DNA from: Candidatus Tayloriibacteriota bacterium | GTDB lineage: Bacteria; Patescibacteriota; Minisyncoccia; Phycocordibacterales; SIBU01 | Direction: 5' to 3' | Length of the DNA: 64,000 nucleotides | Assembly: GCA_016188455.1 (NCBI GenBank) | Contig: JACPHR010000018.1 | Location: 5,079 to 69,078, forward strand | Shown: piece by piece, positions 1-64,000 of the stretch | Position numbering within the stretch: the first letter of the stretch is position 1 | Layout: the number at the start of each line of letters is the position of its first letter | Position numbers and translations under genes: made by a program | The notes under the pieces: generated by a model | The model's input: the letters and a program-made list of their open reading frames with translations, nothing else | The model's database searches: none | What the model was told of the DNA's origin: nothing

Positions 1-2
1 GC

Positions 3-219
3 AATGAGGCTTTTAAGGAGGTTTTAGGCCCTTTTAGAGGTGATTTAATGTACGGAAAAGGCGATTCCAAGCTTCTTGCGGGCAAGATTAAGAAGATTAC
101 AGAGCTTTCTGCTGATGACCGCCGAATGTTAGGTGAAGAGCTTCGTGCCATCGTAGTCCGAGACCACAGCCTTCGTTCTTTTGTTTCTAAAATTCTTTTT
201 GCCATCAAATTTTCAAAAT
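3..219 (+). CDS. C-terminal fragment of an unidentified protein (partial at window edge)
   Basis: Open frame from the window start to TGA at 217-219. The stop overlaps the next ATG (ATGA), suggesting translational coupling. No recognisable family. Confidence 0.3.
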
Positions 220-220
220 C

Positions 221-1021
221 ATGAGCAGTCATAAAATTCAATGCACTGTCGGCATTCTGACCCTAAACTCCGGAGCGACGATTAAAGCGGCGCTTGAGTC
301 GGTCACGGATTTTGCCGAAATAATTGTTTGCGACGGCGGTTCAACCGACGAAACTCTCTCTTTGGCGCGGGCCTATGGGACGCGAGTGATTTTTCAGGCG
401 CAGGAGTTTAAAGTAGAAAGAAACAAGATTGCCGATTTCGCCGGCGTGCGCAACCAGATGCTCGCGGCGGCGAGTTACCCGTGGTTTTTTTATCTTGATT
501 CGGACGAGCTGATGACGGCGGCTTTGGCGGCCGAAATGGCGGCGCTTATTTCCTCGGAACACCCCTCCGCCGCTTTTTGGGTGCCGCGAAAATATCAACT
601 TCGAGGCGAGGTTGTTGATTGCGCCGCCACCTATCCCACGAAGCAGGCGCGGTTTTTCCATCGGGACGCCGTGACCGGTTTTATCAAGACCATCCACGAG
701 AGAATTGAGGTGAAAACCGGCATGCCGCTTTTGAGATTGCGGCATTTCATGCTGGTGCCAATTAATGCTGACCCGGCCTTTCATCGCCGCAAGTGGCGCC
801 ATTACATTGAGCTTGAAGCGGTCCGCCGAGGAAGAATTTCTTTTTGGGAGTGGCTCTTGACCTGCGCCGAGAATTTTAAAATCTCGGCTCTTTACGGCTT
901 GCGCTACGTTCGCAATCTCTTTTTTTGCCGAGGCAGGCGCCTGCCGTGGCGGCTCGAATGGGAGCGGCACGCGTATCACGTAAACATTTGCAGGAGATTT
1001 TGGAAACTTGTTGGCAAATAA
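221..1021 (+). CDS. Family 2 glycosyltransferase
   Basis: N-terminal GT-A signature (LTLNSGATIKAALESV...IVCDGGSTDETL; DSDE motif). Confidence 0.7.
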   Translation: MSSHKIQCTVGILTLNSGATIKAALESVTDFAEIIVCDGGSTDETLSLARAYGTRVIFQAQEFKVERNKIADFAGVRNQMLAAASYPWFFYLDSDELMTAALAAEMAALISSEHPSAAFWVPRKYQLRGEVVDCAATYPTKQARFFHRDAVTGFIKTIHERIEVKTGMPLLRLRHFMLVPINADPAFHRRKWRHYIELEAVRRGRISFWEWLLTCAENFKISALYGLRYVRNLFFCRGRRLPWRLEWERHAYHVNICRRFWKLVGK

Positions 1022-1051
1022 TTGAAAGAGTGTTTTTTGAGTATTTTTTTG

Positions 1052-1098
1052 GTATACCCCCACACCAATCTTGTAACAAGATTGGTGTGGGGGTATAC
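1052..1098. repeat. Perfect 47-bp palindrome (23-bp arms)
   Basis: gtatacccccacaccaatcttgt|a|acaagattggtgtgggggtatac read directly. Lies immediately downstream of the GT2 stop; no T-tract follows. Confidence 0.6.
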
Positions 1099-1108
1099 TT
1101 CCGGAATG

Positions 1109-1282
1109 AATCCCGTTAGTCCCGCTTAGAAGTAAGAACTTCTAACGGGATTTGGAGGATACAGTCGTGAGGGACTTGTCCCGTTAGAAAATTAACCAAA
1201 CAATATATTACAACTTTCTGGCCAATCGTCACAAATACTTAAGTTATGTTAAATTTACAAAATTTAATTTTCTGACGGGATG
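1109..1282. repeat. Family-D palindromic element (composite copy), right end abutting ATG of the next gene
   Basis: aatcccgttag...ttagaag / cttctaacgggatt inverted ends. A third copy sits at 1178-1191, and tttctgacgggATG lies at 1270-1282. Confidence 0.4.
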
Positions 1283-2023
1283 AAAAAACCAAAAGTCATT
1301 GTCGCACTGCCCGCCTACAACGCGGCGGCGACCCTTGAAAAAACTGTCGCTGACGTGCCGATGGAGTATGTTTCGGAATTTATTCTGGTTGATGACGTGA
1401 GCAAGGATGAGACATTTTCGGTTGCCAAAAGGCTGAAGTCAAAAATTTCAAAACCGTTTACCATTTACCAGCACGACCAAAATCTTGGCTACGGCGGTAA
1501 TCAAAAAACTTGCTATACTCTCGCGCTCAAGCGCGGCGCCGACATCGTGGTCATGCTCCACCCCGATTACCAATATGACCCTAAGCTTATAAAATATTTC
1601 GTTGAATTTATCCGCGACGGCTATTTTGACGTCGTGCTCGGTTCTCGGGTGCGCAGTCGGAAGGAAACCCTCGCCGGAGGCATGCCGCCGTACAAATATA
1701 TAGCCAATCGTTTGCTCACTTTATGGTACAACATGGTGAGCGGTTACAACTTGTCGGAATGGCATACCGGCATGCGGGCCTATTCAAGAAAGGCGCTTGA
1801 GACGATAGAGTTTGAAAAATTTTCCGACGACTTCGTTTTTGACACGCAAATGCTGTTCGCCATTGTCGGACATTCTTTCCGCGTCGGCGATATCCCGGTG
1901 CCGTGCCGCTATTTCAAAGAGGCCTCTTCCATCAATCTTCGCCGGAGCATTTGCTACGGCCTAGCCGGAGTCTGGGAATCTTTCAAGCACCTCGCCCGCC
2001 GGATTTTTAAGAGAGAAGTTTAG
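1280..2023 (+). CDS. Family 2 glycosyltransferase (Dpm1/polyprenyl-phosphate sugar synthase-like)
   Basis: KVIVALPAYNAAATLEKTV...LVDDVSKDET GT2 signature; about 247 aa soluble GT-A. Confidence 0.7.
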   Translation: MKKPKVIVALPAYNAAATLEKTVADVPMEYVSEFILVDDVSKDETFSVAKRLKSKISKPFTIYQHDQNLGYGGNQKTCYTLALKRGADIVVMLHPDYQYDPKLIKYFVEFIRDGYFDVVLGSRVRSRKETLAGGMPPYKYIANRLLTLWYNMVSGYNLSEWHTGMRAYSRKALETIEFEKFSDDFVFDTQMLFAIVGHSFRVGDIPVPCRYFKEASSINLRRSICYGLAGVWESFKHLARRIFKREV

Positions 2024-2858
2024 TTTTTTCAAGCACCGGTTTCCACTCGGTTTTCAAATAGTCCACCAGCGCCTTTTGCCACGGGCGCATCAGATTTATT
2101 TTTGAAGTCAAAGCTTCATTGGCCACTCGTTTGGCCGGCAATTTAAAATGGCTTGAGCCAACGGGGATGACCGGCACTTTCTGTTTTAGAGTTTCAACGA
2201 TGAGTTTTGCCACGTCACAGCGCGACCCGCGCCCCTTGCCCGCGAGGTGATAAAGACCCCGCGCGTCTTTAGCGATCAGTTTTTTCAGAGCGCCGACCAA
2301 ATCTTTGGCATAGGTGGGCGAGCCCCAGCAATCGTCCAGAGCTTTGATTGCCGGTTTCTGGAACTGGGCGATGATTTTTGCCACGAACTTTTTGTCTTTT
2401 TTCGGCCCGCCGCCGAACATCCAGCAGGCGCGGGCGATAATATAATCCTTGAGCAGGCTTTGGATGACCAGTTCGCCTAAATATTTTGAACGGCCGTAGT
2501 GATTTTGCGGCCGGCCGGGATCGCTTTCCCGATAGAGACCTTTTTTCAGGCCGTCAAAAATGCCCGCCGTGGAGACATAAACCAGTTTGGCGCCGACCGC
2601 TCGGGCGGCGAGTGCCACATTATAAGTGCCGACGCTGTTTACGAGATAGGCTTGAGCCGGATTTTTTTCGCAGTAATCAAGGTCGGTGAGCGCCGCCAGA
2701 TGGATAATGGTTTTTGAGCGGTGGTTTTTGACGGCACTGAGCACCGCTTGGCCGTCGGTCACGTCAAGCTCGGCTCTGTTAAATTTTTTGCCGAAATCAA
2801 TATAAGAGCCGACCATGCCGTCGCCGCCTATGGTTAGGATTTGGGAAAGCGTCTTCAT
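2007..2858 (-). CDS. rmlD: dTDP-4-dehydrorhamnose reductase
   Basis: RmlD-like spacing of GxxGxxG (ILTIGGDGMVGS), YGRSK catalytic motif, STAGIFDG. Adjacent to rmlA/rmlB. Confidence 0.75.
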   Translation of the reverse strand: MKTLSQILTIGGDGMVGSYIDFGKKFNRAELDVTDGQAVLSAVKNHRSKTIIHLAALTDLDYCEKNPAQAYLVNSVGTYNVALAARAVGAKLVYVSTAGIFDGLKKGLYRESDPGRPQNHYGRSKYLGELVIQSLLKDYIIARACWMFGGGPKKDKKFVAKIIAQFQKPAIKALDDCWGSPTYAKDLVGALKKLIAKDARGLYHLAGKGRGSRCDVAKLIVETLKQKVPVIPVGSSHFKLPAKRVANEALTSKINLMRPWQKALVDYLKTEWKPVLEKTKLLS

Positions 2859-3595
2859 GATTTCGGGGCTCTTTGGGCGATGGTGTTGCTGGCCTGAAGC
2901 AGGGAATCAAACATGCCGACGTCAAACCAGAAGCCGGAAACGAATGAGAAACCGAGTTTGCCGCGCTTGAGGTACTCATTATTGGTGTCGGTGACTTCCA
3001 GTTCGCCTCGAGCGGAAGGTTTCAGTTTTTTAATATAAGAAAAGACTTTGGAATCGTATAAATAAAAACCGGTCTGGGCGTATTCGGACTTTGGTTTTTT
3101 CGGTTTTTCTTCTATGGCGAGGAGCTTTTTGCCGCTTTTGTCAAAGACCGCCACGCCGAACCGTTCCGGGTCGGGCACTTTTTTGAAAAACACCATGGCG
3201 CCGGTTTTAAATTCCGAGACGGCTTTGGAAAAGTTATCCTCAAAAATGTTGTCGCCTAAAATCACCGCGACGTTGTTTCGGTCGGCGAAATCTTCGGCAT
3301 ACAGCAGCGCGTCGGAAATGCCGCCGTTATTTTTGTCTTGGAGAGCGTAAGATAGTTTGACGCCGAATTCCTTGCCTGAGCCCAAGAAATTCATAAAGTG
3401 GCCGGCATGCTCCCGACCGCAAACAATCATGATTTCGGTAAGCCCGGAGCGTTTGAGAGTTTCTATGCCGTAAAGAATCATCGGTTTGTCGTAAACCGGC
3501 AAGAGGTGCTTATTGGTGATTTTGGTGAGCGGGTGGAGGCGCGTGCCAAGACCTCCAGCTAGTATTACGCCCTTCATGTTTGATTTATTCGCCAT
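2855..3595 (-). CDS. rmlA: Glucose-1-phosphate thymidylyltransferase
   Basis: MKGVILAGGLGTRLHPLT...LLPVYDKPMI typical RmlA N-terminus. The longer ORF (to 3673) overlaps rmlB; start taken at an internal ATG (3595, or possibly 3577). Confidence 0.8.
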   Translation of the reverse strand: MANKSNMKGVILAGGLGTRLHPLTKITNKHLLPVYDKPMILYGIETLKRSGLTEIMIVCGREHAGHFMNFLGSGKEFGVKLSYALQDKNNGGISDALLYAEDFADRNNVAVILGDNIFEDNFSKAVSEFKTGAMVFFKKVPDPERFGVAVFDKSGKKLLAIEEKPKKPKSEYAQTGFYLYDSKVFSYIKKLKPSARGELEVTDTNNEYLKRGKLGFSFVSGFWFDVGMFDSLLQASNTIAQRAPKS

Positions 3596-3627
3596 ATTTT
3601 TTCTATTTTCTACCTGCCCGACTACAT

Positions 3628-4701
3628 TCAGGCGGGTTTTCCATTTTCTTTTTTTATTTGATGCGCTTTCCATAAATCAATGTGGGGGTTGAAGACGCCG
3701 GTTCGCTTGCGCACCCGGTCTATCCATTTTGGGTTGTCTATATACCACTGCACGGTATCGCTAAAAGCCTTTTCAAAGGAATGGGTCGGCTGCCAGCCAA
3801 GTTCCGCGCGGATTCTTTTCGGATCAATAGCGTAACGGCGGTCGTGCCCTGGCCGGTCTCCCACATATTCTAGCCAACTTTCGTCGCGATTAAAATATTT
3901 TAAAATTCGGCGCGCGATGCCGGTGTTGTCCAGCTCGTTGTTTGCCCCAATATGATACACGCCGCCCGCAGCGCCTTGAAGCAGGCAAAGCTCCAAGGCG
4001 TGGCAGTGGTCCAATACGTAAATCCAATCTCTCACATGCTTGCCGTCGCCGTAAAGCGGCAGTTTTTTGTTTTCAAGCATCCGCGTGACGAAGAAGGGAA
4101 TAATTTTTTCCGGATACTGGTACGGGCCGTAGTTGTTTGAACAGTGGGTGACGACTACGGGCACTTGCCAGGTTGAATGGTAGGCTCGGCAGAGGAGGTC
4201 GCCTCCCGCCTTGGTGGCGGCGTAGGGCACGTTCGGCGCGAAGAGCGTGTATTCGTTAAACTTCTCTTTGGAATCAAGCGACAAGCTTCCATGCACTTCA
4301 TCAGTTGAAATTTGAACGTATTTTATAACCGTGGGGCTTGCTTTAACCGCTTCCAAAATGTTAAAAACCCCCTGAATGTTTGTTTTGATGAACTCAAGCG
4401 CGCCGACATGAATGCTTCGGTCCACGTGGGTTTCGGCGGCGCAGTTTAGGCAATAATCCGGCTGATGTTTTTTGAACGCGGCCGAAATGGTTTTTTCCTC
4501 CGCGATGTCTCCTTTGACGAAAGCATAGCGTTTGTCTCCCGCGATGTCTCCGAGATTGTCAAGGTTGCCGGAGTAGGTGAGCTTGTCCAGATTGACGATT
4601 TTGACGCGCGGGTATTTCCCCAGAATATAATGGATAAAATTGGAGCCGATGAAACCCGCGCCGCCGCAGACGAGGATGGTTTTGTCGTTAAAGGTTGCCA
4701 T
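3628..4701 (-). CDS. rmlB: dTDP-glucose 4,6-dehydratase
   Basis: ILVCGGAGFIGSNF, ...STDEVHG..., YAATKAGGD motifs of RmlB. Confidence 0.85.
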   Translation of the reverse strand: MATFNDKTILVCGGAGFIGSNFIHYILGKYPRVKIVNLDKLTYSGNLDNLGDIAGDKRYAFVKGDIAEEKTISAAFKKHQPDYCLNCAAETHVDRSIHVGALEFIKTNIQGVFNILEAVKASPTVIKYVQISTDEVHGSLSLDSKEKFNEYTLFAPNVPYAATKAGGDLLCRAYHSTWQVPVVVTHCSNNYGPYQYPEKIIPFFVTRMLENKKLPLYGDGKHVRDWIYVLDHCHALELCLLQGAAGGVYHIGANNELDNTGIARRILKYFNRDESWLEYVGDRPGHDRRYAIDPKRIRAELGWQPTHSFEKAFSDTVQWYIDNPKWIDRVRKRTGVFNPHIDLWKAHQIKKENGKPA

Positions 4702-4771
4702 AGGATAGCTATTATACAGGGCTTCATCATGTCATTTTCAATCTCAAAAATCAAGAAAGCCTTGTTTGAAA

Positions 4772-5066
4772 TGAATTACGAAACTCCCTGAGGCACCTCT
4801 CCGAAAGGGGTGAGACGTGCAGGGAGCACGTCGCAAGACCTTGAGTACTCCGTCTTCGGAGAGCGAAAGGTGTACAGTTCCTGTAGGGAATAGGAGCGGC
4901 CGGCGCCGCAACTTCAGCCCAGCACCATTTTTACCGAATAAATGACGATTGACTTGTTTGGGTTCTAAGAGTAAAAACTTTTTTAATGAATTACAGATTG
5001 CTCTGTGAAAATGGTGCTGGGCGTACCCTTCCCCACAGGTGCCGAGGGAAGGAGTTTCATAATTCA
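4772..5066. mobile_element. Family-A palindromic MITE-like element, long variant with a nested family-C element (4918-5021)
   Basis: Ends tgaattacgaaactcc / ggagtttcataattca. The inner inverted repeat is cccagcaccattttt...aaaatggtgctggg; further nested stems are present. Confidence 0.5.
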
Positions 5067-5109
5067 AATAGCATTGCGCTAGGGGATTTTTTTATCTATC
5101 ATTACCGCT

Positions 5110-6570
5110 ATGTCGTTTCTTAAAATAGGTTCGGAGCGGCTAAAAAATTTTACCCGAGTTCATTGGCACTGGCTTGTTTTAGGAGCGGTTCTGTGCGCCG
5201 TGGTTATTTGGTCGTCCGGAACGCTTTTGACCAAACCGAAGCTTTGGATTGATGAAGCCATGACCATAAACACCGCCAGGAGTTTTATGACGCACGGAGT
5301 GCTTAGCCCGGAAACCGCGCCCAATACTTTTTTTCAGTTTCCTCATCTTGTGCAATCCACCGGTTACCCGCTGACCCTAACCCTGGCGGGCTTCTTTAAA
5401 GTTTTCGGTTACGGTTTCTATCAGGCCAGGATTTTGATGCTCCTCTGGATAGTTGCAGCCTTGTCCTTAGTTTTTTTTCTGGCCAAGAAATTATTTTCCC
5501 GGGAGCAGGCCTGTTGGAGCCTGCTCCTTATCTCGAGCTTCGCCTCGTTTTACGCCAATGGCCGCACGGCGGTGGGGGAGATACCGGGGTTTGCGTTTTT
5601 ATTGGCCGGATTCTACTTTATGCTTGTTCGGCGGCGGTACTTTTGGGCGGGCATTTTTTGGGGACTCTCGGTGGTAACCAAGCCGTCGGTTTTCGGACTC
5701 GTTATACCGGCGATTTTTCTAACTTTTCTTTTAGAACGGTCCGGTTTTTTCCGGAAAATCGTCCCTCTAGCTTTAGGCATGATGCCGGCGGCCGTAGTTT
5801 GGATATTGCTCTTGGTGCCGCGGCCTTTTAACGGAGAAACATGGCTGAGCATCGCCCATTTTTACAAAAACCCCTACAGCTCGTCCATTGCCGGCAATGT
5901 CATTCGCAACCTCTCGGGCGTTTTTCATTCAACCACCCTTATTTATTTCGGCTTATTTTTCTTGCTTGTTTTGGGCGCGCGCTTGCTTCTGAAAGAAACC
6001 AGACTTAGCAGCCTCTATACCTTTACGCTTGTTTATAGTTTGTTGGCTTTTGTCTATTACCTGCGCAGTCCGGGCTGGCTTAGGTATATTTTGATTGCCG
6101 AGCTTTTAATCCTTTTTATTCTGCCGCCTGTTATCGGCGCCCTGACGGCCTATGCCAAAGAGCGTCTAAAGAAAGTTTCAATGAACGCCAATACGTTTGC
6201 CAACTTCATTTTGGGATTTTTGGTCATAGTCCAAATCGCGCAAATGTTCACTATAGCTAAAATTTTTGCCGGCGATAACGCCCTGCGAACCGCCGTTTAT
6301 CTGGAGAAGAATTTTCCCGACAGCGCCATCGGCCTGCTCAACGCTCCGGAGCTCGCCATTCTCCTCAATCCCTCCCGGGTTTTTTTGGCCGTTTATCTGA
6401 CCGGCTTGCCCATTATCGGCGAGAATCCTCTGTTGCTCTCAAAGCCGCCGGCGGTCATCGTCTCTCCCACGGGCAACCCTTTCGCGGCTGAAGGCCGGAA
6501 AATTCTCTATGAGCGCTACGGGTCGTCCTCGGTTGCCGGCGGTTACGGCATCTATAAGCGGTCGCGGTAA
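5110..6570 (+). CDS. GT-C fold membrane glycosyltransferase (PMT/ArnT-like, GT39/GT83-type)
   Basis: About 12 predicted TM segments. First-loop DE motif (LWIDEAMTINTARSF) resembles PMT/ArnT families. Confidence 0.5.
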   Translation: MSFLKIGSERLKNFTRVHWHWLVLGAVLCAVVIWSSGTLLTKPKLWIDEAMTINTARSFMTHGVLSPETAPNTFFQFPHLVQSTGYPLTLTLAGFFKVFGYGFYQARILMLLWIVAALSLVFFLAKKLFSREQACWSLLLISSFASFYANGRTAVGEIPGFAFLLAGFYFMLVRRRYFWAGIFWGLSVVTKPSVFGLVIPAIFLTFLLERSGFFRKIVPLALGMMPAAVVWILLLVPRPFNGETWLSIAHFYKNPYSSSIAGNVIRNLSGVFHSTTLIYFGLFFLLVLGARLLLKETRLSSLYTFTLVYSLLAFVYYLRSPGWLRYILIAELLILFILPPVIGALTAYAKERLKKVSMNANTFANFILGFLVIVQIAQMFTIAKIFAGDNALRTAVYLEKNFPDSAIGLLNAPELAILLNPSRVFLAVYLTGLPIIGENPLLLSKPPAVIVSPTGNPFAAEGRKILYERYGSSSVAGGYGIYKRSR

Positions 6571-6612
6571 AACGGAAACCTATCACCTTTTACCCGGGGA
6601 GAAAATCAAAAT

Positions 6613-6879
6613 ATGAAAAAGAAAAATAAAATGCGAATAAAATACGACCCTGACGCTGATGTGCTAAGCGCGTCGCGGGGCGAAATAAAAGACATTGACC
6701 ACGCGGAGGAAATGGGCGACATCATTCTCCATGTGAACCGAAAAGATGAGCCGGTGCTCGTTGAGGTGCTTAATGCTTCAAAAATCTTTCTGCGCCCCAT
6801 ACTCGGAGCTCTAAAATCTGACGCATCACCGCGCCGCGGCCGTGCCCGCTCCACCCCGCGCAAATTGGTTACCGCATAA
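6613..6879 (+). CDS. DUF2283 family small protein
   Basis: MRIKYDPDADVLSASRGE...ILHVNRKDEPVLVEVLNAS matches the DUF2283 pattern (YDxEADxL). Confidence 0.45.
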   Translation: MKKKNKMRIKYDPDADVLSASRGEIKDIDHAEEMGDIILHVNRKDEPVLVEVLNASKIFLRPILGALKSDASPRRGRARSTPRKLVTA

Positions 6880-6951
6880 TCTTTTTTTCTTTCCTCCTAA
6901 AACAAACCTTGCGGTTCCTTTAAGCGAAGTACATCGGGGCGGCTTTTGGTG

Positions 6952-7212
6952 TCACCTATAAATCTCGTGGTCGCCGACGGCAAGCAAAACAACCTCGTTT
7001 TTTGAAACATAATTGAACACAATCCTGATTTTATAATTAACTGAAAAACCATACCGGTCTTGGAGAGGTCCGTGCAATTTATGCACCTTAAGCTGTCGGT
7101 GACTCCGCGGGTTTTTAAGTAACTCAATTTTCTCCAACACTTCATTTTGCAACACCTCTTCAAGATTATTGAATTGTCGTATGAACGTCGCCTTGTAGGC
7201 TATTTTAATCAT
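6952..7212 (-). CDS. RelE/ParE-family type II toxin
   Basis: 86-aa protein with a C-terminal ...KIRIVFNYVSKNEVVLLAVGDHEIY motif typical of RelE/ParE mRNA-interferase toxins. Overlaps the upstream antitoxin by 4 bp. Confidence 0.55.
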   Translation of the reverse strand: MIKIAYKATFIRQFNNLEEVLQNEVLEKIELLKNPRSHRQLKVHKLHGPLQDRYGFSVNYKIRIVFNYVSKNEVVLLAVGDHEIYR

Positions 7213-7424
7213 TTCGTTCGCAGTTTCCGCGCCAGCACTTTTAAGTCTCCTCTCAAAATTGGCTCCCGCTCCGCCCGAAGCACCGCTTGCACCGCTTCTT
7301 CTTCCGAAAGAAGTTTCAAAGCAGTTCGAACTACCGCGGCCTTGTTTGGTGAGCGGCCGCTCTTTACCTGCCGATTGATGAATTCTTCAAGATGCGCCGG
7401 CAATGGTACCGAGAGTGTAGTCAT
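7209..7424 (-). CDS. Ribbon-helix-helix antitoxin (ParD/CopG-like)
   Basis: Start refined to MTTLSVPLPAHLEEFINRQVKSGRSPNKAAVVRTALKLL (RHH fold). Paired with the downstream toxin; direct TGATAAT repeats lie upstream (7431-7452). Confidence 0.5.
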   Translation of the reverse strand: MTTLSVPLPAHLEEFINRQVKSGRSPNKAAVVRTALKLLSEEEAVQAVLRAEREPILRGDLKVLARKLRTK

Positions 7425-7610
7425 AAATGTATGATAATCTAATATGATAATATCATATACCCTCGGCTTTTCCTTGTCAAATAAATCTCGGTGATTTATT
7501 TGACCCTGAGGCTTTGTCGAATGGGTCAAGAGGCGCGGGCTAAAACAGCCTCGCCGTCCGGCCGAGGCATAGGTGGAATTGGCAGAGAGCGACAAAACTG
7601 CTCGGTAGAA

Positions 7611-9815
7611 TTAAAGGTGGCTGCCCCCCTTTTCTTTTTTGTCAAACAAAGACAGGCCTCCGAGCTGAAGCCAGATAGATGCGATAATCAGCAGTTCCGA
7701 GAAAGTGTACTTGGAGGAATCCAACATTTTGCAGCCCCAGGACGGCGAGGCGAAATCCCGCCAGCCCAAATACATGCAATCGGGCACGAAAGCTAAGATT
7801 AGAGCGACCACGAGCATAAACCACGGAATAGGGTGCATTTTGTCGCTTGACCAAGGGTGGCGGCCGACGGCTAAAGCCGCGAGCGGTATGAGCCAGATAG
7901 TGTTCATGACCCAGGTTAAAGGACCGAGCAAAAGCAAAACCATCAGCACGGCGTACCAATACAAAAACTCCTGCTCCGGCGAAAACTGGGGAGTTTTCAT
8001 TCTGATTTTTTTCAAGCCCAAGAAAGCCAACGGCAGAAAAAACGCCAAGAGGAGAAAAGAAATGAGCGAGGCGGAAATTTGCCAGTTCTTATTTATGTCT
8101 TGCAGTCGCAAGACGATAAAGCGGGAAAGCGAGGCGTTGGGAGAGAAAGAAATTTTAACGTCTTTAAACCAATGCCCGTCTTTGGCAAAGCCGTCTGGGT
8201 GGCCCAGGCCGTACTCACTGTAGTATTTTGCGAAATAACTCTCCGGCAATTTGGCCTCCGCCGGCCCGTTTTCACTGCCATTTTGCACAAAGCGAGGCAG
8301 TTCTTTTGTTAAATAATTTCCTAAGATATTGGGTCCGAGGAACAGTACGGTCAAAACAACGATAGTCGCTCCGCCGAGGAGGTATCCCGCGAGCATTTTC
8401 CACTGTTTCCTTAGAATGAAAAACAAAACCACCAAACCGATATGCAACTTAATCAGGGTGGCGAACGCCCAAAAAAATCCCGAAGCCATTTCGCGGCGGC
8501 TGCCGCTTGAGGCTAGACTGATGGCCGTTAGGGCCAAAAGGAGAGTGAGAGCGTCTATTTGGCCGAGGGCGATAAAGGTTAGCAGGGGGAAAAACAAAGA
8601 AGCGTAAATACCCACCGCCGCGCACTGCCAAAAACGGAGCTTCAGTTTTAAGGCGCGAATAGTAATAAAAATTGACGCCAATAAGCAGGCCAAAGAAAAA
8701 TAAAGCCAAAAAAATTTGGCTGTGCCGTAGGTCATCATGTTTGCCATCAGTTCGAAAGGCACGGCCACCAAGGGCGGATAGATAAAACGGCTGTAGGTGT
8801 AAATGGCGTTCCCGTCCCAAATGGGCGGCTCTCTTACTATGCCGTTTTGGTAAATCGGAAAACCGGCGTTTAAGCTTTGGCCGGCCGTGTAATAAACCGA
8901 GAAGTCTCTTTGGACGCCGTCTTGGCCGAAACGATTGATGTTGCCGTAGAGTCTTATGAGGGAAAATAAGAGGAGCGCGCTCAAACCGCTTGCCGCTATG
9001 ATTTTAAATAAAGATCGCCCTCGCAGGGTATTATTCGCATGAGCGGCATTCGTAGCGCCGCCATCCCCGCTTTTTCGGAAAAGCGGGAGATGTCTTAAGA
9101 AAGTTTTAATGATAAATCTGAGATACCTAAAGCCTTCTCTGGATATTTTCAACTTCGTGGCGCCGTAAATCCTTTCCCCGTATTCAATGGGAATTTCCAT
9201 TATTCTGGCGCCGTTTTCTTTGGCGTAAAACGAAAATTCTATCAAAAAAGTGTTGCCTTTCGTTTTCAGTTTATCTTTGATGGCGTTAAAAACCTTCTTT
9301 TTGAAAAGCCGAAACCCGCTTGAAGTGTCGTAGACGGTAAGTCCCGTTGCCAGGCGCGTTATAAACTGGCTTATAATGCTCAGGAGAACCGGAAAAACCG
9401 GTTTGCCTTTCATCATACTGAACCTGTTATTTACGTATCTTGAGCCTATCACCATGTCAAAATCTTTCATTTTCTTAAGCATCACCGGCAACAATTCGGG
9501 CTCGTAGCAAAGGTCCGCGTCAATGGACGCGACATATTTTTTGCTTGCGGCCTCAAAGCCTTCAAACCAGGCGCCGGCAAGGCTCGGAGGGGGGTCTCTA
9601 AAAATGACTTTCAGTTCCGGAATCAATTTTACTTGCTCGCTGAGATATTCAAAGGAGCCGTCCCCGCTCCGGTCGTCAACCACTATTATTTCCCCGTCCA
9701 GTTGATTTTTTCTGAAGACGGCGAGGATTTTAGGAATCAGTATTTGCAGATTCTTTTTCTCGTTGTAAGTAGGGATTACAACAGATAGTTCTTTTTCCAT
9801 AGTTTTAAACGGCAT
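7611..9815 (-). CDS. Fusion protein: N-terminal GT2 (Dpm1-like) domain plus C-terminal polytopic membrane domain
   Basis: N-terminus LSVVIPTYNEKKNL...IIVVDDRSGDGS (GT2). Residues from about 270 onward are highly hydrophobic multi-pass, resembling DUF2029/GT87-like membrane transferases. Confidence 0.6.
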   Translation of the reverse strand: MPFKTMEKELSVVIPTYNEKKNLQILIPKILAVFRKNQLDGEIIVVDDRSGDGSFEYLSEQVKLIPELKVIFRDPPPSLAGAWFEGFEAASKKYVASIDADLCYEPELLPVMLKKMKDFDMVIGSRYVNNRFSMMKGKPVFPVLLSIISQFITRLATGLTVYDTSSGFRLFKKKVFNAIKDKLKTKGNTFLIEFSFYAKENGARIMEIPIEYGERIYGATKLKISREGFRYLRFIIKTFLRHLPLFRKSGDGGATNAAHANNTLRGRSLFKIIAASGLSALLLFSLIRLYGNINRFGQDGVQRDFSVYYTAGQSLNAGFPIYQNGIVREPPIWDGNAIYTYSRFIYPPLVAVPFELMANMMTYGTAKFFWLYFSLACLLASIFITIRALKLKLRFWQCAAVGIYASLFFPLLTFIALGQIDALTLLLALTAISLASSGSRREMASGFFWAFATLIKLHIGLVVLFFILRKQWKMLAGYLLGGATIVVLTVLFLGPNILGNYLTKELPRFVQNGSENGPAEAKLPESYFAKYYSEYGLGHPDGFAKDGHWFKDVKISFSPNASLSRFIVLRLQDINKNWQISASLISFLLLAFFLPLAFLGLKKIRMKTPQFSPEQEFLYWYAVLMVLLLLGPLTWVMNTIWLIPLAALAVGRHPWSSDKMHPIPWFMLVVALILAFVPDCMYLGWRDFASPSWGCKMLDSSKYTFSELLIIASIWLQLGGLSLFDKKEKGGSHL

Positions 9816-9917
9816 GTTCTTCGTAGGATTTATATTGAAGATTATACCTTACATCATAAATAAAATATCTTCAAATAAGTGTGCTAGACGAGCACATCGG
9901 TGACAGTCCTATTCTTA

Positions 9918-9990
9918 CCTTGAATTACGAAACTCGGTTTCCGCGAAGAGAACTTCATCCCGCGCGCCTTGTCCGGACTGAGGCAAGCCC
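9918..9990. mobile_element. Truncated family-A element (left half only)
   Basis: ccttgaattacgaaactcggtttccgcgaagagaacttcatcccgcgcgccttgtccggac is the reverse complement of the right half of the nadE-internal copy. No matching right end is present. Confidence 0.4.
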
Positions 9991-10091
9991 CCGCACCAAT
10001 TTCACCAAAGATGCGCGAGGGGTTTTGACGAGAGAGGCGGGGATGGACACGCGACAATGCGCGGTATTATGACCCACAGAGAGGGCAGTTC

Positions 10092-10529
10092 TTGAGTCAA
10101 GACCCGCTCCATCTCGCTCTAGGGAATGCACAGCAAGTTAAACAACTGACGGGGCAGGAACAGCAAGCGTATTTGGCAGAGCCACAGAATCTAAATAGCC
10201 ACTCTTACGGAAAAAATAATCCGCTAAAGTTTAGTGATCCAAGCGGATTGTTCTGGTGGTACGGGTTCTACGATTGGACAGGCTACGAGGGTATTCGGGG
10301 GAGTGGCAATGAAAGCAGGAGAAGTGTTTGGTGGCCACAGCCGGGCATTAAATGCCATCCAGTGGTAATTGGTGTAATTGGTGTCAGTAATTGTAATTGG
10401 TGTCATAATTGGTGTCAGATAATTGGTGTCATAATTGGTGTCAGTAATTGGTGTCTAATTGGTGTCATAATTGGTGTCAGGTACCTTTTAGTAATTGGTG
10501 TCAGTAGTAATTGGTGTAATTGGTGGTAA
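10092..10529 (+). pseudogene. Orphan C-terminal fragment of an RHS/YD-repeat polymorphic toxin (NPxxxxDPxGL tip), running into a tandem-repeat array
   Basis: ...QNLNSHSYGKNNPLKFSDPSGL is the RHS core-end motif. No upstream RHS core and no recognisable toxin domain; the ORF continues into 11-bp repeats. Confidence 0.45.
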
Positions 10530-10548
10530 TTGGTGTCAGGTACCTTTT
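10372..10548. repeat. Tandem array of 11-12-bp units (AATTGGTGTCA[T/G]) ending in GGTGTCAGGTACCTTTT (two copies)
   Basis: About 12 direct units read directly. Terminal 17-mers at 10473-10489 and 10532-10548. Confidence 0.7.
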
Positions 10549-10579
10549 ATTTTCCAACATTTCATGATACACTCTCATC

Positions 10580-11260
10580 ATGGGACGAGCACCACGAGTT
10601 GATGTCGGCGGCGAGGTCTATCATATTATAAATCGTGCCAACGGCCGGCAGACAATCTTCCACACAAAAGAGGAGTATTTGCATTTTGAGCAACTTCTCA
10701 CTGAAGCTAAAGAACTGAATAGCATGCGTATTCTTGCCTATATCCTTATGTCAAACCACTGGCACTTGGTACTTCATCCTCACCGTGACGGCGATCTTTC
10801 TGTGTTCATGCAATGGCTTACCTTAACTCACACCCAGCAATATCACTCAAGAACAAAAACGATTGGCTACGGCCATCTCTATCAGGGACGATACAAGTCA
10901 TTTCTCGTCGAAAAAGACAACCATCTTCTCCAGCTTATCCGCTATGTGGAGCGCAATGCTTTTCGTGCTAAACTTGTTAAACAGGCGGAGAATTGGCGAT
11001 GGGGAAGTGCATACCGGAGAACCCAGGGTGCACCGCAAGCAAAAGCATTACTGAGTGATACCATTATTGAGCTTCCCAAAGATTATCTTGAGTGGTTGAA
11101 CGAAAAAGAAGATGCGGGCGCCCTTGCTATTATTCGCCAGTCAGTAAACAAAGGAACCCCATTGGGAGCAGTAAAATGGGTCAAGCGGACAGTTGATAAA
11201 TTTGATTTACTTTTAACCACGCGCTTGCGTGGAAGGCCGAAAGATGAAAAAGGTACCTGA
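10580..11260 (+). CDS. REP-associated tyrosine transposase (RAYT; IS200/IS605-like HUH Y1 transposase)
   Basis: YHIINRANGRQTIF...ILAYILMSNHWHLVL (HuH motif) ...YQGRYKS (catalytic Tyr region). About 226 aa, typical RAYT length. Confidence 0.75.
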   Translation: MGRAPRVDVGGEVYHIINRANGRQTIFHTKEEYLHFEQLLTEAKELNSMRILAYILMSNHWHLVLHPHRDGDLSVFMQWLTLTHTQQYHSRTKTIGYGHLYQGRYKSFLVEKDNHLLQLIRYVERNAFRAKLVKQAENWRWGSAYRRTQGAPQAKALLSDTIIELPKDYLEWLNEKEDAGALAIIRQSVNKGTPLGAVKWVKRTVDKFDLLLTTRLRGRPKDEKGT

Positions 11261-11480
11261 CACCAATTCCTCAATTCCTGACACCAATTCCCCAATTCCA
11301 ATTCCTGACACCAATTCCCATTGGGAGCAGTAAAATGGGTCAAGCGGACAGTTGATAAATTTGATTTACTTTTAACCACGCGCTTGCGTGGAAGGCCGAA
11401 AGATGAAAAAGGTACCTGACACCAATTCCTCTGACACCAATTCCTGACACCAATTCCCTGACACCAATTCCACAGGTTAC
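11247..11480. repeat. Inverted copy of the 11-bp repeat array (TGACACCAATT units) with AAAAGGTACCTGACACC ends, including a 106-bp tandem duplication of the RAYT 3' end
   Basis: 11161-11266 is repeated at 11320-11425 (period 159 bp). The unit orientation is the reverse complement of the upstream array. Confidence 0.65.
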
Positions 11481-11557
11481 TTTTCCCACTAATTACCTAA
11501 ATAATTAATAACGGTATGAAAAACCCACACCTCCTGGAGAGGTGCGGGGTAAGAGGT

Positions 11558-12097
11558 CTAACTCAAGATCGCTTTGAGTTTAAGGATATGCGGGTCATCA
11601 TCCATGTGTCGTCTTGTTACCCGGAGCAGGGTTTGAAGCAAAGAATGCCCGCGAACCTTCCAATTCTCCCGTAACACGCTTTCTTCTTGCGGCGATGAGG
11701 GAAATACATAGACCGCGATATTCCAGTCTTTGCTTTCGGCTACCCGTTTTGCTTTTTCTTTGAGTTCACACAATTTCAGGCGTAGATGTTCTGAAACCGC
11801 GGGAGTTTGCTGAAGTTGCTCAAAGAATAAGTCAAGTGACATATCATAATCCGTGTACAGGTGAAGTCCTTGTTCCATGAGAGACCAATCTCCATCCAAG
11901 AGAAAAGTTAACATGGCAATCTTTCTTATCTGTTCCACAGCAACAATACATGTCTCAAATAAATCCAATCGAAAGGCATGAGAAGGGACTAGCCCCGTTT
12001 CTTCCAGAACATTTTCAAGAATTTCGGATGCCTCTTTCGATTTTTTACTTATGTCAAAAAACTCGGGTATTTCTTCCAGTCGGAATGTGTAGGTCAT
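11558..12097 (-). CDS. Hypothetical protein
   Basis: 179-aa ORF with no recognisable motifs. Confidence 0.35.
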   Translation of the reverse strand: MTYTFRLEEIPEFFDISKKSKEASEILENVLEETGLVPSHAFRLDLFETCIVAVEQIRKIAMLTFLLDGDWSLMEQGLHLYTDYDMSLDLFFEQLQQTPAVSEHLRLKLCELKEKAKRVAESKDWNIAVYVFPSSPQEESVLRENWKVRGHSLLQTLLRVTRRHMDDDPHILKLKAILS

Positions 12098-12220
12098 TTT
12101 CTTCCTTTTTGTTTTTGTGTGTTTTTTGTAGGATTCTTAATACTACTCTAGAACAAGTATACATATTTATTGATATTTGTCAACCTTGGGAGTTTTCTAA
12201 ATGAAACTAGCAAGAAGACC

Positions 12221-13084
12221 TTACTCATTCACGGTGTAGGGATATGACTTTTTATCCGCGACCCCTCTCCGCAAAGCATAGTTTAATATGCCGAGAGTTT
12301 CCAGTTCGGCATATGCTTTTTTTCCTGTTTCAGGCGTCGGCACGGGGAACAATCTTACTTTTGTGGTTCTCGGGAACGGCGGTTGTTTATTTATCATGCG
12401 CATGATTCGCGCTAGATGGGGGGCGTGGGCGACAATCGCCAGTTCTTGATCAGCTTCAAACCCCTGCGGTAATTTTAACGTTTTTACGGTATCCAGAGTA
12501 TTGACGATAGGCTGTTCAGTAGTTCCCCGTATGATGGTCACTTTATCTTCCGGAATAATCGTTCCTTCACGCGAGAGTACGTCCGCGACAGTATCGTTTT
12601 CAAGTTCTACGCCGTTGTAGATAATTTTCGGACCGAACTTTTCAATCATCTCTTTAATTTTTGCCTTCCGTTCCTTGATGCTCGCAAGAGAACCCCTGTC
12701 AAAATTTTCTCCGCTTCTTGCTTCCGCCACTTTCCGCGCAAGAATTGCCGCGTGATTCAGCCGTGCCCGGTCTGCCCACTCCATCCAGGGAAGATTTTTA
12801 TACACCCCCCGCTCTTTTTCCTTGATAGCCGTATCATAAGTTCCCACGCCGGAGTTCACCCAGATTGCGCCGATTTTTTTCGCCATTTCCGCTGGCATTT
12901 CAATTCTGGCTTTTTCTTTTTCGCCAACCTCTTCCAGTCGTTTTATCTCTTCCGCGATTTCGGTAATCAAAACTTTGACTTCGCTTTCGGGCAAGCTTCC
13001 GTAGTCGGCGTGATCCGCGAGTGCTTTTTGGTACAGTTCATCTGGATTGAACTGTTCATTTGTAGAGTTGAGAGATTCTGGCAT
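12221..13084 (-). CDS. Hypothetical protein, possibly DUF218 (YdcF/ElyC-like)
   Basis: C-terminal ...TTEQPIVNTLDTVK...LAIVAHAPHLARI resembles the DUF218 sTxxNA...VTSxxHmpRA pattern. Weak. Confidence 0.3.
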   Translation of the reverse strand: MPESLNSTNEQFNPDELYQKALADHADYGSLPESEVKVLITEIAEEIKRLEEVGEKEKARIEMPAEMAKKIGAIWVNSGVGTYDTAIKEKERGVYKNLPWMEWADRARLNHAAILARKVAEARSGENFDRGSLASIKERKAKIKEMIEKFGPKIIYNGVELENDTVADVLSREGTIIPEDKVTIIRGTTEQPIVNTLDTVKTLKLPQGFEADQELAIVAHAPHLARIMRMINKQPPFPRTTKVRLFPVPTPETGKKAYAELETLGILNYALRRGVADKKSYPYTVNE

Positions 13085-13092
13085 GGATTTAT

Positions 13093-14028
13093 TTAAGACG
13101 AGGAATGTTTCTTATGCCAATCAACCGTTTTCTTCAGTCCTTGCCGAAGGGCAGTTTTTGCTTGGAACCCGATTAGGTGTGATGCCCGACTGACGTCCAA
13201 AAAGCGCTTCAGCTCGCCTTCCGGCTTCGTCGTATCCCAACGTACCGTGCCTTCAAATCCGATGAGAGAGGACAGCAAGGCCACCAGCGCTTTTATTGAA
13301 ATGCCGGCGCCCGAACCGATATTGAGAGGCATCGCCTCATCGTACGACTCCGCGGCGCGGACAATGCCTTCGGTGGCGTCTTCAACGTAAATCAGGTCGC
13401 GCGTCGCCCGCCCCGTTCCCCAGGCTTCTATTTCTTTTTGGCCGCCTTTTTTTGCCTTCATAATTTTTTGGATGAGCGAGGGAATCATATAGCCGCTGGA
13501 AAACTTTTCACCCGGCCCGTAGGAATTCGTGAGAATCACGTGAATTGAATTGAATCCCGTCTGGCGCCGGTACAATTCGCCCTGCAGGGCGACAATCCGC
13601 TTTGACAAGCCGTAGGGGATGCTCGTTTCCAAAGGCAGGCCGTTCCAGAGGGCGTCTTCGCGCAGAGGCACCCTCGCGTCTTTGGGGTATTCTATCACGC
13701 TCCCAACAGTAACGACTTTTTGCGCTCCTGCCCGCCGCGCCGCCTCAAGAAGCTGTATGCCCATCATGAGATTCTCGTAAAAAAGCTCCCCGGGAATTTT
13801 GCCCCTAATGAGCAGGTCTCCGGTATTGGCGGCGCAGTCAAAGACCACTTCTATTCCTTTCGTGGCCTTCAGACAATCGTTCCATATGAGCAAGTTACAT
13901 TCCTTGGAAGACGGAGCAAAAATGCGCTCGTTCGGCACGCCGCGTTTTTTGAGCGTCTGGACCAAGTGAGAGCCGATAAATCCGCCGCCGCCTAGAACGA
14001 GGATTCGTTTGTTTTTCAGGTCGAGCAT
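13093..14028 (-). CDS. NAD-dependent epimerase/dehydratase (GDP-L-fucose synthase-like)
   Basis: RILVLGGGGFIGSHL Rossmann motif, YGLSK catalytic motif, extended-SDR architecture. Confidence 0.6.
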   Translation of the reverse strand: MLDLKNKRILVLGGGGFIGSHLVQTLKKRGVPNERIFAPSSKECNLLIWNDCLKATKGIEVVFDCAANTGDLLIRGKIPGELFYENLMMGIQLLEAARRAGAQKVVTVGSVIEYPKDARVPLREDALWNGLPLETSIPYGLSKRIVALQGELYRRQTGFNSIHVILTNSYGPGEKFSSGYMIPSLIQKIMKAKKGGQKEIEAWGTGRATRDLIYVEDATEGIVRAAESYDEAMPLNIGSGAGISIKALVALLSSLIGFEGTVRWDTTKPEGELKRFLDVSRASHLIGFQAKTALRQGLKKTVDWHKKHSSS

Positions 14029-15007
14029 TGATAGTATATCTTATACCATGAATGACAAGCCAACAACCATATGCTATTTCGGCTTGTATCGCCCCTCGGC
14101 TAGGGCTCTTGAAGGCCGGTACGACCTTCTTTGGGTCGGCTATTTGAGCACCATGGTGGCGCCGCTGGCGCGGCTTTTTTGCCGAAAGCCCATTGTTTTT
14201 AACGCCCTGGACTCTTGGTATGACAGAGCGATTCGCGATAGGGAAATGCATTCAAAGTTTTCTCCGGCGGCGTGGGGCATTTGGCTGTGCGATTTATTGG
14301 CGTTTCATTTGGCAACTGTTGTTTTAGTGGAGAGCGAAGCCCAGAAAAAGTTTTTGGCGAAAGAATTTCACGTCAATCCGAAAAAGCTCGCCGTGGTTTT
14401 TACCGGCGCCGACCCGTCCGTGTTTTTCCCCGACCCGTCCGTTAAAAAACGCGACCGTTTTACGGCCGTGTTCCGCGGCATGTTTTTGCCGGCCACGGGG
14501 GTGGAATATGTGATTGAGGCCGCTCGCATTCTCCGTGACCAGCCGATTGACTTTATCATTATCGGTTGGGGGCCGTTACTTTCCGAAGTTAAGGCCAAGT
14601 TTGCCGCATACGAACTTTCGCATGCGACGCTCATGGCCGAATTTCTGCCGCCGAAAGTTCTGCGGGAGCTGATGCTTTCCTGCCACGTGATGCTCGGTCA
14701 ATTCGGCAACCACCCGCGGCTTCTACGCACCATTCAACACAAGACATTTGAGGCCCTCGCTCTCGGCATGCCTTACATCACCCGCGACTCGGCGAGCAAC
14801 CGCGAACTTTTGACTGACGGCGTCAACTGCCTTTTGGTGCCGCCCGCCGATGCCTCCGCGTTGGCAAAGAAAATCATGCTTCTTGATAACAACAAGGCGC
14901 TCCGAGAAAGTTTGGCGAAGAATGCCCGCGTCACTTACGGGGAAAATTGCAGGGGAGATGTTCTGACCGCTGCCGTTTTGAAACTGCTCGAAACGTTTAA
15001 GCCTTAA
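14009..15007 (+). CDS. Glycosyltransferase family 4 (GT-B)
   Basis: C-terminal GT4 region (...FRGMFLPATGVEYVIEAAR..., ...MPYITRDSASNRELLTDGVNCLLV...). Confidence 0.55.
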   Translation: MFFRSSIDSISYTMNDKPTTICYFGLYRPSARALEGRYDLLWVGYLSTMVAPLARLFCRKPIVFNALDSWYDRAIRDREMHSKFSPAAWGIWLCDLLAFHLATVVLVESEAQKKFLAKEFHVNPKKLAVVFTGADPSVFFPDPSVKKRDRFTAVFRGMFLPATGVEYVIEAARILRDQPIDFIIIGWGPLLSEVKAKFAAYELSHATLMAEFLPPKVLRELMLSCHVMLGQFGNHPRLLRTIQHKTFEALALGMPYITRDSASNRELLTDGVNCLLVPPADASALAKKIMLLDNNKALRESLAKNARVTYGENCRGDVLTAAVLKLLETFKP

Positions 15008-15924
15008 GCTTTGGCGATGGCGCGGATGGTGCTAGAGACATAGTCAATTTGTTTTTCCGTGATAGCGAGGCCCGACGGCAGATAAAGACCGTTTTGCGCC
15101 GCAAAGGCCGCGTTGGGAAACCTCTCCCCGCCGATTATTTCTTTAAGCACTGGCTGTTCTTCGGGCGGATAAAAGAAGTCGCGGGTGTCAACGCCCTTTT
15201 CTTTGAGCTTTGCCCGAAGGGCGTCTTTGCTCAGACCGAATTTCTTTTCGTCCACGAGCGTCGCGTACATCCAATAGACATTTTTAACCCCGGGTTTGGT
15301 GATTGGCAGGCGCAGGCCGGGAATGCCAGCCAGTCCTTTTTCGTAGCTTTTCGCCATCTGTTGTTTGCGCTCAATATATTTCGGCAGATTGGCGAGTTCT
15401 CCGCAGCCGACGGCGGCTTGGAGGTTTCCCAGTCTGTAGTTGTAGCCGATTTCGTCGTGGATGAACCGTTTGGCTTTTGAGAAGCTGTATGACTTCAGTT
15501 GTCTCGCATGCTCCGCCCACTCGTCATTGTTGGTAATAAGCATGCCGCCTTCGCCGGTGCTGATGATTTTATTGGCGTAAAAACTGAAACAGCCGAAATC
15601 GCCCATGGCGCCGCAAAGTTTCTTTTTGTATTCGCCGCCGTGCGCTTCCGCCGCGTCTTCAATAACCCGCAGACGGTGTTTTTTGGCAATTTCTAAAATG
15701 GAGTTCATCTCGCAGGCGTGGCCGTAAATATGAACGGGTATAATGGCCTTTGTTCTCGGAGTAATTTTCGCTTCAATTTTTTTCGGGTCAATGTTCCAGG
15801 TATCAGGCTCGCAGTCCACGAAGACCGGGGTGGCGCCGGTGTACATCACGGCAAACCAAGGCGCCGCCATGGTGAAGGCCGGCACAATCACCTCGTCTCC
15901 CGGGCCCAAGCCGAGCGCGAGCAA
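15004..15924 (-). CDS. DegT/DnrJ/EryC1/StrS sugar aminotransferase, apparently N-terminally truncated
   Basis: Conserved ...ALGLGPGDEVIVPAFT..., ...EDAAEAHG..., FSFYANKIISTGEGG. The upstream in-frame residues (GTNGGAALHVALL) are preceded by a stop about 50 codons short of a normal DegT N-terminus. Confidence 0.6.
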   Translation of the reverse strand: MLALGLGPGDEVIVPAFTMAAPWFAVMYTGATPVFVDCEPDTWNIDPKKIEAKITPRTKAIIPVHIYGHACEMNSILEIAKKHRLRVIEDAAEAHGGEYKKKLCGAMGDFGCFSFYANKIISTGEGGMLITNNDEWAEHARQLKSYSFSKAKRFIHDEIGYNYRLGNLQAAVGCGELANLPKYIERKQQMAKSYEKGLAGIPGLRLPITKPGVKNVYWMYATLVDEKKFGLSKDALRAKLKEKGVDTRDFFYPPEEQPVLKEIIGGERFPNAAFAAQNGLYLPSGLAITEKQIDYVSSTIRAIAKA

Positions 15925-16006
15925 AGCGACATGCAGGGCCGCGCCGCCGTTGGTGCCACATTCTTTTTTGCCTCATCGGATATTACGGATTCGTTTACCG
16001 GTACGT

Positions 16007-17275
16007 TCATTGTGGTTTTTGAATATTTTTTAGCAGGGATTTTTGCCGCTCTTCAATAATTCTCATAATTGTCGCGTTATAATCGTCTTTTGTCCATAGC
16101 GAGAGCCGTTTTTGTCCGTTTAGAACTAGTTTCTTTCTTAGTTCCGCGTTATTCCAAAGCAGGTGAATCTTTTCGGCCATATCTTCGGGAGACTTGGGAT
16201 TTATGAGGAGCGCGGCGTCGCCGGCCTGCTCTTTACAGCCTCGGACGTTTGAATAGATTGCCGGACAATTCATTTGCCAGGCTTCAACCAACGGTATGTT
16301 GGTCCAGCCGAAGTAAGTGGGCATGATAAAACCGGTGGCCAGTCGGTATAAGGCCCCCATCTCTTCATTGTCAACATAGCCCAACAGATAGACCTGGGGT
16401 TCAAGGTTATTTTGTTTAATATACTGAAGCACTTTGTCGTAAGTTCCCCACAGCCCCCGTTTAGAGCCGGCCAGCGCCAGCGGCGCGATTTCATCCCTGT
16501 CTCTTAAGAGCTTGACCGCTTTGAGCAGGTTCAAATGATTTTTATGCGGCCAGAATTGCGCCGGATAAAAAAGAAATTTTTCCGGCAGAGAAAACTTGGC
16601 GGCGATTTGTTTCGCCTTTTGGACCGAGAGGTTGGTTTTAAGGTATTTCGGCGGCAGGGGAGGGAGAATGATGATTTTTTCCGGAGAGACGCCGTAATAG
16701 CGCGTTATGTCTTCTTTGCCGATTGGCGAATCAACCAGAATTCTGTAGGCGCGATTTTTGATGCGCTGATAGAGATACTGGCGCTTTTGCCGCTGGCCCA
16801 GTTTTGAAACTTCCGGAAATCTCGGATTGATGAGATGCTGCAAGTCTTGGATAGGCACGACGGCGGGAATGGGGTTAAGGAAAGACAATTCCGAAGGCCC
16901 ATGAAAAAAAATCAAGTCCGGATTTTCTTTCATGACGGCTTGAGCCCTTTTTTTCGCCCGCCAAGTCGTTAGAAAAATTTCCAGCCGGTAGAGGCGCAAT
17001 TTTTGGAGCATGCCGCGAATGAAGACCGAAAGCCTTCTTTCGGCGGTTTCTTTTTTCGCCGGCCCCGTTTTCGTTTCCGCCGCGCCGCCGCGGCGCATCA
17101 GATTGATGATTTTCCAGTTTGGCAGATTGAAATCGGCGAACGGAAAGTCCGAAGAAACGGTAAAGACGACAAAATCATGCTCTCGGTTTTCCCTTAAGGC
17201 ATCCAAAAGATTCAGAGCGTATTGATATACCCCGCCGCTGCTTTTTAGGCATTCAAAATAAAAACCGATGCGCAT
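16007..17275 (-). CDS. Glycosyltransferase family 4 (GT-B)
   Basis: C-terminal ...GFIMPTYFGWTNIPLVEAWQMNCPAIYSNVRGCKEQAGDAALLINP typical GT4 nucleotide-sugar binding region. Confidence 0.6.
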   Translation of the reverse strand: MRIGFYFECLKSSGGVYQYALNLLDALRENREHDFVVFTVSSDFPFADFNLPNWKIINLMRRGGAAETKTGPAKKETAERRLSVFIRGMLQKLRLYRLEIFLTTWRAKKRAQAVMKENPDLIFFHGPSELSFLNPIPAVVPIQDLQHLINPRFPEVSKLGQRQKRQYLYQRIKNRAYRILVDSPIGKEDITRYYGVSPEKIIILPPLPPKYLKTNLSVQKAKQIAAKFSLPEKFLFYPAQFWPHKNHLNLLKAVKLLRDRDEIAPLALAGSKRGLWGTYDKVLQYIKQNNLEPQVYLLGYVDNEEMGALYRLATGFIMPTYFGWTNIPLVEAWQMNCPAIYSNVRGCKEQAGDAALLINPKSPEDMAEKIHLLWNNAELRKKLVLNGQKRLSLWTKDDYNATIMRIIEERQKSLLKNIQKPQ

Positions 17276-17284
17276 AAGCTATTG

Positions 17285-17393
17285 TGAATTACGAAACTGG
17301 CGTGCTTCAAGAAACCCCTCCCGCTTGCCCCCCGTAAGGCCTTGAGCGCGCGGGAGGGGTTTCTTTTCGCACTAAGCAAGCCCTCGTAATTCA
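17285..17393. mobile_element. Family-A palindromic MITE-like element
   Basis: tgaattacgaaactgg...ccctcgtaattca ends; inner stem gaaacccctcccgc/gcgggaggggtttc. Fills the intercistronic gap between two minus-strand genes. Confidence 0.55.
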
Positions 17394-17401
17394 TAGTAAG
17401 T

Positions 17402-17812
17402 TTAGTCTATGAGCTTGTCTTTACCGGTGAGCCGGACGACGTCCGATTCAAATTCCGCGCCTTGGCGGGGACCTAAAGTGCAGCTTAACATGACGGCATC
17501 TTCCAAGGCTTTATAGGCGTGCCGCTGGGGGAACGGCTGGGTGACGAGGTCGCCGGCCACTACTATTTTTTCTTCCGTCGGCGCGGTCGCGTCCGGTCTG
17601 ACGCGGCACAAGAAAGAGCCGCTTAGGATGTAATCGTACTGCACGCTCTTGTTGTGGTAATGATTGCCCCGCACCGCGCCTTTCTTGAAAGTAATGTAGG
17701 TAATGGCGTCTACCAGAGTGTGGGTGGTAATGTCTCGGATAACGCCGCGTTCGTCCTCGAAACTATTTTTTATTTTTTTGACTATCATTTTTTTTGTATT
17801 CTTTGGCGTCAA
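17402..17812 (-). CDS. Cupin sugar 3,4-ketoisomerase (FdtA/QdtA/Tyl1a-like)
   Basis: FEDERGVIRDI...KKGAVRGNHYH core typical of TDP-4-keto-6-deoxyhexose 3,4-isomerases (WxcM-like cupin). Confidence 0.55.
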   Translation of the reverse strand: MTPKNTKKMIVKKIKNSFEDERGVIRDITTHTLVDAITYITFKKGAVRGNHYHNKSVQYDYILSGSFLCRVRPDATAPTEEKIVVAGDLVTQPFPQRHAYKALEDAVMLSCTLGPRQGAEFESDVVRLTGKDKLID

Positions 17813-19109
17813 CGATTCTTGGTTTTGGTATTGGTATTATAAATTTTCCTCCATTATCGCTAAAAACTTTCAAGTTATCAATGATTTCCTTTGAAAAGTT
17901 CCAAGCGAGCAAAATGGCGTAGTCGGGGCGGTTCTTAAGGAGTGCCAGGTCGGAGACAACCCGAATATAACCCCCGGCGTGGCCGCCCGGAGCGACCCGT
18001 CCCACTTTGAGGCGGGCTTTTTCCGAAATAAAACGAATATGGCGGTTGGTCAAGCCGACGTAGTTGATCAGGGTCATGCCTTTGGCCGGCGCGCTTACCG
18101 CCGCCACGGTTTTGCCTTGGCTCAAGAGCTTTTCCAGAAGTGCAATCAGCTCTTGGCGGTTTTTTTCAACCCGCCGAGCGAAGCCGCGCATGGTTTCCAG
18201 GCTGTGCAATTTACGCGATTCCTCCATTCGGATGAACTTCAAAACGCTTGGGTCGATTGGATGGGCATCTTTCCTCCCGACAAAAACCCGGAAGGAACCG
18301 CCGTGAATATCCGTCTGCTTTACCGTGAACACCGCCAGTCCGAATCGGGCAAAGAAAGGGACGAGAGGTTTGAGCGAAAGATATGAGAGGTGCTCGTGGT
18401 ATACGGTGTCGTATTCAAGGTTGTCCACGAGGTGCTGGAAGTAGGGCGATTCAAAAATAAAAACCCCGTCTTTTTTCAAAAGATATTTTACCGCCCGTAT
18501 CACCTCATCAAGGTCGTCGATATGGGCGAAGACATTGGCGCCGACGACGACCGACGCGGGTCCCTCCGCCCTTCGGATTTTTCCGGCGCTTTTCATGCCG
18601 AAGAAATCGCACAGAGTTTTGATGCCATTTTCTTTGTTGGCGATAGAGACGATATTGGGCGCGGGGTCAACGCCGACAACCCTCATGCCTTCCTTCTTGA
18701 AAGCGCCGAGTAGAGTGCCCACATTGCTGCCAATGTCAACGACTAGGCTTTTGGGCTTTAGTTTCAGTTCGCTTACCACCGAATGGGCAAAACTGTCCCA
18801 GTGGGACTGGCCGGTCTTGGTGGTGGATTGTTCGTAGGGGTAGTCGTGCTGGTAGAGTATTCGCGGGTCAACGACATGGCTTAACTGAGAGAGGCCGCAA
18901 TTTTTGCAAAGCAGCACGCGGAGAGGATAAAAAATTTCCGGCAGGTCAAGCTCGTCGGTCGCCCGAAACTGGTCTGCCGGCGGCGTCAGACCCAAGTCGA
19001 GGTAGAGCGCGAGATTCGGGCTTTTGCACATTCGGCAGTTTCGCGCCACTCGGTATAATTTTTCCAGCGCTCGGCTCTGGATGTCCGTTTTTTTGATTTT
19101 TCTCGGCAT
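17763..19109 (-). CDS. NDP-hexose C-methyltransferase (TylC3-like, zinc-ribbon plus class I MTase)
   Basis: N-terminal CxxC...CxxC (CRMCKSP...CKNCGL), then VVDIGSNVGTLL SAM motif and a C-terminal Methyltransf_14-like region. Confidence 0.55.
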   Translation of the reverse strand: MPRKIKKTDIQSRALEKLYRVARNCRMCKSPNLALYLDLGLTPPADQFRATDELDLPEIFYPLRVLLCKNCGLSQLSHVVDPRILYQHDYPYEQSTTKTGQSHWDSFAHSVVSELKLKPKSLVVDIGSNVGTLLGAFKKEGMRVVGVDPAPNIVSIANKENGIKTLCDFFGMKSAGKIRRAEGPASVVVGANVFAHIDDLDEVIRAVKYLLKKDGVFIFESPYFQHLVDNLEYDTVYHEHLSYLSLKPLVPFFARFGLAVFTVKQTDIHGGSFRVFVGRKDAHPIDPSVLKFIRMEESRKLHSLETMRGFARRVEKNRQELIALLEKLLSQGKTVAAVSAPAKGMTLINYVGLTNRHIRFISEKARLKVGRVAPGGHAGGYIRVVSDLALLKNRPDYAILLAWNFSKEIIDNLKVFSDNGGKFIIPIPKPRIVDAKEYKKNDSQKNKK

Positions 19110-19127
19110 GAATTTGGTGTGAATGGC

Positions 19128-19225
19128 GAAGTTCGCTTTCGGCGCAGAGAAACCCCTCCCGCGCGCCTTGGCTGGACTCTAGGCAAGCGGGAGGGGTTTC
19201 TTGAAGCGCGAGCTTCGCCATTCAC
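19128..19225. mobile_element. Diverged family-A element
   Basis: gtgaatggcgaagttcgc...gcgagcttcgccattcac ends (12/16 identity with the canonical TGAATTACGAAACTCG). Same internal gaaacccctcccgcgcgccttg...caagcgggaggggtttc core. Confidence 0.45.
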
Positions 19226-19253
19226 GGAAATTTAATGACAGATTTTCTCACAG

Positions 19254-20027
19254 TTACGGCTTTTTTGCAACGATTGCCATGGCCCACTTTTTGTCTGAAA
19301 TAGGGAGCTTGGCGTTACCGAATTGACAAGCGAGAGCCAGCTTGAAGCCGTGTCTTCGGAGTATTTTTCTGATGTCTCCAAGTTTCCAAGCGCGGACGCG
19401 GTGCTTTTCCGTTTCTCGTCCCGTAATTTTGCCGCTTTTAATTTCCATCAGTTCAATTTTCAGGTTGATCGTTTCGCCGCCGCCAAAAGGCGTCGCGTCC
19501 GTCAGGCGATAGAGTTCCGTAGGGCCCCGCCTAAATTTTACAAAGCGCGTTTTTGGCGGGTCTTTTTTCACGGCGCCGGCGTTCCAGCAGTCAAAAATAA
19601 ATACGGCTTTCGGTTTAAGCGCCCTCGCGGCGGTTATAAAAACCGCTTCCAATTCCTTGAGATTTTTGCAATAACCGATGACATTAAACATGGAAAGCGC
19701 GGCGTCAAATTTTTTGTCGGTTTGCCACGAGCGGATATCGCCGTGCTCGATGGTGACGCGCCGCAACCTTTCTTTTTTAATTTTTTGCCGAGCCAAAGCG
19801 ACCATGCCTTTTGAGAAATCAACGCCGTGAATGGTATACCCCTTTTTGAGCAAACACCGTTCGTGATTTAAGGTGCCCGCCCCAAAACTGGCGAGAGTTT
19901 TCGCGCCGGGCCGGCCATATTTTTTTAGGAGCGAACTAAAAAAGAGCGCCTCGCCGGCGTAATCTTTTTTGCCGTAGATGAGGTCGTAGTATTTGGAATG
20001 GAGTTTATTGAAAATGGTTAACGGCAT
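19254..20027 (-). CDS. SAM-dependent sugar N,N-dimethyltransferase (TylM1/DesVI-like)
   Basis: YYDLIYGKKDYAGEA...FGAGT...GVDFSKGMV...HGDIRSW...FNVIGY pattern of the TylM1 family. Confidence 0.5.
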   Translation of the reverse strand: MPLTIFNKLHSKYYDLIYGKKDYAGEALFFSSLLKKYGRPGAKTLASFGAGTLNHERCLLKKGYTIHGVDFSKGMVALARQKIKKERLRRVTIEHGDIRSWQTDKKFDAALSMFNVIGYCKNLKELEAVFITAARALKPKAVFIFDCWNAGAVKKDPPKTRFVKFRRGPTELYRLTDATPFGGGETINLKIELMEIKSGKITGRETEKHRVRAWKLGDIRKILRRHGFKLALACQFGNAKLPISDKKWAMAIVAKKP

Positions 20028-20077
20028 GTTAGAAAACTAACACATTCAAGGCTTTTTTGCCACTTATGTAGAACCAA

Positions 20078-20110
20078 ATAAAAACCGCCTTGGTTACAAT
20101 GCCAAGGCGG
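20078..20110 (-). terminator. Rho-independent terminator (minus strand)
   Basis: ccgccttgg-ttacaatg-ccaaggcgg hairpin. A T-tract follows on the minus strand, downstream of the 20134 stop. Confidence 0.5.
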
Positions 20111-20133
20111 CTTGCGCGGTCAGACTTTTTCTT

Positions 20134-20893
20134 TTATTTCGGAGCCCACATTTCGTAGTACTCCCCGAGACATTTATTGATGTCATCCTCCACGGTATTC
20201 GGCACACCGTGAGCCTCGGACACTTCTCGCGCGAAGGCGCGGATGAAAAAGAGCAGGTGCTCAAACCGCCACGGATGGCGTTTGATCAACTTGCGGATTA
20301 GGGGAAATACCGCGTACCATTCAAGGATTCGATAGAAATTTTGGTAAAGGGTTTCGTAACCTTTCTTCCCCGGTTCCGCTTCGGCCGTTGAGCCGTAGCC
20401 GAAGGGATGTTTCGGTTCGTAGGCGGGCATTTTACAGCCGAGCCATTGGAAACCCGATATTCCACCGAGTACCCCGACCCGGTCCCATTTGTCCGCGAGC
20501 CGTAGCGCTTGGAGGACCGGTGAGTCATTTTCACTGTCTAGGAATTTGCTGTGCTCCTCCACCGCTTGGATGATCCTCGCGGCAACTTCTTCATTTAGTT
20601 TGTCCCATATCATTTCCCCCCAACACGACACGCAGAGTTTTCTCCGCAATTTCTTCCTGGAAAGCCCCGCAACGGTCAACATTGTGGAGCCACACGGCAA
20701 TCTCGTACTCAACCCTTTCAACTCTAGGAATGAGCTCGGCGATTTCAGGGAACATGCGCTCCATACGTAGCACGTGCGGGAGGTCATGGGCTCCTTGAGC
20801 GACGTAAAGCGGTCGAAGTTGTTTTTTCAAATTTTCTAGGAGTTTGTTCGCTTTCAAAGATTTCTCCTTTTTCAAGTTCTTCTTTAAACCCAC
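20134..20893 (-). pseudogene. Frameshifted paralog of the 53323-54042 HD-like protein
   Basis: The N-terminal part is in frame 20591-20893 (...PHVLRMERMFP...WLHNVDRC...) and the C-terminal part in 20134-20787 (...RLADKWDRVG...). The frame switch is near a C6/G6 homopolymer (about 20615). Confidence 0.5.
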
Positions 20894-20985
20894 TTTCGGG
20901 CAAGGCTTCAGCCGGCCGATTTAGGTTTTGGTCTGGCAGGAACTATATACATATTATTTAACATTGTCAAGTAAGCTCATGAGGT

Positions 20986-21060
20986 TGGCGCGTGTTACCA
21001 TAAAGGCTCCTAGATGAACATACGAATATACGAATTATACGAACAATACGAATGGCTACG
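20986..21060. repeat. AT-rich TACGAA-motif repeat region
   Basis: acatacgaatatacgaattatacgaacaatacgaatggctacgaat; related to the copies at 59341, 59855 and 60705. Confidence 0.4.
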
Positions 21061-21170
21061 AATCCCGTTAGAAGTCCAAAGATTGTATGTATATAGCAAG
21101 AGCATACATATTTGAAAAACATCGGATGTATTGCAGTACAGGATTTAGCAAGACTTCTGACGGGACGAAT
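21061..21170. repeat. Family-D palindromic element
   Basis: aatcccgttagaagtcc ... gacttctgacgggacgaat inverted ends. Confidence 0.45.
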
Positions 21171-21196
21171 AAAAAAATACCCCGCGTTGCGCGGCG

Positions 21197-22381
21197 GTGT
21201 CGCCATTAAATTTGCTTATGGCGGGAATTTCTCATATTAAAAAGTTGTATCTAATATTTCACGGGCGGTTTCCGTCTGAAAAGGCGGCGGCGCTTTTCGC
21301 CGCGAAAAGCGCCGAAGCCTTCGCCGAGAGGGGTCTCGACGTAATGGTTCTCGCGCCTCGCCGCCTCGGCCGCGCCAAACAGACCGCCTTTGATTTTTAC
21401 CGCTTGAAAAATAATTTCCAAGTGGTGTTTTTGCCGACGGTTGATTTGTTCAAAGTTCCGGTTTTGAAGCGGCTTGCTTTTCCCGCCAGTTTTTTTTCCT
21501 TTTCTGTTTTTACATTTTTCTATTTACTGTTCGCCGCCAAAAAATCCGACATCATTTATTCCAACGAAGCTCTGCCGATTCTTTTGGCCGCGCTGGCGTT
21601 TCCGAAAACGGCGTATGAAATTCATGATTTTCCGAAAAAAAACTTTTTCTACGCCGCGGTACTTGCCCGGGTCAAGTTTATTATTGCCACCAATCATTGG
21701 AAAAAAAAGAAGCTTCAGGAAATTTTTGCCATGGCCGCCGAAAAAATTCTTGCCGAACCAAACGCCGTTTCGCTTGACGATTTTTTGGCCAGCCAGTCCA
21801 AGGCCGAAGCCCGAAGCAAGCTCAGGTTGCCCTCTGACGCCGTCCTCATCTGCTATATTGGAACACTTCGCACCATGGGCATGGAAAAGGGGATAGAGAT
21901 TTTACTCAAAGCAGTAAAATCAGTTGTAAGTTGTAAGTTGTTAGTTGTGGGAGGGAGCCCTGAGGATGTGGAATTTTATAAAAAAGTGGCCAGTGAGTGT
22001 GGCATTATTGACAGAGTTATTTTCACCGGTTTCGCGCCGCACCCGAAAGTGCCACTTTATCTTGCCGCCGCCGATATTTTAGTCGCGCCCTTTCCGAAAA
22101 ACGACCATTATGAATTTTACATGTCGCCCATGAAGATTTTTGAGTACATGGCAAGCGGCCGCCCCATCATCGCTTCCGACCTCAATTCCATAAGGGAAAT
22201 TCTTCCGGCAGACAGCGCCGTTTTTGTCCCGCCGGGCGACGGTTCGGCGCTTACGGCGGCTATCAGTGAGCTTATGGCCGACAAAGAAAAGGTTTCGCGC
22301 TGCGCCGCCAAAGCCTTGGCGGCAGTTGTCGAACACACTTGGCCAAAGCGGGCGGAGAGGATTCTTCAATTTATAAGATGA
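21197..22381 (+). CDS. Glycosyltransferase family 4 (GT-B)
   Basis: ...VVGGSPEDVEFYK...FTGFAPHPKVPLYLAAADILVAPF...EYMASGRPIIASDL GT4 EX7E region. Confidence 0.65.
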   Translation: MSPLNLLMAGISHIKKLYLIFHGRFPSEKAAALFAAKSAEAFAERGLDVMVLAPRRLGRAKQTAFDFYRLKNNFQVVFLPTVDLFKVPVLKRLAFPASFFSFSVFTFFYLLFAAKKSDIIYSNEALPILLAALAFPKTAYEIHDFPKKNFFYAAVLARVKFIIATNHWKKKKLQEIFAMAAEKILAEPNAVSLDDFLASQSKAEARSKLRLPSDAVLICYIGTLRTMGMEKGIEILLKAVKSVVSCKLLVVGGSPEDVEFYKKVASECGIIDRVIFTGFAPHPKVPLYLAAADILVAPFPKNDHYEFYMSPMKIFEYMASGRPIIASDLNSIREILPADSAVFVPPGDGSALTAAISELMADKEKVSRCAAKALAAVVEHTWPKRAERILQFIR

Positions 22382-22451
22382 ACACACGAATGGCTGCAAA
22401 TTTATTCGAGCGGTCGCTTGCATTACTTAAAATTGCGAATACAATCTTTCT

Positions 22452-23489
22452 ATGAGCAAAAATTCGGCGAGGAGCAATCCGGGACTGTCCCGGGACAGAG
22501 CCGTCATTATTACCCAAACGCCAATGAGGATTACGCTGGCCGGCGGGGGCACCGATGTTAGCTGGTACAGCAAAATCAAAGGCGGCGCTTGGATAAGCGC
22601 TTCCATCAACCGCTATTTGGTAGTTACTTTGACGATGACCGAGGACCCGAATTTTATCGGCTACGGCTACGGCCAGGAAGCCACTCAAGGCAATTCCTAT
22701 AAAGACATACCCAACCCTTACGTCAAAGCTTGCTTGGAGCACGCGGGGGTAACCAAAGGAGTGAGTGTCAATATCACCTCGGAGGTTTCCGGCCGGTCAG
22801 GCTTGGGCGGGTCGGCGGCTCTGGAAGTCGGATTGCTCAACGCCCTTTATTGCTTCAAAAGAAAGTCGGTTTCTCGGTTGGAATTGGCCAAAAAGGCTTT
22901 TCAGATTGAAAGCGTCAAACTGAAGCGGGACTTTATCGGTCCGCAGGACCAGTACATCGTGGCCTTGGGCGGTTTTAATTACTTTGAAAGGGACACCTCG
23001 GGGCGGGTGACGGTGGAGCCTTTGCCGCTGTCCCTGCATACCATTTCAGAATTGGAGTCCAATCTTTTATTTTTTAGAACCGGCATATACCGAGACGCCC
23101 ATGCCGCTTTAGCGGACCAGCAAGAGCGCGCCGGCCGCAAAAACATCAAGGCCTTGGACGACATCAAAAAGCTGGGGCAAAAGGCCAGGGCCTATTTGCT
23201 GAAGGGGGACGTTGACAGTTTCGGCAAAACTTTCAACGAGCATTGGCGGATTAAAAAAACTCTGTCTCAAAAAGTTTCTAATCCCAAGATAGACCGATGG
23301 TACTCTGAAGCCATGAAGGCGGGGGCCTTGGGCGGCAAAATCATAGGCGCGGGCGGCGGCGGGTGGTTTGTGTTTTATGTCAACAAGAAAAAAGAGGCCT
23401 TCAGGGCCAGGATGGCGGCGATCGGTTTACAGGAACGCAAAGTGCGATTTGATTTGGAAGGCACTAAAGTATTGGTTAATCTAAGCTGA
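22452..23489 (+). CDS. GHMP sugar kinase (D-glycero-D-manno-heptose 7-phosphate kinase HddA-like)
   Basis: TPMRITLAGGGTD... and ...GRSGLGGSAALEVGLL (GHMP motif 2). Co-localised with gmhA and gmhB. Confidence 0.6.
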   Translation: MSKNSARSNPGLSRDRAVIITQTPMRITLAGGGTDVSWYSKIKGGAWISASINRYLVVTLTMTEDPNFIGYGYGQEATQGNSYKDIPNPYVKACLEHAGVTKGVSVNITSEVSGRSGLGGSAALEVGLLNALYCFKRKSVSRLELAKKAFQIESVKLKRDFIGPQDQYIVALGGFNYFERDTSGRVTVEPLPLSLHTISELESNLLFFRTGIYRDAHAALADQQERAGRKNIKALDDIKKLGQKARAYLLKGDVDSFGKTFNEHWRIKKTLSQKVSNPKIDRWYSEAMKAGALGGKIIGAGGGGWFVFYVNKKKEAFRARMAAIGLQERKVRFDLEGTKVLVNLS

Positions 23490-24073
23490 TGAAAAAACAA
23501 CAAAATTACATCAATACGTATCTCACGCTCGTAAAAAAAGTCGTCGCGGGTCTGGACACCGCGGAGATTGAGGCCGTGATTTCCCTTTTGGTTAAGCTTA
23601 AAAAAGCGGGCGGCCGGCTTTTCCTCTTGGGGGTCGGCGGCTCGGCGGCCAATTGTTCTCACGCCGTCAACGATTTCCGGAAAATCTGCCGCATTGAAGC
23701 CTATGCGCCGACCGACAATGTGGCCGAATTGACGGCCAGAACCAACGATGACGGTTGGGGAACCGTTTTTTGCAACTGGCTTGAAGTCAGTAAGCTCACT
23801 TCCTCGGACATGGTTATGGTTTTGTCGGTCGGCGGCGGCCTCATGGAAAAAAACGTAAGCCCCAATATCGTCAAGGCCTTGGAGTTCGCGCAAAAAGTCG
23901 GCAGTGTCATCACCGGCATCGTCAGCCGCGACGGCGGCTATACTCGAAAAGTGGCGACTGCCTCCATTCTCATTCCCATTGGCGAAGCGGATTTCATTAC
24001 GCCCCTCGCCGAAAGTTTTCAGGCGGTCATCTGGCATTTGCTGGTGACTCATCCGAAACTCGCCAAACATTGA
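23489..24073 (+). CDS. gmhA: Phosphoheptose (sedoheptulose-7-phosphate) isomerase
   Basis: SIS domain: ...GRLFLLGVGGSAANCSHAVNDF...VMVLSVGGG.... Confidence 0.75.
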   Translation: MKKQQNYINTYLTLVKKVVAGLDTAEIEAVISLLVKLKKAGGRLFLLGVGGSAANCSHAVNDFRKICRIEAYAPTDNVAELTARTNDDGWGTVFCNWLEVSKLTSSDMVMVLSVGGGLMEKNVSPNIVKALEFAQKVGSVITGIVSRDGGYTRKVATASILIPIGEADFITPLAESFQAVIWHLLVTHPKLAKH

Positions 24074-24109
24074 CAAAGAAACTCATACATGCTACGCTTT
24101 TAACAGTCT

Positions 24110-24919
24110 TTGAACAGTAAAAAATTAGGTAACCCTCAAAAAGAAAGTAGAGGTGTCAGATGTTTGAAATGGTCGCTATTCTCGGCCGCGGTATTCAGGC
24201 TTTCGGAGAACGGTCCTTGGGTTCTGACCGAGGACCTTGAGGTTTGCGACGAACGGTCGGCTCATCTTCCGGTCCGGGTTCCGGCGGATGATGATAACCC
24301 GTTTTGTATGGTCGGCGGCGGCGAAATGAACTTGAGGGCGGGCATTGAGCTCATCTACAAGTACGGCCCGACGATGGTTGTTTGCGCCTATGGCGGCCGT
24401 TCCCAATACCTGGAGTCCATTGGCGCGCCGTCGGAGAGCGAGGTGATGAGCAGGGAACTGCGCTACCAAATTCAGTATGACCTCGAAATCTCGTCATGGC
24501 GACCATCGTTACCCAGCATTGTAGTCTGGAAACGCACTCGCCAGCTCCCCGTGCCCTCCAACACCCGCCAAGAGCTCCTTAACATCTTTGACTTGGCGAT
24601 TGAGTACGAAATGACCCGGGTCGCCATCGTCACAGTCGGCGTCCATGTCCCGCGAGCGGCAACTTACGTTGCCAAACATCTCTCGGTCTACGAGAAATAT
24701 CGCGGGCTTTCCCCGGTCGTTCTTGAAAGCGAGGAGGTGTTGCTCGCCGCCAATCGTGAGAAATACGGTCCGCGCGTGGAAGCGCTCCGCAATTCAAAAT
24801 CCTTCGCCCGCAACTGGGGAGGGAAAAACCGCGAGGTGGACGGAATTTCAAAAATTGTCCGCGATGTGTACGGCGACGCGGTAAAGCCCCTCGTTGAGGC
24901 AAAGACGGCGTCCGCGTAA
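24110..24919 (+). CDS. DUF218 (YdcF/ElyC-like) domain protein
   Basis: ...VVCAYGGRS...SESEVM...VAIVTVGVHVPRAA matches DUF218 conserved positions. The true start may be internal. Confidence 0.45.
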   Translation: MNSKKLGNPQKESRGVRCLKWSLFSAAVFRLSENGPWVLTEDLEVCDERSAHLPVRVPADDDNPFCMVGGGEMNLRAGIELIYKYGPTMVVCAYGGRSQYLESIGAPSESEVMSRELRYQIQYDLEISSWRPSLPSIVVWKRTRQLPVPSNTRQELLNIFDLAIEYEMTRVAIVTVGVHVPRAATYVAKHLSVYEKYRGLSPVVLESEEVLLAANREKYGPRVEALRNSKSFARNWGGKNREVDGISKIVRDVYGDAVKPLVEAKTASA

Positions 24920-24927
24920 AAATCAAG

Positions 24928-24967
24928 GCGGTCGTTCCAAATCTGGAACGACCGCATTTCTTTTTTT
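24928..24967. terminator. Bidirectional Rho-independent terminator between convergent genes
   Basis: gcggtcgttcc-aaatct-ggaacgaccgc hairpin followed by atttcttttttt. Confidence 0.55.
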
Positions 24968-25822
24968 CTAGAACTGCCGCGGCGGGTGAAAAGTTTTTCT
25001 GGCCGATTCCAGTTTTTGGAGATTGCCGATATCTATGAAATAACCGGTTGTCGGGTAGGCATACAAGGCCTTTTTTGAAGCGAGCAACTTCGGGTAAATG
25101 TCCGCGCCAAAGTCGCTTTTCAGCGACTCTGGGATGAAATCAAAAATTTCCGGTTCCAAAACGTAAAATGAGCCGTTGACGAAGACGGGCTCGCCCCGCG
25201 TGTCTTTCACGGTCGGACGCTCTATAAATTCTAAAATCCTGTTCGTATCGTCAAATTTTATCATGCTCTTTGGGTCTGGCCCCTCTCTTTTGTAGACGTT
25301 CAAGGTGGCGAAGGCCTTTGTTTTTTTGTGGCCCTCAATCATTTTAGTGACATCAAGCTCTCTTACAATATCGGCGTATGTCACGATGAAACTTTCCTTG
25401 ATATAGGACTTCCGCAGTCGGCGCATTTCTTCGTTGCTTCGCTCGTTTGCTCCCGCAGTGTATATGCATACACTTTGGTCGCAAGCCTCGCTCGCGCCTC
25501 GAACTGCATCCGACTGCGTAGGTCCTATGATGAATTTTTTAGCGAGGGTTATGGCGCCGGCGGTGCCGAGGGGATTTTTCGGGTCTTCGTGCGTATAGGC
25601 GATGCGCACACCGAATTTGGAACCATCACCAAAGTAAGAAACTACTTTCTCCGGCAAATGACAAAGGGCGATGATAAAATCTTTGACGCCGTGGCTTTTT
25701 AATAAATCAACCGTGTGGAAAAGAATGGGTTTGCCCCCGACCTCCAGCATCGGTTTTGGGGTAGTATCGGTGAAAGGCCGCAGTCTTTCTCCTTTTCCTC
25801 CTGCGACAATTATGGCTTTCAT
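24968..25822 (-). CDS. Sugar-phosphate nucleotidyltransferase (HddC / mannose-1-P guanylyltransferase-like) carrying an in-frame 40-codon repeat-element insertion
   Basis: MKAIIVAGGKGERLRPFT...GGKPIL N-terminus. The segment IGPTQSDAVRGASEACDQSVCIYTAGANERSNEEMRRLRKSY is encoded by the family-B element (25406-25525). Confidence 0.7.
   Translation of the reverse strand: MKAIIVAGGKGERLRPFTDTTPKPMLEVGGKPILFHTVDLLKSHGVKDFIIALCHLPEKVVSYFGDGSKFGVRIAYTHEDPKNPLGTAGAITLAKKFIIGPTQSDAVRGASEACDQSVCIYTAGANERSNEEMRRLRKSYIKESFIVTYADIVRELDVTKMIEGHKKTKAFATLNVYKREGPDPKSMIKFDDTNRILEFIERPTVKDTRGEPVFVNGSFYVLEPEIFDFIPESLKSDFGADIYPKLLASKKALYAYPTTGYFIDIGNLQKLESARKTFHPPRQF
25406..25525. mobile_element. Family-B palindromic element inserted in frame within a coding sequence
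   Basis: 120 bp. Ends ggacttccgcagtcgg / ccgactgcgtaggtcc. Reverse-complement match to the intergenic copy at 39740-39862. Confidence 0.6.
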
Positions 25823-25939
25823 CCCGTTAGAAATAGGACGCGGACAGGCATCCTCCGCATCCCGAATTATTGCGAGTAAGATTCAACTTTGATATTGAAG
25901 TCATGTATTTTTTTTCGCGTCCGCGATTTCTAACGGGAC
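25821..25939. repeat. Family-D palindromic element, intercistronic, abutting an ATG
   Basis: atcccgttagaaat ... atttctaacgggac. The left end overlaps the start codon of the 24968-25822 gene. Confidence 0.5.
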
Positions 25940-26538
25940 CGTTTTATTAGTGGTACGGCGTCCGTAAGTTTTTTAATTATAAAATCCGGTTTGATATCGC
26001 CCAGTTGCCGCTCAATGATTCTTAAATTTTCCGCCGCGTCTATGTTGGCGAGAAGCATGGTTTTGCAGCCGGCCGCTTTGCCCGCCAGTACGTCCGCTAC
26101 GCCGTCTCCTATCGTCCATGAAGAGTTTAAGTCAATGTCGTGTTCTTTGGCGGCTTCCAGAAATAAACCCACCCCGGGTTTTCGGCAGTCGCATTTTTTT
26201 CTGAATTTTTTGACTTTGGCGAAGGGATGGTGGAAGCAGTAATACTCCGCGTCAATCGTTACGGCTTCTTTTTTCAGCAGGCCTTTAATTTTTCGGGAGA
26301 TTCGCGCGAAGTTGGCTTCGCTGGTTTTTGCCAACGCCAGATTCGGCTGGTTGGATATAATAATCAAAAGATACCCAAGTTTTTTGGCCCATTTTAAGAG
26401 CGGCACGATGCCAAACACCAGTCGAACCTGCGCGGTATTAAGCGGGCTCTCAATGACGCCGTATTCGGGGTCGTAGCGGAGCTCGTTTATGATGCCGTCT
26501 CTATCCAAAAATATAGCCCTTTTTTTCCTTGCAAACAT
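25930..26538 (-). CDS. gmhB: D,D-heptose 1,7-bisphosphate phosphatase (HAD-IIIA)
   Basis: AIFLDRDGIIN (HAD motif I), Zn-finger-like CFHHP...CDCRKP, ...IGDGVADV.... Start refined to MFARKK. Confidence 0.7.
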   Translation of the reverse strand: MFARKKRAIFLDRDGIINELRYDPEYGVIESPLNTAQVRLVFGIVPLLKWAKKLGYLLIIISNQPNLALAKTSEANFARISRKIKGLLKKEAVTIDAEYYCFHHPFAKVKKFRKKCDCRKPGVGLFLEAAKEHDIDLNSSWTIGDGVADVLAGKAAGCKTMLLANIDAAENLRIIERQLGDIKPDFIIKKLTDAVPLIKRSR

Positions 26539-26566
26539 GGGTTTAGAGTATACAATATCACTTATC

Positions 26567-27358
26567 ATGCAAAAGAAGCAATTACATTTCAACCGGAGCA
26601 TTTTTTTGGATTCTTCCAAGGTGAGCGAGATAGAGAAGTGGAACGGCACGGGAGTGATTGACGGCGTGACCACCAATCAGAGCATCATGCTCAAAGACGG
26701 TTTGACGCTGACACAATTGAAGCCGACTATCAAAGCCATTTGCAAAATAATGAAGGGCAAGCCGGTATCAATAGAGTTGACCGACAGCAAAGCCACAGTG
26801 GCGGAAATGGTGAGCGAAGCGAAAAAATACAGAGCGCTGGCGGCCAACGTCGTCATTAAGGTGCCCATGATACCGGGAGACGTAAAAAGTTTGGTGGTGA
26901 TTAAAAAACTTTGCGAGCTGAAAATAGCCGTCAACGTAACCGCCATGATGACTTTTGAGCAGTTGGTGGCCGCCTCTCTGGCCGTCAAGGACAACCCCTC
27001 TCCTTCTTTCGTCAGCTTGTTTTGGGCGAGAAGCATTGAAGACCACGAGCGATACAGAGGGGTGGAAGCGTTCGTTAAGAGCCATGAAATGATGGGGCCC
27101 GAATCTAAAGTTAACACTCATCCGGCAAAAATTGTCGCAGCCATCGGAGAGTTTCTGCAATCCGGCGGTTACGACAACCCGAAACTGATAGTGGGCAGCA
27201 TTAGAAACGTGTCGCAAGTGGGCGAAGCCATAGCCGCCGGCGGCAACATCCTTACGGTACAGCCGGCTATTTTGGAAGCCATGCTCTATAGCCAGCGCAC
27301 CGTTGAGACTAACGCCGATTTTGACAAGTCCTGGGTGGCCTTAAAACAACGCTCTTAA
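26567..27358 (+). CDS. Transaldolase (Fsa/TalC-type)
   Basis: ...FLDSS...GVIDGVTTNQSIM... transaldolase signature. Start refined to MQKKQL. Confidence 0.65.
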   Translation: MQKKQLHFNRSIFLDSSKVSEIEKWNGTGVIDGVTTNQSIMLKDGLTLTQLKPTIKAICKIMKGKPVSIELTDSKATVAEMVSEAKKYRALAANVVIKVPMIPGDVKSLVVIKKLCELKIAVNVTAMMTFEQLVAASLAVKDNPSPSFVSLFWARSIEDHERYRGVEAFVKSHEMMGPESKVNTHPAKIVAAIGEFLQSGGYDNPKLIVGSIRNVSQVGEAIAAGGNILTVQPAILEAMLYSQRTVETNADFDKSWVALKQRS

Positions 27359-27364
27359 CCCGAC

Positions 27365-28213
27365 ATGAGTGATTTTAGCGGCAAATGCGTCATAGTCACC
27401 GGCGGTTCGCGCGGCATCGGCAAGGCGATAGCCGAAGAATTTTTCGGGCTGGGCGCCCGAGTTTTAATTTGCGCCAGGGGTCGCGAGGAACTGGAAGCCG
27501 CCTGTAAAGAAATAGACCCAAAGGGTAAAAAGTTTTTTGGGATAAAAGCGGATGTTTCAAAGATTGCTGATTGCCAGAAAGTAATAAATTTTGCCCTTAA
27601 AAAATTCGGCACGATTGATGTTTTAGTGAATAACGCCGGCGCTTACGGCGAAATCGGCGCGTTGGAAAAAGTTGACCTTGAAAATTGGGCAAAGACTTTA
27701 GCAGTCAATCTTTTGGGAACGGTTTACTGCACCAAACTGGCGATTGCCGTCATGAAAAAAGCCCGAGCCGGCAAAATTATTAATTTTGCCGGCGGGGGAA
27801 TCGGCGGCAAAAAACCTCTGCCGAATTTTTCCGCCTATTACACCTCAAAAATGGCCATCGCCGGCTTTACGGAAACCGTTGCCGCCGAAGTCGCAGAATG
27901 GGGCATACAAATTAATTGCGTATCGCCCGGGGCGGTCAATACCGGCATTACCGACTGCTTGATAGCCCAAGGGCCGGAAAAAGCGGGAGAGGAAATGTAC
28001 CGGCAATCGCTCCGGCAAAAAAAGACCGGCGGCACGCCGCCCAAGATGACCGTGGACCTTATCAGTTTTTTATGTTCCGAAGAAGCTGACCAAATTACCG
28101 GCAGGTTGCTCTCCGCCAAATGGGACAGGATTGAAGTTTTGAAAAAATTGGAAAAGGAAGGGGACCTGTTCAAATTAAGAAGAATTGACAATGACTTATT
28201 CCGCGCCAAGTAA
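27365..28213 (+). CDS. SDR-family oxidoreductase
   Basis: CVIVTGGSRGIGKAIA (TGxxxGxG), ...NNAG..., YxxxK (YYTSKMAIAG). Confidence 0.7.
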   Translation: MSDFSGKCVIVTGGSRGIGKAIAEEFFGLGARVLICARGREELEAACKEIDPKGKKFFGIKADVSKIADCQKVINFALKKFGTIDVLVNNAGAYGEIGALEKVDLENWAKTLAVNLLGTVYCTKLAIAVMKKARAGKIINFAGGGIGGKKPLPNFSAYYTSKMAIAGFTETVAAEVAEWGIQINCVSPGAVNTGITDCLIAQGPEKAGEEMYRQSLRQKKTGGTPPKMTVDLISFLCSEEADQITGRLLSAKWDRIEVLKKLEKEGDLFKLRRIDNDLFRAK

Positions 28214-29594
28214 AACCACACACCTTGGCCCTCACACCCGACATACATTTGGTGGTGCGGGGGCAAGGAAGAGTAGAAACCAGCGCGGAGCGCGGGGTAT
28301 TCATGCAAGGTGTGAGGGTAAAAATATCGCCGTAGTCGGCTTGTGGCATTTGGGCTCCGTCTATGCGGCGTCCCTGGCCAAAATGGGCTTTAACGTCTGG
28401 GGTTTTGATTTTGACAAAAAAACGGCGGCCAATCTGAAAAAAGGCATCCCGCCGATTTTTGAACCGGGGCTTGAAGAAACGATAAAAAAACACCTCAATA
28501 AAAATCTTTTTTTCTCGGCCTCGGAAAAAACACTCAAAAACAAAGATTACATTTTCATAACCCACGATTTGGAAGTGGACGCGGACGACTCGGTGAAAAC
28601 GGCCGTACTGGAAAAAACTTTCTCCGTGATTTTAAATTCGGCGGGCGACTCGGTCATTGTGATTTCCAGCCAAGCGCCCGTCGGTACGTCAAGAATTTTG
28701 GTGAATTTACTGAAAAAGCGGGGGATTGAAAATCCCCAAGTCGTTTGCTTTCCCGAGAATTTAAGATTAGGTACGGCTCTCGCTTCTTTTTTAAATCCGG
28801 ACAGGATAATTTTAGGTTCGGACAACGGGGAAGTTTTAAGGCAATTTCAAAATGATTTTAAATTTGGTTGTCCGGTAATCGCCATGGGCCTGGAAAGCGC
28901 CGAAATGGCCAAACACGGCTTGAACGTTTACTTGGCCACCTGCATTTCTTTCGCCAGCGAGCTGTCCGACTTGGCGGAAAAGACCGGCGCCAACATGGCG
29001 GACGTGGTCAAGGCTCTGAAGCTGGAGAAGCGGGTCAGTCCCCACGCTCCCATAAATCCGGGCTTGGGTTTCGCGGGCGGTACGCTCGGGAGAGATGTTC
29101 AATCTTTGAGAAAAGTAGCCAAAGGTCATAACTATGAACCCAAACTTTTAAACGCCGTTTATGCCGTTAACCGAGACAGGTTGCCGGCGCTCGTTTCAAA
29201 AATCAAATCCGTTTACCCGTCTTTAAAAGGCAAAACCGTCGGTATTTTGGGCTTGACTTATAAGCCGAATACCAATACCTTGAGAAGGTCCAACTCTTTG
29301 GAGCTGGCCGCCATGCTGAAAGAAAAAGGCTGCCGATTAAAAGCCTTTGACCCGGCGATTAAAAACATGATTACCGGCGCCCCTTACGTTGAAATCTGCA
29401 AGAATCTTGGAGCTTTTTTTAGAGACCTTGACGCGATAATTTTGATGACCGACTGGCCGGAATTTTTGGCGATGGACTTGGAGAGATTGCCGCTCTTGAT
29501 GCACAATAAAATTATCATAGACACTAAAAATTTTCTGACGTCTTCCGAATACAAAAAGCGCGGTTTTACTTATTTGGGAATGGGAATCAATTAA
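28185..29594 (+). CDS. NDP-sugar dehydrogenase (UDP-glucose/GDP-mannose dehydrogenase family)
   Basis: KNIAVVGLWHLGSVYAASLA N-terminal NAD fold, central and C-terminal UDPG_MGDP_dh regions. The true start is uncertain (no in-frame ATG near the fold). Confidence 0.65.
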   Translation: MTMTYSAPSKTTHLGPHTRHTFGGAGARKSRNQRGARGIHARCEGKNIAVVGLWHLGSVYAASLAKMGFNVWGFDFDKKTAANLKKGIPPIFEPGLEETIKKHLNKNLFFSASEKTLKNKDYIFITHDLEVDADDSVKTAVLEKTFSVILNSAGDSVIVISSQAPVGTSRILVNLLKKRGIENPQVVCFPENLRLGTALASFLNPDRIILGSDNGEVLRQFQNDFKFGCPVIAMGLESAEMAKHGLNVYLATCISFASELSDLAEKTGANMADVVKALKLEKRVSPHAPINPGLGFAGGTLGRDVQSLRKVAKGHNYEPKLLNAVYAVNRDRLPALVSKIKSVYPSLKGKTVGILGLTYKPNTNTLRRSNSLELAAMLKEKGCRLKAFDPAIKNMITGAPYVEICKNLGAFFRDLDAIILMTDWPEFLAMDLERLPLLMHNKIIIDTKNFLTSSEYKKRGFTYLGMGIN

Positions 29595-29602
29595 TAACAT
29601 GA

Positions 29603-29710
29603 CCTTGAATTACAAAACTCATTGCTCCAAGAAACCTCTCCCGCTTGCCTAACTCCGGACAAGGCGCGCGGGAGGGGTTTCTCTCCGCGGATAATGAGTT
29701 TCGTAATTCA
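29603..29710. mobile_element. Family-A palindromic MITE-like element
   Basis: ccttgaattacaaaactcat...atgagtttcgtaattca perfect ends. Core ccggacaaggcgcgcgggaggggtttc. Ends 7 nt before the next ATG. Confidence 0.55.
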
Positions 29711-29717
29711 CAGTAAT

Positions 29718-30686
29718 ATGGACATCGCCATTATAGGAGCGGGTTTAATAGGAAAGAAAAGAGCCCGAGCTTTGCCCAAAGGAGTGCGTTTGCGCGCGGT
29801 TTGCGATATTGACCGAGAGAGAGCCCTGAAATTTTCCGAAGAGTTTCAGTGCGACAGCGAAACCAATTGGCGAAAAACGGTAGCCGACCCTCTCATAGAG
29901 GCGGTGATAATTGCCACTCCCAACAAGCATTTGTCGGTAATTGCCGCGGCCGCCATTGCCCGCGGCAAGCACGTGCTCGTGGAAAAACCGGGGGCTAAAA
30001 ATTTGAAAGAACTGCAAAAAATTATCGCGGCCTATTGCCAAAGAAAAGTCGTCGTCATGTTCGGTTATAACCATCGCTATCATGCCGCCATTGAAAAGGC
30101 CAAAAAAATCGTTGATTCCAAAAAGTACGGCAAGGTTTTGTTTATCAGAGCCAAGTACGGCCATGGCGGGAGATTGGGCTACGAAAAAGAATGGCGATTC
30201 AACGAAGATTTGGCGGGCGGCGGGGAATTGCTTGACCAGGGGACGCACTTGATTGACTTGGTCAATTTTTTCTGCGGGGCGTTAAATTACCACTCCAGTT
30301 ATCTGGGCACTCTTTTTTGGCGGACAAAATTAGAGGATTCATCCTTTGTTATTCTCAAGGGCGATAAAACGGCGGCCAATTTATCGGCCACTTGCGTTGA
30401 ATGGAAGAACCTTTTTTGTTTTGAAATAATGCTTGAGAGTGCCAAGATTCAGATTGACGGTTTGGGCAGAAGCTACGGAACGGAAAAGTTGACTCTGTAC
30501 GTCATGAGTCCTGAAATGGGACCGCCGAAAGTCACGGAATTTAATTTTCCGGGCGAGGACCTTTCGTGGAAAAAGGAAAATGAAGTTTTTTTCAAAAGAA
30601 TACGCTCCCGCGATTTTTCCGAACAGGCCCTGCGGGACGCTCAATACGTTTTAAGCATTATCAGTAAAACTTACGCAAAAAAATGA
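29718..30686 (+). CDS. Gfo/Idh/MocA-family NAD(P)-dependent oxidoreductase
   Basis: MDIAIIGAGLIGKKRA... and ...EKP... motifs. Start refined past the MITE. Confidence 0.7.
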   Translation: MDIAIIGAGLIGKKRARALPKGVRLRAVCDIDRERALKFSEEFQCDSETNWRKTVADPLIEAVIIATPNKHLSVIAAAAIARGKHVLVEKPGAKNLKELQKIIAAYCQRKVVVMFGYNHRYHAAIEKAKKIVDSKKYGKVLFIRAKYGHGGRLGYEKEWRFNEDLAGGGELLDQGTHLIDLVNFFCGALNYHSSYLGTLFWRTKLEDSSFVILKGDKTAANLSATCVEWKNLFCFEIMLESAKIQIDGLGRSYGTEKLTLYVMSPEMGPPKVTEFNFPGEDLSWKKENEVFFKRIRSRDFSEQALRDAQYVLSIISKTYAKK

Positions 30687-31627
30687 AGTATTTGATAACA
30701 GGCGGGGCGGGCTTTATCGGTTCGCACATAGTGGACTGCGTTCTTAAAAACGGGGACAGAGTTGTTGTCTATGATAATTTTTCAACCGGCAAAGAATTAT
30801 TCGTGGCACACAATTTAAGCAACAAAAACTTCAAGTTGACGGAAGGCGATGTGTTGGACACCAAAAAGTTAACCTCAGCGATGAAGGGCGCGGATTTTGT
30901 TTTCCACATGGCCGGGCACGCTGATGTCAGAGGGGGGTTTGATGATCACAGTGTTGATCACATCCAAAATTTGGAGGCGACCCAGTCCGTGTTGGAAGCC
31001 ATGCAAAAAACCGGCGTCACCAAAATAGCCTTCCCTTCTACCTCTTCGGTCTACGGAGACGCCACGGTTCATCCCACCCCGGAGGATTACCCTTTTGAAC
31101 CGACTTCACTTTACGGCGCCACCAAAGCCGCGGCTGAAAATTATATACGGGCCTACGCCAGTTATTACGATTGGCAAGCGTACATTTTTCGCTTCGTGTC
31201 TTTTGTCGGCGAAAGATACACCCATGGCATTATTTTTGACGTTTTGAAAAAGCTCAAAAAAAATCCGAAAGTGCTGGAGCTTCTCTCCGACGGCACTCCC
31301 AAGAAATCGTCGGTCTATGTGGCGGATGGAGTAGAAGCCATATTTAAGGTAATTGGTTCAACCCGCGACCGAGTTAATATTTTTAACATCGGCCATCAAG
31401 ACATTCTTACCGTTGATGAAATCGTTGACACCATTTTGGCGGCCGCCGGCGTTGAAATCAGGAAAAAATATCTCGGTGGCGAAAGAGGTTGGAAGGGCGA
31501 CAACAGTTTCGTTTATCTTGACGGCCGTAAGCTGAAAAAATTGGGTTGGGAGCAGAAATATAGCTTTCAAGAAGGCATCAGAAAAACAGTGGCGTATTTG
31601 AAAAATAATCCGGACCTTTTAGATTAG
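30683..31627 (+). CDS. NAD-dependent epimerase/dehydratase (GalE-like)
   Basis: LITGGAGFIGSH..., YGATKAAAE. Confidence 0.7.
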   Translation: MKYLITGGAGFIGSHIVDCVLKNGDRVVVYDNFSTGKELFVAHNLSNKNFKLTEGDVLDTKKLTSAMKGADFVFHMAGHADVRGGFDDHSVDHIQNLEATQSVLEAMQKTGVTKIAFPSTSSVYGDATVHPTPEDYPFEPTSLYGATKAAAENYIRAYASYYDWQAYIFRFVSFVGERYTHGIIFDVLKKLKKNPKVLELLSDGTPKKSSVYVADGVEAIFKVIGSTRDRVNIFNIGHQDILTVDEIVDTILAAAGVEIRKKYLGGERGWKGDNSFVYLDGRKLKKLGWEQKYSFQEGIRKTVAYLKNNPDLLD

Positions 31628-31673
31628 TCCTTCCGCCTCTCAGGATACTCTGGATACTCTGAAAATCTCCTTG

Positions 31674-31709
31674 TTACCTAACTCAAGCGTACGCTTGAGT
31701 TAGGTAACA
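31674..31709. repeat. Perfect 36-bp palindrome (copy 1 of 2)
   Basis: gttacctaactcaagcgtacgcttgagttaggtaac. Identical 41-mer context at 43032-43072. Confidence 0.6.
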
Positions 31710-31784
31710 TAGGTGACAGGTGACCGGTGACAGATGTTTTCGCGACACAGTCAGTGTTTATGATTGACGGCTTTGTTGGTATAT

Positions 31785-31820
31785 AAAAACGCCCTAGGCA
31801 AACCAGTTGCTAAGGGCGTT
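31785..31820 (-). terminator. Rho-independent terminator (minus strand)
   Basis: acgccctag-gcaaaccagttg-ctaagggcgt hairpin; A-run on plus strand means a T-tract after the stem on minus. Downstream of the 31841 stop. Confidence 0.5.
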
Positions 31821-31840
31821 GTGATGAAGCAGGTCGCGGC

Positions 31841-32599
31841 TTAGGCGCCGTCCCGCCATTCAAGATACTTCAGTACCTCATCTGTGGCAAGTAAGTGGAC
31901 TGACGAGCACTGTTTGGCATAATGCGGGATTTTACGCAGACTCTCAAGAAGGGTCCCGTTCCGTAAGGCGGTTTTCAGAAACATCAATCCGTCCGCCCCA
32001 AGCCGCATCAGCTTGCTCTGTCGCTGATATCGTTTGATGCGACGCAGTTCCTCCACAATAAGGTCCTGGCGTGTAGCCATAAGAATCCCCTGAGAGTGCA
32101 GGACTTTTTGGTCCCAAGGCAACGTTGAACCGACCTGATTGTAAACTCGTAGGGTCGTGTTCTGCAGAAGCCTTATCGCGGTTACCATGGAGATGAATGC
32201 TCGGAGCTGGTGAAAAGGGGCAGCGACAATGATGAGCTTTCCCCACCCTTGGTCGTGGGCGTATTTCGCCAAGGCCTTGGCTTCCGAAAAAGTGTGCCCC
32301 AGTTCCAGACAAGGGATGCCGGTGATTTGAGAGGCGCGCACACCGCCTTCAGACAAGTGCTTTTTCCATACCCCGATTCCCTCATAGCCCTTGTTTTTTT
32401 CACCTTGAGCGTCATGTAGCAGAAGCCTTGAGACCACATTATCACGCAAAAGCTCTGCACCTCTCTCAAGCACGGAGTGTTTATTATCCGCTGTCTGGCC
32501 AAAGAGGTATGCCGCGGGAGCACGGTGAATCGTATCCGTCAGCACCATCGTTGCGAGCTGAAGCAGTTTTTCCGCCTCCGTAGGTTGAGTTTGAAGCAC
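31841..32599 (-). CDS. DUF218 (YdcF/ElyC-like) domain protein
   Basis: ...HTFSEAKALAKYAHDQGWGKLIIVAAPFHQLRA matches the DUF218 core. Confidence 0.45.
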   Translation of the reverse strand: MLQTQPTEAEKLLQLATMVLTDTIHRAPAAYLFGQTADNKHSVLERGAELLRDNVVSRLLLHDAQGEKNKGYEGIGVWKKHLSEGGVRASQITGIPCLELGHTFSEAKALAKYAHDQGWGKLIIVAAPFHQLRAFISMVTAIRLLQNTTLRVYNQVGSTLPWDQKVLHSQGILMATRQDLIVEELRRIKRYQRQSKLMRLGADGLMFLKTALRNGTLLESLRKIPHYAKQCSSVHLLATDEVLKYLEWRDGA

Positions 32600-32707
32600 A
32601 AGGCCTCCTTTTTGTTATGGGTTTTTGATCTGACGCAATTATACCTATATTCTATAATCTGTCAATCTCACAAGAGGCGATTCGGATTGGAGCTTTGGGC
32701 TAAGTCA

Positions 32708-33727
32708 TCAATTCATTTTGAGCAGGCACTTGATGAAAAATTTCAAGAGTGCGGGCCACTCTTCTTTTTTATTGAGGCATTTTGAAAGGGGAGAAGACCA
32801 GAATTTTTTCCAGCCGTAGAATCCGACCCGCGCGTTGGTCTGAAGGGTCGTTAGAAACCTCTCCGCCATCACTTCATTGAAGGTTTTTACGTCATACCTG
32901 TTGGTTTTACGATTGGCTTCAATCAGTTTCAGAAGCCACAGTTCGCGTCTGTCCATAAATTTTTTCACTTCTTCAGCCGTGCCGACAAAAGTGTAGCTCG
33001 CTCTGTGCAAGGCTAGTGCTTCCGCGTCAGCCCGCACACCCAGACCTTCAAGCTGGGAGAGTATAACCTGATTGACGGCCTGGCGCAGTAAAGCGCTTTT
33101 TCTGGTGGTGGTGTTTTCATTGTGGGCGCGGTATTTCAGGAGGATTTTCCGAAGGTTTTTCGCTTTCCATGTTTTGAGCATTCGCACCCACAAAGCGTAA
33201 TCTTCAGAAGTGCCTTCAATGTAGCCTTCCGGCGGAACGGCTTTTTTTCTGATTAGCAGGGAAGACTGGGCGAAACAGTTGCCGAAAAGCAGACGGATGG
33301 GAATTTTTTCGCTTGGAATTTCCTCTTGCCACCGAGCGCCGGTGGCTTTGCCGGTTTCGTCAATGACGGAGACGCCTCCCCCGACCAGGCCGAAATCCGG
33401 ATTTTTTTCCAGAAAAGCCACCTCCAGTTTCAGGCGGTCTTTGAGGGCGATATCGTCAGAGTCCAAAGGGGCGATGAATTCGCCGCGACTGGCTTCAAGT
33501 CCGTGATTGCGCGATTCCACAATGGTAGTTTTCTTATCGCTCTGCAAAAGCACGATACGGGTGTCGGCAAAAGACCTGATAATCTCCAAACTTTTATCGG
33601 TTGAGCCGTCGTTTATGATGAGCAGTTCAAAGTCCGTGAAGCTTTGGTTCAGAACGCTTTGAATGGCCAGCCGAAGGTATTTTTCGCTGTTATAGACGGG
33701 CATAATGACGCTTACACGCGGGTTCAT
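32708..33727 (-). CDS. Family 2 glycosyltransferase
   Basis: VSVIMPVYNSEKYL...LLIINDGSTDKS and DSDD motif. Confidence 0.7.
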   Translation of the reverse strand: MNPRVSVIMPVYNSEKYLRLAIQSVLNQSFTDFELLIINDGSTDKSLEIIRSFADTRIVLLQSDKKTTIVESRNHGLEASRGEFIAPLDSDDIALKDRLKLEVAFLEKNPDFGLVGGGVSVIDETGKATGARWQEEIPSEKIPIRLLFGNCFAQSSLLIRKKAVPPEGYIEGTSEDYALWVRMLKTWKAKNLRKILLKYRAHNENTTTRKSALLRQAVNQVILSQLEGLGVRADAEALALHRASYTFVGTAEEVKKFMDRRELWLLKLIEANRKTNRYDVKTFNEVMAERFLTTLQTNARVGFYGWKKFWSSPLSKCLNKKEEWPALLKFFIKCLLKMN

Positions 33728-34587
33728 AAAGTTTGTAAAGTTATAAAGTTTGGTGACAGGAGGCCGGTTTTTCTAGAAAGATCCACGAACCATTTCTTGG
33801 GCGCGATGACTATTTTCCGCGGGTTTTGGTTGAGCCAAGCGCCCCACCAGCTCATAGTGGAGTTGGCGATGATGTTGTGCCGGCACCGGCTCATCAGCGC
33901 CAATTCTTCACAGTCGCCGATTGCCGGTCGGGAAACAAAAGTGACCGCGTAGTCTTTCGGAAAATGTTCCTTCGCCCAAAGGATGTCGTCCGATGATACG
34001 AAAAAGCGGGCATCGGGAAAGTTTTCAAGAATTTTTTCGCAGGCGGCCTTGTAATAGGCGAGCGGCAAAACTCCGTGGCGGTCGGTGATTTTTTTTATGG
34101 CAACATAGTCGCCGCGGCGGATATGGAGGCTCGTGCCGTTCGGTTCGCGCGCCATTCGCGCCGCCATCTTTTCCGCCTCGCGGCCGAAAGGGTTTTTCAA
34201 AGTGAAGTTCTCCCGGACTTTTTTTTCATAACCTTTGAAGTACCGCTCGTCCTGCCAATGGCCGTCAAAATAGCCGTCATCGCGCTTTAAGATTTCCGGG
34301 TCAAAGGCGAAAGATTTTTCCAGAACCGTTTTCTTTTTTAAGTCCGGCCGAAAACGGTCCAGCATTTTTTGAAGAGTGCCGCGATAGGCGCGGATTTCAT
34401 CCGCGCTCGCCTCAGGGGCGGCGACGTTGAGTCCGTCGAGCAGGAAGGAACGACGGCTTTGATTGGGGGAGCGGAGGTAGGAAGAGTCAATTTTGAGTGG
34501 CGCATTGTGCCGCAATGAAAGCCCGCACCCGAGGGCGTATTGGAACATTTGATTGCCGAGGCCGCCTTGTAATTTAACGATAATCAT
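33724..34587 (-). CDS. Alpha-1,2-fucosyltransferase (GT11)
   Basis: GGLGNQMFQYA N-terminal motif, HIRRGDY, ...IIANSTMSWWGAWL GT11 motifs. Confidence 0.8.
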   Translation of the reverse strand: MIIVKLQGGLGNQMFQYALGCGLSLRHNAPLKIDSSYLRSPNQSRRSFLLDGLNVAAPEASADEIRAYRGTLQKMLDRFRPDLKKKTVLEKSFAFDPEILKRDDGYFDGHWQDERYFKGYEKKVRENFTLKNPFGREAEKMAARMAREPNGTSLHIRRGDYVAIKKITDRHGVLPLAYYKAACEKILENFPDARFFVSSDDILWAKEHFPKDYAVTFVSRPAIGDCEELALMSRCRHNIIANSTMSWWGAWLNQNPRKIVIAPKKWFVDLSRKTGLLSPNFITLQTL

Positions 34588-34671
34588 GGCAGATATTATA
34601 ACCCAAGGCTGGTTCCTATGTTGTATCTCAAAAATAAAAGGCTTGCTCCGTGAGAAGCAAGCCTTTGCGCG

Positions 34672-35199
34672 TTAAACCTTAAGGAACTTTTTTACCATCG
34701 CCACTAGGGTGCGGTGGTGAGGGATGGTGTGTCGAGGGAGGTTATTGATGGGGAAGAATTTACCCCCTTCAAGAGCCTCGCCCCTGTATTCCACCATGTA
34801 AAGGTGGGCCAGTTCGTGCCCGCGTCGGCAGTGGTTCCGGCCATCGCCTTTGAGCAGGTCGCGAACACCGACGAAATGCAACTTGCCGAAGTCCTTGCCT
34901 TCGCAGAACACTTCGCTTTTGAGGAGGCGCCTGTAGGCCTCAGCCGTGGTTTCGTTTTGCCGGATAATCGTGCCCGGCTCGTTCCACATGTTCGGCCAGA
35001 ACTTGTCTTTTGGCCCTCGATTAGTCATGAAGACTTCCCAGTCGGTATGCGACAATCGCACAACGGCGAGCTCAAAGGCGACATGGGGCAGGTTCTCCAC
35101 CCAGCCGTCAAATGCCGGCCGAGGTAGAGGAAATTTGGCTTTCGCCAGGAGCTTTCCGAGGAGCACAGCCTCGGATTCCAAAAGACCTTTCTTTTTCAT
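34672..35199 (-). CDS. Hypothetical protein, weak Nudix-like box (possible GDP-sugar hydrolase)
   Basis: ...NEPGTIIRQNETTAEAYRRLLKSEV loosely fits GX5EX7REUXEE. Adjacent to the fucosyltransferase. Confidence 0.25.
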   Translation of the reverse strand: MKKKGLLESEAVLLGKLLAKAKFPLPRPAFDGWVENLPHVAFELAVVRLSHTDWEVFMTNRGPKDKFWPNMWNEPGTIIRQNETTAEAYRRLLKSEVFCEGKDFGKLHFVGVRDLLKGDGRNHCRRGHELAHLYMVEYRGEALEGGKFFPINNLPRHTIPHHRTLVAMVKKFLKV

Positions 35200-35501
35200 G
35201 ATTCTCTTTCTGTGCAGGGTTGAGGTTGAATTGCTGTAACTGACTCTTACAAAAGGTTAGCACGGATTAAGAAAATTGTCAAATAATCGTATCATGACCT
35301 TCACAACACCCAAGGAGTAAAATTATGCATATGTACACAACCAATCCACACATCGCAAAGATCTGCAGGGACGCGGTAAATCTCGTTAAGTATCTAGGCT
35401 AGTCGATCCGCAAAGCCGCCAGATATTTCGGAGTGTACTAAAGCGCGGCGTTGCGTTAGTGTGAAAGAGATATCACTGGGAGATTTCTCATGTTCCCAGG
35501 T

Positions 35502-35541
35502 ACACACATTAACTTTGTACTATAGTACAAAGTTAATGTGT
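35502..35541. repeat. Perfect 40-bp palindrome
   Basis: cacacattaactttgtacta|tagtacaaagttaatgtgtg. Intergenic, upstream of the epimerase gene at 35622. Confidence 0.6.
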
Positions 35542-35621
35542 GGTCGGGCGGAAAATTTTTTAAGTACGCCAGTACACGCGAAATTATGTGGTAAGAGATA
35601 TATCTGCTGAAATGATATATA

Positions 35622-36590
35622 ATGCCGTGCATGACAAAAATTTCAAAATCAAAACTAAGCGGCTCGATACTCGTTACCGGCGCCACGGGCTTTGTGGGCT
35701 CGCACCTTGCCAGAAAGCTAGTCATGCTTGGCTGTGATATTCACGTTCTGGTCCGTCCAACCTCCAACCTCTGGCGGCTCAAGGATATTAGTTCAAAAAT
35801 CACCCTTCATCACGGCGACCTTGCCGACAAAGCCTCGGTAGAAAAAGTTGTGGCCGAGGTCAAGCCCAAAGGTATTTTTCACCTTGGAGCGGCCATTGTT
35901 ATAAGCGGCCTTGGCGCCGACAGTGAGACAATGGTTGCCGCCAATGTTTTAGGCACGGTTAATCTCTTGGATGCCGCCTCTTCCTATCCTTATGATTTTT
36001 TTGTGGCCATGGGCAGTTTTCTTGAGTACGGTTTCAAAGACCATCCTATAGCGGAGAGCGAGATTTGCCAGCCCGGGGAGCTTTACGGCATCACCAAGCT
36101 TTTGGGCACGCTCTACGGCCAGGCGCTGGCGCGTAGGGAAGGCAAACCCATCGTCACGCTTCGCTTGTTCACGCCCTACGGCCCGTGGAACGAAAAGGAA
36201 CGGCTGACGCACAAAATTATCGCTTCCGCGCTCGCAGGTAAAGAGATTGCTTTGACTCGTCCCACCGTGTCACGGGATTTTGTTTTTATTGACGATATCG
36301 TGGAGCTTATCCTTGAAGCGGCGCTAGCAGCTTTAAAGTATCGGGGAGAAATTTTTAATCTCGGTTCGGGCGTGCGGACGCCCATCGGCGATGTGGTTTC
36401 TTATATCTTAAAAAAAACCAACTCCAAAAGTGAAGTCAAGTGGGGAACTTTTCGCGGTGTTTCCTACGACAGCGACTGGTGGCAAGCGGATATGACCAAA
36501 ACCTTTTCCTGTTTTTCCTGGCGGCCGAAGTGCCCCCTTCACGCGGGTCTCGATAAGACCATTGAACATTTCAAAAAGTACGCCTGCTAA
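35622..36590 (+). CDS. NAD-dependent epimerase/dehydratase
   Basis: ILVTGATGFVGSHLARKL..., YGITK. Confidence 0.7.
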   Translation: MPCMTKISKSKLSGSILVTGATGFVGSHLARKLVMLGCDIHVLVRPTSNLWRLKDISSKITLHHGDLADKASVEKVVAEVKPKGIFHLGAAIVISGLGADSETMVAANVLGTVNLLDAASSYPYDFFVAMGSFLEYGFKDHPIAESEICQPGELYGITKLLGTLYGQALARREGKPIVTLRLFTPYGPWNEKERLTHKIIASALAGKEIALTRPTVSRDFVFIDDIVELILEAALAALKYRGEIFNLGSGVRTPIGDVVSYILKKTNSKSEVKWGTFRGVSYDSDWWQADMTKTFSCFSWRPKCPLHAGLDKTIEHFKKYAC

Positions 36591-36743
36591 TTTTCTTGAC
36601 ACCAGTTAGGGCTAATGGACTATACTCTCATCATAAGTAGTACGGTACTTGCACCAAAAGAGCATGTCCTAGGTCTAGAGTCCGCTCTTTTGGTTTTTTA
36701 CCAGATTTTATAGAGATATTTTTACAGTTATACACTTTCCCGC

Positions 36744-36772
36744 TTGACTTCCGGTAAGCCGCTTGCTAATAT
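36744..36772 (+). promoter_or_regulatory. Sigma70-like promoter (TTGACT-N17-TAATAT)
   Basis: Read directly. The downstream region (about 36780-36865) is structured and ends in a terminator, consistent with a short transcript. Confidence 0.3.
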
Positions 36773-36835
36773 ACTTTTGGCGCTTGGAGGGCTCTGGCCC
36801 TGTCACGGCTATCCAAGCTGTAGCCAAGTGCCGCT

Positions 36836-36864
36836 AAAAAACACCGCCTTGCGCGGCGTTTTTT
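36836..36864. terminator. Bidirectional terminator-like hairpin flanked by A6 and T6
   Basis: aaaaaacaccgccttgcgcggcgtttttt, immediately after the 36868 stop. Confidence 0.45.
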
Positions 36865-36867
36865 AGT

Positions 36868-37449
36868 TTAATCGTTTTCCGGATTACCGCTATGCAAAAC
36901 TCGACGGCTGTTCGTTGAATCAATTTTCCAATATGGAATGACGCTCCAAAAATGTTTCTCGCCGCCTAAAACCTGCTTGACAATCACTTTCATACGAACA
37001 TTTTCCAGTACGGCGATAAATTCATAGAATGTTACTTCTTTCAAAACATGCTCCCAGCGACTACTTGTTTTTTGGTCCTCAAACTTTTTCGTAGACCAAA
37101 TACCTTGAACGGTGTGAGATTTTCTTAGCACTTCTGCCACAAATGGCAACAACTTCAATCGGGTATATTGGTCATCCCGCACTCGAGCAACCTGATCTGA
37201 CTTGAATTTGAGATGTTTTAACCCTTTAGTGTTGAAAGAAATCTTCTCTTTAAAATATGGGCAGTAAATCTCACCGATAGACGCGTAAAGTTTCTCGGCT
37301 TTATTGCTTACTTCCACAAAATCTTTTTCGTCTTTGAGATTAAATGTGCCCATGGTTTTAGTGTTTCGTCGCGTCCACCAACTTGTATAACGACCCTGCT
37401 TTGTGAGTAGGCGACAATGTTTTGCCTTTAACGCCCGTAATTTCTTCAC
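36868..37449 (-). CDS. Hypothetical protein (lower GC than neighbours)
   Basis: 193-aa ORF, basic N-terminus, no recognisable motifs, composition visibly more AT-rich than the flanking sugar genes. Confidence 0.4.
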   Translation of the reverse strand: MKKLRALKAKHCRLLTKQGRYTSWWTRRNTKTMGTFNLKDEKDFVEVSNKAEKLYASIGEIYCPYFKEKISFNTKGLKHLKFKSDQVARVRDDQYTRLKLLPFVAEVLRKSHTVQGIWSTKKFEDQKTSSRWEHVLKEVTFYEFIAVLENVRMKVIVKQVLGGEKHFWSVIPYWKIDSTNSRRVLHSGNPEND

Positions 37450-37474
37450 CGGTCAAGGGTAGGACCAGAGGATT

Positions 37475-38746
37475 TTATTTTGTAGCAGGTTTTGCTTCCC
37501 CAATTCGTATGACTTTTACGCCGGGCCGGTTCTTGAAATATCTAAAAGGGTCAATGACCACCGAGCCTTTCGGGAAACGATAGGTGTTAAATACTTCGTG
37601 CTTGGTAGCTAAGAAATAAATAGCTGGTTTTAATTTCAATGGTTTGTCATCAATATGAGGGTCGTGATGAGTATGCTTCAGTTCTCGTTCTCTAAGGATA
37701 TTTACTAATAGTGTCGCGGGGCTTCCGACAGTCAGATTAGTGCCGGCCTTGAAAGATTTTCCAAGAACGATAATCGGCAATTTATGCTTTTTATGCTCGG
37801 CATGTACGAGATTCGCCAGCCATTCGGTCTGATGTTCCCGCGCCATCATCAAATCGTTGAAAATGTTGTGGGACAATTTCAATTTGCCAGCGAGCCAGCT
37901 CATGGCTATATTGTCTCTGGGGTGGCAGCCGCCGCCGTCTCCCATGCCGCCGGAGAGATACCGCGGACTCATCAGACGATGCCGAGCCAAACCGATTGCC
38001 CGTGTGACACTATCCGCGTCGGCTCCCACATTGTGGCAGATTTCCATGACGGTGTTGGCAAACACTATTTTCATTCCGATGTAAGTGTTATAGGCCACCT
38101 TTATCAATTCCGCCGATTTAATGGTGGTCTCATAAATGAGACCGCGGTGGATAGTCTGATAGAAATTCTTTAACGCTCTGGCGGCCGCTTTTTCGTCAAC
38201 GCCGATTAAAACAAATTCCGGATTGAGAAAGTCTTTCACGGTCGTACCCATGGCGATAAAGAGCGGTTCATACACCAAGTGGATGTATTGGTTGAGGAGA
38301 GGTTTTATTTCCCGCTCTATGGTGCCTGGCAAGACGGTGGAGATAATGACTAAAACAATGTTTTTACGCAATTTTTTCGCCGCCGCCACCACATCTTTTA
38401 TGCCGGCAACCAAAAAGGAGTATTCAAAATCGGCCCGCTCTTTCGGCAATCTGGTTGTGCCTTCAAATTTTTCATGGTGCGGGGTTTGAATCGGCATGAA
38501 CACCATATCGGAAAATTTTACCACCTCCTCAACCGAACCCAGTTTGATTTTGGTTTTTTTGAGCAGAGCCGGCGCGCCTTCCTCTTGGTAGGGGATTTTT
38601 CTCTTTCTGAGATATTCCGCAATCTTTGGACTGATGTCGTAGCCCATGACCTTGTACCCCTTGCTTTCAATGGCCAGCGCTACCGGCAACCCGAGCTTGC
38701 CCAAGCCGATGAAGCCGATGTTTTTTTTGGAGCTCTTTTTATTCAT
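37475..38746 (-). CDS. NDP-sugar dehydrogenase (UDP-glucose/UDP-ManNAc dehydrogenase family)
   Basis: NIGFIGLGKLGLPVALAI N-terminal Rossmann, UDPG_MGDP_dh central and C-terminal regions. Confidence 0.7.
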   Translation of the reverse strand: MNKKSSKKNIGFIGLGKLGLPVALAIESKGYKVMGYDISPKIAEYLRKRKIPYQEEGAPALLKKTKIKLGSVEEVVKFSDMVFMPIQTPHHEKFEGTTRLPKERADFEYSFLVAGIKDVVAAAKKLRKNIVLVIISTVLPGTIEREIKPLLNQYIHLVYEPLFIAMGTTVKDFLNPEFVLIGVDEKAAARALKNFYQTIHRGLIYETTIKSAELIKVAYNTYIGMKIVFANTVMEICHNVGADADSVTRAIGLARHRLMSPRYLSGGMGDGGGCHPRDNIAMSWLAGKLKLSHNIFNDLMMAREHQTEWLANLVHAEHKKHKLPIIVLGKSFKAGTNLTVGSPATLLVNILRERELKHTHHDPHIDDKPLKLKPAIYFLATKHEVFNTYRFPKGSVVIDPFRYFKNRPGVKVIRIGEAKPATK

Positions 38747-38766
38747 AATATTGTGTTATTTGTTAA

Positions 38767-39729
38767 TCAAGCGTAGAGGATTTTAAAAGCCAGGGTTCTA
38801 ATCAGGCTGTGTTTTTTAAGGTCCAGATTTTCCGCCGGCATGCCGGGATTCAAAAATCTAGCGACGGTAGGGATATTTGAAGCGCCGTGGAGCATGAACG
38901 CGCATTTGGCCAAAAGCAGGCAATCAATGAGCACTTCCTCCGCCAGCATTCGGCGATTATTGGTTTTCATAAACCTAATACCCGCGACCGTGACATCCTG
39001 CTGGGTAGAATAGGCGACAAGCTTGTCCCCGTAACGCCTCTTAAACGCCTTGAGAGTGGCCGGGTCGTCGGTCGCCAGAAATATTTTAGAGAAGTTGCCG
39101 CCAACAAGCAAGCGGTCAATTTTCTCAAAATAGCCTTGGAGCGGATATTTGATGAAATACGGGTCGGGTTTGCCGGTGGCGCCGTGGGCCATTCTAAAGG
39201 CGTCAAACGCTCCGCGGTATTGCACGGCAAGACATCTTTTTCCTTTGAGGCGGGCGGTGTAAAACTGTGCCACTTTGTCCAGAATTTCTTTTTTAATCCG
39301 GAGGCGGTCATTAAACACTCGATGAAAAAGTTTTCGCTGTCTTTGGCTTAAGTCGGAGTAGGGATTGCGGTGCATTCTCGTCAGAAAAAGATAGCGGTAT
39401 ATCTTTTTTGACTGCGGAGTGTTTACCACCGGTTCAAAACAGTATTGCCACATATTTTCTTGGGGCGAGTCATTATAAACCGTATGGCGATAATCAACAA
39501 AAATATCCTTTTCGCCGTTAACGGAAATGAGATAGAGCACCTCGCGAACGAAAGAGAAAAAGCCGCGGCCGACGGACGGCTGGTGGCTGGTGTCGTTTAT
39601 GAATACCGCCTCCGAGCTCACGCGCCGGACCTTCAAGGCGTTTCGCGCCGACAGGCCAAAATCGGCAAGCGTGTCGGATAAGAGTCGCATCCGAAATTTT
39701 ATTTTTGGCCACATCTTGCGTATGCCCAA
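38767..39729 (-). CDS. Hypothetical protein (possibly glycan-related)
   Basis: 320-aa soluble ORF, no confident family assignment. Confidence 0.3.
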   Translation of the reverse strand: MGIRKMWPKIKFRMRLLSDTLADFGLSARNALKVRRVSSEAVFINDTSHQPSVGRGFFSFVREVLYLISVNGEKDIFVDYRHTVYNDSPQENMWQYCFEPVVNTPQSKKIYRYLFLTRMHRNPYSDLSQRQRKLFHRVFNDRLRIKKEILDKVAQFYTARLKGKRCLAVQYRGAFDAFRMAHGATGKPDPYFIKYPLQGYFEKIDRLLVGGNFSKIFLATDDPATLKAFKRRYGDKLVAYSTQQDVTVAGIRFMKTNNRRMLAEEVLIDCLLLAKCAFMLHGASNIPTVARFLNPGMPAENLDLKKHSLIRTLAFKILYA

Positions 39730-39739
39730 TTTGGGTATA

Positions 39740-39862
39740 GGACTTACGCAATCGGATGCAGTTCGAGGCGCGAGCTCGGCTTGCGACCAAGCTGTAGTTA
39801 GATGCTACTGCGCGGGAGCAAACGAGCGAAGCAACGAAGAAATGCGCCGATTGCGTAAGTCC
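39740..39862. mobile_element. Family-B palindromic element (intergenic copy)
   Basis: Perfect 16-bp ends ggacttacgcaatcgg / ccgattgcgtaagtcc. Interior matches the copy inside the nucleotidyltransferase gene. Confidence 0.6.
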
Positions 39863-39974
39863 TAAAGAAATAATCACCACATGGTCGCATATTCATCGGC
39901 AAAAATCAATCAACTACCGCGCAGCAAACTGACTAGGTATACCGAGTCAGACTTGCTGGCAGTGCGGTAGTTGA

Positions 39975-40076
39975 CCCAGCACCATTTTCACCGATATGCC
40001 GCTTGTGATATATGAAAATCTTTCCCCAATCATGTATAACAGTTAGAAACGAGCATTCTGTAAAAATGGTGCTGGG
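39975..40076. repeat. Family-C palindromic element
   Basis: cccagcaccattttcacc...ctgtaaaaatggtgctggg; same ends as 4918-5021. Confidence 0.5.
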
Positions 40077-40160
40077 TTGATTATCCGCAAGCCACCTCAA
40101 AAATTTCCGGTGGGCGGATAATAAAAAATTGAAAAATCCAAACCGTTTGCTATGATTGCT

Positions 40161-40267
40161 TTGAATTACGAAACTCGTTTTTTGCGGAGAGAAACCTCTC
40201 CCGCGCGCCTTGTCCGGACGGGAGGCAAGCGGGAGGGGTTTCTCGAAGCAAGAGTTTCGTAATTCAA
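40161..40267. mobile_element. Family-A palindromic MITE-like element
   Basis: ttgaattacgaaactc...gagtttcgtaattcaa perfect 16-bp ends. Core ccttgtccggacgggaggcaagcgggaggggtttc. Lies 27 nt upstream of the nadE start. Confidence 0.55.
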
Positions 40268-40293
40268 GACATGATTACACCCATTACGTTTCT

Positions 40294-42105
40294 ATGCGTA
40301 TAGCCATACTACAACTCAATTACACAGTCGGAGATTTTGAAGGAAACGCGGCCAAGATTCTTCAAGGCTATCGTCGCGCCCGCAAAGAAGGGGCGGAGGT
40401 AGTGCTCGGGACGGAGCTCTCGCTCTTCGGCTACCCGCCGCTTGACCTGTTGGAACGCGCTGACTATATTGCGAAACAGTACGATGAATTAAAAAAATTG
40501 ACCGCCAAAATCGGCGGCGTCCCTCTGGTCATAGGCGTTGCCGAGAAAAACGAAAACAAAAAAGGCAAACCGCTTTTTAACAGCGCGGTTGTTATTCACA
40601 ACGGGCGGATTGTTCACCGCGCGCGCAAGACACTGCTTCCCACCTATGATGTCTTTGACGAGTCGCGTTATTTTGAAGCCAACGACGGGCCGGTTCGGCC
40701 TTGGGTATACAAAGGCAAAAAAATCCTTATACTGCTCTGTGAAGATATTTGGAACGGGTCCGAGAACGCCGACAATAAACTCTACCATACCTTGAATTAC
40801 GAAACTGGCGCTTCGAGAACTTCTTCCCGCCCGCCTGCCAGCGCCGGAGCCGCAGGCTATGGCGGGCAGGCTTGCTTCCCGTCCGGACAAGGCGCGCGGG
40901 ATGAAGTTCTCTTAGCGGAAACCGAGTTTCGTAATTCAAGGTACCACAAGGACCCGCTTATAGAAGCCAAGGCGCTTTCTCCCGATTTGGTATTGGTCAT
41001 CAACGGCTCGCCCTATTTTTGGGGCAAGGGAGACGGGCGGCTGTCGCTTGTCTCGGGCATCGGCCGGCGCTTGCGCTGCCCGATATTTTACGCCAATCAA
41101 GTGGGCGGCAATACGGACCTGGTTTTTGACGGGCGAAGTTTCGCGGTGGACGGAAATGGCAGATGCATCGGAGCCGCCAAACCGTTCGCCGAGGATGTCT
41201 TGATGGTTGATACCAAAACAGCCAAAGCGGTTGCATATTCCTCCGATGCTGGCAAACCGGAAGAACTTTACAACGCGCTTGTCTGCGGGGTCCGTGACTA
41301 CTTGAGGAAAATCAAAAACACCAAAGGAGTGGTGGTGGGGCTTTCGGGCGGCGTTGATTCGGCGCTGGTCGCTACCATCGCCGTGGACGCGCTCGGTGCG
41401 GACAAAGTGCGCGGCATTGCTATGCCCTCGACCTTCTCCTCCGATGAGAGTGTCATTGACGCCAAGACCCTGGCGGAAAATCTTGGCATTCAATTTGACG
41501 TTGTTCCCATTAAAAAAGCCTACGGCTCTTTCGGAGAAATACTCGGGCCGGTCATTGGCTGGGAAAAGCCGCTTGCCTTGGCCGAAGAGAATGTGCAAGC
41601 GCGCGTTCGGGGCCTGATTTTGATGGCCATTTCAAATCGCGAGGGCAATATTGTGCTCACCACCGGAAACAAATCGGAGATTGCGGTGGGCTACTGCACG
41701 CTCTACGGGGACATGGCCGGGGGCTACGCCGTGATTTCGGACATTCCCAAGACGGTTGTCTACAGCTTGGCGGAATACCGGAACGCTAAAGCCAAGAAAG
41801 ACATCATTCCGCGCCGCAGCCTTGAAAAGGCGCCGTCCGCCGAGCTTCGGCCAAACCAGAAGGACCAGGACACCTTGCCGCCTTATGACGTGCTTGACGA
41901 TATTTTAGAGCAGTATGTTGAAGAGCAGAAAGGTCTAGCTGATATTGTTAAATCGGGGCACAATCCAAAAACGGTGGAGTGGGTAATCCAGACGATTGAC
42001 AGGAACGAGTATAAACGTCGGCAGATGCCGCCCGGGCCGAAGGTCACGGGCAAAGCCTTCGGCAGCGGCCGGCGGATTCCCATCGCGGCCAAGTTTATCC
42101 TGTAG
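40294..42105 (+). CDS. nadE: Glutamine-dependent NAD+ synthetase carrying an in-frame repeat-element insertion
   Basis: N-terminal CN-hydrolase domain (...ILILLCEDIW...) plus C-terminal NAD synthetase (VVGLSGGVDSALVA, ...SDE..., ...GYCTLYGDM...). Start refined to MRIAILQL. Confidence 0.8.
   Translation: MRIAILQLNYTVGDFEGNAAKILQGYRRARKEGAEVVLGTELSLFGYPPLDLLERADYIAKQYDELKKLTAKIGGVPLVIGVAEKNENKKGKPLFNSAVVIHNGRIVHRARKTLLPTYDVFDESRYFEANDGPVRPWVYKGKKILILLCEDIWNGSENADNKLYHTLNYETGASRTSSRPPASAGAAGYGGQACFPSGQGARDEVLLAETEFRNSRYHKDPLIEAKALSPDLVLVINGSPYFWGKGDGRLSLVSGIGRRLRCPIFYANQVGGNTDLVFDGRSFAVDGNGRCIGAAKPFAEDVLMVDTKTAKAVAYSSDAGKPEELYNALVCGVRDYLRKIKNTKGVVVGLSGGVDSALVATIAVDALGADKVRGIAMPSTFSSDESVIDAKTLAENLGIQFDVVPIKKAYGSFGEILGPVIGWEKPLALAEENVQARVRGLILMAISNREGNIVLTTGNKSEIAVGYCTLYGDMAGGYAVISDIPKTVVYSLAEYRNAKAKKDIIPRRSLEKAPSAELRPNQKDQDTLPPYDVLDDILEQYVEEQKGLADIVKSGHNPKTVEWVIQTIDRNEYKRRQMPPGPKVTGKAFGSGRRIPIAAKFIL
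40789..40940. mobile_element. Family-A palindromic element inserted in frame within nadE
   Basis: Perfect 18-bp ends ccttgaattacgaaactc / gagtttcgtaattcaagg. Encodes ...TLNYETGASRTSSRPPASAGAAGYGGQACFPSGQGARDEVLLAETEFRNSRY... without interrupting the frame. Confidence 0.6.
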
Positions 42106-42134
42106 ACTTTTTCCCGTTTCGAATTAAATCAATT

Positions 42135-42917
42135 ATGAATGAGCTGATGTATAAGGTAAAAAGAAAACTCTTACACCTCATTGGCAGTGGATGGGGTTAC
42201 TCTGGCGACTATCAAAACTGGAACCACCCTACATTTACCAGATATGATGATCCGATTATTTTTCAAAGAACACAAAAAGCTTTTGAAATGGTTAAGGCCA
42301 ACAATGCGTTATATGTTCGAGACAGCACACCGGTAAGGACTAGAGAGTATAACACCACTCTCACCAACATCTTAGATAGAATCTCAAGAGAGAGAGAGAG
42401 AGAGAGGATTGTCCTGCTAGATTTTGGAGGAGGAATGGGAACTGCGTACTTTCAAAACAAAGAACGGCTACCTTTAATGGATTGGAATATTGTTGAGCAG
42501 AAGAACCTGATTGATTACATGACAAAGGAGATACCTTACAGGTTTGGCTTGTTTACTGACACACAGGATTGTATTTACCAAAAGGATCCTGATGTCGCAT
42601 TATTTTCTGGTTCTCTGCAGTACATTGAACATCCTTATAAAATTCTGGGTTTAGTTGCCAAAACGGTTGATTATATTATTTTTGATCATACGACATTCAT
42701 TGACGCAGAAAAGGATCGTCTTACTCGACAAATCATCAATCCAAAAATCTACCCGGCACGCTTTCCTTGTTGGTTTTTTAGCGAAAACAAGATCAAGAAT
42801 TTTTTATCGCAATATGGCTTTCGATTTGAATCAGAATCTGATACAAAATCCATCAAATTAAAGGGAGTACAAGCCGCTTATAAAGATATGTTTTTTATAA
42901 AAACTCGAGTAAAATAA
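42135..42917 (+). CDS. Putative SAM-dependent methyltransferase on a low-GC cassette
   Basis: LLDFGGGMGTAYF (motif I-like). Markedly AT-rich relative to nadE. Flanked by an identical 29-mer at 42079-42107 and 42948-42976. Confidence 0.45.
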   Translation: MNELMYKVKRKLLHLIGSGWGYSGDYQNWNHPTFTRYDDPIIFQRTQKAFEMVKANNALYVRDSTPVRTREYNTTLTNILDRISRERERERIVLLDFGGGMGTAYFQNKERLPLMDWNIVEQKNLIDYMTKEIPYRFGLFTDTQDCIYQKDPDVALFSGSLQYIEHPYKILGLVAKTVDYIIFDHTTFIDAEKDRLTRQIINPKIYPARFPCWFFSENKIKNFLSQYGFRFESESDTKSIKLKGVQAAYKDMFFIKTRVK

Positions 42918-42947
42918 AAACAGCGTCATTTGTGTGATTTTTCAGCT

Positions 42948-42976
42948 CCCATCGCGGCCAAGTTTATCCTGTAGAC
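42948..42976. repeat. 29-bp direct repeat of the nadE 3' end (second copy)
   Basis: cccatcgcggccaagtttatcctgtagac identical to 42079-42107. Confidence 0.7.
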
Positions 42977-43031
42977 CTTATTATCTGCCCGCAGAATATC
43001 CAGCACTTGCTTTATCTTAATCTTACCTAAT

Positions 43032-43067
43032 GTTACCTAACTCAAGCGTACGCTTGAGTTAGGTAAC
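43032..43067. repeat. Perfect 36-bp palindrome (copy 2 of 2)
   Basis: gttacctaactcaagcgtacgcttgagttaggtaac; identical to 31674-31709. Confidence 0.6.
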
Positions 43068-43218
43068 ATAGGGCAATCGTTATTCGGTAAAAATGGCGTT
43101 GAGTCAACCTACCTAGCGGTGTGATTTTTCTCTAGTGAATGGGGTTATAGAAGCCGATTGAAAAGGCCGCCAGTGTTTGCTATGATTACGCGCACTGTCG
43201 CATTGAGTCACATAATAA

Positions 43219-44469
43219 ATGTCTCTAATTACGATGAAGGTTACTAAGACTAAAACAAAAAAAAATATCCGGGTACCCTATCTTTTGACCGTTTACGGCA
43301 AGGAGGAGATAAAGGCGGTCAATGAAGTTTTGAAAGACCCGACCAAAATCTCAAGCGGGCCAAGGGTGCGCGAATTTGAACAAAAAATCGCGGGGATGTT
43401 CGGCAAAAAATTCGGCGTCATGGTCAATTCCGGTTCCTCGGCCAACCTTTTGGCCGTGGACGCGCTTAACATGCCCAAAGGTAGCGAAGTCATCACCCCA
43501 ATTCTCACTTTTGCCACTACCGTCTCGCCCATCGTGCAGAGGGATTTAGTGCCGGCTTTTGCGGATGTAGAAGAGGGAACTTACCAGATTAATATAAACC
43601 AGATTGGCAGTTTGCTTTCCAAAAAGACCAAGGCGCTCATGATCCCGTCTCTCATTGGCAATATGGCCGACCTTTCTAAACTGAAAGCTTTCGCGAAGAA
43701 ACACAAGCTTTGGTTCATTGAAGATTCCTGCGATGTGCTGGGCGCCAAATTTGCCGGCCGGCCGACCGGAAGCTATTCGGATGTTTCCACCACCAGCTTC
43801 TACGCCGCCCACGTTATCACCACCGCGGGCGCGGGCGGCGTGGTGGCCTTTCACGACGGCGCGCTGGCCAAGCGGGCCCTTATCAAAGCCAACTGGGGGA
43901 GGGAGTCAACGCTTTTTGGTTTTTACGAAAAATCGGAAGAGCTAAAGAAACGTTTCGCCGGCGCACTCGGGGGCATGCCGTATGACGCCAAATTTATTTT
44001 CAGCGAACTGGGCTACAATTTTCAGTCAACGGAAATCAACGCCGCTTTCGGTTTGGAGCAACTCAAACGATTCCCGAAATTTGTCGCCCGCCGCAAACAA
44101 AACGCGGCGGCGCTCTTAAAATTTTTCAAACGCTATGAAGCCTTTTTCATTTTGCCGGTAGAACACCCCAAAGCAGAAACTTTCTGGCACGCTTTTCCGC
44201 TCACTATCAGAAAAGGCGCCCCATTCACCCGTCTTGAGATTACGAAATATCTTGAGGAAAGAAATATTCAAACCAGGCCGATTTTTACGGGCAACATTTT
44301 GAGGCAGCCGGCCTTCCGCCATATAAAAGCCAAGACGTTAAAAGAGGGCTATCCCGTGGCCGACCATATTATGCGCAACGGGTTTCTGATAGGGTGCAAT
44401 CATGGATTGGGAGAAAAACATATTGCCCATCTGTTCGATTCTTTTGAGCAGTTTCTCAAGAACAAATAA
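43219..44469 (+). CDS. DegT/RfbH-family PLP-dependent enzyme (CDP-6-deoxy-hexulose 3-dehydrase / sugar aminotransferase-like)
   Basis: About 416 aa with ...VNSGSSANLLAV... and ...DSCDVLGAKF... (Lys region); the length fits RfbH/DdhC-type. Confidence 0.6.
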   Translation: MSLITMKVTKTKTKKNIRVPYLLTVYGKEEIKAVNEVLKDPTKISSGPRVREFEQKIAGMFGKKFGVMVNSGSSANLLAVDALNMPKGSEVITPILTFATTVSPIVQRDLVPAFADVEEGTYQININQIGSLLSKKTKALMIPSLIGNMADLSKLKAFAKKHKLWFIEDSCDVLGAKFAGRPTGSYSDVSTTSFYAAHVITTAGAGGVVAFHDGALAKRALIKANWGRESTLFGFYEKSEELKKRFAGALGGMPYDAKFIFSELGYNFQSTEINAAFGLEQLKRFPKFVARRKQNAAALLKFFKRYEAFFILPVEHPKAETFWHAFPLTIRKGAPFTRLEITKYLEERNIQTRPIFTGNILRQPAFRHIKAKTLKEGYPVADHIMRNGFLIGCNHGLGEKHIAHLFDSFEQFLKNK

Positions 44470-45456
44470 ATGCTTAAAAAACAAAGAATTTTGGTTGCCG
44501 GCGGGGCCGGCTATGTGGGTTCAAGACTCGTTCCTGCTCTTATTAAAGACGGCCACCAAGTGACGGTTCTTGACTTGTTATGGTTTGGCAATACACTTCC
44601 CAAAAAAGTAAAAGTCATCAAAAAGGATATTTTTGATATTGACACAAACACCCTAAAGGGTTTTGACCAGGTGATTTTTTTGGCCGGCCTTTCCAATGAC
44701 CCGATGGCCGAGTATTCGCCCGCCCAAAATTTTATTTGCAACAGCGCCGCTCCGGCCTATCTCGCTTATATCGCCAAAGTCGCCGGAGTGAAACGTTTTA
44801 TCTACGCCTGTTCCGGCTCCGTCTACGGCTTCACCGAAGATAAAATTCTTGATGAGAACTCAGTTGCAGAGAGTTCGTTTCCCTACGGCATCTCCAAGAG
44901 GAAGGGCGAGTTCGGCGTGATGTATCTTCAGGACGAAACTTTTTCAGTAATCAGTTTGCGCAAAGGCACTATCTCCGGCTGGAGTCCGCGGATGCGCTTT
45001 GATCTTATCGTCAACACCATGTACATGAAAGCCCAAACGCTCGGCAAGGTTAGCATAAACAATCCGGCCATTTGGCGGCCGATTCTTGCCATTGAAGACG
45101 CGGTGGCGGCTTACCTAAAGGCGGTGGCTACGCCTCTTTCGGTGAGCGGCGTGTTCAATATTTCCTCGGGCAATTTTACCGTTGGCGCCGTGGGAGAAAA
45201 AGTCAGAGAACATTTTAAGCAAAAACACGGCCGGTCTTTGGTTGTTGAGGTTAAAAATATTCCCGACAAGCGCAATTATAAAATCTCCACCAAAAAAGCC
45301 CAAAAAATTCTCGGTTTCAAACCGACCGGCACCATAGAATCAATTCTTAAGGAATTGGACGAGCGCGTCGGCGCCGATTTCAATTTCGCCGATGAGAAGC
45401 ACTACAACATTCTGGTGTTCAAGAAAACTTTCAAAAACCGTCGTTCTAAAAATTAA
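44470..45456 (+). CDS. NAD-dependent epimerase/dehydratase
   Basis: ILVAGGAGYVGSRL..., YGISKRKGE. Confidence 0.65.
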   Translation: MLKKQRILVAGGAGYVGSRLVPALIKDGHQVTVLDLLWFGNTLPKKVKVIKKDIFDIDTNTLKGFDQVIFLAGLSNDPMAEYSPAQNFICNSAAPAYLAYIAKVAGVKRFIYACSGSVYGFTEDKILDENSVAESSFPYGISKRKGEFGVMYLQDETFSVISLRKGTISGWSPRMRFDLIVNTMYMKAQTLGKVSINNPAIWRPILAIEDAVAAYLKAVATPLSVSGVFNISSGNFTVGAVGEKVREHFKQKHGRSLVVEVKNIPDKRNYKISTKKAQKILGFKPTGTIESILKELDERVGADFNFADEKHYNILVFKKTFKNRRSKN

Positions 45457-45471
45457 ATCAAAGTTTCTTAA

Positions 45472-45691
45472 TATTGAATTACAAAACTCTTGCCAAGAGA
45501 TTCCCTTTCCACAAGCCTCGGCTCCGGACAAGGCGCGTGGAAGCGGAAAAGGTCTCTTTCCGCGAACAATCCGCATCTTTTAAGGGTATCACCGATACCC
45601 AGAAATGGCTTTTAGCCGCTATCGCGGCTAAAAGCCATTGTTGAACATTTTATGTAGCGGGAGGTGACTGAAAAAGAATTTCGTAACTTAG
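45472..45691. mobile_element. Family-A-related composite element (diverged ends, extra internal hairpins) flanked by a 10-bp direct repeat AGTTTCTTAA
   Basis: ttgaattacaaaactcttgcc...agaatttcgtaactta. Core ccggacaaggcgcgtggaagcgg. Internal 15-bp perfect stem atggcttttagccgc/gcggctaaaagccat. Direct repeats at 45462-45471 and 45692-45701. Confidence 0.45.
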
Positions 45692-46395
45692 AGTTTCTTA
45701 AACCAAAAACAGCCGCAGCCGTAACGCTCAAGGTCGGCTAGTTTCGGGTCGGCATTTCTTATGAGGCCCCCGTCCCGAGCGTCCTCCGGTATGAGCGAGA
45801 ATTCAACCAGTTTTAACTTTGAGAAATATTCCATAATTTGCCCGTAAGCATATACGCGGTGGGCGTTAAAGACGATTTTCGGTTTGCCTACCGGCGCCAC
45901 GAAAAGCAAATCGCCTTTCGGAGCGAGCACCCGCATCAGTTCGCCGATGGCTTTGAGGTCGCCGTCCGGGTCCAAGGGCTCGCCGTAGCGGCCGAGGCCG
46001 ATATGCTCTACGGTGTGCATGCATGAAAGCGATTGGACGCTGCCATCTTTAAACGGCAGAGCGGTCAGGTCGGCCGCCGCCGATTTTAGATTGTCCAACT
46101 CCAGAGCGGCTGGCCGGTAATCGTAAAATTCAACGGGGAGAAACGCCGACACGATGACGCCGAAGGTTAAAGTTGAAGATATGTCAGTGTGCGTTTTCGG
46201 TTTGGTTTCCGCCAGCACCCGCGCCGCCCACGCCGGATGATAGACGTAATGCCGGTCAAAACCGGTTTGCTTGGTCTTGTCGCCCAAGCAAGGCTTTCGC
46301 TCGTTCCAATCCATGGCAAAACGCTCGTTGCCGAACGACTTGAATTTTCGCCAGTTGCTTAAAAACTCCAAATATTTTAGATATTGCCGCATCAA
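45688..46395 (-). CDS. Putative class I SAM-dependent methyltransferase
   Basis: ...SLSCMHTVEHIGLGRYGEPLDPDGDLKAIGELMRVLAPKGDLLF resembles the Methyltransf_11/DUF268 type. Confidence 0.45.
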   Translation of the reverse strand: MMRQYLKYLEFLSNWRKFKSFGNERFAMDWNERKPCLGDKTKQTGFDRHYVYHPAWAARVLAETKPKTHTDISSTLTFGVIVSAFLPVEFYDYRPAALELDNLKSAAADLTALPFKDGSVQSLSCMHTVEHIGLGRYGEPLDPDGDLKAIGELMRVLAPKGDLLFVAPVGKPKIVFNAHRVYAYGQIMEYFSKLKLVEFSLIPEDARDGGLIRNADPKLADLERYGCGCFWFKKL

Positions 46396-47354
46396 TTTTT
46401 GCTCAATATTAGCGCCAGTATTTTCGGGTGTTTTCTGGCGAATCTGACGGAGATTCTTTTCAGCTTTTCTCTGAAGGGCACGGTCAGCGCGCCGGTTTTG
46501 CCGACGGGCGTATTTTTGAGGCGGATAGGCGAGCGGTCAAGCGTATTATACCAGCTTTTGCTTCCCGCCTCGCTTTTAATGTATAGGGCGTCGCGCGGGT
46601 CCAGCAAATCCAAATAAGGCATAATCATTTTGGTGGCCATGAGCGACACCTCGTTTTCTTTTTTTGCTTCGCGGGTGAAAAGGGAATCGGTGCCGTAGCG
46701 GTGATAGTAGAAGCTGTTCGGCATGACCGCGAATTTGGCGCCGGCGGCCAGGCATTTTAGAGTGAAGCCCCAAGCCTCGTGCAGGCCCTTGCCGTATTCC
46801 CAAACGCCGCCGACGGTTTGCCAAAGGGCTTTGGTGAACATATAATTTCCGCCGGGGCCGGGATTGATGTCGCCCGCCAGAAAATCGGCAAAAGTTAAAA
46901 CACCCGGGCGGCAAAGCCACTTGTGGGTAATTTTTTTCTTGCCGTTTTTTTCTTCTCGAAAATAGCGGTACTCGGCGAAGCCTGCCATGTCGGCCTTTTC
47001 GGCAATCATGCAGGTTTTTAGTTTGGGCACGCTTGCCGGCGCCAAGACATCGTCGGCGTAGAGGTTAAAAATAATTGGATTTTTGGCGGCGGCGTAAGCG
47101 ATATTTCGGGCCGCCGGACAGCCTCTGTTTTCCTTACTTACGATGATTTCAATGAAGGGGTATTTTTTTCGGAGCTCTTCAAGTATCAGAAGGGTATCGT
47201 CGGTCGAGCCGTCATCCACGACGATAAGCTCGTCTCCGGTCCCGAAATTGCCGTTCATGATGGACTCCACCGATTCCGCGACAGTGCCGCCAGCGTTGTA
47301 CGCTGGCATGCAAAAGCTTATGCGGTCTTCGTTTTTTATTTTAGGACCGATCAT
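46392..47354 (-). CDS. Family 2 glycosyltransferase
   Basis: ISFCMPAYNAGGTV...LIVVDDGSTDDT. Confidence 0.7.
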   Translation of the reverse strand: MIGPKIKNEDRISFCMPAYNAGGTVAESVESIMNGNFGTGDELIVVDDGSTDDTLLILEELRKKYPFIEIIVSKENRGCPAARNIAYAAAKNPIIFNLYADDVLAPASVPKLKTCMIAEKADMAGFAEYRYFREEKNGKKKITHKWLCRPGVLTFADFLAGDINPGPGGNYMFTKALWQTVGGVWEYGKGLHEAWGFTLKCLAAGAKFAVMPNSFYYHRYGTDSLFTREAKKENEVSLMATKMIMPYLDLLDPRDALYIKSEAGSKSWYNTLDRSPIRLKNTPVGKTGALTVPFREKLKRISVRFARKHPKILALILSKN

Positions 47355-48219
47355 TGTTGGTGTTCATGAGTACGTCTTCGAGCTTCTTTTTAGGAAAGAC
47401 GTCAAGCAGGCTGCCGGGCGTGCAGTTTACGATACTCGCGCCTCTCTTGTCGCAATACCGTTTTAGCTTCTTGTATATTCGCCACAGGTTGACTTGCGAT
47501 TGCAGGACGAATTCAAAATCCTTGTTCCACTCGTTATAGTTGGCTTGGGTCAAAGCGCTCTTCTTCTCGTCGTAAAAATGCCGAGTTTCGCCGTAGTGGA
47601 GAATCCAGTCGTGGTCGGCGCCCACGAGACAGAGGTTTTTCGCTCCCATATAGAGCGCGATATAGAGGGCGGTGTGGGGACTGGTTTGGATGAGCAGCAG
47701 TTGTTTGGCGAGGTCAATGGTCATGTTCTCGCTCGGTTCTTTCGTGCCGGTGAGGTAGTAATAGACCCGCTGTTTTTTGAAGAGCCGATATTTATCAACG
47801 ACCACTTTGTCCGTCAGGCCGATGAAAACTTTCTGGCCCTCGGGCATGTGTTTTTCAGCGTCCTCAAACCACGCTTTATACTGCTCGTAACTGATGGGGG
47901 AATGTGAGGCGGTGAAAATGTGATACTCGGGCTTGATGACGTTGAAATCCGGATGCAGGAAAAAATTGCTTACGCTTATACAAAACTCGCCCTCAAGCTT
48001 TTTCAGGTCCATCTTGTTGATGGACGGGCCGGTGGCCAGAATAAAACAACGTTTGCCCGGGGCAGAATTTTTGAGCAGTTTGTTCGGTCTTAAAACCTCT
48101 CGGTTTTTGTAATAAAACCGCCATTGCTTGAACTTATTCCGCCATGTTTGAAGCCAGCCGCTGGCTTTTGTCAAACTCGGCCCCACCAGAGTATTTTGTT
48201 TGAGAGCTTCTTTTATCAT
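47341..48219 (-). CDS. DUF115 (MptE-like / motility-accessory-factor-like) putative glycosyltransferase
   Basis: ...CFILATGPSI... and ...LCLVGADHDW... are DUF115 hallmark motifs. Confidence 0.45.
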   Translation of the reverse strand: MIKEALKQNTLVGPSLTKASGWLQTWRNKFKQWRFYYKNREVLRPNKLLKNSAPGKRCFILATGPSINKMDLKKLEGEFCISVSNFFLHPDFNVIKPEYHIFTASHSPISYEQYKAWFEDAEKHMPEGQKVFIGLTDKVVVDKYRLFKKQRVYYYLTGTKEPSENMTIDLAKQLLLIQTSPHTALYIALYMGAKNLCLVGADHDWILHYGETRHFYDEKKSALTQANYNEWNKDFEFVLQSQVNLWRIYKKLKRYCDKRGASIVNCTPGSLLDVFPKKKLEDVLMNTNNDRS

Positions 48220-48343
48220 CCCGTTAGAGGCAAGTCGCGATCAACCCGCGCTGTGGGTAGTTACTTTTGTTAATAATGATAGGACGGCAACACATAACAG
48301 TTCTAGCTTCTTCTTAAACCGTGACCGCGGCCTCTAACGGGAT
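48218..48343. repeat. Family-D palindromic element, intercistronic, abutting an ATG
   Basis: atcccgttagagg ... cctctaacgggat. The left end overlaps the start codon of 47341-48219, and the right end overlaps the last codons of 48303-49130. Confidence 0.5.
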
Positions 48344-49130
48344 TCATGCCGAAAATATACAGGCCGGTCGCGCCGCTCCACTTTGAATCGTGGCGGAGGG
48401 TCAGCACGTGGCTTTTAATCCAGAGCATAAAGTTTTTTATCGCCTTCTCCTTGCGCCTTAGGCCCATGTCGGAGAGCACGTTGGGCAAGCGGTGGCTAAA
48501 ATCTTTAATGAGTTTAGTACCCTGCGCCCACTCAAAGTCAAAGGTTTTCCAGACGAGTTTCAGGTTGAGAGCCTTTGCCCAGCCCGCAAATTCAATCGGC
48601 GTGAGATAGTGAAGGTCGGCGAGCGTAATGGGAGCGTCAAAAAGAAAACGCAAGGTCTGAAGGATGTAGCCGCGCGGATTGGTCCAGTTGGGACTGGTAA
48701 TGATTATGGAACCTCCCGGGTTTAGATGTTTTTTGAATAATTTGAGGGCGGCCAGCGGTTTATCCATGTGCTCCAATGTGCCGAGCGACATGACAATATC
48801 GTATCGGCCTCGGTGATTTTTTACGTCTTCCGTTCGGTATTCAAGATTGGGCGCCGCGTAAGTTCTGCGGGCTTGCCGGATGCCGTCGCGGCTAAAGTCA
48901 ATGCCCACCACCTTCTTGGCGCCCGAGCGCGCGGCGAGCGCCGCCATGAGCCCGGTGCCGCAGCCGACGTCAAGCACGCTCTTGCCTTGCCACTTGACGG
49001 CCTTTCTCACTTCGGCCTCGTCAATCGGCAGGCGAGCCTTTTCCCCGAAGAGCAGTTTCGTGTAGTGCTTTTTCTCACCGCGCCGATAGACCGAATTGTA
49101 GAATGCCGCAAGGTCTTTGTTTTTTCTCAT
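48303..49130 (-). CDS. Class I SAM-dependent methyltransferase
   Basis: VLDVGCGTGLMAALAA (motif I) ...VVGIDFS.... Confidence 0.65.
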   Translation of the reverse strand: MRKNKDLAAFYNSVYRRGEKKHYTKLLFGEKARLPIDEAEVRKAVKWQGKSVLDVGCGTGLMAALAARSGAKKVVGIDFSRDGIRQARRTYAAPNLEYRTEDVKNHRGRYDIVMSLGTLEHMDKPLAALKLFKKHLNPGGSIIITSPNWTNPRGYILQTLRFLFDAPITLADLHYLTPIEFAGWAKALNLKLVWKTFDFEWAQGTKLIKDFSHRLPNVLSDMGLRRKEKAIKNFMLWIKSHVLTLRHDSKWSGATGLYIFGMNPVRGRGHGLRRS

Positions 49131-49135
49131 AGATT

Positions 49136-51031
49136 TTACAGACCGTATTTTTTTAATCTTTTAAGGGCCGTAATAAAACCCTCGCCGTTGTAGTGGTGGC
49201 CCATCCAGATTTCCGGTGCCATGGTCACGTTTGTTCTAAGAATTTCCGGCATCAATATTTTCCACGGGACATCACCGTCGCCCACTTGAATACCCTCGCC
49301 GTCGGTGCCGATGCCGTCCGAGAGGTGAATATGTTTGACCAACGGTTTGAGGGTTTTGAAGAATGCTAACGGATCTTTCTTCGCAAAGGTGCAATACAGT
49401 TGAGCGTGGCTGGTGTCGTAACAAAGCGAGTAGCCGTATTTTTTGGCGAATAGATAAATTTCTTCAGCGTCGGTGAATGTGTTTGAGAACCAGGCGCCGC
49501 CTTTGTACCACGGGAAGGGCGGCAAGTTCTCTAAAAGAAGCTCAATGCCGGTTTGGTCCAGCTTTTTGAGGCCGTGGCCGAGCCGCGTATACATTTTTGC
49601 CCGTTCTTTTTTAGTGGCGAATTGGTTATAGCTCATGCCGCCGGTGTGAAGCGCCACTTTCACTTTTGGCGGCGTTTTCCCGAAATATTTTCTAATCTCA
49701 CGGACTTTCTTAAGGAAGTCGTTTATGTGTTTGATTGAAGCCCTTACCGTTTCCTTGTCGTCGGAGCAGAAATCCAAAAGTTTGTCGTCCCATAACTCAG
49801 GCGCGTGGGCCACGAGCTCAAGCTCTGGATGATTTTTGAAAACCATCGGGTGGCCGAGGTCGTGGGAGCTGAAATGAAATTCCACAAATGAAGGCTTGAG
49901 TCCCGAAATCATGTTTTCAAAATCGTGCGGCCGGACAATGAGTCCCCATTTTCGTTTTGAGCTGAAAGCGCGGTCATGCTTTTTCTTACCGAGGTCTTCT
50001 TCCGTGAAGTAGCCGTCTTTGGCGATGTCTCTTCTGGCTTTTTGCCCCACCAGTTCGTACAGCTTCTGCGGCGAAAGGCCTTTGGCCGGACTCTTGGCCG
50101 CTATCATCTCGCGGGTCAGGGTTTCTCCGGCTTTAACGGCCTTGGCCGCCACCAGGCTTTTGCCGAGAATTTTCCGATTGATGAATTCTCCCATGGTCAT
50201 GAATTTTTTGTCGCTTTGCAGCGCTTCCTCAATTCGGCGGATGTCGCGGACGAGCCTTATGATGCCGGCTGGCTCGAGCGAGATGGCATGGTCCGGTCCG
50301 GTCATTGTCCGGTCAAGGGTGATGTGGCGCTCAATCACTTTGGCCCCCAGGGGGACGGCCGCCATTGAAATGGCCAGTCCGAGCTCATGTCCTGAATAAC
50401 CGACGACACAATCAAACTTTGCCTTAAGCACCTCTATGAACTTCAGGTTAGCGTCTTTGGCGGCGGCGGGGTAGGCACTGTTGCAGTGAAGGAGAATGTA
50501 CTCCGCGCCGAGCTTGTTAAGATGCGACACAGTCGCTTCAATTTCTTCAAGCGAGGACATGCCGGTTGAAAGGATCATGGGCTTTTTCTTTGAAGCGACG
50601 TATTCGATAAGCTCAAAATTGACTAAGTCGGCCGAGGCGAGTTTGTAGGCGGGCACGTCGAGCTTTTCCAAAATGTCCACGCTCGCGATGTCCCACGGCG
50701 TGCAGAGAAACATAATGCCTTTCTCTTTGGCGTAGCGGGCGAGCATCTTGAAATTTTCATCCGACAGGGTGGCTTCGCGGATGAGGGAGAGGATGTACTG
50801 CGAAGCGATGTCTTCATGTTTCGTATTGTTAAAGGCCTTATCGGTGTAGAGGGTTTTGAAATCGCGCATCTGGAATTTCACCGCGTCGGCTTTTGCCTCA
50901 ACGGCCAGGTCAATCAGCTTTTTGGCGAGCTCAATCCGGCCGTTATGATTGATGCCCGCTTCGGCAATGATAAAAGCCGGGTGTCCGTCACCGATTAGCC
51001 GGTTGCCGATTTTGATTGTTTTGTTTTTCAT
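49136..51031 (-). CDS. NeuB-family sialic/nonulosonic acid synthase fused to a C-terminal xylose-isomerase-like TIM-barrel domain
   Basis: N-terminal about 340 aa: ...FIIAEAGINHNG..., ...CTPWD..., SAF domain. C-terminal about 290 aa: TIM-barrel sugar-phosphate isomerase/epimerase-like. Confidence 0.65.
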   Translation of the reverse strand: MKNKTIKIGNRLIGDGHPAFIIAEAGINHNGRIELAKKLIDLAVEAKADAVKFQMRDFKTLYTDKAFNNTKHEDIASQYILSLIREATLSDENFKMLARYAKEKGIMFLCTPWDIASVDILEKLDVPAYKLASADLVNFELIEYVASKKKPMILSTGMSSLEEIEATVSHLNKLGAEYILLHCNSAYPAAAKDANLKFIEVLKAKFDCVVGYSGHELGLAISMAAVPLGAKVIERHITLDRTMTGPDHAISLEPAGIIRLVRDIRRIEEALQSDKKFMTMGEFINRKILGKSLVAAKAVKAGETLTREMIAAKSPAKGLSPQKLYELVGQKARRDIAKDGYFTEEDLGKKKHDRAFSSKRKWGLIVRPHDFENMISGLKPSFVEFHFSSHDLGHPMVFKNHPELELVAHAPELWDDKLLDFCSDDKETVRASIKHINDFLKKVREIRKYFGKTPPKVKVALHTGGMSYNQFATKKERAKMYTRLGHGLKKLDQTGIELLLENLPPFPWYKGGAWFSNTFTDAEEIYLFAKKYGYSLCYDTSHAQLYCTFAKKDPLAFFKTLKPLVKHIHLSDGIGTDGEGIQVGDGDVPWKILMPEILRTNVTMAPEIWMGHHYNGEGFITALKRLKKYGL

Positions 51032-51135
51032 CCCGTTAGAAGTTTAGTAACTAATGGAAAGTGATAGTATATTAAAAGTAGCTATTCGTCCAACCCGTTT
51101 TCAAAAAAGATACCGGCTGCGCTTCTAACGGGATT
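51030..51135. repeat. Family-D palindromic element, intercistronic, abutting an ATG
   Basis: atcccgttagaag ... cttctaacgggat. The left end overlaps the start codon of the neuB-like gene. Confidence 0.5.
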
Positions 51136-51161
51136 CACGCGGCGTGTCATATGTATAACGT

Positions 51162-52292
51162 TCAAACTTGGAGCGATGTTTCAGAGGCCGCTTTAGGTAT
51201 GTTCAACACCGCCATTATCCGGTCGCAAAAATAGGCTGGAGAGAATTGTCCGAATCGGCCGGTTTCAAGATACGTCTGTCCAGCGCTAATCATTTTTCGG
51301 TATTCTTCTTCGGTGACGCTTTTCAAATATTTCGCCAGGGCGGCGTCGCTCTTGAAACGGCGGCGGTCGACGAACGCTTCCCGGTCAACATAGGTTTCTA
51401 TATTGGAAGCTCCCCAATAGATCGGCACGGTGCCGGCTTGAATGGTATCAAATATTTTCTCTGTTATATAGCCCTTGGTGCCGGAGAGGTTTTCGTAGCA
51501 CAGGGCGAATTTATAACGGGACAGCGTCTCCATTTTGTCTTGGCTCACGCCGCGCCAGCAGGCGAACTTGGGTATCAGCGCCGGGAAGTATTTTTGCCAG
51601 CGCGAGGTCGGCGTGTGCCACCTCGCACCGAACAGGTCAAAATCGTCAGGGTAGTGCGAATCGAAATAAGCGCTGGTTTTTGCCCTCGCGGAGTACAGTT
51701 CGCGCGGCCTTGGATAGTAGCGGTTGGCCGACATGTTGACGAGCAGTTTTTTTTCTTCAAACGGCAAAGGGTTTTTCCGCGGCGGCCTCGTCGGGGTCGG
51801 CAGGAAAAATTTAAAAAACTTTTTGTCGTCCACAAGGTCGTCGTCCCAGGTGAAGATGGTTTTAAATTTGTCCCACACCCGAGGGCTGTAGTTTAGCGGG
51901 TTGTTCACTTTTCCTTCCCAAAGGATAAGCGCCATTTTATCCCCCATGTTTTTTTGGAGCGCTTCCTCGTAGAGCGGCCGCACCGGCCAGCCGCGGCGGT
52001 CTTTGATGCCGAGGATTTTTTTGAAAAATTCTTTGATTCCGTATGCCGGCTGGTCCAACCCGAGGCTTGACGAATCAAAAAATAATATCCAGGCGCAGTC
52101 ATCCAGGGGGTTGTCGTCCGCCGTCATGAGGTTATAGCCACGTAACGCCAACCGCCGTTTCAGTTCGCGCCACGGCTCGTTCATGCCGTTTTTGTCGGGG
52201 CCAAAGATGGCGTTGTGGGCCAGGGATTTGTGCGACACATGAAGAAGGATTTTTTTCATAGCGGTTTTTTCTTTAACGGCAGCGGTTTCCAA
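51162..52292 (-). CDS. Alpha-1,3/4-fucosyltransferase (GT10)
   Basis: YKFALCYENLSGTKGYITEKIFD...IPIYWG matches the GT10 motif (YKFxLxFENSxxxxYxTEK). Confidence 0.6.
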   Translation of the reverse strand: METAAVKEKTAMKKILLHVSHKSLAHNAIFGPDKNGMNEPWRELKRRLALRGYNLMTADDNPLDDCAWILFFDSSSLGLDQPAYGIKEFFKKILGIKDRRGWPVRPLYEEALQKNMGDKMALILWEGKVNNPLNYSPRVWDKFKTIFTWDDDLVDDKKFFKFFLPTPTRPPRKNPLPFEEKKLLVNMSANRYYPRPRELYSARAKTSAYFDSHYPDDFDLFGARWHTPTSRWQKYFPALIPKFACWRGVSQDKMETLSRYKFALCYENLSGTKGYITEKIFDTIQAGTVPIYWGASNIETYVDREAFVDRRRFKSDAALAKYLKSVTEEEYRKMISAGQTYLETGRFGQFSPAYFCDRIMAVLNIPKAASETSLQV

Positions 52293-53332
52293 ATGATGAT
52301 GGAATAGCCCTCAATAAACTGGCTGCCGATGCGGGTTCTTTTGGCTTCAATGATTTTGATTTTCTTTGCTTTTTCCAATTCTCTCAAATAATCAAGAAAG
52401 CCCTCCAGGTAATTTCTTTTTCTGAAGTATTTAATTGACAGGTTGTCAATCAGCCGGTCTTCGTTCAGCAATTCGGCGATCGGTTCAACGTGCAAGCAAA
52501 GCGCCGGTTGATTTTGGAGGAGATATGAAACAAAGGCCTTATATTTTATGCCAACTTGTTCCAGCGCCGCTGCGGTATAGATTGCCGAGTGGGCGGCCAG
52601 CTTGATTTTTTTGTTCGGCTTGAAAAAATCAAAATTATAACCTTTGATGTTTTTCACTAAATGAGCGTCAGCCATTTGCTTGATGATTCTTTGCGACGAT
52701 TTCGCCCAATCAAGACCGAAGAGGTTGGCGGACGGATTAACTTCGCGCGCCCTAAGAAGGTTGTGGCCGGTGCCGCAGCCGAACTCGTAGATATTCTCAG
52801 ATTTTCTCAAGTATTTATCAAAAACGTAATCAAGAATGACATAAAGCATATTTCTTTCGTAATTTGGCGAGGCGGCTCTGATGAACTTTTGGTCTAGCCG
52901 GTTAACCGGGTATTTGCCGTGGTAGCGGGGGAATACGGCATCAGCGGTTTTTTCTTTTCGGAGTCGCGTGAGATTTTGTCCCCAGCCTTTTTCCCACTGT
53001 TTCAACCGATGCGGCCCTGAATAAACCAAAGACGGGTCAAGCAGGGTGTTGATAATCTTGATGAAAACTTGTTCTTCCTCGCGTGTACTGAGCGGGCAAT
53101 AGGCCAGCTTGTAGCCGGCGATTTTATGTTTGACGTAGCCGCTCAATTTTTCACGCCAGAGCTTCTCTATCTCTTTGTAGCCTAGACGGACTTTTTTCAT
53201 TCGCAGTATCATACAGGATTGACGATTGTTTGACAAGTGTTGATAAATATGATAACTTACTATCCAGACAGAAACGGCGGCGCTTTTGCGGGTGCAGAAT
53301 ACGTTTGCTGTAGGGGATAAATTTGAAATCAA
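52256..53332 (-). CDS. Putative class I SAM-dependent methyltransferase
   Basis: ...YEFGCGTGHNLL... (motif I), DxA region. Confidence 0.45.
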   Translation of the reverse strand: MISNLSPTANVFCTRKSAAVSVWIVSYHIYQHLSNNRQSCMILRMKKVRLGYKEIEKLWREKLSGYVKHKIAGYKLAYCPLSTREEEQVFIKIINTLLDPSLVYSGPHRLKQWEKGWGQNLTRLRKEKTADAVFPRYHGKYPVNRLDQKFIRAASPNYERNMLYVILDYVFDKYLRKSENIYEFGCGTGHNLLRAREVNPSANLFGLDWAKSSQRIIKQMADAHLVKNIKGYNFDFFKPNKKIKLAAHSAIYTAAALEQVGIKYKAFVSYLLQNQPALCLHVEPIAELLNEDRLIDNLSIKYFRKRNYLEGFLDYLRELEKAKKIKIIEAKRTRIGSQFIEGYSIIIWKPLPLKKKPL

Positions 53333-54042
53333 AAGAAAGGTTACCGATGAACTACTATGAAAGTTTGGTTGCTAAATTGGCGCCGCTCTATCGTCCGCCC
53401 CATGTGATAGGCGGTCATACAGAAGTTCATGTGAGGGGCGTGGAAAAGCTCGGGGAAAAGATTTTGCCGCGCATGAGAGAGGTGGACCCGGCGGAGTATC
53501 GGGTCGCGGCATGGCTCCACAATCTTGACCGGTGTCTCGCTCTGGAAGCAGAGATAGCGAGTTCGGGTGGGTTTGCTTCCCACCTTCAATGGTTTCTCCA
53601 AGACAGCCCTTTTGATGGAGCCGGTCGGGAGAGAATCATTGATGCTGTCCTTCAACATGGCAAAAAGGATGACGACCCGATGAATGACTCACCGCTCCTA
53701 ACGGCCATTCGCATCGCCGATAAGTTGGACCGGTTAACGCCGCTCAACATCATGGCCGGCCCCACCGGTAGAAGCGATCTTCCGTCCTATGACGCGGACC
53801 AGCCGTTCGGTTACCAGACAAACAAACCGTGCCACCTGAAATTCTTCCTTTGGAACGTTGAGTGGTACGGTATGCTCCCGTACGACTGGGCTCGTGAACT
53901 GGTGGACAAGAACTTCTTCCGTCTGTTTCTTTCGTTTCTGCGAGAGCTCGGCCACGATATCGCGGAGCGGCACGGCATTGAGAACAGAATTGAGGACGAC
54001 ATCAGGACGGCTCTAGGTCGCCACTACGAAAAGTGGCGCTGA
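53323..54042 (+). CDS. Hypothetical HD-like protein (intact paralog of the frameshifted 20134-20893 gene)
   Basis: H...AAWLHNLDR resembles an HD-type motif. Clear paralogy over the full length. Confidence 0.4.
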   Translation: MKSKERLPMNYYESLVAKLAPLYRPPHVIGGHTEVHVRGVEKLGEKILPRMREVDPAEYRVAAWLHNLDRCLALEAEIASSGGFASHLQWFLQDSPFDGAGRERIIDAVLQHGKKDDDPMNDSPLLTAIRIADKLDRLTPLNIMAGPTGRSDLPSYDADQPFGYQTNKPCHLKFFLWNVEWYGMLPYDWARELVDKNFFRLFLSFLRELGHDIAERHGIENRIEDDIRTALGRHYEKWR

Positions 54043-54059
54043 GCCAGCAGTTTATCCAG

Positions 54060-54088
54060 AGCGCGCGACTTAGGGTTGCGCGCTTTTT
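54060..54088 (+). terminator. Rho-independent terminator
   Basis: agcgcgcgac-ttagg-gttgcgcgct followed by tttttctttt. Confidence 0.5.
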
Positions 54089-54093
54089 CTTTT

Positions 54094-54172
54094 CGCCAGT
54101 TTTCTCTATTCTCTATTTTCTATTCTCTACTCTACTCTCTATTCTCTACCCTCTATTTTCTAACTTTCGGAT
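54094..54172. repeat. Short tandem CTATTCTCT/CTATTTTCT repeat tract
   Basis: tctctattctctattttctattctctactctactctctattctctaccctctattttc. Inverted and direct copies lie at 55074-55140 and 55203-55252. Confidence 0.6.
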
Positions 54173-55073
54173 AATTTTCCACAAACCAATTAACGGTCTG
54201 CTCTATGCCTCCGTCAACCGGAGTAAACTTAAAATCCGGCAGGTACTTTTTCAGTTTCGTTCCGTCCGACGGTTTGCGGAACTGGCCGTCGGGTTTAGAG
54301 CCGTCAAAAACGATTTTGCCCGTGAACCCCATTTTTTTGGCGATGACGAGGACGAGGTCGCGTATGGAGGTTTCAATACCGGAGGTAAATATGATCGGCG
54401 CTGACTCTTTGTAATTATCAAGCATCCACAGCGCCAGTTTGGCAATGTCATCCGTCAACACCAGTTCGCGCAAAGGTTTGCCGCTGCCCCAGACGACCAG
54501 GTCCGTATTATTTTTCTTGGCCAGGTAGCATTTATGGATGAGAGATGGCACCACGTGGCCGTCCGTGAAATTAAAATTATCATTCGGGCCGTAGATGTTT
54601 GTGGGAATGGCGATAATGTAATTGCAGCCCCACTCGCTGTTATAGGCGCTGCTTTGCACTTCAAGCATCCTTTTGGCGTAGGCATAGCCGAAATTTGAAG
54701 GATGAGGCGGGCCGTTATGCAGGTCTTTTTCGTTGAGCGGGTAGGGGCACTTGTCGGGGAAGACGCAGGTGGACATGAAAGAAATCAGTTTTTTGACGCC
54801 GGTCAATCGCGCCGCTTCCAAGACGTTGATGTTTATCATGATGTTGTTGCGGAAGTATTCCCCGGAGTGAATCATGTTGCCGCCGATGCCGCCCACTTGG
54901 GCGGCCAGATGAATCACTTTCGCCGGCCGGTGCTTTTTGAAGAGCTTCACGGTTTGGTTAAAATCGGTCAAGTCGCCGTCTTTCCGAGAAAGAAAAACCA
55001 TATTTGGCAGACCCAATCTTTTAATGGCCGAACCGATAAGGCCGCTGCCTCCCGTGACTAATGTTATAGACAT
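54153..55073 (-). CDS. GDP-L-fucose synthase family epimerase/reductase (paralog)
   Basis: ITLVTGGSGLIGSAI...YAYAKRM...NIYGPNDNFN...HVVPSLI pattern of Fcl/WcaG. Confidence 0.65.
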   Translation of the reverse strand: MSITLVTGGSGLIGSAIKRLGLPNMVFLSRKDGDLTDFNQTVKLFKKHRPAKVIHLAAQVGGIGGNMIHSGEYFRNNIMININVLEAARLTGVKKLISFMSTCVFPDKCPYPLNEKDLHNGPPHPSNFGYAYAKRMLEVQSSAYNSEWGCNYIIAIPTNIYGPNDNFNFTDGHVVPSLIHKCYLAKKNNTDLVVWGSGKPLRELVLTDDIAKLALWMLDNYKESAPIIFTSGIETSIRDLVLVIAKKMGFTGKIVFDGSKPDGQFRKPSDGTKLKKYLPDFKFTPVDGGIEQTVNWFVENYPKVRK

Positions 55074-55252
55074 AGATAATAGATGTTAGAAAACAGATAA
55101 TAGACGGTAGAAATTAGAGAATAGAAAATAGAGATTAGACTTTTTAAGAAATTGCCTTGATAAATTTGTTAAGCATTTTCGTAATTATTAGTTTTCATTT
55201 CTTTCTGTGTTCTATTTTCTATTCTCTACTCTCTATTTTCTATTCTCTCATA
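55074..55252. repeat. Inverted pair of CTATTTTCTATTCTCT-type repeat tracts with a 70-nt AT-rich spacer
   Basis: gagaatagaaaatagag (55115-55131) opposed to ctctattttctattctc (about 55225-55245). Confidence 0.55.
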
Positions 55253-56266
55253 TAAGATTTTTTGCCACTCTACAGTGCGAGAGAGTCCCTCGTCAAGCGG
55301 CACATAATCGGTTTTCTTGAATTCATTTTTCACTCTCGTCATATCTAGTTGGGTATCAAGTGGCGCGCCCGCTCCCAAGTTCTCTGATCTTGAAACCGCC
55401 GGAAAAACCACCGGCACCTTGAGCAATTTGCCGATTTTCTTCGCTAAGTCAGCAATGGTGATGGTTCCCGCGCCGCCGACATTGTAAATTGGTTCTTTGC
55501 CGAAAAGCAGTATCCGCCAGAGAATTTCCACGGCGTCGCTTACATAACAGTAGGTTCTTTTAACCTCACCATGATCCAGGAGCGTTAATTTGCCCCGCAG
55601 AGCTTTTTCAATGAAAGCATTGATAACCCGCTTGTCTCCCGGTTTCGTGCCGGGACCGTAGGCTAACGATAGCCGCGCCGATTTTGCGTCAACGGCTTGG
55701 GCTCTTTCGGCGTTGACGATGGCCTCTCCGCATCTTTTGCCCTCAATGTAGCAAGCTCTCGGGTGCGCGGTGTTTGTCGTGCCTATCATGTCCTCCCCGT
55801 AGGGGGTCGTCTCCAATCCGCTGTAGACTTCGCTGGTGCTCATAAAAAGGAACTTGCCGCCCTTCTTTAATTTTTGAAAGAGAGCGATGGTCACTGTCGT
55901 GTTAAGCCCCATGGTTTTTAGGGGATTCTCCAGAAATTTCCCGGGTTGGCCGTAGCCGGCGGCATGGATAATATAATCCGCTTGGGGCAGTGAGGCCATC
56001 AGTTTCGCATTGGTCAAATCGCCCTGTACGAAGCCCACATTTTCTCCAAAATAAGAAAGATATTCGGGAAATTTATTTTGCACGACGGCGACGATATCCA
56101 TCTTCACGCCTTTGTTCCGCAGCTCTCTTAAAGTTGCCAAAAAATACGTGCCAATGAGCCCGGACGCGCCAGTCAAGAGTATGGTTTTGCCGTCAAGTTC
56201 GCGAAAATCAATCTTCGGCAAGATTTCCAAAACGTCATTTTTAATTATGGTCGCAAGCTCATTCAT
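55226..56266 (-). CDS. NAD-dependent epimerase/dehydratase
   Basis: ILLTGASGLIGTYF..., YxxxK (YIEGKRCGE). Confidence 0.65.
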   Translation of the reverse strand: MNELATIIKNDVLEILPKIDFRELDGKTILLTGASGLIGTYFLATLRELRNKGVKMDIVAVVQNKFPEYLSYFGENVGFVQGDLTNAKLMASLPQADYIIHAAGYGQPGKFLENPLKTMGLNTTVTIALFQKLKKGGKFLFMSTSEVYSGLETTPYGEDMIGTTNTAHPRACYIEGKRCGEAIVNAERAQAVDAKSARLSLAYGPGTKPGDKRVINAFIEKALRGKLTLLDHGEVKRTYCYVSDAVEILWRILLFGKEPIYNVGGAGTITIADLAKKIGKLLKVPVVFPAVSRSENLGAGAPLDTQLDMTRVKNEFKKTDYVPLDEGLSRTVEWQKILYERIENRE

Positions 56267-57147
56267 TGCAATAATTTTCTCAAGCGGCGGCGGATAGATG
56301 AAGCGGTGATTGCCATACGTTCGTCATGCTCTTCCGCCTTGCCGTAGTTGAGAATAAATTTTCGAGGTACTCCCGCCGTTTCAACAACCAGAGGGCGAGG
56401 TTTCAGCGCGGCCGTGACTTCGTTCGTTAAACCGCCTTCGTAATAGGGCTCACAGAGTAAAACCTTTGCCGACGGGCAATTGTTTCTCAAGGTCTCTCCG
56501 TCAAAAGGAGCGACGGTCGTGTAATAAAGCACCGTCACGTCTTCGCCTTTAGAGGCTTCAAGCGCGCTCTTAAGCGCCGGACCAACGGCGATGACCGTGG
56601 CCTGCCTGCCTTTTTTTACCACCTGGGCCTTGCCGAATCTGACCTTATAACTTTCGGCGTTTTCTTTTTCCGAGAGCCGGTAGTATGTCGGGTGGCCGTT
56701 GCCGTAGGCTTGCCTGAAAAGAGCGTCAAATTCGGCGGCGGTTCCCGGCACCACTATCTCCATCCCGGGGATATTCTGGAGGAGGCCGACATCCCCCGGG
56801 CAGTGGTGTGTTGGGCCGAGGGCGGCGTAATCGTAGGATGCTCCGATGCTGACAAAATTGCCTCCGAGTTTTTGATAGCCGAAGTCGTCTTTCAATTGCT
56901 CAAAAGAGCGTTCTACCAAGAAAGTGGCGATGGTGTGGACTACCGGAATAAATCCCGTCATGGCCAATCCCGCCGCCGCGCCTATCGTGGATTGTTCCAA
57001 AATTCCTATATTGTAAATTCTCTCGGGGAACTCCTTGAATGATTTTCGAAGAGCGAACACACTGATGTCGCCTAGGAGTACGACAAGACGCTCGTCGCTC
57101 GCCAGCAAGCTTTCAGTGGTTTGAACGAATTGTCTTCTCATGCTCAT
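56263..57147 (-). CDS. Transketolase, C-terminal subunit (split transketolase)
   Basis: Pyrimidine-binding/C-terminal domain pattern (...GPTHHCPGDVGLL...). Sits directly downstream of the N-terminal subunit gene. Confidence 0.7.
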   Translation of the reverse strand: MSMRRQFVQTTESLLASDERLVVLLGDISVFALRKSFKEFPERIYNIGILEQSTIGAAAGLAMTGFIPVVHTIATFLVERSFEQLKDDFGYQKLGGNFVSIGASYDYAALGPTHHCPGDVGLLQNIPGMEIVVPGTAAEFDALFRQAYGNGHPTYYRLSEKENAESYKVRFGKAQVVKKGRQATVIAVGPALKSALEASKGEDVTVLYYTTVAPFDGETLRNNCPSAKVLLCEPYYEGGLTNEVTAALKPRPLVVETAGVPRKFILNYGKAEEHDERMAITASSIRRRLRKLLQ

Positions 57148-57282
57148 GTTTCAAATGTAAAATGTAAACATCAAAATGGAAAATGACATATTGCAATATT
57201 AAAAATTTTGAGAGGTCTTAAATTATTTGATTTTGAATTTTGCATTGTCATTTTAATCTTTGATTTTTTAATTTTCAATTTA

Positions 57283-58062
57283 TCATGACGGGGAAAGTTC
57301 TTTTAAGATAATTTCCAGTTCTTCCCTGTTGGGCGCTTTGTGGTGCCAGGCCGGATTGTTTTCCATGATTTTTGAGCCGCGGCCTTTAATTGTCTCGGCG
57401 ATTACGGCCAAGGGCTTGCCGAGGTGTTTCGTTCTCAAGGCTTTTTCAATCGCTTTGTGGTCGTGGCCGTCTACCGAGACGCTCGTCCAGCCGAAAGCTT
57501 CAAACTTAGTCCTAAGGTCTCCGAGGCGAAGCGCCCGGTCGGTGGAATGATTGTAGTCCAGGATAAGCGAGAGGTTGTCCAGCTTGTGGTGGGCCGCCAA
57601 GAGCGCCGATTCCCAGACGGCGCCTTCGTTGGCCTCGCCGTCGCCGATAAGCACGAAGACGCGGGAGGGAAAGTGCTTAATCTTGAGCCCTAAAGCGTTG
57701 CCTACCGCCATGGGAAAGCCGTGACCCAGAGAGCCAGTGGAGGCTTCGGCGCCCGGCACTTTGTTTCTGTCCGGATGGCCGCCGAGACGGCTTTCAAAAT
57801 CACAGTATTTTTTCAACCACTCGCCGCTGAAGAAACCCTTTTCGGCCAAAACGGCGTAGAGGGCGAGCGACGCTTGGCCTTTGGACAGAAAGAATCTGTC
57901 CCTCCTCGGGTCGTCTGGGCGCTTCGGGTTTATGGCGAGTACCTTGTCGTAGAGGACCCAGAGGATGTCCAAAATGGAAAAATCGCTTCCGAGGTGCCCC
58001 TCGCCGGCGTGGAACGACGCCTTGACTATCAAACGTTTTAATTTGTTCAGGTTAGCTTTCAT
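57283..58062 (-). CDS. Transketolase, N-terminal (ThDP-binding) subunit
   Basis: ...HAGEGHLGSDFSILDIL..., ...GDGEANEG... ThDP motif. Confidence 0.7.
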   Translation of the reverse strand: MKANLNKLKRLIVKASFHAGEGHLGSDFSILDILWVLYDKVLAINPKRPDDPRRDRFFLSKGQASLALYAVLAEKGFFSGEWLKKYCDFESRLGGHPDRNKVPGAEASTGSLGHGFPMAVGNALGLKIKHFPSRVFVLIGDGEANEGAVWESALLAAHHKLDNLSLILDYNHSTDRALRLGDLRTKFEAFGWTSVSVDGHDHKAIEKALRTKHLGKPLAVIAETIKGRGSKIMENNPAWHHKAPNREELEIILKELSPS

Positions 58063-59353
58063 CGGATTGCTTGTTTTGGTCAGAGACTAATTTTAAGGTC
58101 CACCGGTTTTTTATGAAAATTTTTCCTTCCGGTTTTTCCGCCGGATGCGCCTGGTTGAAGTACGCCGACGGCCCGACGGTTACGGTTTTTTCTATGGTGT
58201 GTTTAGCGAGATAATTCATGACCGAAAAACGATTCAGGCTTAAACTGACGAAATAATTTCCCGGCATCAGCAATTTTTCCGGGAACAGCAAAGTTGCTTG
58301 GTATCTGCCCTTGGCGACCCGTTCAAGTTCCGGCTGCCAGTCGGAAGTGAAACTTCTTGTTAGCACGTCGCCAAGGGCGTTTTTTAAGTACACGCCCGCG
58401 CGGAAAAGCGAAAGGTTGGCGTGCGCCTCAAAGTCAATTTCAACGGTAAACGGCGTGTCCGCGTCCAAATGGGCCGTACGGATGTTTTTCTGGCTTACCG
58501 CGAAATCATGAAGTGTCACTTCGCCTTTAAGTTTCAACGGAAAAAGTTTTTCGTGGCCGGAGCTTTTTTCGTACTCGGCGGCCAGATAATGCCGGATAAC
58601 GTCTCTCGTCTCGCCCGCTTTGACGATTTTGCCGTGAGACAGAAGAATTGATGTGGGGCAAAGCTTTTCCACCGCTGACATATTGTGGCTGACGAAAAGA
58701 ATCGTCCGGCCGGCTTTGCCGGTGACCTCTTCCATTTTACCCAAACACTTTTTTTGAAACTCGGCGTCGCCGACGGCCAGCACTTCGTCAACCAGAAGGA
58801 TGTCGGGTTCAATGTGGGCGGCGATGGAGAAAGCCAGACGGACGTACATGCCGGTGGAATAGCGTTTGACCGGCGTATCAATGAAATCGCCGATGCCGGA
58901 GAAATCAACGATGGCGTTAAATTTCTCTCCGATTTCTTTGCGAGTCATGCCCAAGATGGCCCCGTTGAGGAAGACATTTTCGCGGCCCGACAGCTCGGGA
59001 TGAAAACCGGTGCCCACTTCCAGGAGCGAGGCCACCCGGCCGTTCAGTCTGACTTCCCCTTCGGTCGGCGGGGTGATTCGGGAGAGAATTTTCAGCAGGG
59101 TTGACTTGCCGGCGCCGTTAGCCCCGATAATGCCCACCGCTTCGCCTTTTTTGACTGAAAGGTTTATGTTTCGCAACGCCCAAAAAGTTTCCATTCGGTT
59201 TGTGCCCATGATGTTTCTGCCGATGCCCGCCAGCGCCGAGAGCGGATGTTTTAATTTTTCCGATATTACGTCGCGCAGCGCTACGTATCCCCGTTTCCTT
59301 CCGGTGATGTTATAACGTTTGCCGACGTTTTTTATTTCTATAATGGATAACAT
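58052..59353 (-). CDS. wzt: Polysaccharide ABC transporter ATP-binding protein with C-terminal carbohydrate-binding domain
   Basis: Walker A GANGAGKST, LSGGQ-like YSTGMYVRL, Walker B ILLVDE, plus an about 180-aa C-terminal extension typical of Wzt/TagH. Confidence 0.75.
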   Translation of the reverse strand: MLSIIEIKNVGKRYNITGRKRGYVALRDVISEKLKHPLSALAGIGRNIMGTNRMETFWALRNINLSVKKGEAVGIIGANGAGKSTLLKILSRITPPTEGEVRLNGRVASLLEVGTGFHPELSGRENVFLNGAILGMTRKEIGEKFNAIVDFSGIGDFIDTPVKRYSTGMYVRLAFSIAAHIEPDILLVDEVLAVGDAEFQKKCLGKMEEVTGKAGRTILFVSHNMSAVEKLCPTSILLSHGKIVKAGETRDVIRHYLAAEYEKSSGHEKLFPLKLKGEVTLHDFAVSQKNIRTAHLDADTPFTVEIDFEAHANLSLFRAGVYLKNALGDVLTRSFTSDWQPELERVAKGRYQATLLFPEKLLMPGNYFVSLSLNRFSVMNYLAKHTIEKTVTVGPSAYFNQAHPAEKPEGKIFIKNRWTLKLVSDQNKQSDES

Positions 59354-59420
59354 ACGAAAATTATAAGATACGAAAACTATGCGAATGGCTACGAAATGAT
59401 ACGAAAATTGCGGGGTACGA
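59341..59420. repeat. AT-rich TACGAA-motif repeat (about 60 bp; direct copy of 60705-60770) overlapping the wzt start codon
   Basis: catacgaaaattataagatacgaaaactatgcgaatggctacgaaatgatacgaaaatt. Confidence 0.45.
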
Positions 59421-59425
59421 ATTTG

Positions 59426-59836
59426 CTAATGCAGAAAATGATTATCAATATGGATGATTCTTACGGGTTTTAAAAATTTTTGTCTGAAGTTTGCAAGCAT
59501 GCCGAGTTTTAAATCGGTTTGTTGAAGATAGTTTTGCACTTGTCTATAATTATCTTTAGTGATAAAACGCGCGGATTTTATCTCTAAAATGATTTTTCCT
59601 TCAATAACAAAATCAAGAATGTTTCCGGTGCCGGCTATGGAAACTTCTCTTTCAAATTTTATGCCTTCTCTCAGTAATTTTTCCGCAATAGCATTCCCAT
59701 ACTGTTTTTCTCGAGCGAAACAACCGAGCTCTCTGTGGACTTTGAATAATACGCCATTCAAATCATAAGACAGTTTGGGATATATGACTTGGGGTCCGTA
59801 CGCGGGCTTATTTTGTTTTTTTGCTTCTGATTCCAT
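59426..59836 (-). CDS. GxxExxY family protein
   Basis: ...HRELGCFAREKQYGNAIAEKLLREGIKFEREV...DFVIEGKIILEIKS matches GxxExxY (PD-(D/E)xK-like). Start refined to MESEAK; the longer ORF reads into the repeat. Confidence 0.65.
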   Translation of the reverse strand: MESEAKKQNKPAYGPQVIYPKLSYDLNGVLFKVHRELGCFAREKQYGNAIAEKLLREGIKFEREVSIAGTGNILDFVIEGKIILEIKSARFITKDNYRQVQNYLQQTDLKLGMLANFRQKFLKPVRIIHIDNHFLH

Positions 59837-59854
59837 GATTTTTTTATTTAAATT

Positions 59855-59900
59855 TTCGTTGTAATTCGTCATCATTCGCATAATTTTCGTATGTTACACG
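59855..59900. repeat. Inverted partial copy of the TACGAA-motif repeat
   Basis: Reverse complement cgtgtaacatacgaaaattatgcgaatgatgacgaattacaacgaaaatt. Confidence 0.4.
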
Positions 59901-60709
59901 ATGTCCGCGAAATACCGTTCGGTTTTTTTGAAAAAGAAAATGCCAGCGGCCAAAAGCGCCAGGGCGGCCAAGGAGGAAATCGCCAGCGACTGCCAGCCTA
60001 TCGGTCCCGTGCCCAAGAGCCCCGCCCGGGCGGCTTTGATGACGCCGGTCATGGGATTAAAAGAGAGCAGCCAAGCGTATTTGCCGGCGATGCTTGAGGG
60101 GTAAATGACCGGCGTGAGGAAAAGCAGCAGTTGCATGAAGAAAGGCAATACGTAGCGCACATCGCGGTATTTGACGTTTATGGAGGCTAGTATCAATCCC
60201 GCGCCCACCGCCGTGGCGGAGGTGATAATCAAGAGAATCGGTATAAGCGCTATCCCGGAGAATCGCGGCGCGTAGCCGTAGTGGAACATGAGGAAGATTA
60301 AAGCCAGGCTGGCGAAAAAAAGGTCAACGAATTTGTTGGCGGTGTCGGCCAGCGGCAGAATGATTCGCGGGAAATAAACTTTGGTGACGATGGCGGCATT
60401 GCCGATGAGCGAGTTGCTGGTATCGCTCAAGGCGCTCGCGAACAGTTGCCAGAATAAGAGGCCGGTATAGACGAAGATGGGGTAGGGAATGCCGTCCGAC
60501 GGCACCTTGATCAGTTTTCCGAAGAACACGCTGAACACCACCATGGTCATAAACGGCTGGAAAATGGCCCAGCCGATGCCGACAATGGTTTGTTTGTAGC
60601 GCACCTTGATGTCGCGCCAAACGAAAAAGTACAGCAGTTCTTTGTAGCGCCAGATTTCCCTCAAGTCTTCAAGGCTGAAGGTTTTTTTTGGTTTTATTAC
60701 AGTTACCAT
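59894..60709 (-). CDS. wzm: Polysaccharide ABC transporter permease (ABC-2 type)
   Basis: Six predicted TM helices; ...LLYFFVWRDIKVRYKQTIVGIGWAIFQPF... typical Wzm N-terminus. Confidence 0.7.
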   Translation of the reverse strand: MVTVIKPKKTFSLEDLREIWRYKELLYFFVWRDIKVRYKQTIVGIGWAIFQPFMTMVVFSVFFGKLIKVPSDGIPYPIFVYTGLLFWQLFASALSDTSNSLIGNAAIVTKVYFPRIILPLADTANKFVDLFFASLALIFLMFHYGYAPRFSGIALIPILLIITSATAVGAGLILASINVKYRDVRYVLPFFMQLLLFLTPVIYPSSIAGKYAWLLSFNPMTGVIKAARAGLLGTGPIGWQSLAISSLAALALLAAGIFFFKKTERYFADIV

Positions 60710-60770
60710 ACGAAAATTATACGATACGAAAACTATGCGAATAATTACGAATGATTACGAAAATTTAAGA
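60705..60770. repeat. AT-rich TACGAA-motif repeat overlapping the wzm start codon
   Basis: catacgaaaattatacgatacgaaaactatgcgaataattacgaatgattacgaaaatt. Confidence 0.45.
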
Positions 60771-60815
60771 AATGAAAAAGAAATGAAAAGGATATAATAT
60801 TGGCGGTACTGGTAT

Positions 60816-61745
60816 TTATTTATTTTGTTTATACCACTTATAGGTGGACCGGACACCCTCTTCAAGCGGGATTTGGTGGCGCCAGCCCAGAGCGTGAATT
60901 TTTGAGACGTCAAGCCGTTTCCGGGGCATGCCGTCCGGGTTTTTCCCGTCCCAGACGACCCGGCCCTTAAAGCCCACGATTTTTTTTATCAGTTGGGCCA
61001 GTGCTTTGATGGAAATATCTTCCCCGGTGCCGACATTTATAATTTCGCTCCGGTTGTAATGCTCCATCAGAAAAACGGCGGCATCGGCGAAATCGTCAAC
61101 ATGGAGAAATTCCCGCCGCGCCACGCCGGTTCCCCAGAGGGTCAATGCTTTTTTGCCGGTTTTTTTCGCTTCATGAAATTTGCGGATGAGCGCCGGCAGA
61201 ACATGAGAGTTTTTAAGGTCAAAATTGTCATTCGGGCCGTACATATTTGTCGGCATGGCTGAAATAAAATTGGTGCCGTATTCCTCGTTATAGGACTGGC
61301 AGCTAATAATGCCGGCGATTTTGGCGATGGCGTATGCCCTGTTGGTCGGTTCCAGCGGACCGGAGAGGAAGTACTCTTCCTTAATCGGTTGCGGCGAGAG
61401 GCGGGGATAGATGCATGAACTGCCCAGGAACAGCAATTTTTTGATGCCGCTTACGTAGGAATTCTCTATGACATTTGACTGCACGACCAGATTTTCATGG
61501 ATAAACTCGGCCGGGTAATTTTTATTTGACATAATGCCCCCCACTTTGGCCGCGGCGAGAAAGACGTACTCCGGCTTTTCTTTTTTAAAAAAATCGGCCA
61601 CTTTTTTTTGGTCCAAAAGCTCCAGTTCGTCTCGGGTTCTAAGCGTCAGGTTCCCGAAGCCGCGCGCTTTAAGCGCCCGAACGATAGCGGACCCCACCAG
61701 CCCGCGGTGACCGGCAACGTAAACTTTTGAATGCTTCTTCATCAT
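60816..61745 (-). CDS. fcl: GDP-L-fucose synthase
   Basis: KVYVAGHRGLVGSAI...LTLRTRDELELLD...YAIAKIAG...NMYGPNDNF..., classic Fcl. Overlaps the gmd stop. Confidence 0.8.
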   Translation of the reverse strand: MMKKHSKVYVAGHRGLVGSAIVRALKARGFGNLTLRTRDELELLDQKKVADFFKKEKPEYVFLAAAKVGGIMSNKNYPAEFIHENLVVQSNVIENSYVSGIKKLLFLGSSCIYPRLSPQPIKEEYFLSGPLEPTNRAYAIAKIAGIISCQSYNEEYGTNFISAMPTNMYGPNDNFDLKNSHVLPALIRKFHEAKKTGKKALTLWGTGVARREFLHVDDFADAAVFLMEHYNRSEIINVGTGEDISIKALAQLIKKIVGFKGRVVWDGKNPDGMPRKRLDVSKIHALGWRHQIPLEEGVRSTYKWYKQNK

Positions 61746-62872
61746 TAGGCCTTTTTTATTCCGCCCTTGGCCAGCTCGCTTCGGAGAGTGCTCTCAATGT
61801 CCGCGGTCACCATTTCCTTGATGAGTTCGTGGAATTTTATTTTCGGTTTCCAGCCCAGTTCCTTAGAGGCTTTTCGAGGGTCGGCGCGCAGCGAATTGAC
61901 TTCCGCCGGTCGGAAATAGTTGAGGTCAATCGCCACTAGCACGTCTCCGGTCTTCGCGTCCACGCCTTTTTCATTCTGGCCGGCGCCGCGCCATTTCAGA
62001 GTGACGCCGATTTGCTTGAACGCCAGTTCGCACAATTGCCGGACCGAGTGCTGTCTGCCGGTGCCTATGACGTAATCTTTCGGTTTCGGCTGCTGGAGCA
62101 TCAGGTACATGGCTTCCACGTAGTCTTGGGCGTGGCCCCAGTCGCGGCGGGCTTCCAGGTTGCCGAGGTAGAGTTTGTTTTGAAGCCCCAATTTTATTTT
62201 TGCCACCGCCGACGTGATTTTTCGGCTGACGAAGGTTTCGCCGCGCCGCGGGCTTTCGTGGTTGAAGAGAATGCCGTTGACGGCGAAGAGGCCGTAGGAT
62301 TCGCGGTAGTTGATGGTGGCGTAGTAGGCGGCCGCTTTGGAAACGCCGTAGGGCGACCGGGGAGCGAATTTCGTGTTTTCATTTTGCGGCGGCGGAGCCG
62401 AGCCGAACATCTCGCTTGACGACGCTTGGTAAAATTTTACTTTCTTGCCGGTTTGTTTTTGGTAGTCGCGGATGGCTTCAAGGACGCGGAAGACCCCGAG
62501 GCCAGTGATATTGCCGGTGTACTCCGCCATGTCAAAGGACACTTTTACGTGCGATTGGGCGGCGAGGTTGTAAATTTCATCCGGTTCAAGGGTAAAAATC
62601 AGTTTCTTAATGTTGCTCGCGTCCGACAGGTCGCCGTAGTGGAGAAAAAGTCGGGTGCCGCGAATGTGCGGGTCCTGATAAAGGTGCTCAATCCGGCCGG
62701 TATTGAAAGTGGAAACCCGCCGGATGAGCCCGTGCACCTCGTAACCCTTTTTGAGCAGAAGCTCGGTGAGATACGAGCCGTCCTGGCCGGTGATGCCGGT
62801 GATGAAAGCGCGTTTAACTTTTTTAGTATTCTTTGTCGCGCGCGCGGTTTTCATTTTAGATTCTTTTTTCAT
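61745..62872 (-). CDS. gmd: GDP-mannose 4,6-dehydratase
   Basis: [28 protein letters not shown], ...FNHESPRRG.... Confidence 0.85.
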
Positions 62873-63014
62873 ACATTATTTGGTTTCGATGCGAATATAC
62901 TAATTTACTAATCATACTAATGGGCGTTTTCTCAATTCGCATCATTAGCATGAATTCGTATATTAGCATCGCTACTGCGTCAGCCAGTATAACATGTTCC
63001 ACCGCGTGAATGTT

Positions 63015-63260
63015 CTACCAATTTTTGATTTTTCTTACCACCGTTCGTTTGAGTTTTCGGTAGGATTTCGCCGTTTCCCGCTCCAGTTCGGGGGAGAGCA
63101 TATGCAAAAGTTCTTTGCCGAGAATTCGGTACTGGCCGCCGACTTTGTTGGCGCGAATCAGGCCGCGTTTCAAAAGCCGCTTAATCGTGCTCTCGCTTAT
63201 TTTAAGAATTTTTTGGGTTTCGGCTGTCGTATAAACAGCCTGTTCCTTGATCTCTTCCAT
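63015..63260 (-). CDS. Helix-turn-helix (excisionase/MerR-like) DNA-binding protein
   Basis: ...YTTAETQKILKISESTIKRLLKRGLIRANKVGGQYRI... HTH_17-like. Start refined to MEEIKEQ. Confidence 0.45.
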   Translation of the reverse strand: MEEIKEQAVYTTAETQKILKISESTIKRLLKRGLIRANKVGGQYRILGKELLHMLSPELERETAKSYRKLKRTVVRKIKNW

Positions 63261-63469
63261 AAAGTTTAAAAGTTGCAAGTTAGAAAGTTTGAAAGTTACA
63301 AAGCATGAAAACCTGCGCACTTTTTACTTTCCAACTTTTTTCTTGCGTACTTGTCGCTTTCTAACTTACTATAAGTGTCAAAAGGTGTCAACTCGGTTCA
63401 CCTGCTTTTCTTTTATAACACGGCGCGCGGGTGTTTTGTTATCGGACACCGATGTGCTATAGTATGTTT

Positions 63470-63673
63470 ATGGCAACCTTACGCTACAAAAATAAGTTGA
63501 CACACGCGGTTCGCAAGCAGGTGGCGGCGGCTTTTCGGGAACTGTTGAGCGACCCGGATGCGGGGTCTGTGCTTCGTCCCGCATTTGAGTCGCGTCTTCG
63601 GAAGTCGGTCAGGTCCGCGGAGGCCGGGCGAGTGAAAGATTTTTCGGAAATTTTTAAGCGATATCGGGTGTAA
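63470..63673 (+). CDS. Putative antitoxin of a RelE/ParE pair
   Basis: Small ORF ending 5 bp upstream of the toxin gene. No strong family motif. Confidence 0.35.
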   Translation: MATLRYKNKLTHAVRKQVAAAFRELLSDPDAGSVLRPAFESRLRKSVRSAEAGRVKDFSEIFKRYRV

Positions 63674-63678
63674 CGACC

Positions 63679-63954
63679 ATGTGGCGATTTCGCTTTTCTT
63701 TGGAGGCCGAAACCGATTTTGCCCGCCTTGAGCGGATTATGCAAAAGCGTGTTGCGAAAAAGTTGCGTTACTTTGAAGCTCATTTTGAAGAGACCGTTCC
63801 GTCTCCGCTCGGGGGCGCGTGGAATGGTTTTTTCAAACTGCGGGTCGGGGATTGGCGCATTGTGTACGGGGTTCACAATGCGAACGAGCTCATTACTGTG
63901 TATGTGATTGACCACCGAAGCCGGATTTATAGAAGAACTCCGCCAAGACTGTAG
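63679..63954 (+). CDS. RelE/ParE-family type II toxin
   Basis: ...GFFKLRVGDWRIVYGVHNANELITVYVIDHRSRIY, characteristic ParE/RelE C-terminal region. Confidence 0.55.
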   Translation: MWRFRFSLEAETDFARLERIMQKRVAKKLRYFEAHFEETVPSPLGGAWNGFFKLRVGDWRIVYGVHNANELITVYVIDHRSRIYRRTPPRL

Positions 63955-64000
63955 AGTTTGTTCTGTAAAAAGTACCTGACTCTTTCTCCTCCAGTGTGCG

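Follow-up and report, generated by a model that had tools for sequence, protein, structure and literature searches.

A dispersed promoter-like repeat module and a candidate GxxExxY cassette between wzm and wzt in a Candidatus Tayloriibacteriota genome

In the REP/RAYT system (REPtrons and REPINs), the gene of an HUH Y1 transposase lies between inverted copies of a short hairpin palindrome, and this repeat is also dispersed between genes, as singlets and inverted doublets that far outnumber the gene. The Correia elements of Neisseria and similar MITEs are small inverted-repeat insertions within operons, whose ends can serve as outward-facing promoters and whose transcribed stems are substrates of RNase III; Correia elements come without a gene, and a TA target is duplicated at their insertion. 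Free-standing homing endonuclease genes, such as seg and mob of phage T4, are a further type of small insertion, and a PD-(D/E)XK enzyme, I-Ssp6803I, is known as an intron-borne homing endonuclease. As to expression signals, in the leaderless-mRNA promoters of Deinococcus and Mycobacterium the -10 box precedes the ATG by about 6-7 nt and a Shine-Dalgarno sequence is absent. The promoters of Patescibacteria are, to our knowledge, almost uncharacterised, and genetic tools for the group are only now emerging. Small ORFs also occur within insertions in the rRNA genes of CPR bacteria (PMC11270868).

We analysed a window of 64,000 nucleotides, that is, the whole stretch of the contig considered here, around a GxxExxY gene that separates wzm from wzt. 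The features concerned are as follows.

58052..59353, minus strand: wzt, ABC ATPase with a Wzt_C domain (PF00005 and PF14524), downstream of the proposed cassette.
59351..59425, minus strand: arm A, direct module (nhmmer match 59409-59368, E = 2.4e-9), its 3' end being the wzt start codon; it reads on the minus strand AATTCGTA..TTTTCGTAT CATTTCGTAG CCATTCGCAT AGTTTTCGTAT CT TATAAT TTTCGT ATG.
59351..59893, minus strand: the proposed insertion cassette as a whole (543 bp), made up of the inverted arm, the GxxExxY gene and the direct arm.
59426..59875, minus strand: GxxExxY gene, 149 aa from the ATG at 59875 (MMTNYNENL...).
59839..59896, plus strand: arm C, module in the opposite orientation (nhmmer match 59850-59892 on the plus strand, E = 1e-8), with inverted repeats.
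59894..60709, minus strand: wzm, ABC-2 permease (PF01061), upstream of the proposed cassette.
60707..60777, minus strand: copy B, solo module (nhmmer match 60766-60724, E = 1.5e-10), its 3' end being the wzm start codon.
21021..21063, minus strand: solo degenerate module (nhmmer E = 1.5e-3), with five TACGAA boxes 8-10 nt apart.
62887..62971, no strand assigned: empty inverted pair of degenerate boxes, between HTH_17 and gmd.

A first-pass annotation had described direct repeat copies at 59341-59420 and 60705-60770 and an inverted partial copy at 59855-59900. Self-comparison of the window bears this out: 59328-59409 and 60684-60765 are direct copies, identical at 80% over 82 nt, and the inverted copy pairs both as 59839-59892 with 60724-60777 (54 nt, 81% complementary) and as 59851-59896 with 59364-59409 (46 nt, 80%). 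All three copies end in the same 14-mer, CATACGAAAATTAT, at 59351-59364, at 60707-60720 and, as the reverse complement, at 59880-59893, and in the two that flank the GxxExxY gene the terminal inverted repeat is perfect over 17 nt (59348-59364 / 59880-59896). The GC content of the AT-rich intergenic regions is 0.27-0.35, and the annotation had itself named low-complexity sequence with no significant similarity as what would undo its claim. Chance resemblance of such sequence is already refuted by the alignments, the identical 14-mers and the perfect inverted repeat, and by conservation of the same module at 40 loci of other genomes, so that we leave it practically no chance. A pattern of three spaced TACGAA boxes matches four times in the window as against 0.00 in 100 shuffles (none of which contained it), and the 19-mer ATACGAAAAYTATGCGAAT occurs three times for a chance expectation that we estimate ourselves at about 1e-6.

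Each copy had been said to begin exactly at the CAT of a gene. This is true of wzt (59351-59353, the CAT of copy A, that is, arm A) and of wzm (60707-60709, the CAT of copy B), whose starts agree with orthologous N-termini in relatives, but not of the longest GxxExxY ORF, whose ATG (59879-59881) is set back by about 12 nt from the end of the inverted copy; it is this end that adjoins the wzm stop codon (59894-59896), with an ATG on the plus strand (59891-59893). The two related tracts reported elsewhere were also recovered. The one given as 20986-21060 corresponds to five boxes at 21021-21062, with no adjoining gene start, and the one at 62873-62990, near gmd, contains the inverted pair (62887-62905 / 62953-62971, 19 nt, 89%), with boxes ATGCGAAT / ATACTAAT ... 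ATTAGTAT / ATTCGCAT. Further empty pairs lie at 57153-57281 and 55083-55253.

The tracts are copies of a dispersed module of about 45 bp that is common in Patescibacteria. Its boxes, four or five of the ATTCGTAT type, recur every 10-11 bp, about one helical turn, and a -10-like hexamer is embedded in them (CATAAT in the consensus, a perfect TATAAT in the window copies). Of the 49 loci returned by a scan with the 19-mer, 40 belong to Patescibacteria and have flanking boxes; the other 9 match the 19-mer alone, which fits our own estimate of about 9 chance matches. The position of the motif relative to starts, on which the first-pass annotation had proposed to rely, was recorded at the 40 loci: the module ends 1-7 nt from the start (3 nt in 12 cases, 4 nt in 7 and 5 nt in 5), and the start codons that it leads have no Shine-Dalgarno sequence. 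An ORF start falls within -6 to +12 nt of 73 of 169 module matches, compared with 14.6% at random positions. The genes concerned are unrelated to one another (dnaK, fusA, ribosomal protein genes, secE, nusA, pyrG, murF and others), and in one case the module ends 5 nt from a tRNA-Val gene. The module is thus not specific to export genes: of the earlier alternative of a promoter/operator module of export operons, the promoter part is supported by the placement before start codons and the -10-like hexamer, but the restriction to export operons is contradicted by the housekeeping and tRNA genes. Nor is it a general tRNA or housekeeping promoter, since only 1 of 27 tRNA genes has it, the remainder having TGnTAtAAT promoters, and most genes of the window are without it. 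Among viral contigs the 19-mer matched once, without flanking boxes, and we took this for chance; Rfam 15 gave no match at gathering score over the whole window and only chance-level matches at E of 5 or less over 59200-60900. The HTH_17 gene upstream of gmd was considered as encoding a box-binding factor, but this is unsupported, as the gene is kept in relatives whose operon is free of the module.

With its end 0-7 nt from a start codon devoid of a Shine-Dalgarno sequence, the forward module is most likely a promoter that would start transcription at or just before the ATG and yield a leaderless or near-leaderless mRNA. In arm A and in copy B, which share the terminus TATAAT-TTTCGT-ATG, the hexamer stands 6 nt before the ATG, that of wzt in arm A being again without a Shine-Dalgarno sequence; CATAAT and TATAAT both have the A at position 2 and the T at position 6 expected of a sigma-70 -10 element, as a sequence match only. 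A simple consensus scan for sigma-70 promoters and terminators, whose counts were at shuffle level, returned nothing in the modules: in none of the three did it find a -35 hexamer (TTGACA-like, 16-18 nt upstream) paired with a -10, and TTCGTA boxes occupy the region upstream of the -10 instead. The absence of a Shine-Dalgarno sequence and the ATG at the predicted transcript start are those of a leaderless gene, and many other first genes of the window likewise lack a Shine-Dalgarno sequence and carry a TATAAT-like box 6-10 nt upstream of the ATG. The module may also act in both directions. Its -10-to-ATG geometry is that of the leaderless promoters of Deinococcus and Mycobacterium; those, however, share the -10 hexamer only, whereas here a block of about 45 bp is conserved nearly base for base across lineages and repeated within genomes.

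The enclosed gene has several possible starts, the longest ORF beginning at 59881 and an internal ATG lying at 59836. We prefer 59875 to 59881, since the former ATG lies within a box, TTATGCGAAT, and gives the M-x-T-N pattern of the family; the N-termini of homologues (MRMATN and MxTNK) are of the same type and correspond to the translated inverted module. The product scores 71.4 bits with TIGR04256 (cut-off 35) and 76.2 bits with PF13366 (PDDEXK_3; cut-off 22). Across 52 homologues E43, D75, E85 and K87 are invariant, including the catalytic D...ExK, and an AF2 model (pLDDT 88.5) has a PD-(D/E)XK fold with the order H-H-E-E-E-H-E-E. Among known folds it comes closest to Cas4 SSO0001, lambda exonuclease and splicing endonucleases, in each case weakly (TM 0.48 or less). 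By family membership and modelled fold alike, the protein is a predicted PD-(D/E)XK nuclease. A sequence search of the PDB found no relative, PHROGs gave families without function only, PADLOC weak Cas4b matches only, and tblastn of plasmids with the GxxExxY consensus no match. Proteins of the PF13366/TIGR04256 type appear without assigned function in a published listing (PMC3424549).

The comparison of wzm-wzt gene order in relatives lacking the GxxExxY gene, also proposed by the first-pass annotation, was informative. Four relatives (L145 to L148), with Wzm proteins 86-89% identical to that of the window, have the operon HTH_17-gmd-fcl-wzm-wzt with neither the module nor the GxxExxY gene. 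Their wzm and wzt are 7, 4, 4 and 25 nt apart, compared with 540 nt here and 596 nt at locus L052, where arm C is conserved too. As the same operon thus exists with its two genes 4-25 nt apart, the 543-bp unit is an insertion, which occupies exactly the interval from the wzm stop codon to the wzt ATG inclusive. Like an IS or MITE, it has terminal inverted repeats (perfect over 17 nt, about 80% over 46-54 nt) and relatives with an intact empty site (4-7 nt in L145 to L147); at its flanks, GTGTAA| and |TTATCC, no target-site duplication was found, and the unit stands in place of the 4-7-nt spacer present at the empty sites. Module positions vary among close relatives at the other junctions as well: the fcl-wzm gap is 106 nt here and 9-52 nt, module-free, in L145 to L148, while L052 has a different, TCTAT-type module there and L081 a second GxxExxY cassette, and the HTH-gmd gap is 142 nt here as against 15-58 nt in relatives.

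These data bear on the view that the modules belong entirely to host regulation, as a promoter typical of the lineage or an array of sites for a conserved factor, with arms that are not part of a mobile unit and GxxExxY an unrelated selfish or accessory gene that persists between transcription units. In its favour, modules far outnumber GxxExxY genes and precede core housekeeping genes in many lineages, and the 10-11 bp phasing of the boxes would suit a protein bound on one face of the helix. We nevertheless hold it to be unlikely: in the window lineage the gene and both arms are present together and in the relatives they are absent together, and it leaves unexplained what is seen at other GxxExxY genes. 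At most of 80 homologue loci in Patescibacteria the gene is bracketed by an inverted array 5' and a direct module 3' adjoining the next ATG, and the 5' inverted module, found at nearly every homologue, is aimed at no gene. Of the gene-adjacent module matches, 35 are direct on the 3' side, 18 inverted on the 5' side and 3 wrongly oriented, enrichments that are conditional on the choice of these loci for their GxxExxY gene. Arms of the same locus are more similar to each other than to those of other loci (23.4 vs 17.4, p = 5.5e-7), and codons are embedded in the arms, the start codon here and the stop codon within a TTNGTA box at 39 of 79 homologue loci, neither of which this view accounts for. 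The earlier proposal of a small cassette flanked by inverted copies is thus upheld as to the insertion, absent from four relatives, and as to the recurrence of the layout at most homologues; the cassette and promoter-module readings are each partly supported and are not mutually exclusive.

The similarity of arms within a locus has another possible source, an RNA-level element like those inserted in rRNA, in which the arms would pair in a read-through transcript and RNase III would free the GxxExxY mRNA, the wzt mRNA then starting at its AUG. The predicted arm-arm duplex is strong (-41.7 kcal/mol vs -11.5 +/- 2.9 for shuffles), the minimum free energy fold of the cassette pairs the arms with each other, and their co-variation within loci would fit; yet such a stem is expected of any inverted DNA repeat, solo modules at housekeeping genes and at the tRNA gene have no partner, and no Rfam family matches, which makes this explanation improbable. 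The ORFs of rRNA insertions (23S_rRNA_IVP, four-helix-bundle) are likewise small, without assigned function and in an insertion bounded by inverted repeats, but here the protein family is another, the operon is protein-coding and excision at the RNA level is unsupported.

About 25 of the 80 homologues reside between wzm and wzt and fall into at least three clades of a neighbour-joining tree, which is weak, being built on about 120 residues. With the empty sites of close relatives, this could argue for a free-standing homing endonuclease that would cut the empty junction (e.g. wzm|wzt) in genomes without it and be copied into the site during repair, with arms that supply only promoters against polarity. 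The flanking codons (..YFADIV*, M..IIEIKN) would be highly conserved targets, PD-(D/E)XK homing endonucleases exist, and I-Ssp6803I is among the weak fold matches of our model. As with homing genes, a small lone nuclease gene with its own expression signals lies between conserved genes and is present or absent in relatives; T4 seg and mob enzymes, however, are GIY-YIG or HNH and have neither inverted-repeat brackets nor gene-less repeat copies. We judge homing quite unlikely, as vertical inheritance with loss could produce the same weak tree, and solo modules and empty pairs elsewhere are left unexplained.

We lean slightly towards a model in which modules that probably act as promoters for leaderless mRNA form the inverted arms of an inserted nuclease cassette. 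The two inverted modules are the arms of a 543-bp cassette with a GxxExxY-type PD-(D/E)XK nuclease gene, inserted exactly between the wzm stop codon and the wzt start codon. The wzt-facing arm would supply a new transcription and translation start to wzt, so that the polar effect of the insertion would be offset. The other arm, whose promoter-like direction on the plus strand faces the 3' end of wzm, holds the start region of the nuclease gene, perhaps with a reverse-facing -10 (GAAAAT) 7 nt before its ATG, and would otherwise read antisense into wzm. The copy before wzm would be a solo arm, and the nuclease might spread the cassette and gene-less modules alike, in the way that RAYT spreads REP sequences. 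Modules do exist on their own and in empty inverted pairs, their sites varying from one relative to another, and between diverging arms there are 7-105 nt or else a GxxExxY gene. However, only 3 of the 40 loci to which the module led have a GxxExxY gene within 8 kb, so that solo modules are not demonstrably linked to the nuclease. It also speaks against the model that GxxExxY copies share 55-67% identity and group for the most part by insertion site, which resembles an old and mainly vertical residence more than recent transposition.

One might speculate, and we do so only tentatively, that GxxExxY proteins, a large family, are the nucleases of an undescribed class of small mobile cassettes in Patescibacteria, with ends that are portable promoters for leaderless mRNA and with gene-less derivatives that have reached many gene starts, housekeeping genes included, splitting and rewiring operons; this would be a PD-(D/E)XK counterpart of REP/RAYT. 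As in REPtrons, a nuclease gene here is enclosed by a short repeat in inverted copies, and the repeat is also found apart from the gene, as intergenic singlets and inverted doublets far more numerous than the gene itself. The enclosed protein, by contrast, is a PF13366 protein of about 130-150 aa with a predicted PD-(D/E)XK fold and not an HUH Y1 transposase (PF01797), the repeat is a phased array of 8-mers instead of a hairpin palindrome, and the module keeps a fixed distance to the start codon and has a -10-like box. The window also holds a Y1 / REP-associated transposase (10580-11260), between inverted TAATTGGTGTCA arrays. The empty pairs at 62887-62971, 57153-57281 and 55083-55253 resemble Correia elements, but here there is no target duplication and there is a full-length form with a nuclease gene.

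The searchable literature on GxxExxY/PF13366, on promoters of Patescibacteria and on IVS proteins contained nothing on the module or the cassette. If the model is correct, it would provide a first genomic role for PF13366/TIGR04256, a widespread family annotated merely as "GxxExxY protein", and would define for Patescibacteria a transcription-start module whose conserved sequence is easy to search for. The compact operons of these reduced genomes would then be split by small insertions with their own leaderless expression signals. In practice the module may help gene calling in CPR bacteria as a marker of true start codons, and it can point out N-terminal extensions (MRMATN..., MDTN...) that the repeat has probably produced as artefacts or by-products.

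TACGAA-type repeats around the GxxExxY gene, first noticed by eye in the first-pass annotation, were recovered by alignment. The two direct copies, 59328-59409 (copy A) and 60684-60765 (copy B), are 80% identical over 82 nt, and the third copy is inverted, being 81% complementary to copy B (59839-59892 against 60724-60777) and 80% complementary to copy A (59851-59896 against 59364-59409). All three share one end, the 14-mer CATACGAAAATTAT. A pattern of three spaced TACGAA boxes matches 4 times in the window, versus 0 times in 100 shuffles. The two more distant tracts of that annotation are related to these copies: the one put at about 20986-21060 holds five TACGAA boxes (21021-21062), and the one near gmd is a degenerate inverted pair (62887-62905 and 62953-62971). 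The proposal that every copy begins at the CAT of a start codon holds for copies A and B, whose CATs are the start codons of wzt and wzm (both starts agree with orthologous N-termini in relatives), but not for the third copy, where the longest GxxExxY ORF has its ATG (59881) within the repeat and the end of the copy adjoins the wzm stop codon.

58052-59353, minus strand: wzt
59351-59893: GxxExxY gene with its two arms
59894-60709, minus strand: wzm

The gene and its arms fill the space between the wzm stop and the ATG of wzt exactly, and they end in a perfect 17-nt terminal inverted repeat. Four relatives (loci L145-L148, Wzm 86-89% identical) share the gene order HTH_17-gmd-fcl-wzm-wzt without the GxxExxY gene, and their wzm and wzt nearly abut, with gaps of 7, 4, 4 and 25 nt; the unit is therefore an insertion, in line with the cassette that had been proposed from the inverted copies. 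No module was found within the operon of these relatives; L148 has two boxes at wzm|wzt. Names of the closest Wzm proteins point to a Paceibacterota/Taylorbacteria relative as the probable source of the window. The same insertion, with both arms kept, is found in a strain with a 99% identical protein (L050/L051) and in a relative with an 89% identical one (L052-L054).

The ORF belongs clearly to TIGR04256/PF13366, the GxxExxY family, which is without known function (PMC3424549). Aligned with 52 sequences in all, the homologues show no variation at E43, D75, E85 and K87, and the confident AlphaFold model (pLDDT 88.5) has a minimal PD-(D/E)XK fold, which resembles Cas4, lambda exonuclease and splicing endonucleases only weakly.

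Along the transcribed direction, the sequence of copies A and B is AATTTTCGTA-ATCATTCGTA-ATTATTCGCA-TAGTTTTCGTAT-CG-TATAAT-TTTCGT-ATG, with boxes of the ATTCGTAT type spaced by about 10-11 nt, a perfect TATAAT 6 nt 5' of the ATG and no Shine-Dalgarno sequence ahead of it. A search for the 19-mer ATACGAAAAYTATGCGAAT in one genome per bacterial species (596 Gb) gave 49 loci. Forty are titled as Patescibacteria lineages (Saccharibacteria, Paceibacterota, Zambryskibacteria, Nomurabacteria), and in all 40 the 19-mer sits within the same block of about 45 nt (consensus aatTnTTCGTAgccaTTCGTAnttATTCGCATAATTTTCGTAT); in the other 9, from other phyla, the 19-mer alone matches, our own chance estimate over 596 Gb being about 9. 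The Patescibacteria blocks end 1-7 nt 5' of the ATG of unrelated genes (3 nt, n = 12; 4 nt, n = 7; 5 nt, n = 5; 6 nt, n = 3). By putative names, read off the translations, these include dnaK, fusA, nusA, pyrG, gatA, murF, ssb, the genes of ribosomal proteins L9, L15, L31 and L36, secE, pilB, pilC and a CheY-like regulator; in addition, a single tRNA-Val gene lies 5 nt 3' of a block. With an iterated nhmmer profile on 0.94 Mb of such DNA, an ORF start fell at -6 to +12 nt in 73 of 169 matches, versus 14.6% of random positions. The earlier alternative of a promoter/operator module of export operons has support in the placement at gene starts, but the module is not specific to export, as it precedes genes such as the putative dnaK and fusA.

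At other tRNA genes in these loci, TGnTAtAAT boxes lie 7-17 nt to the 5' side, and the GCATAAT of the module occupies the equivalent place. From its position and sequence, we infer a promoter function for the module, with mRNAs that would be leaderless or nearly so; a canonical -35 was not found in the modules. Few genes of the window have a Shine-Dalgarno sequence, and several first genes without one (e.g. 3628-4701, 33724-34587 and 13093-14028) have a TATAAT-like box 6-10 nt 5' of the ATG, a sign that this genome may often use leaderless expression. The inverted arm also has a -10-like GAAAAT on the reverse strand of the module, 7 nt 5' of the ATG at 59875, which shares 2 bp with the forward CATAAT, so that the core 19-mer could fire both ways.

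The bracketed layout is general among 80 homologue loci collected by a metagenome scan that used the protein alignment as query. An inverted ATAC(G/A/T/C)AAT box array lies 5' of nearly every homologue gene, often starting straight behind the stop codon of the preceding gene, and a direct module lies 3', ending 0-7 nt ahead of the next ATG. Profile matches adjoining the gene were direct and 3' in 35 cases and inverted and 5' in 18, with only 3 in the wrong orientation. As annotated, the N-termini of most homologues (MRMATN, MQMTTNK, MxTNKK) are translated ATGCGAATGGCTACGAAT, that is, inverted module, and the stop codon falls within the first TTNGTA box at 39 of 79 loci; both ends of the ORF thus lie within the arms. 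The two arms of a locus resemble each other (mean local score 23.4) more than arms of different loci (17.4, p = 5.5e-7; same-orientation control, 13.6). Across the whole data set, what lies between diverging arms is either a stretch of 7-105 nt (empty pairs) or a GxxExxY gene, in some cases accompanied by an HD or HTH passenger. The best-supported reading is a cassette in which inverted arms with putative promoters bracket a nuclease gene; the arm beside wzt would restore wzt expression from a leaderless start, and the other contains the start of the nuclease gene. The arms might instead act at the RNA level, pairing as a stem in read-through RNA, and they are predicted to pair at -41.7 kcal/mol, versus -11.5 +/- 2.9 for shuffles; the same is expected of any inverted repeat, and solo modules have no partner.

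As against the cassette, one might regard the modules as purely host regulatory DNA. As a sign of mobility, module sites vary among close relatives. The fcl|wzm junction has a TTCGTA module in the window, is empty in L145-L148 and in L052 bears instead a TCTAT-type module with TATAAT before wzm (L052 2900-2933). In L145 (109-148), a complete reverse module separates the HTH_17 gene from a canonical TTGACA-N17-TACAAT promoter and adds to the called protein the extension MDTNGYEKT, absent from relatives. Empty inverted pairs occur in the window at HTH|gmd, at 55083-55253 and between the transketolase-subunit genes, which overlap by 4 nt in L147:

57153-57188 and 57246-57281: AT-rich inverted pair (36 nt, 75%) in the 135-nt gap that separates these two genes

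A GxxExxY gene lies within 8 kb of only 3 of the 40 loci found by the module, so gene-less modules are the majority. One rival explanation gives the nuclease a REP/RAYT-like role, in which it may move both these and the cassette. The GxxExxY copies are 55-67% identical and cluster largely by site, which counts against recent transposition; no target duplication was seen. About 25 of the 80 homologues sit at wzm|wzt, and a metagenome contig (L081 1043-2778) has two paralogous cassettes around wzm, in the order fcl-GxxExxY-wzm-GxxExxY. The wzm|wzt homologues fall into at least three clades of a simple, weak NJ tree, in which the window protein groups with homologues from another site; this scatter suggests recurrent use of the junction. 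Alternatively, the nuclease could be a homing enzyme for conserved junctions.

Among known systems, REP/RAYT is the closest in architecture, but the GxxExxY cassette lacks the HUH transposase and the hairpin unit; it also resembles promoter-carrying MITEs, among them the Correia elements, but without their target duplication. No Rfam family matches, and we found no description of the module or cassette in the literature searched, which covered few subscription journals.

The window holds other small repeats. A REP-associated/IS200-like Y1 transposase gene (10580-11260, plus strand) lies between inverted tandem TAATTGGTGTCA arrays (10365-11484), which repeats the layout of the GxxExxY cassette with a different enzyme, and the locus has a perfect 115-nt direct repeat (11158-11272 and 11317-11431). 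In a second family, about 75-100 nt separate the terminal inverted repeats CCCGTTAGAA ... TTCTAACGGG, and one end adjoins the start codon of four genes, as TTCTAACGGG-ATG (at 1280, 25822, 48219 and 51031). The third consists of palindromic elements of about 70-110 nt (GAATTACGAAACTC ... GAGAAACCCCTCCCGCGCGCC ... GGCGCGCGGGAGGGGTTTCTC ...) that lie at gene boundaries and share 74-93% similarity.

10365-10549, forward; 11256-11318 and 11415-11484, reverse: TAATTGGTGTCA arrays
25823-25941, 51029-51136, 21063-21165, about 1100-1150: CCCGTTAGAA/TTCTAACGGG elements
1266-1279, 48220-48232: single ends of the same family
9906-9988, 17280-17380, 19108-19224, 29601-29717, 40150-40273, 40786-40953, 45466-45546: palindromic elements of the third family

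TCTAT-type phased arrays follow the same logic as the TACGAA module (54102-54162, 55072-55139, 55202-55260); the fcl-like gene 54153-55073 has its ATG where one of them ends, and there is an inverted partner that overlaps the stop codon of 55226-56266. An element of about 125 nt with inverted ends (TAGGACTT.CGCA.TCGG...) has two opposite copies (25404-25528 and 39737-39864; 53-60-nt pieces, 90-96%). One of them, perhaps inserted in frame, sits within the NTP_transferase ORF 24968-25822; the Pfam match of this ORF comes in two separate stretches. Two identical, perfect 42-nt palindromes (TGTTACCTAACTCAAGCGTACGCTTGAGTTAGGTAACATAGG) are intergenic and 11 kb apart (31672-31713 and 43031-43072). 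The window also encodes a ParE toxin (63679-63954) with an 80-aa ORF ahead of it (63431-63954 region), a ParD-like antitoxin domain (7209-7595) and a DUF2283 gene (6613-6879) with AATAAAATACG repeats at its 5' end.
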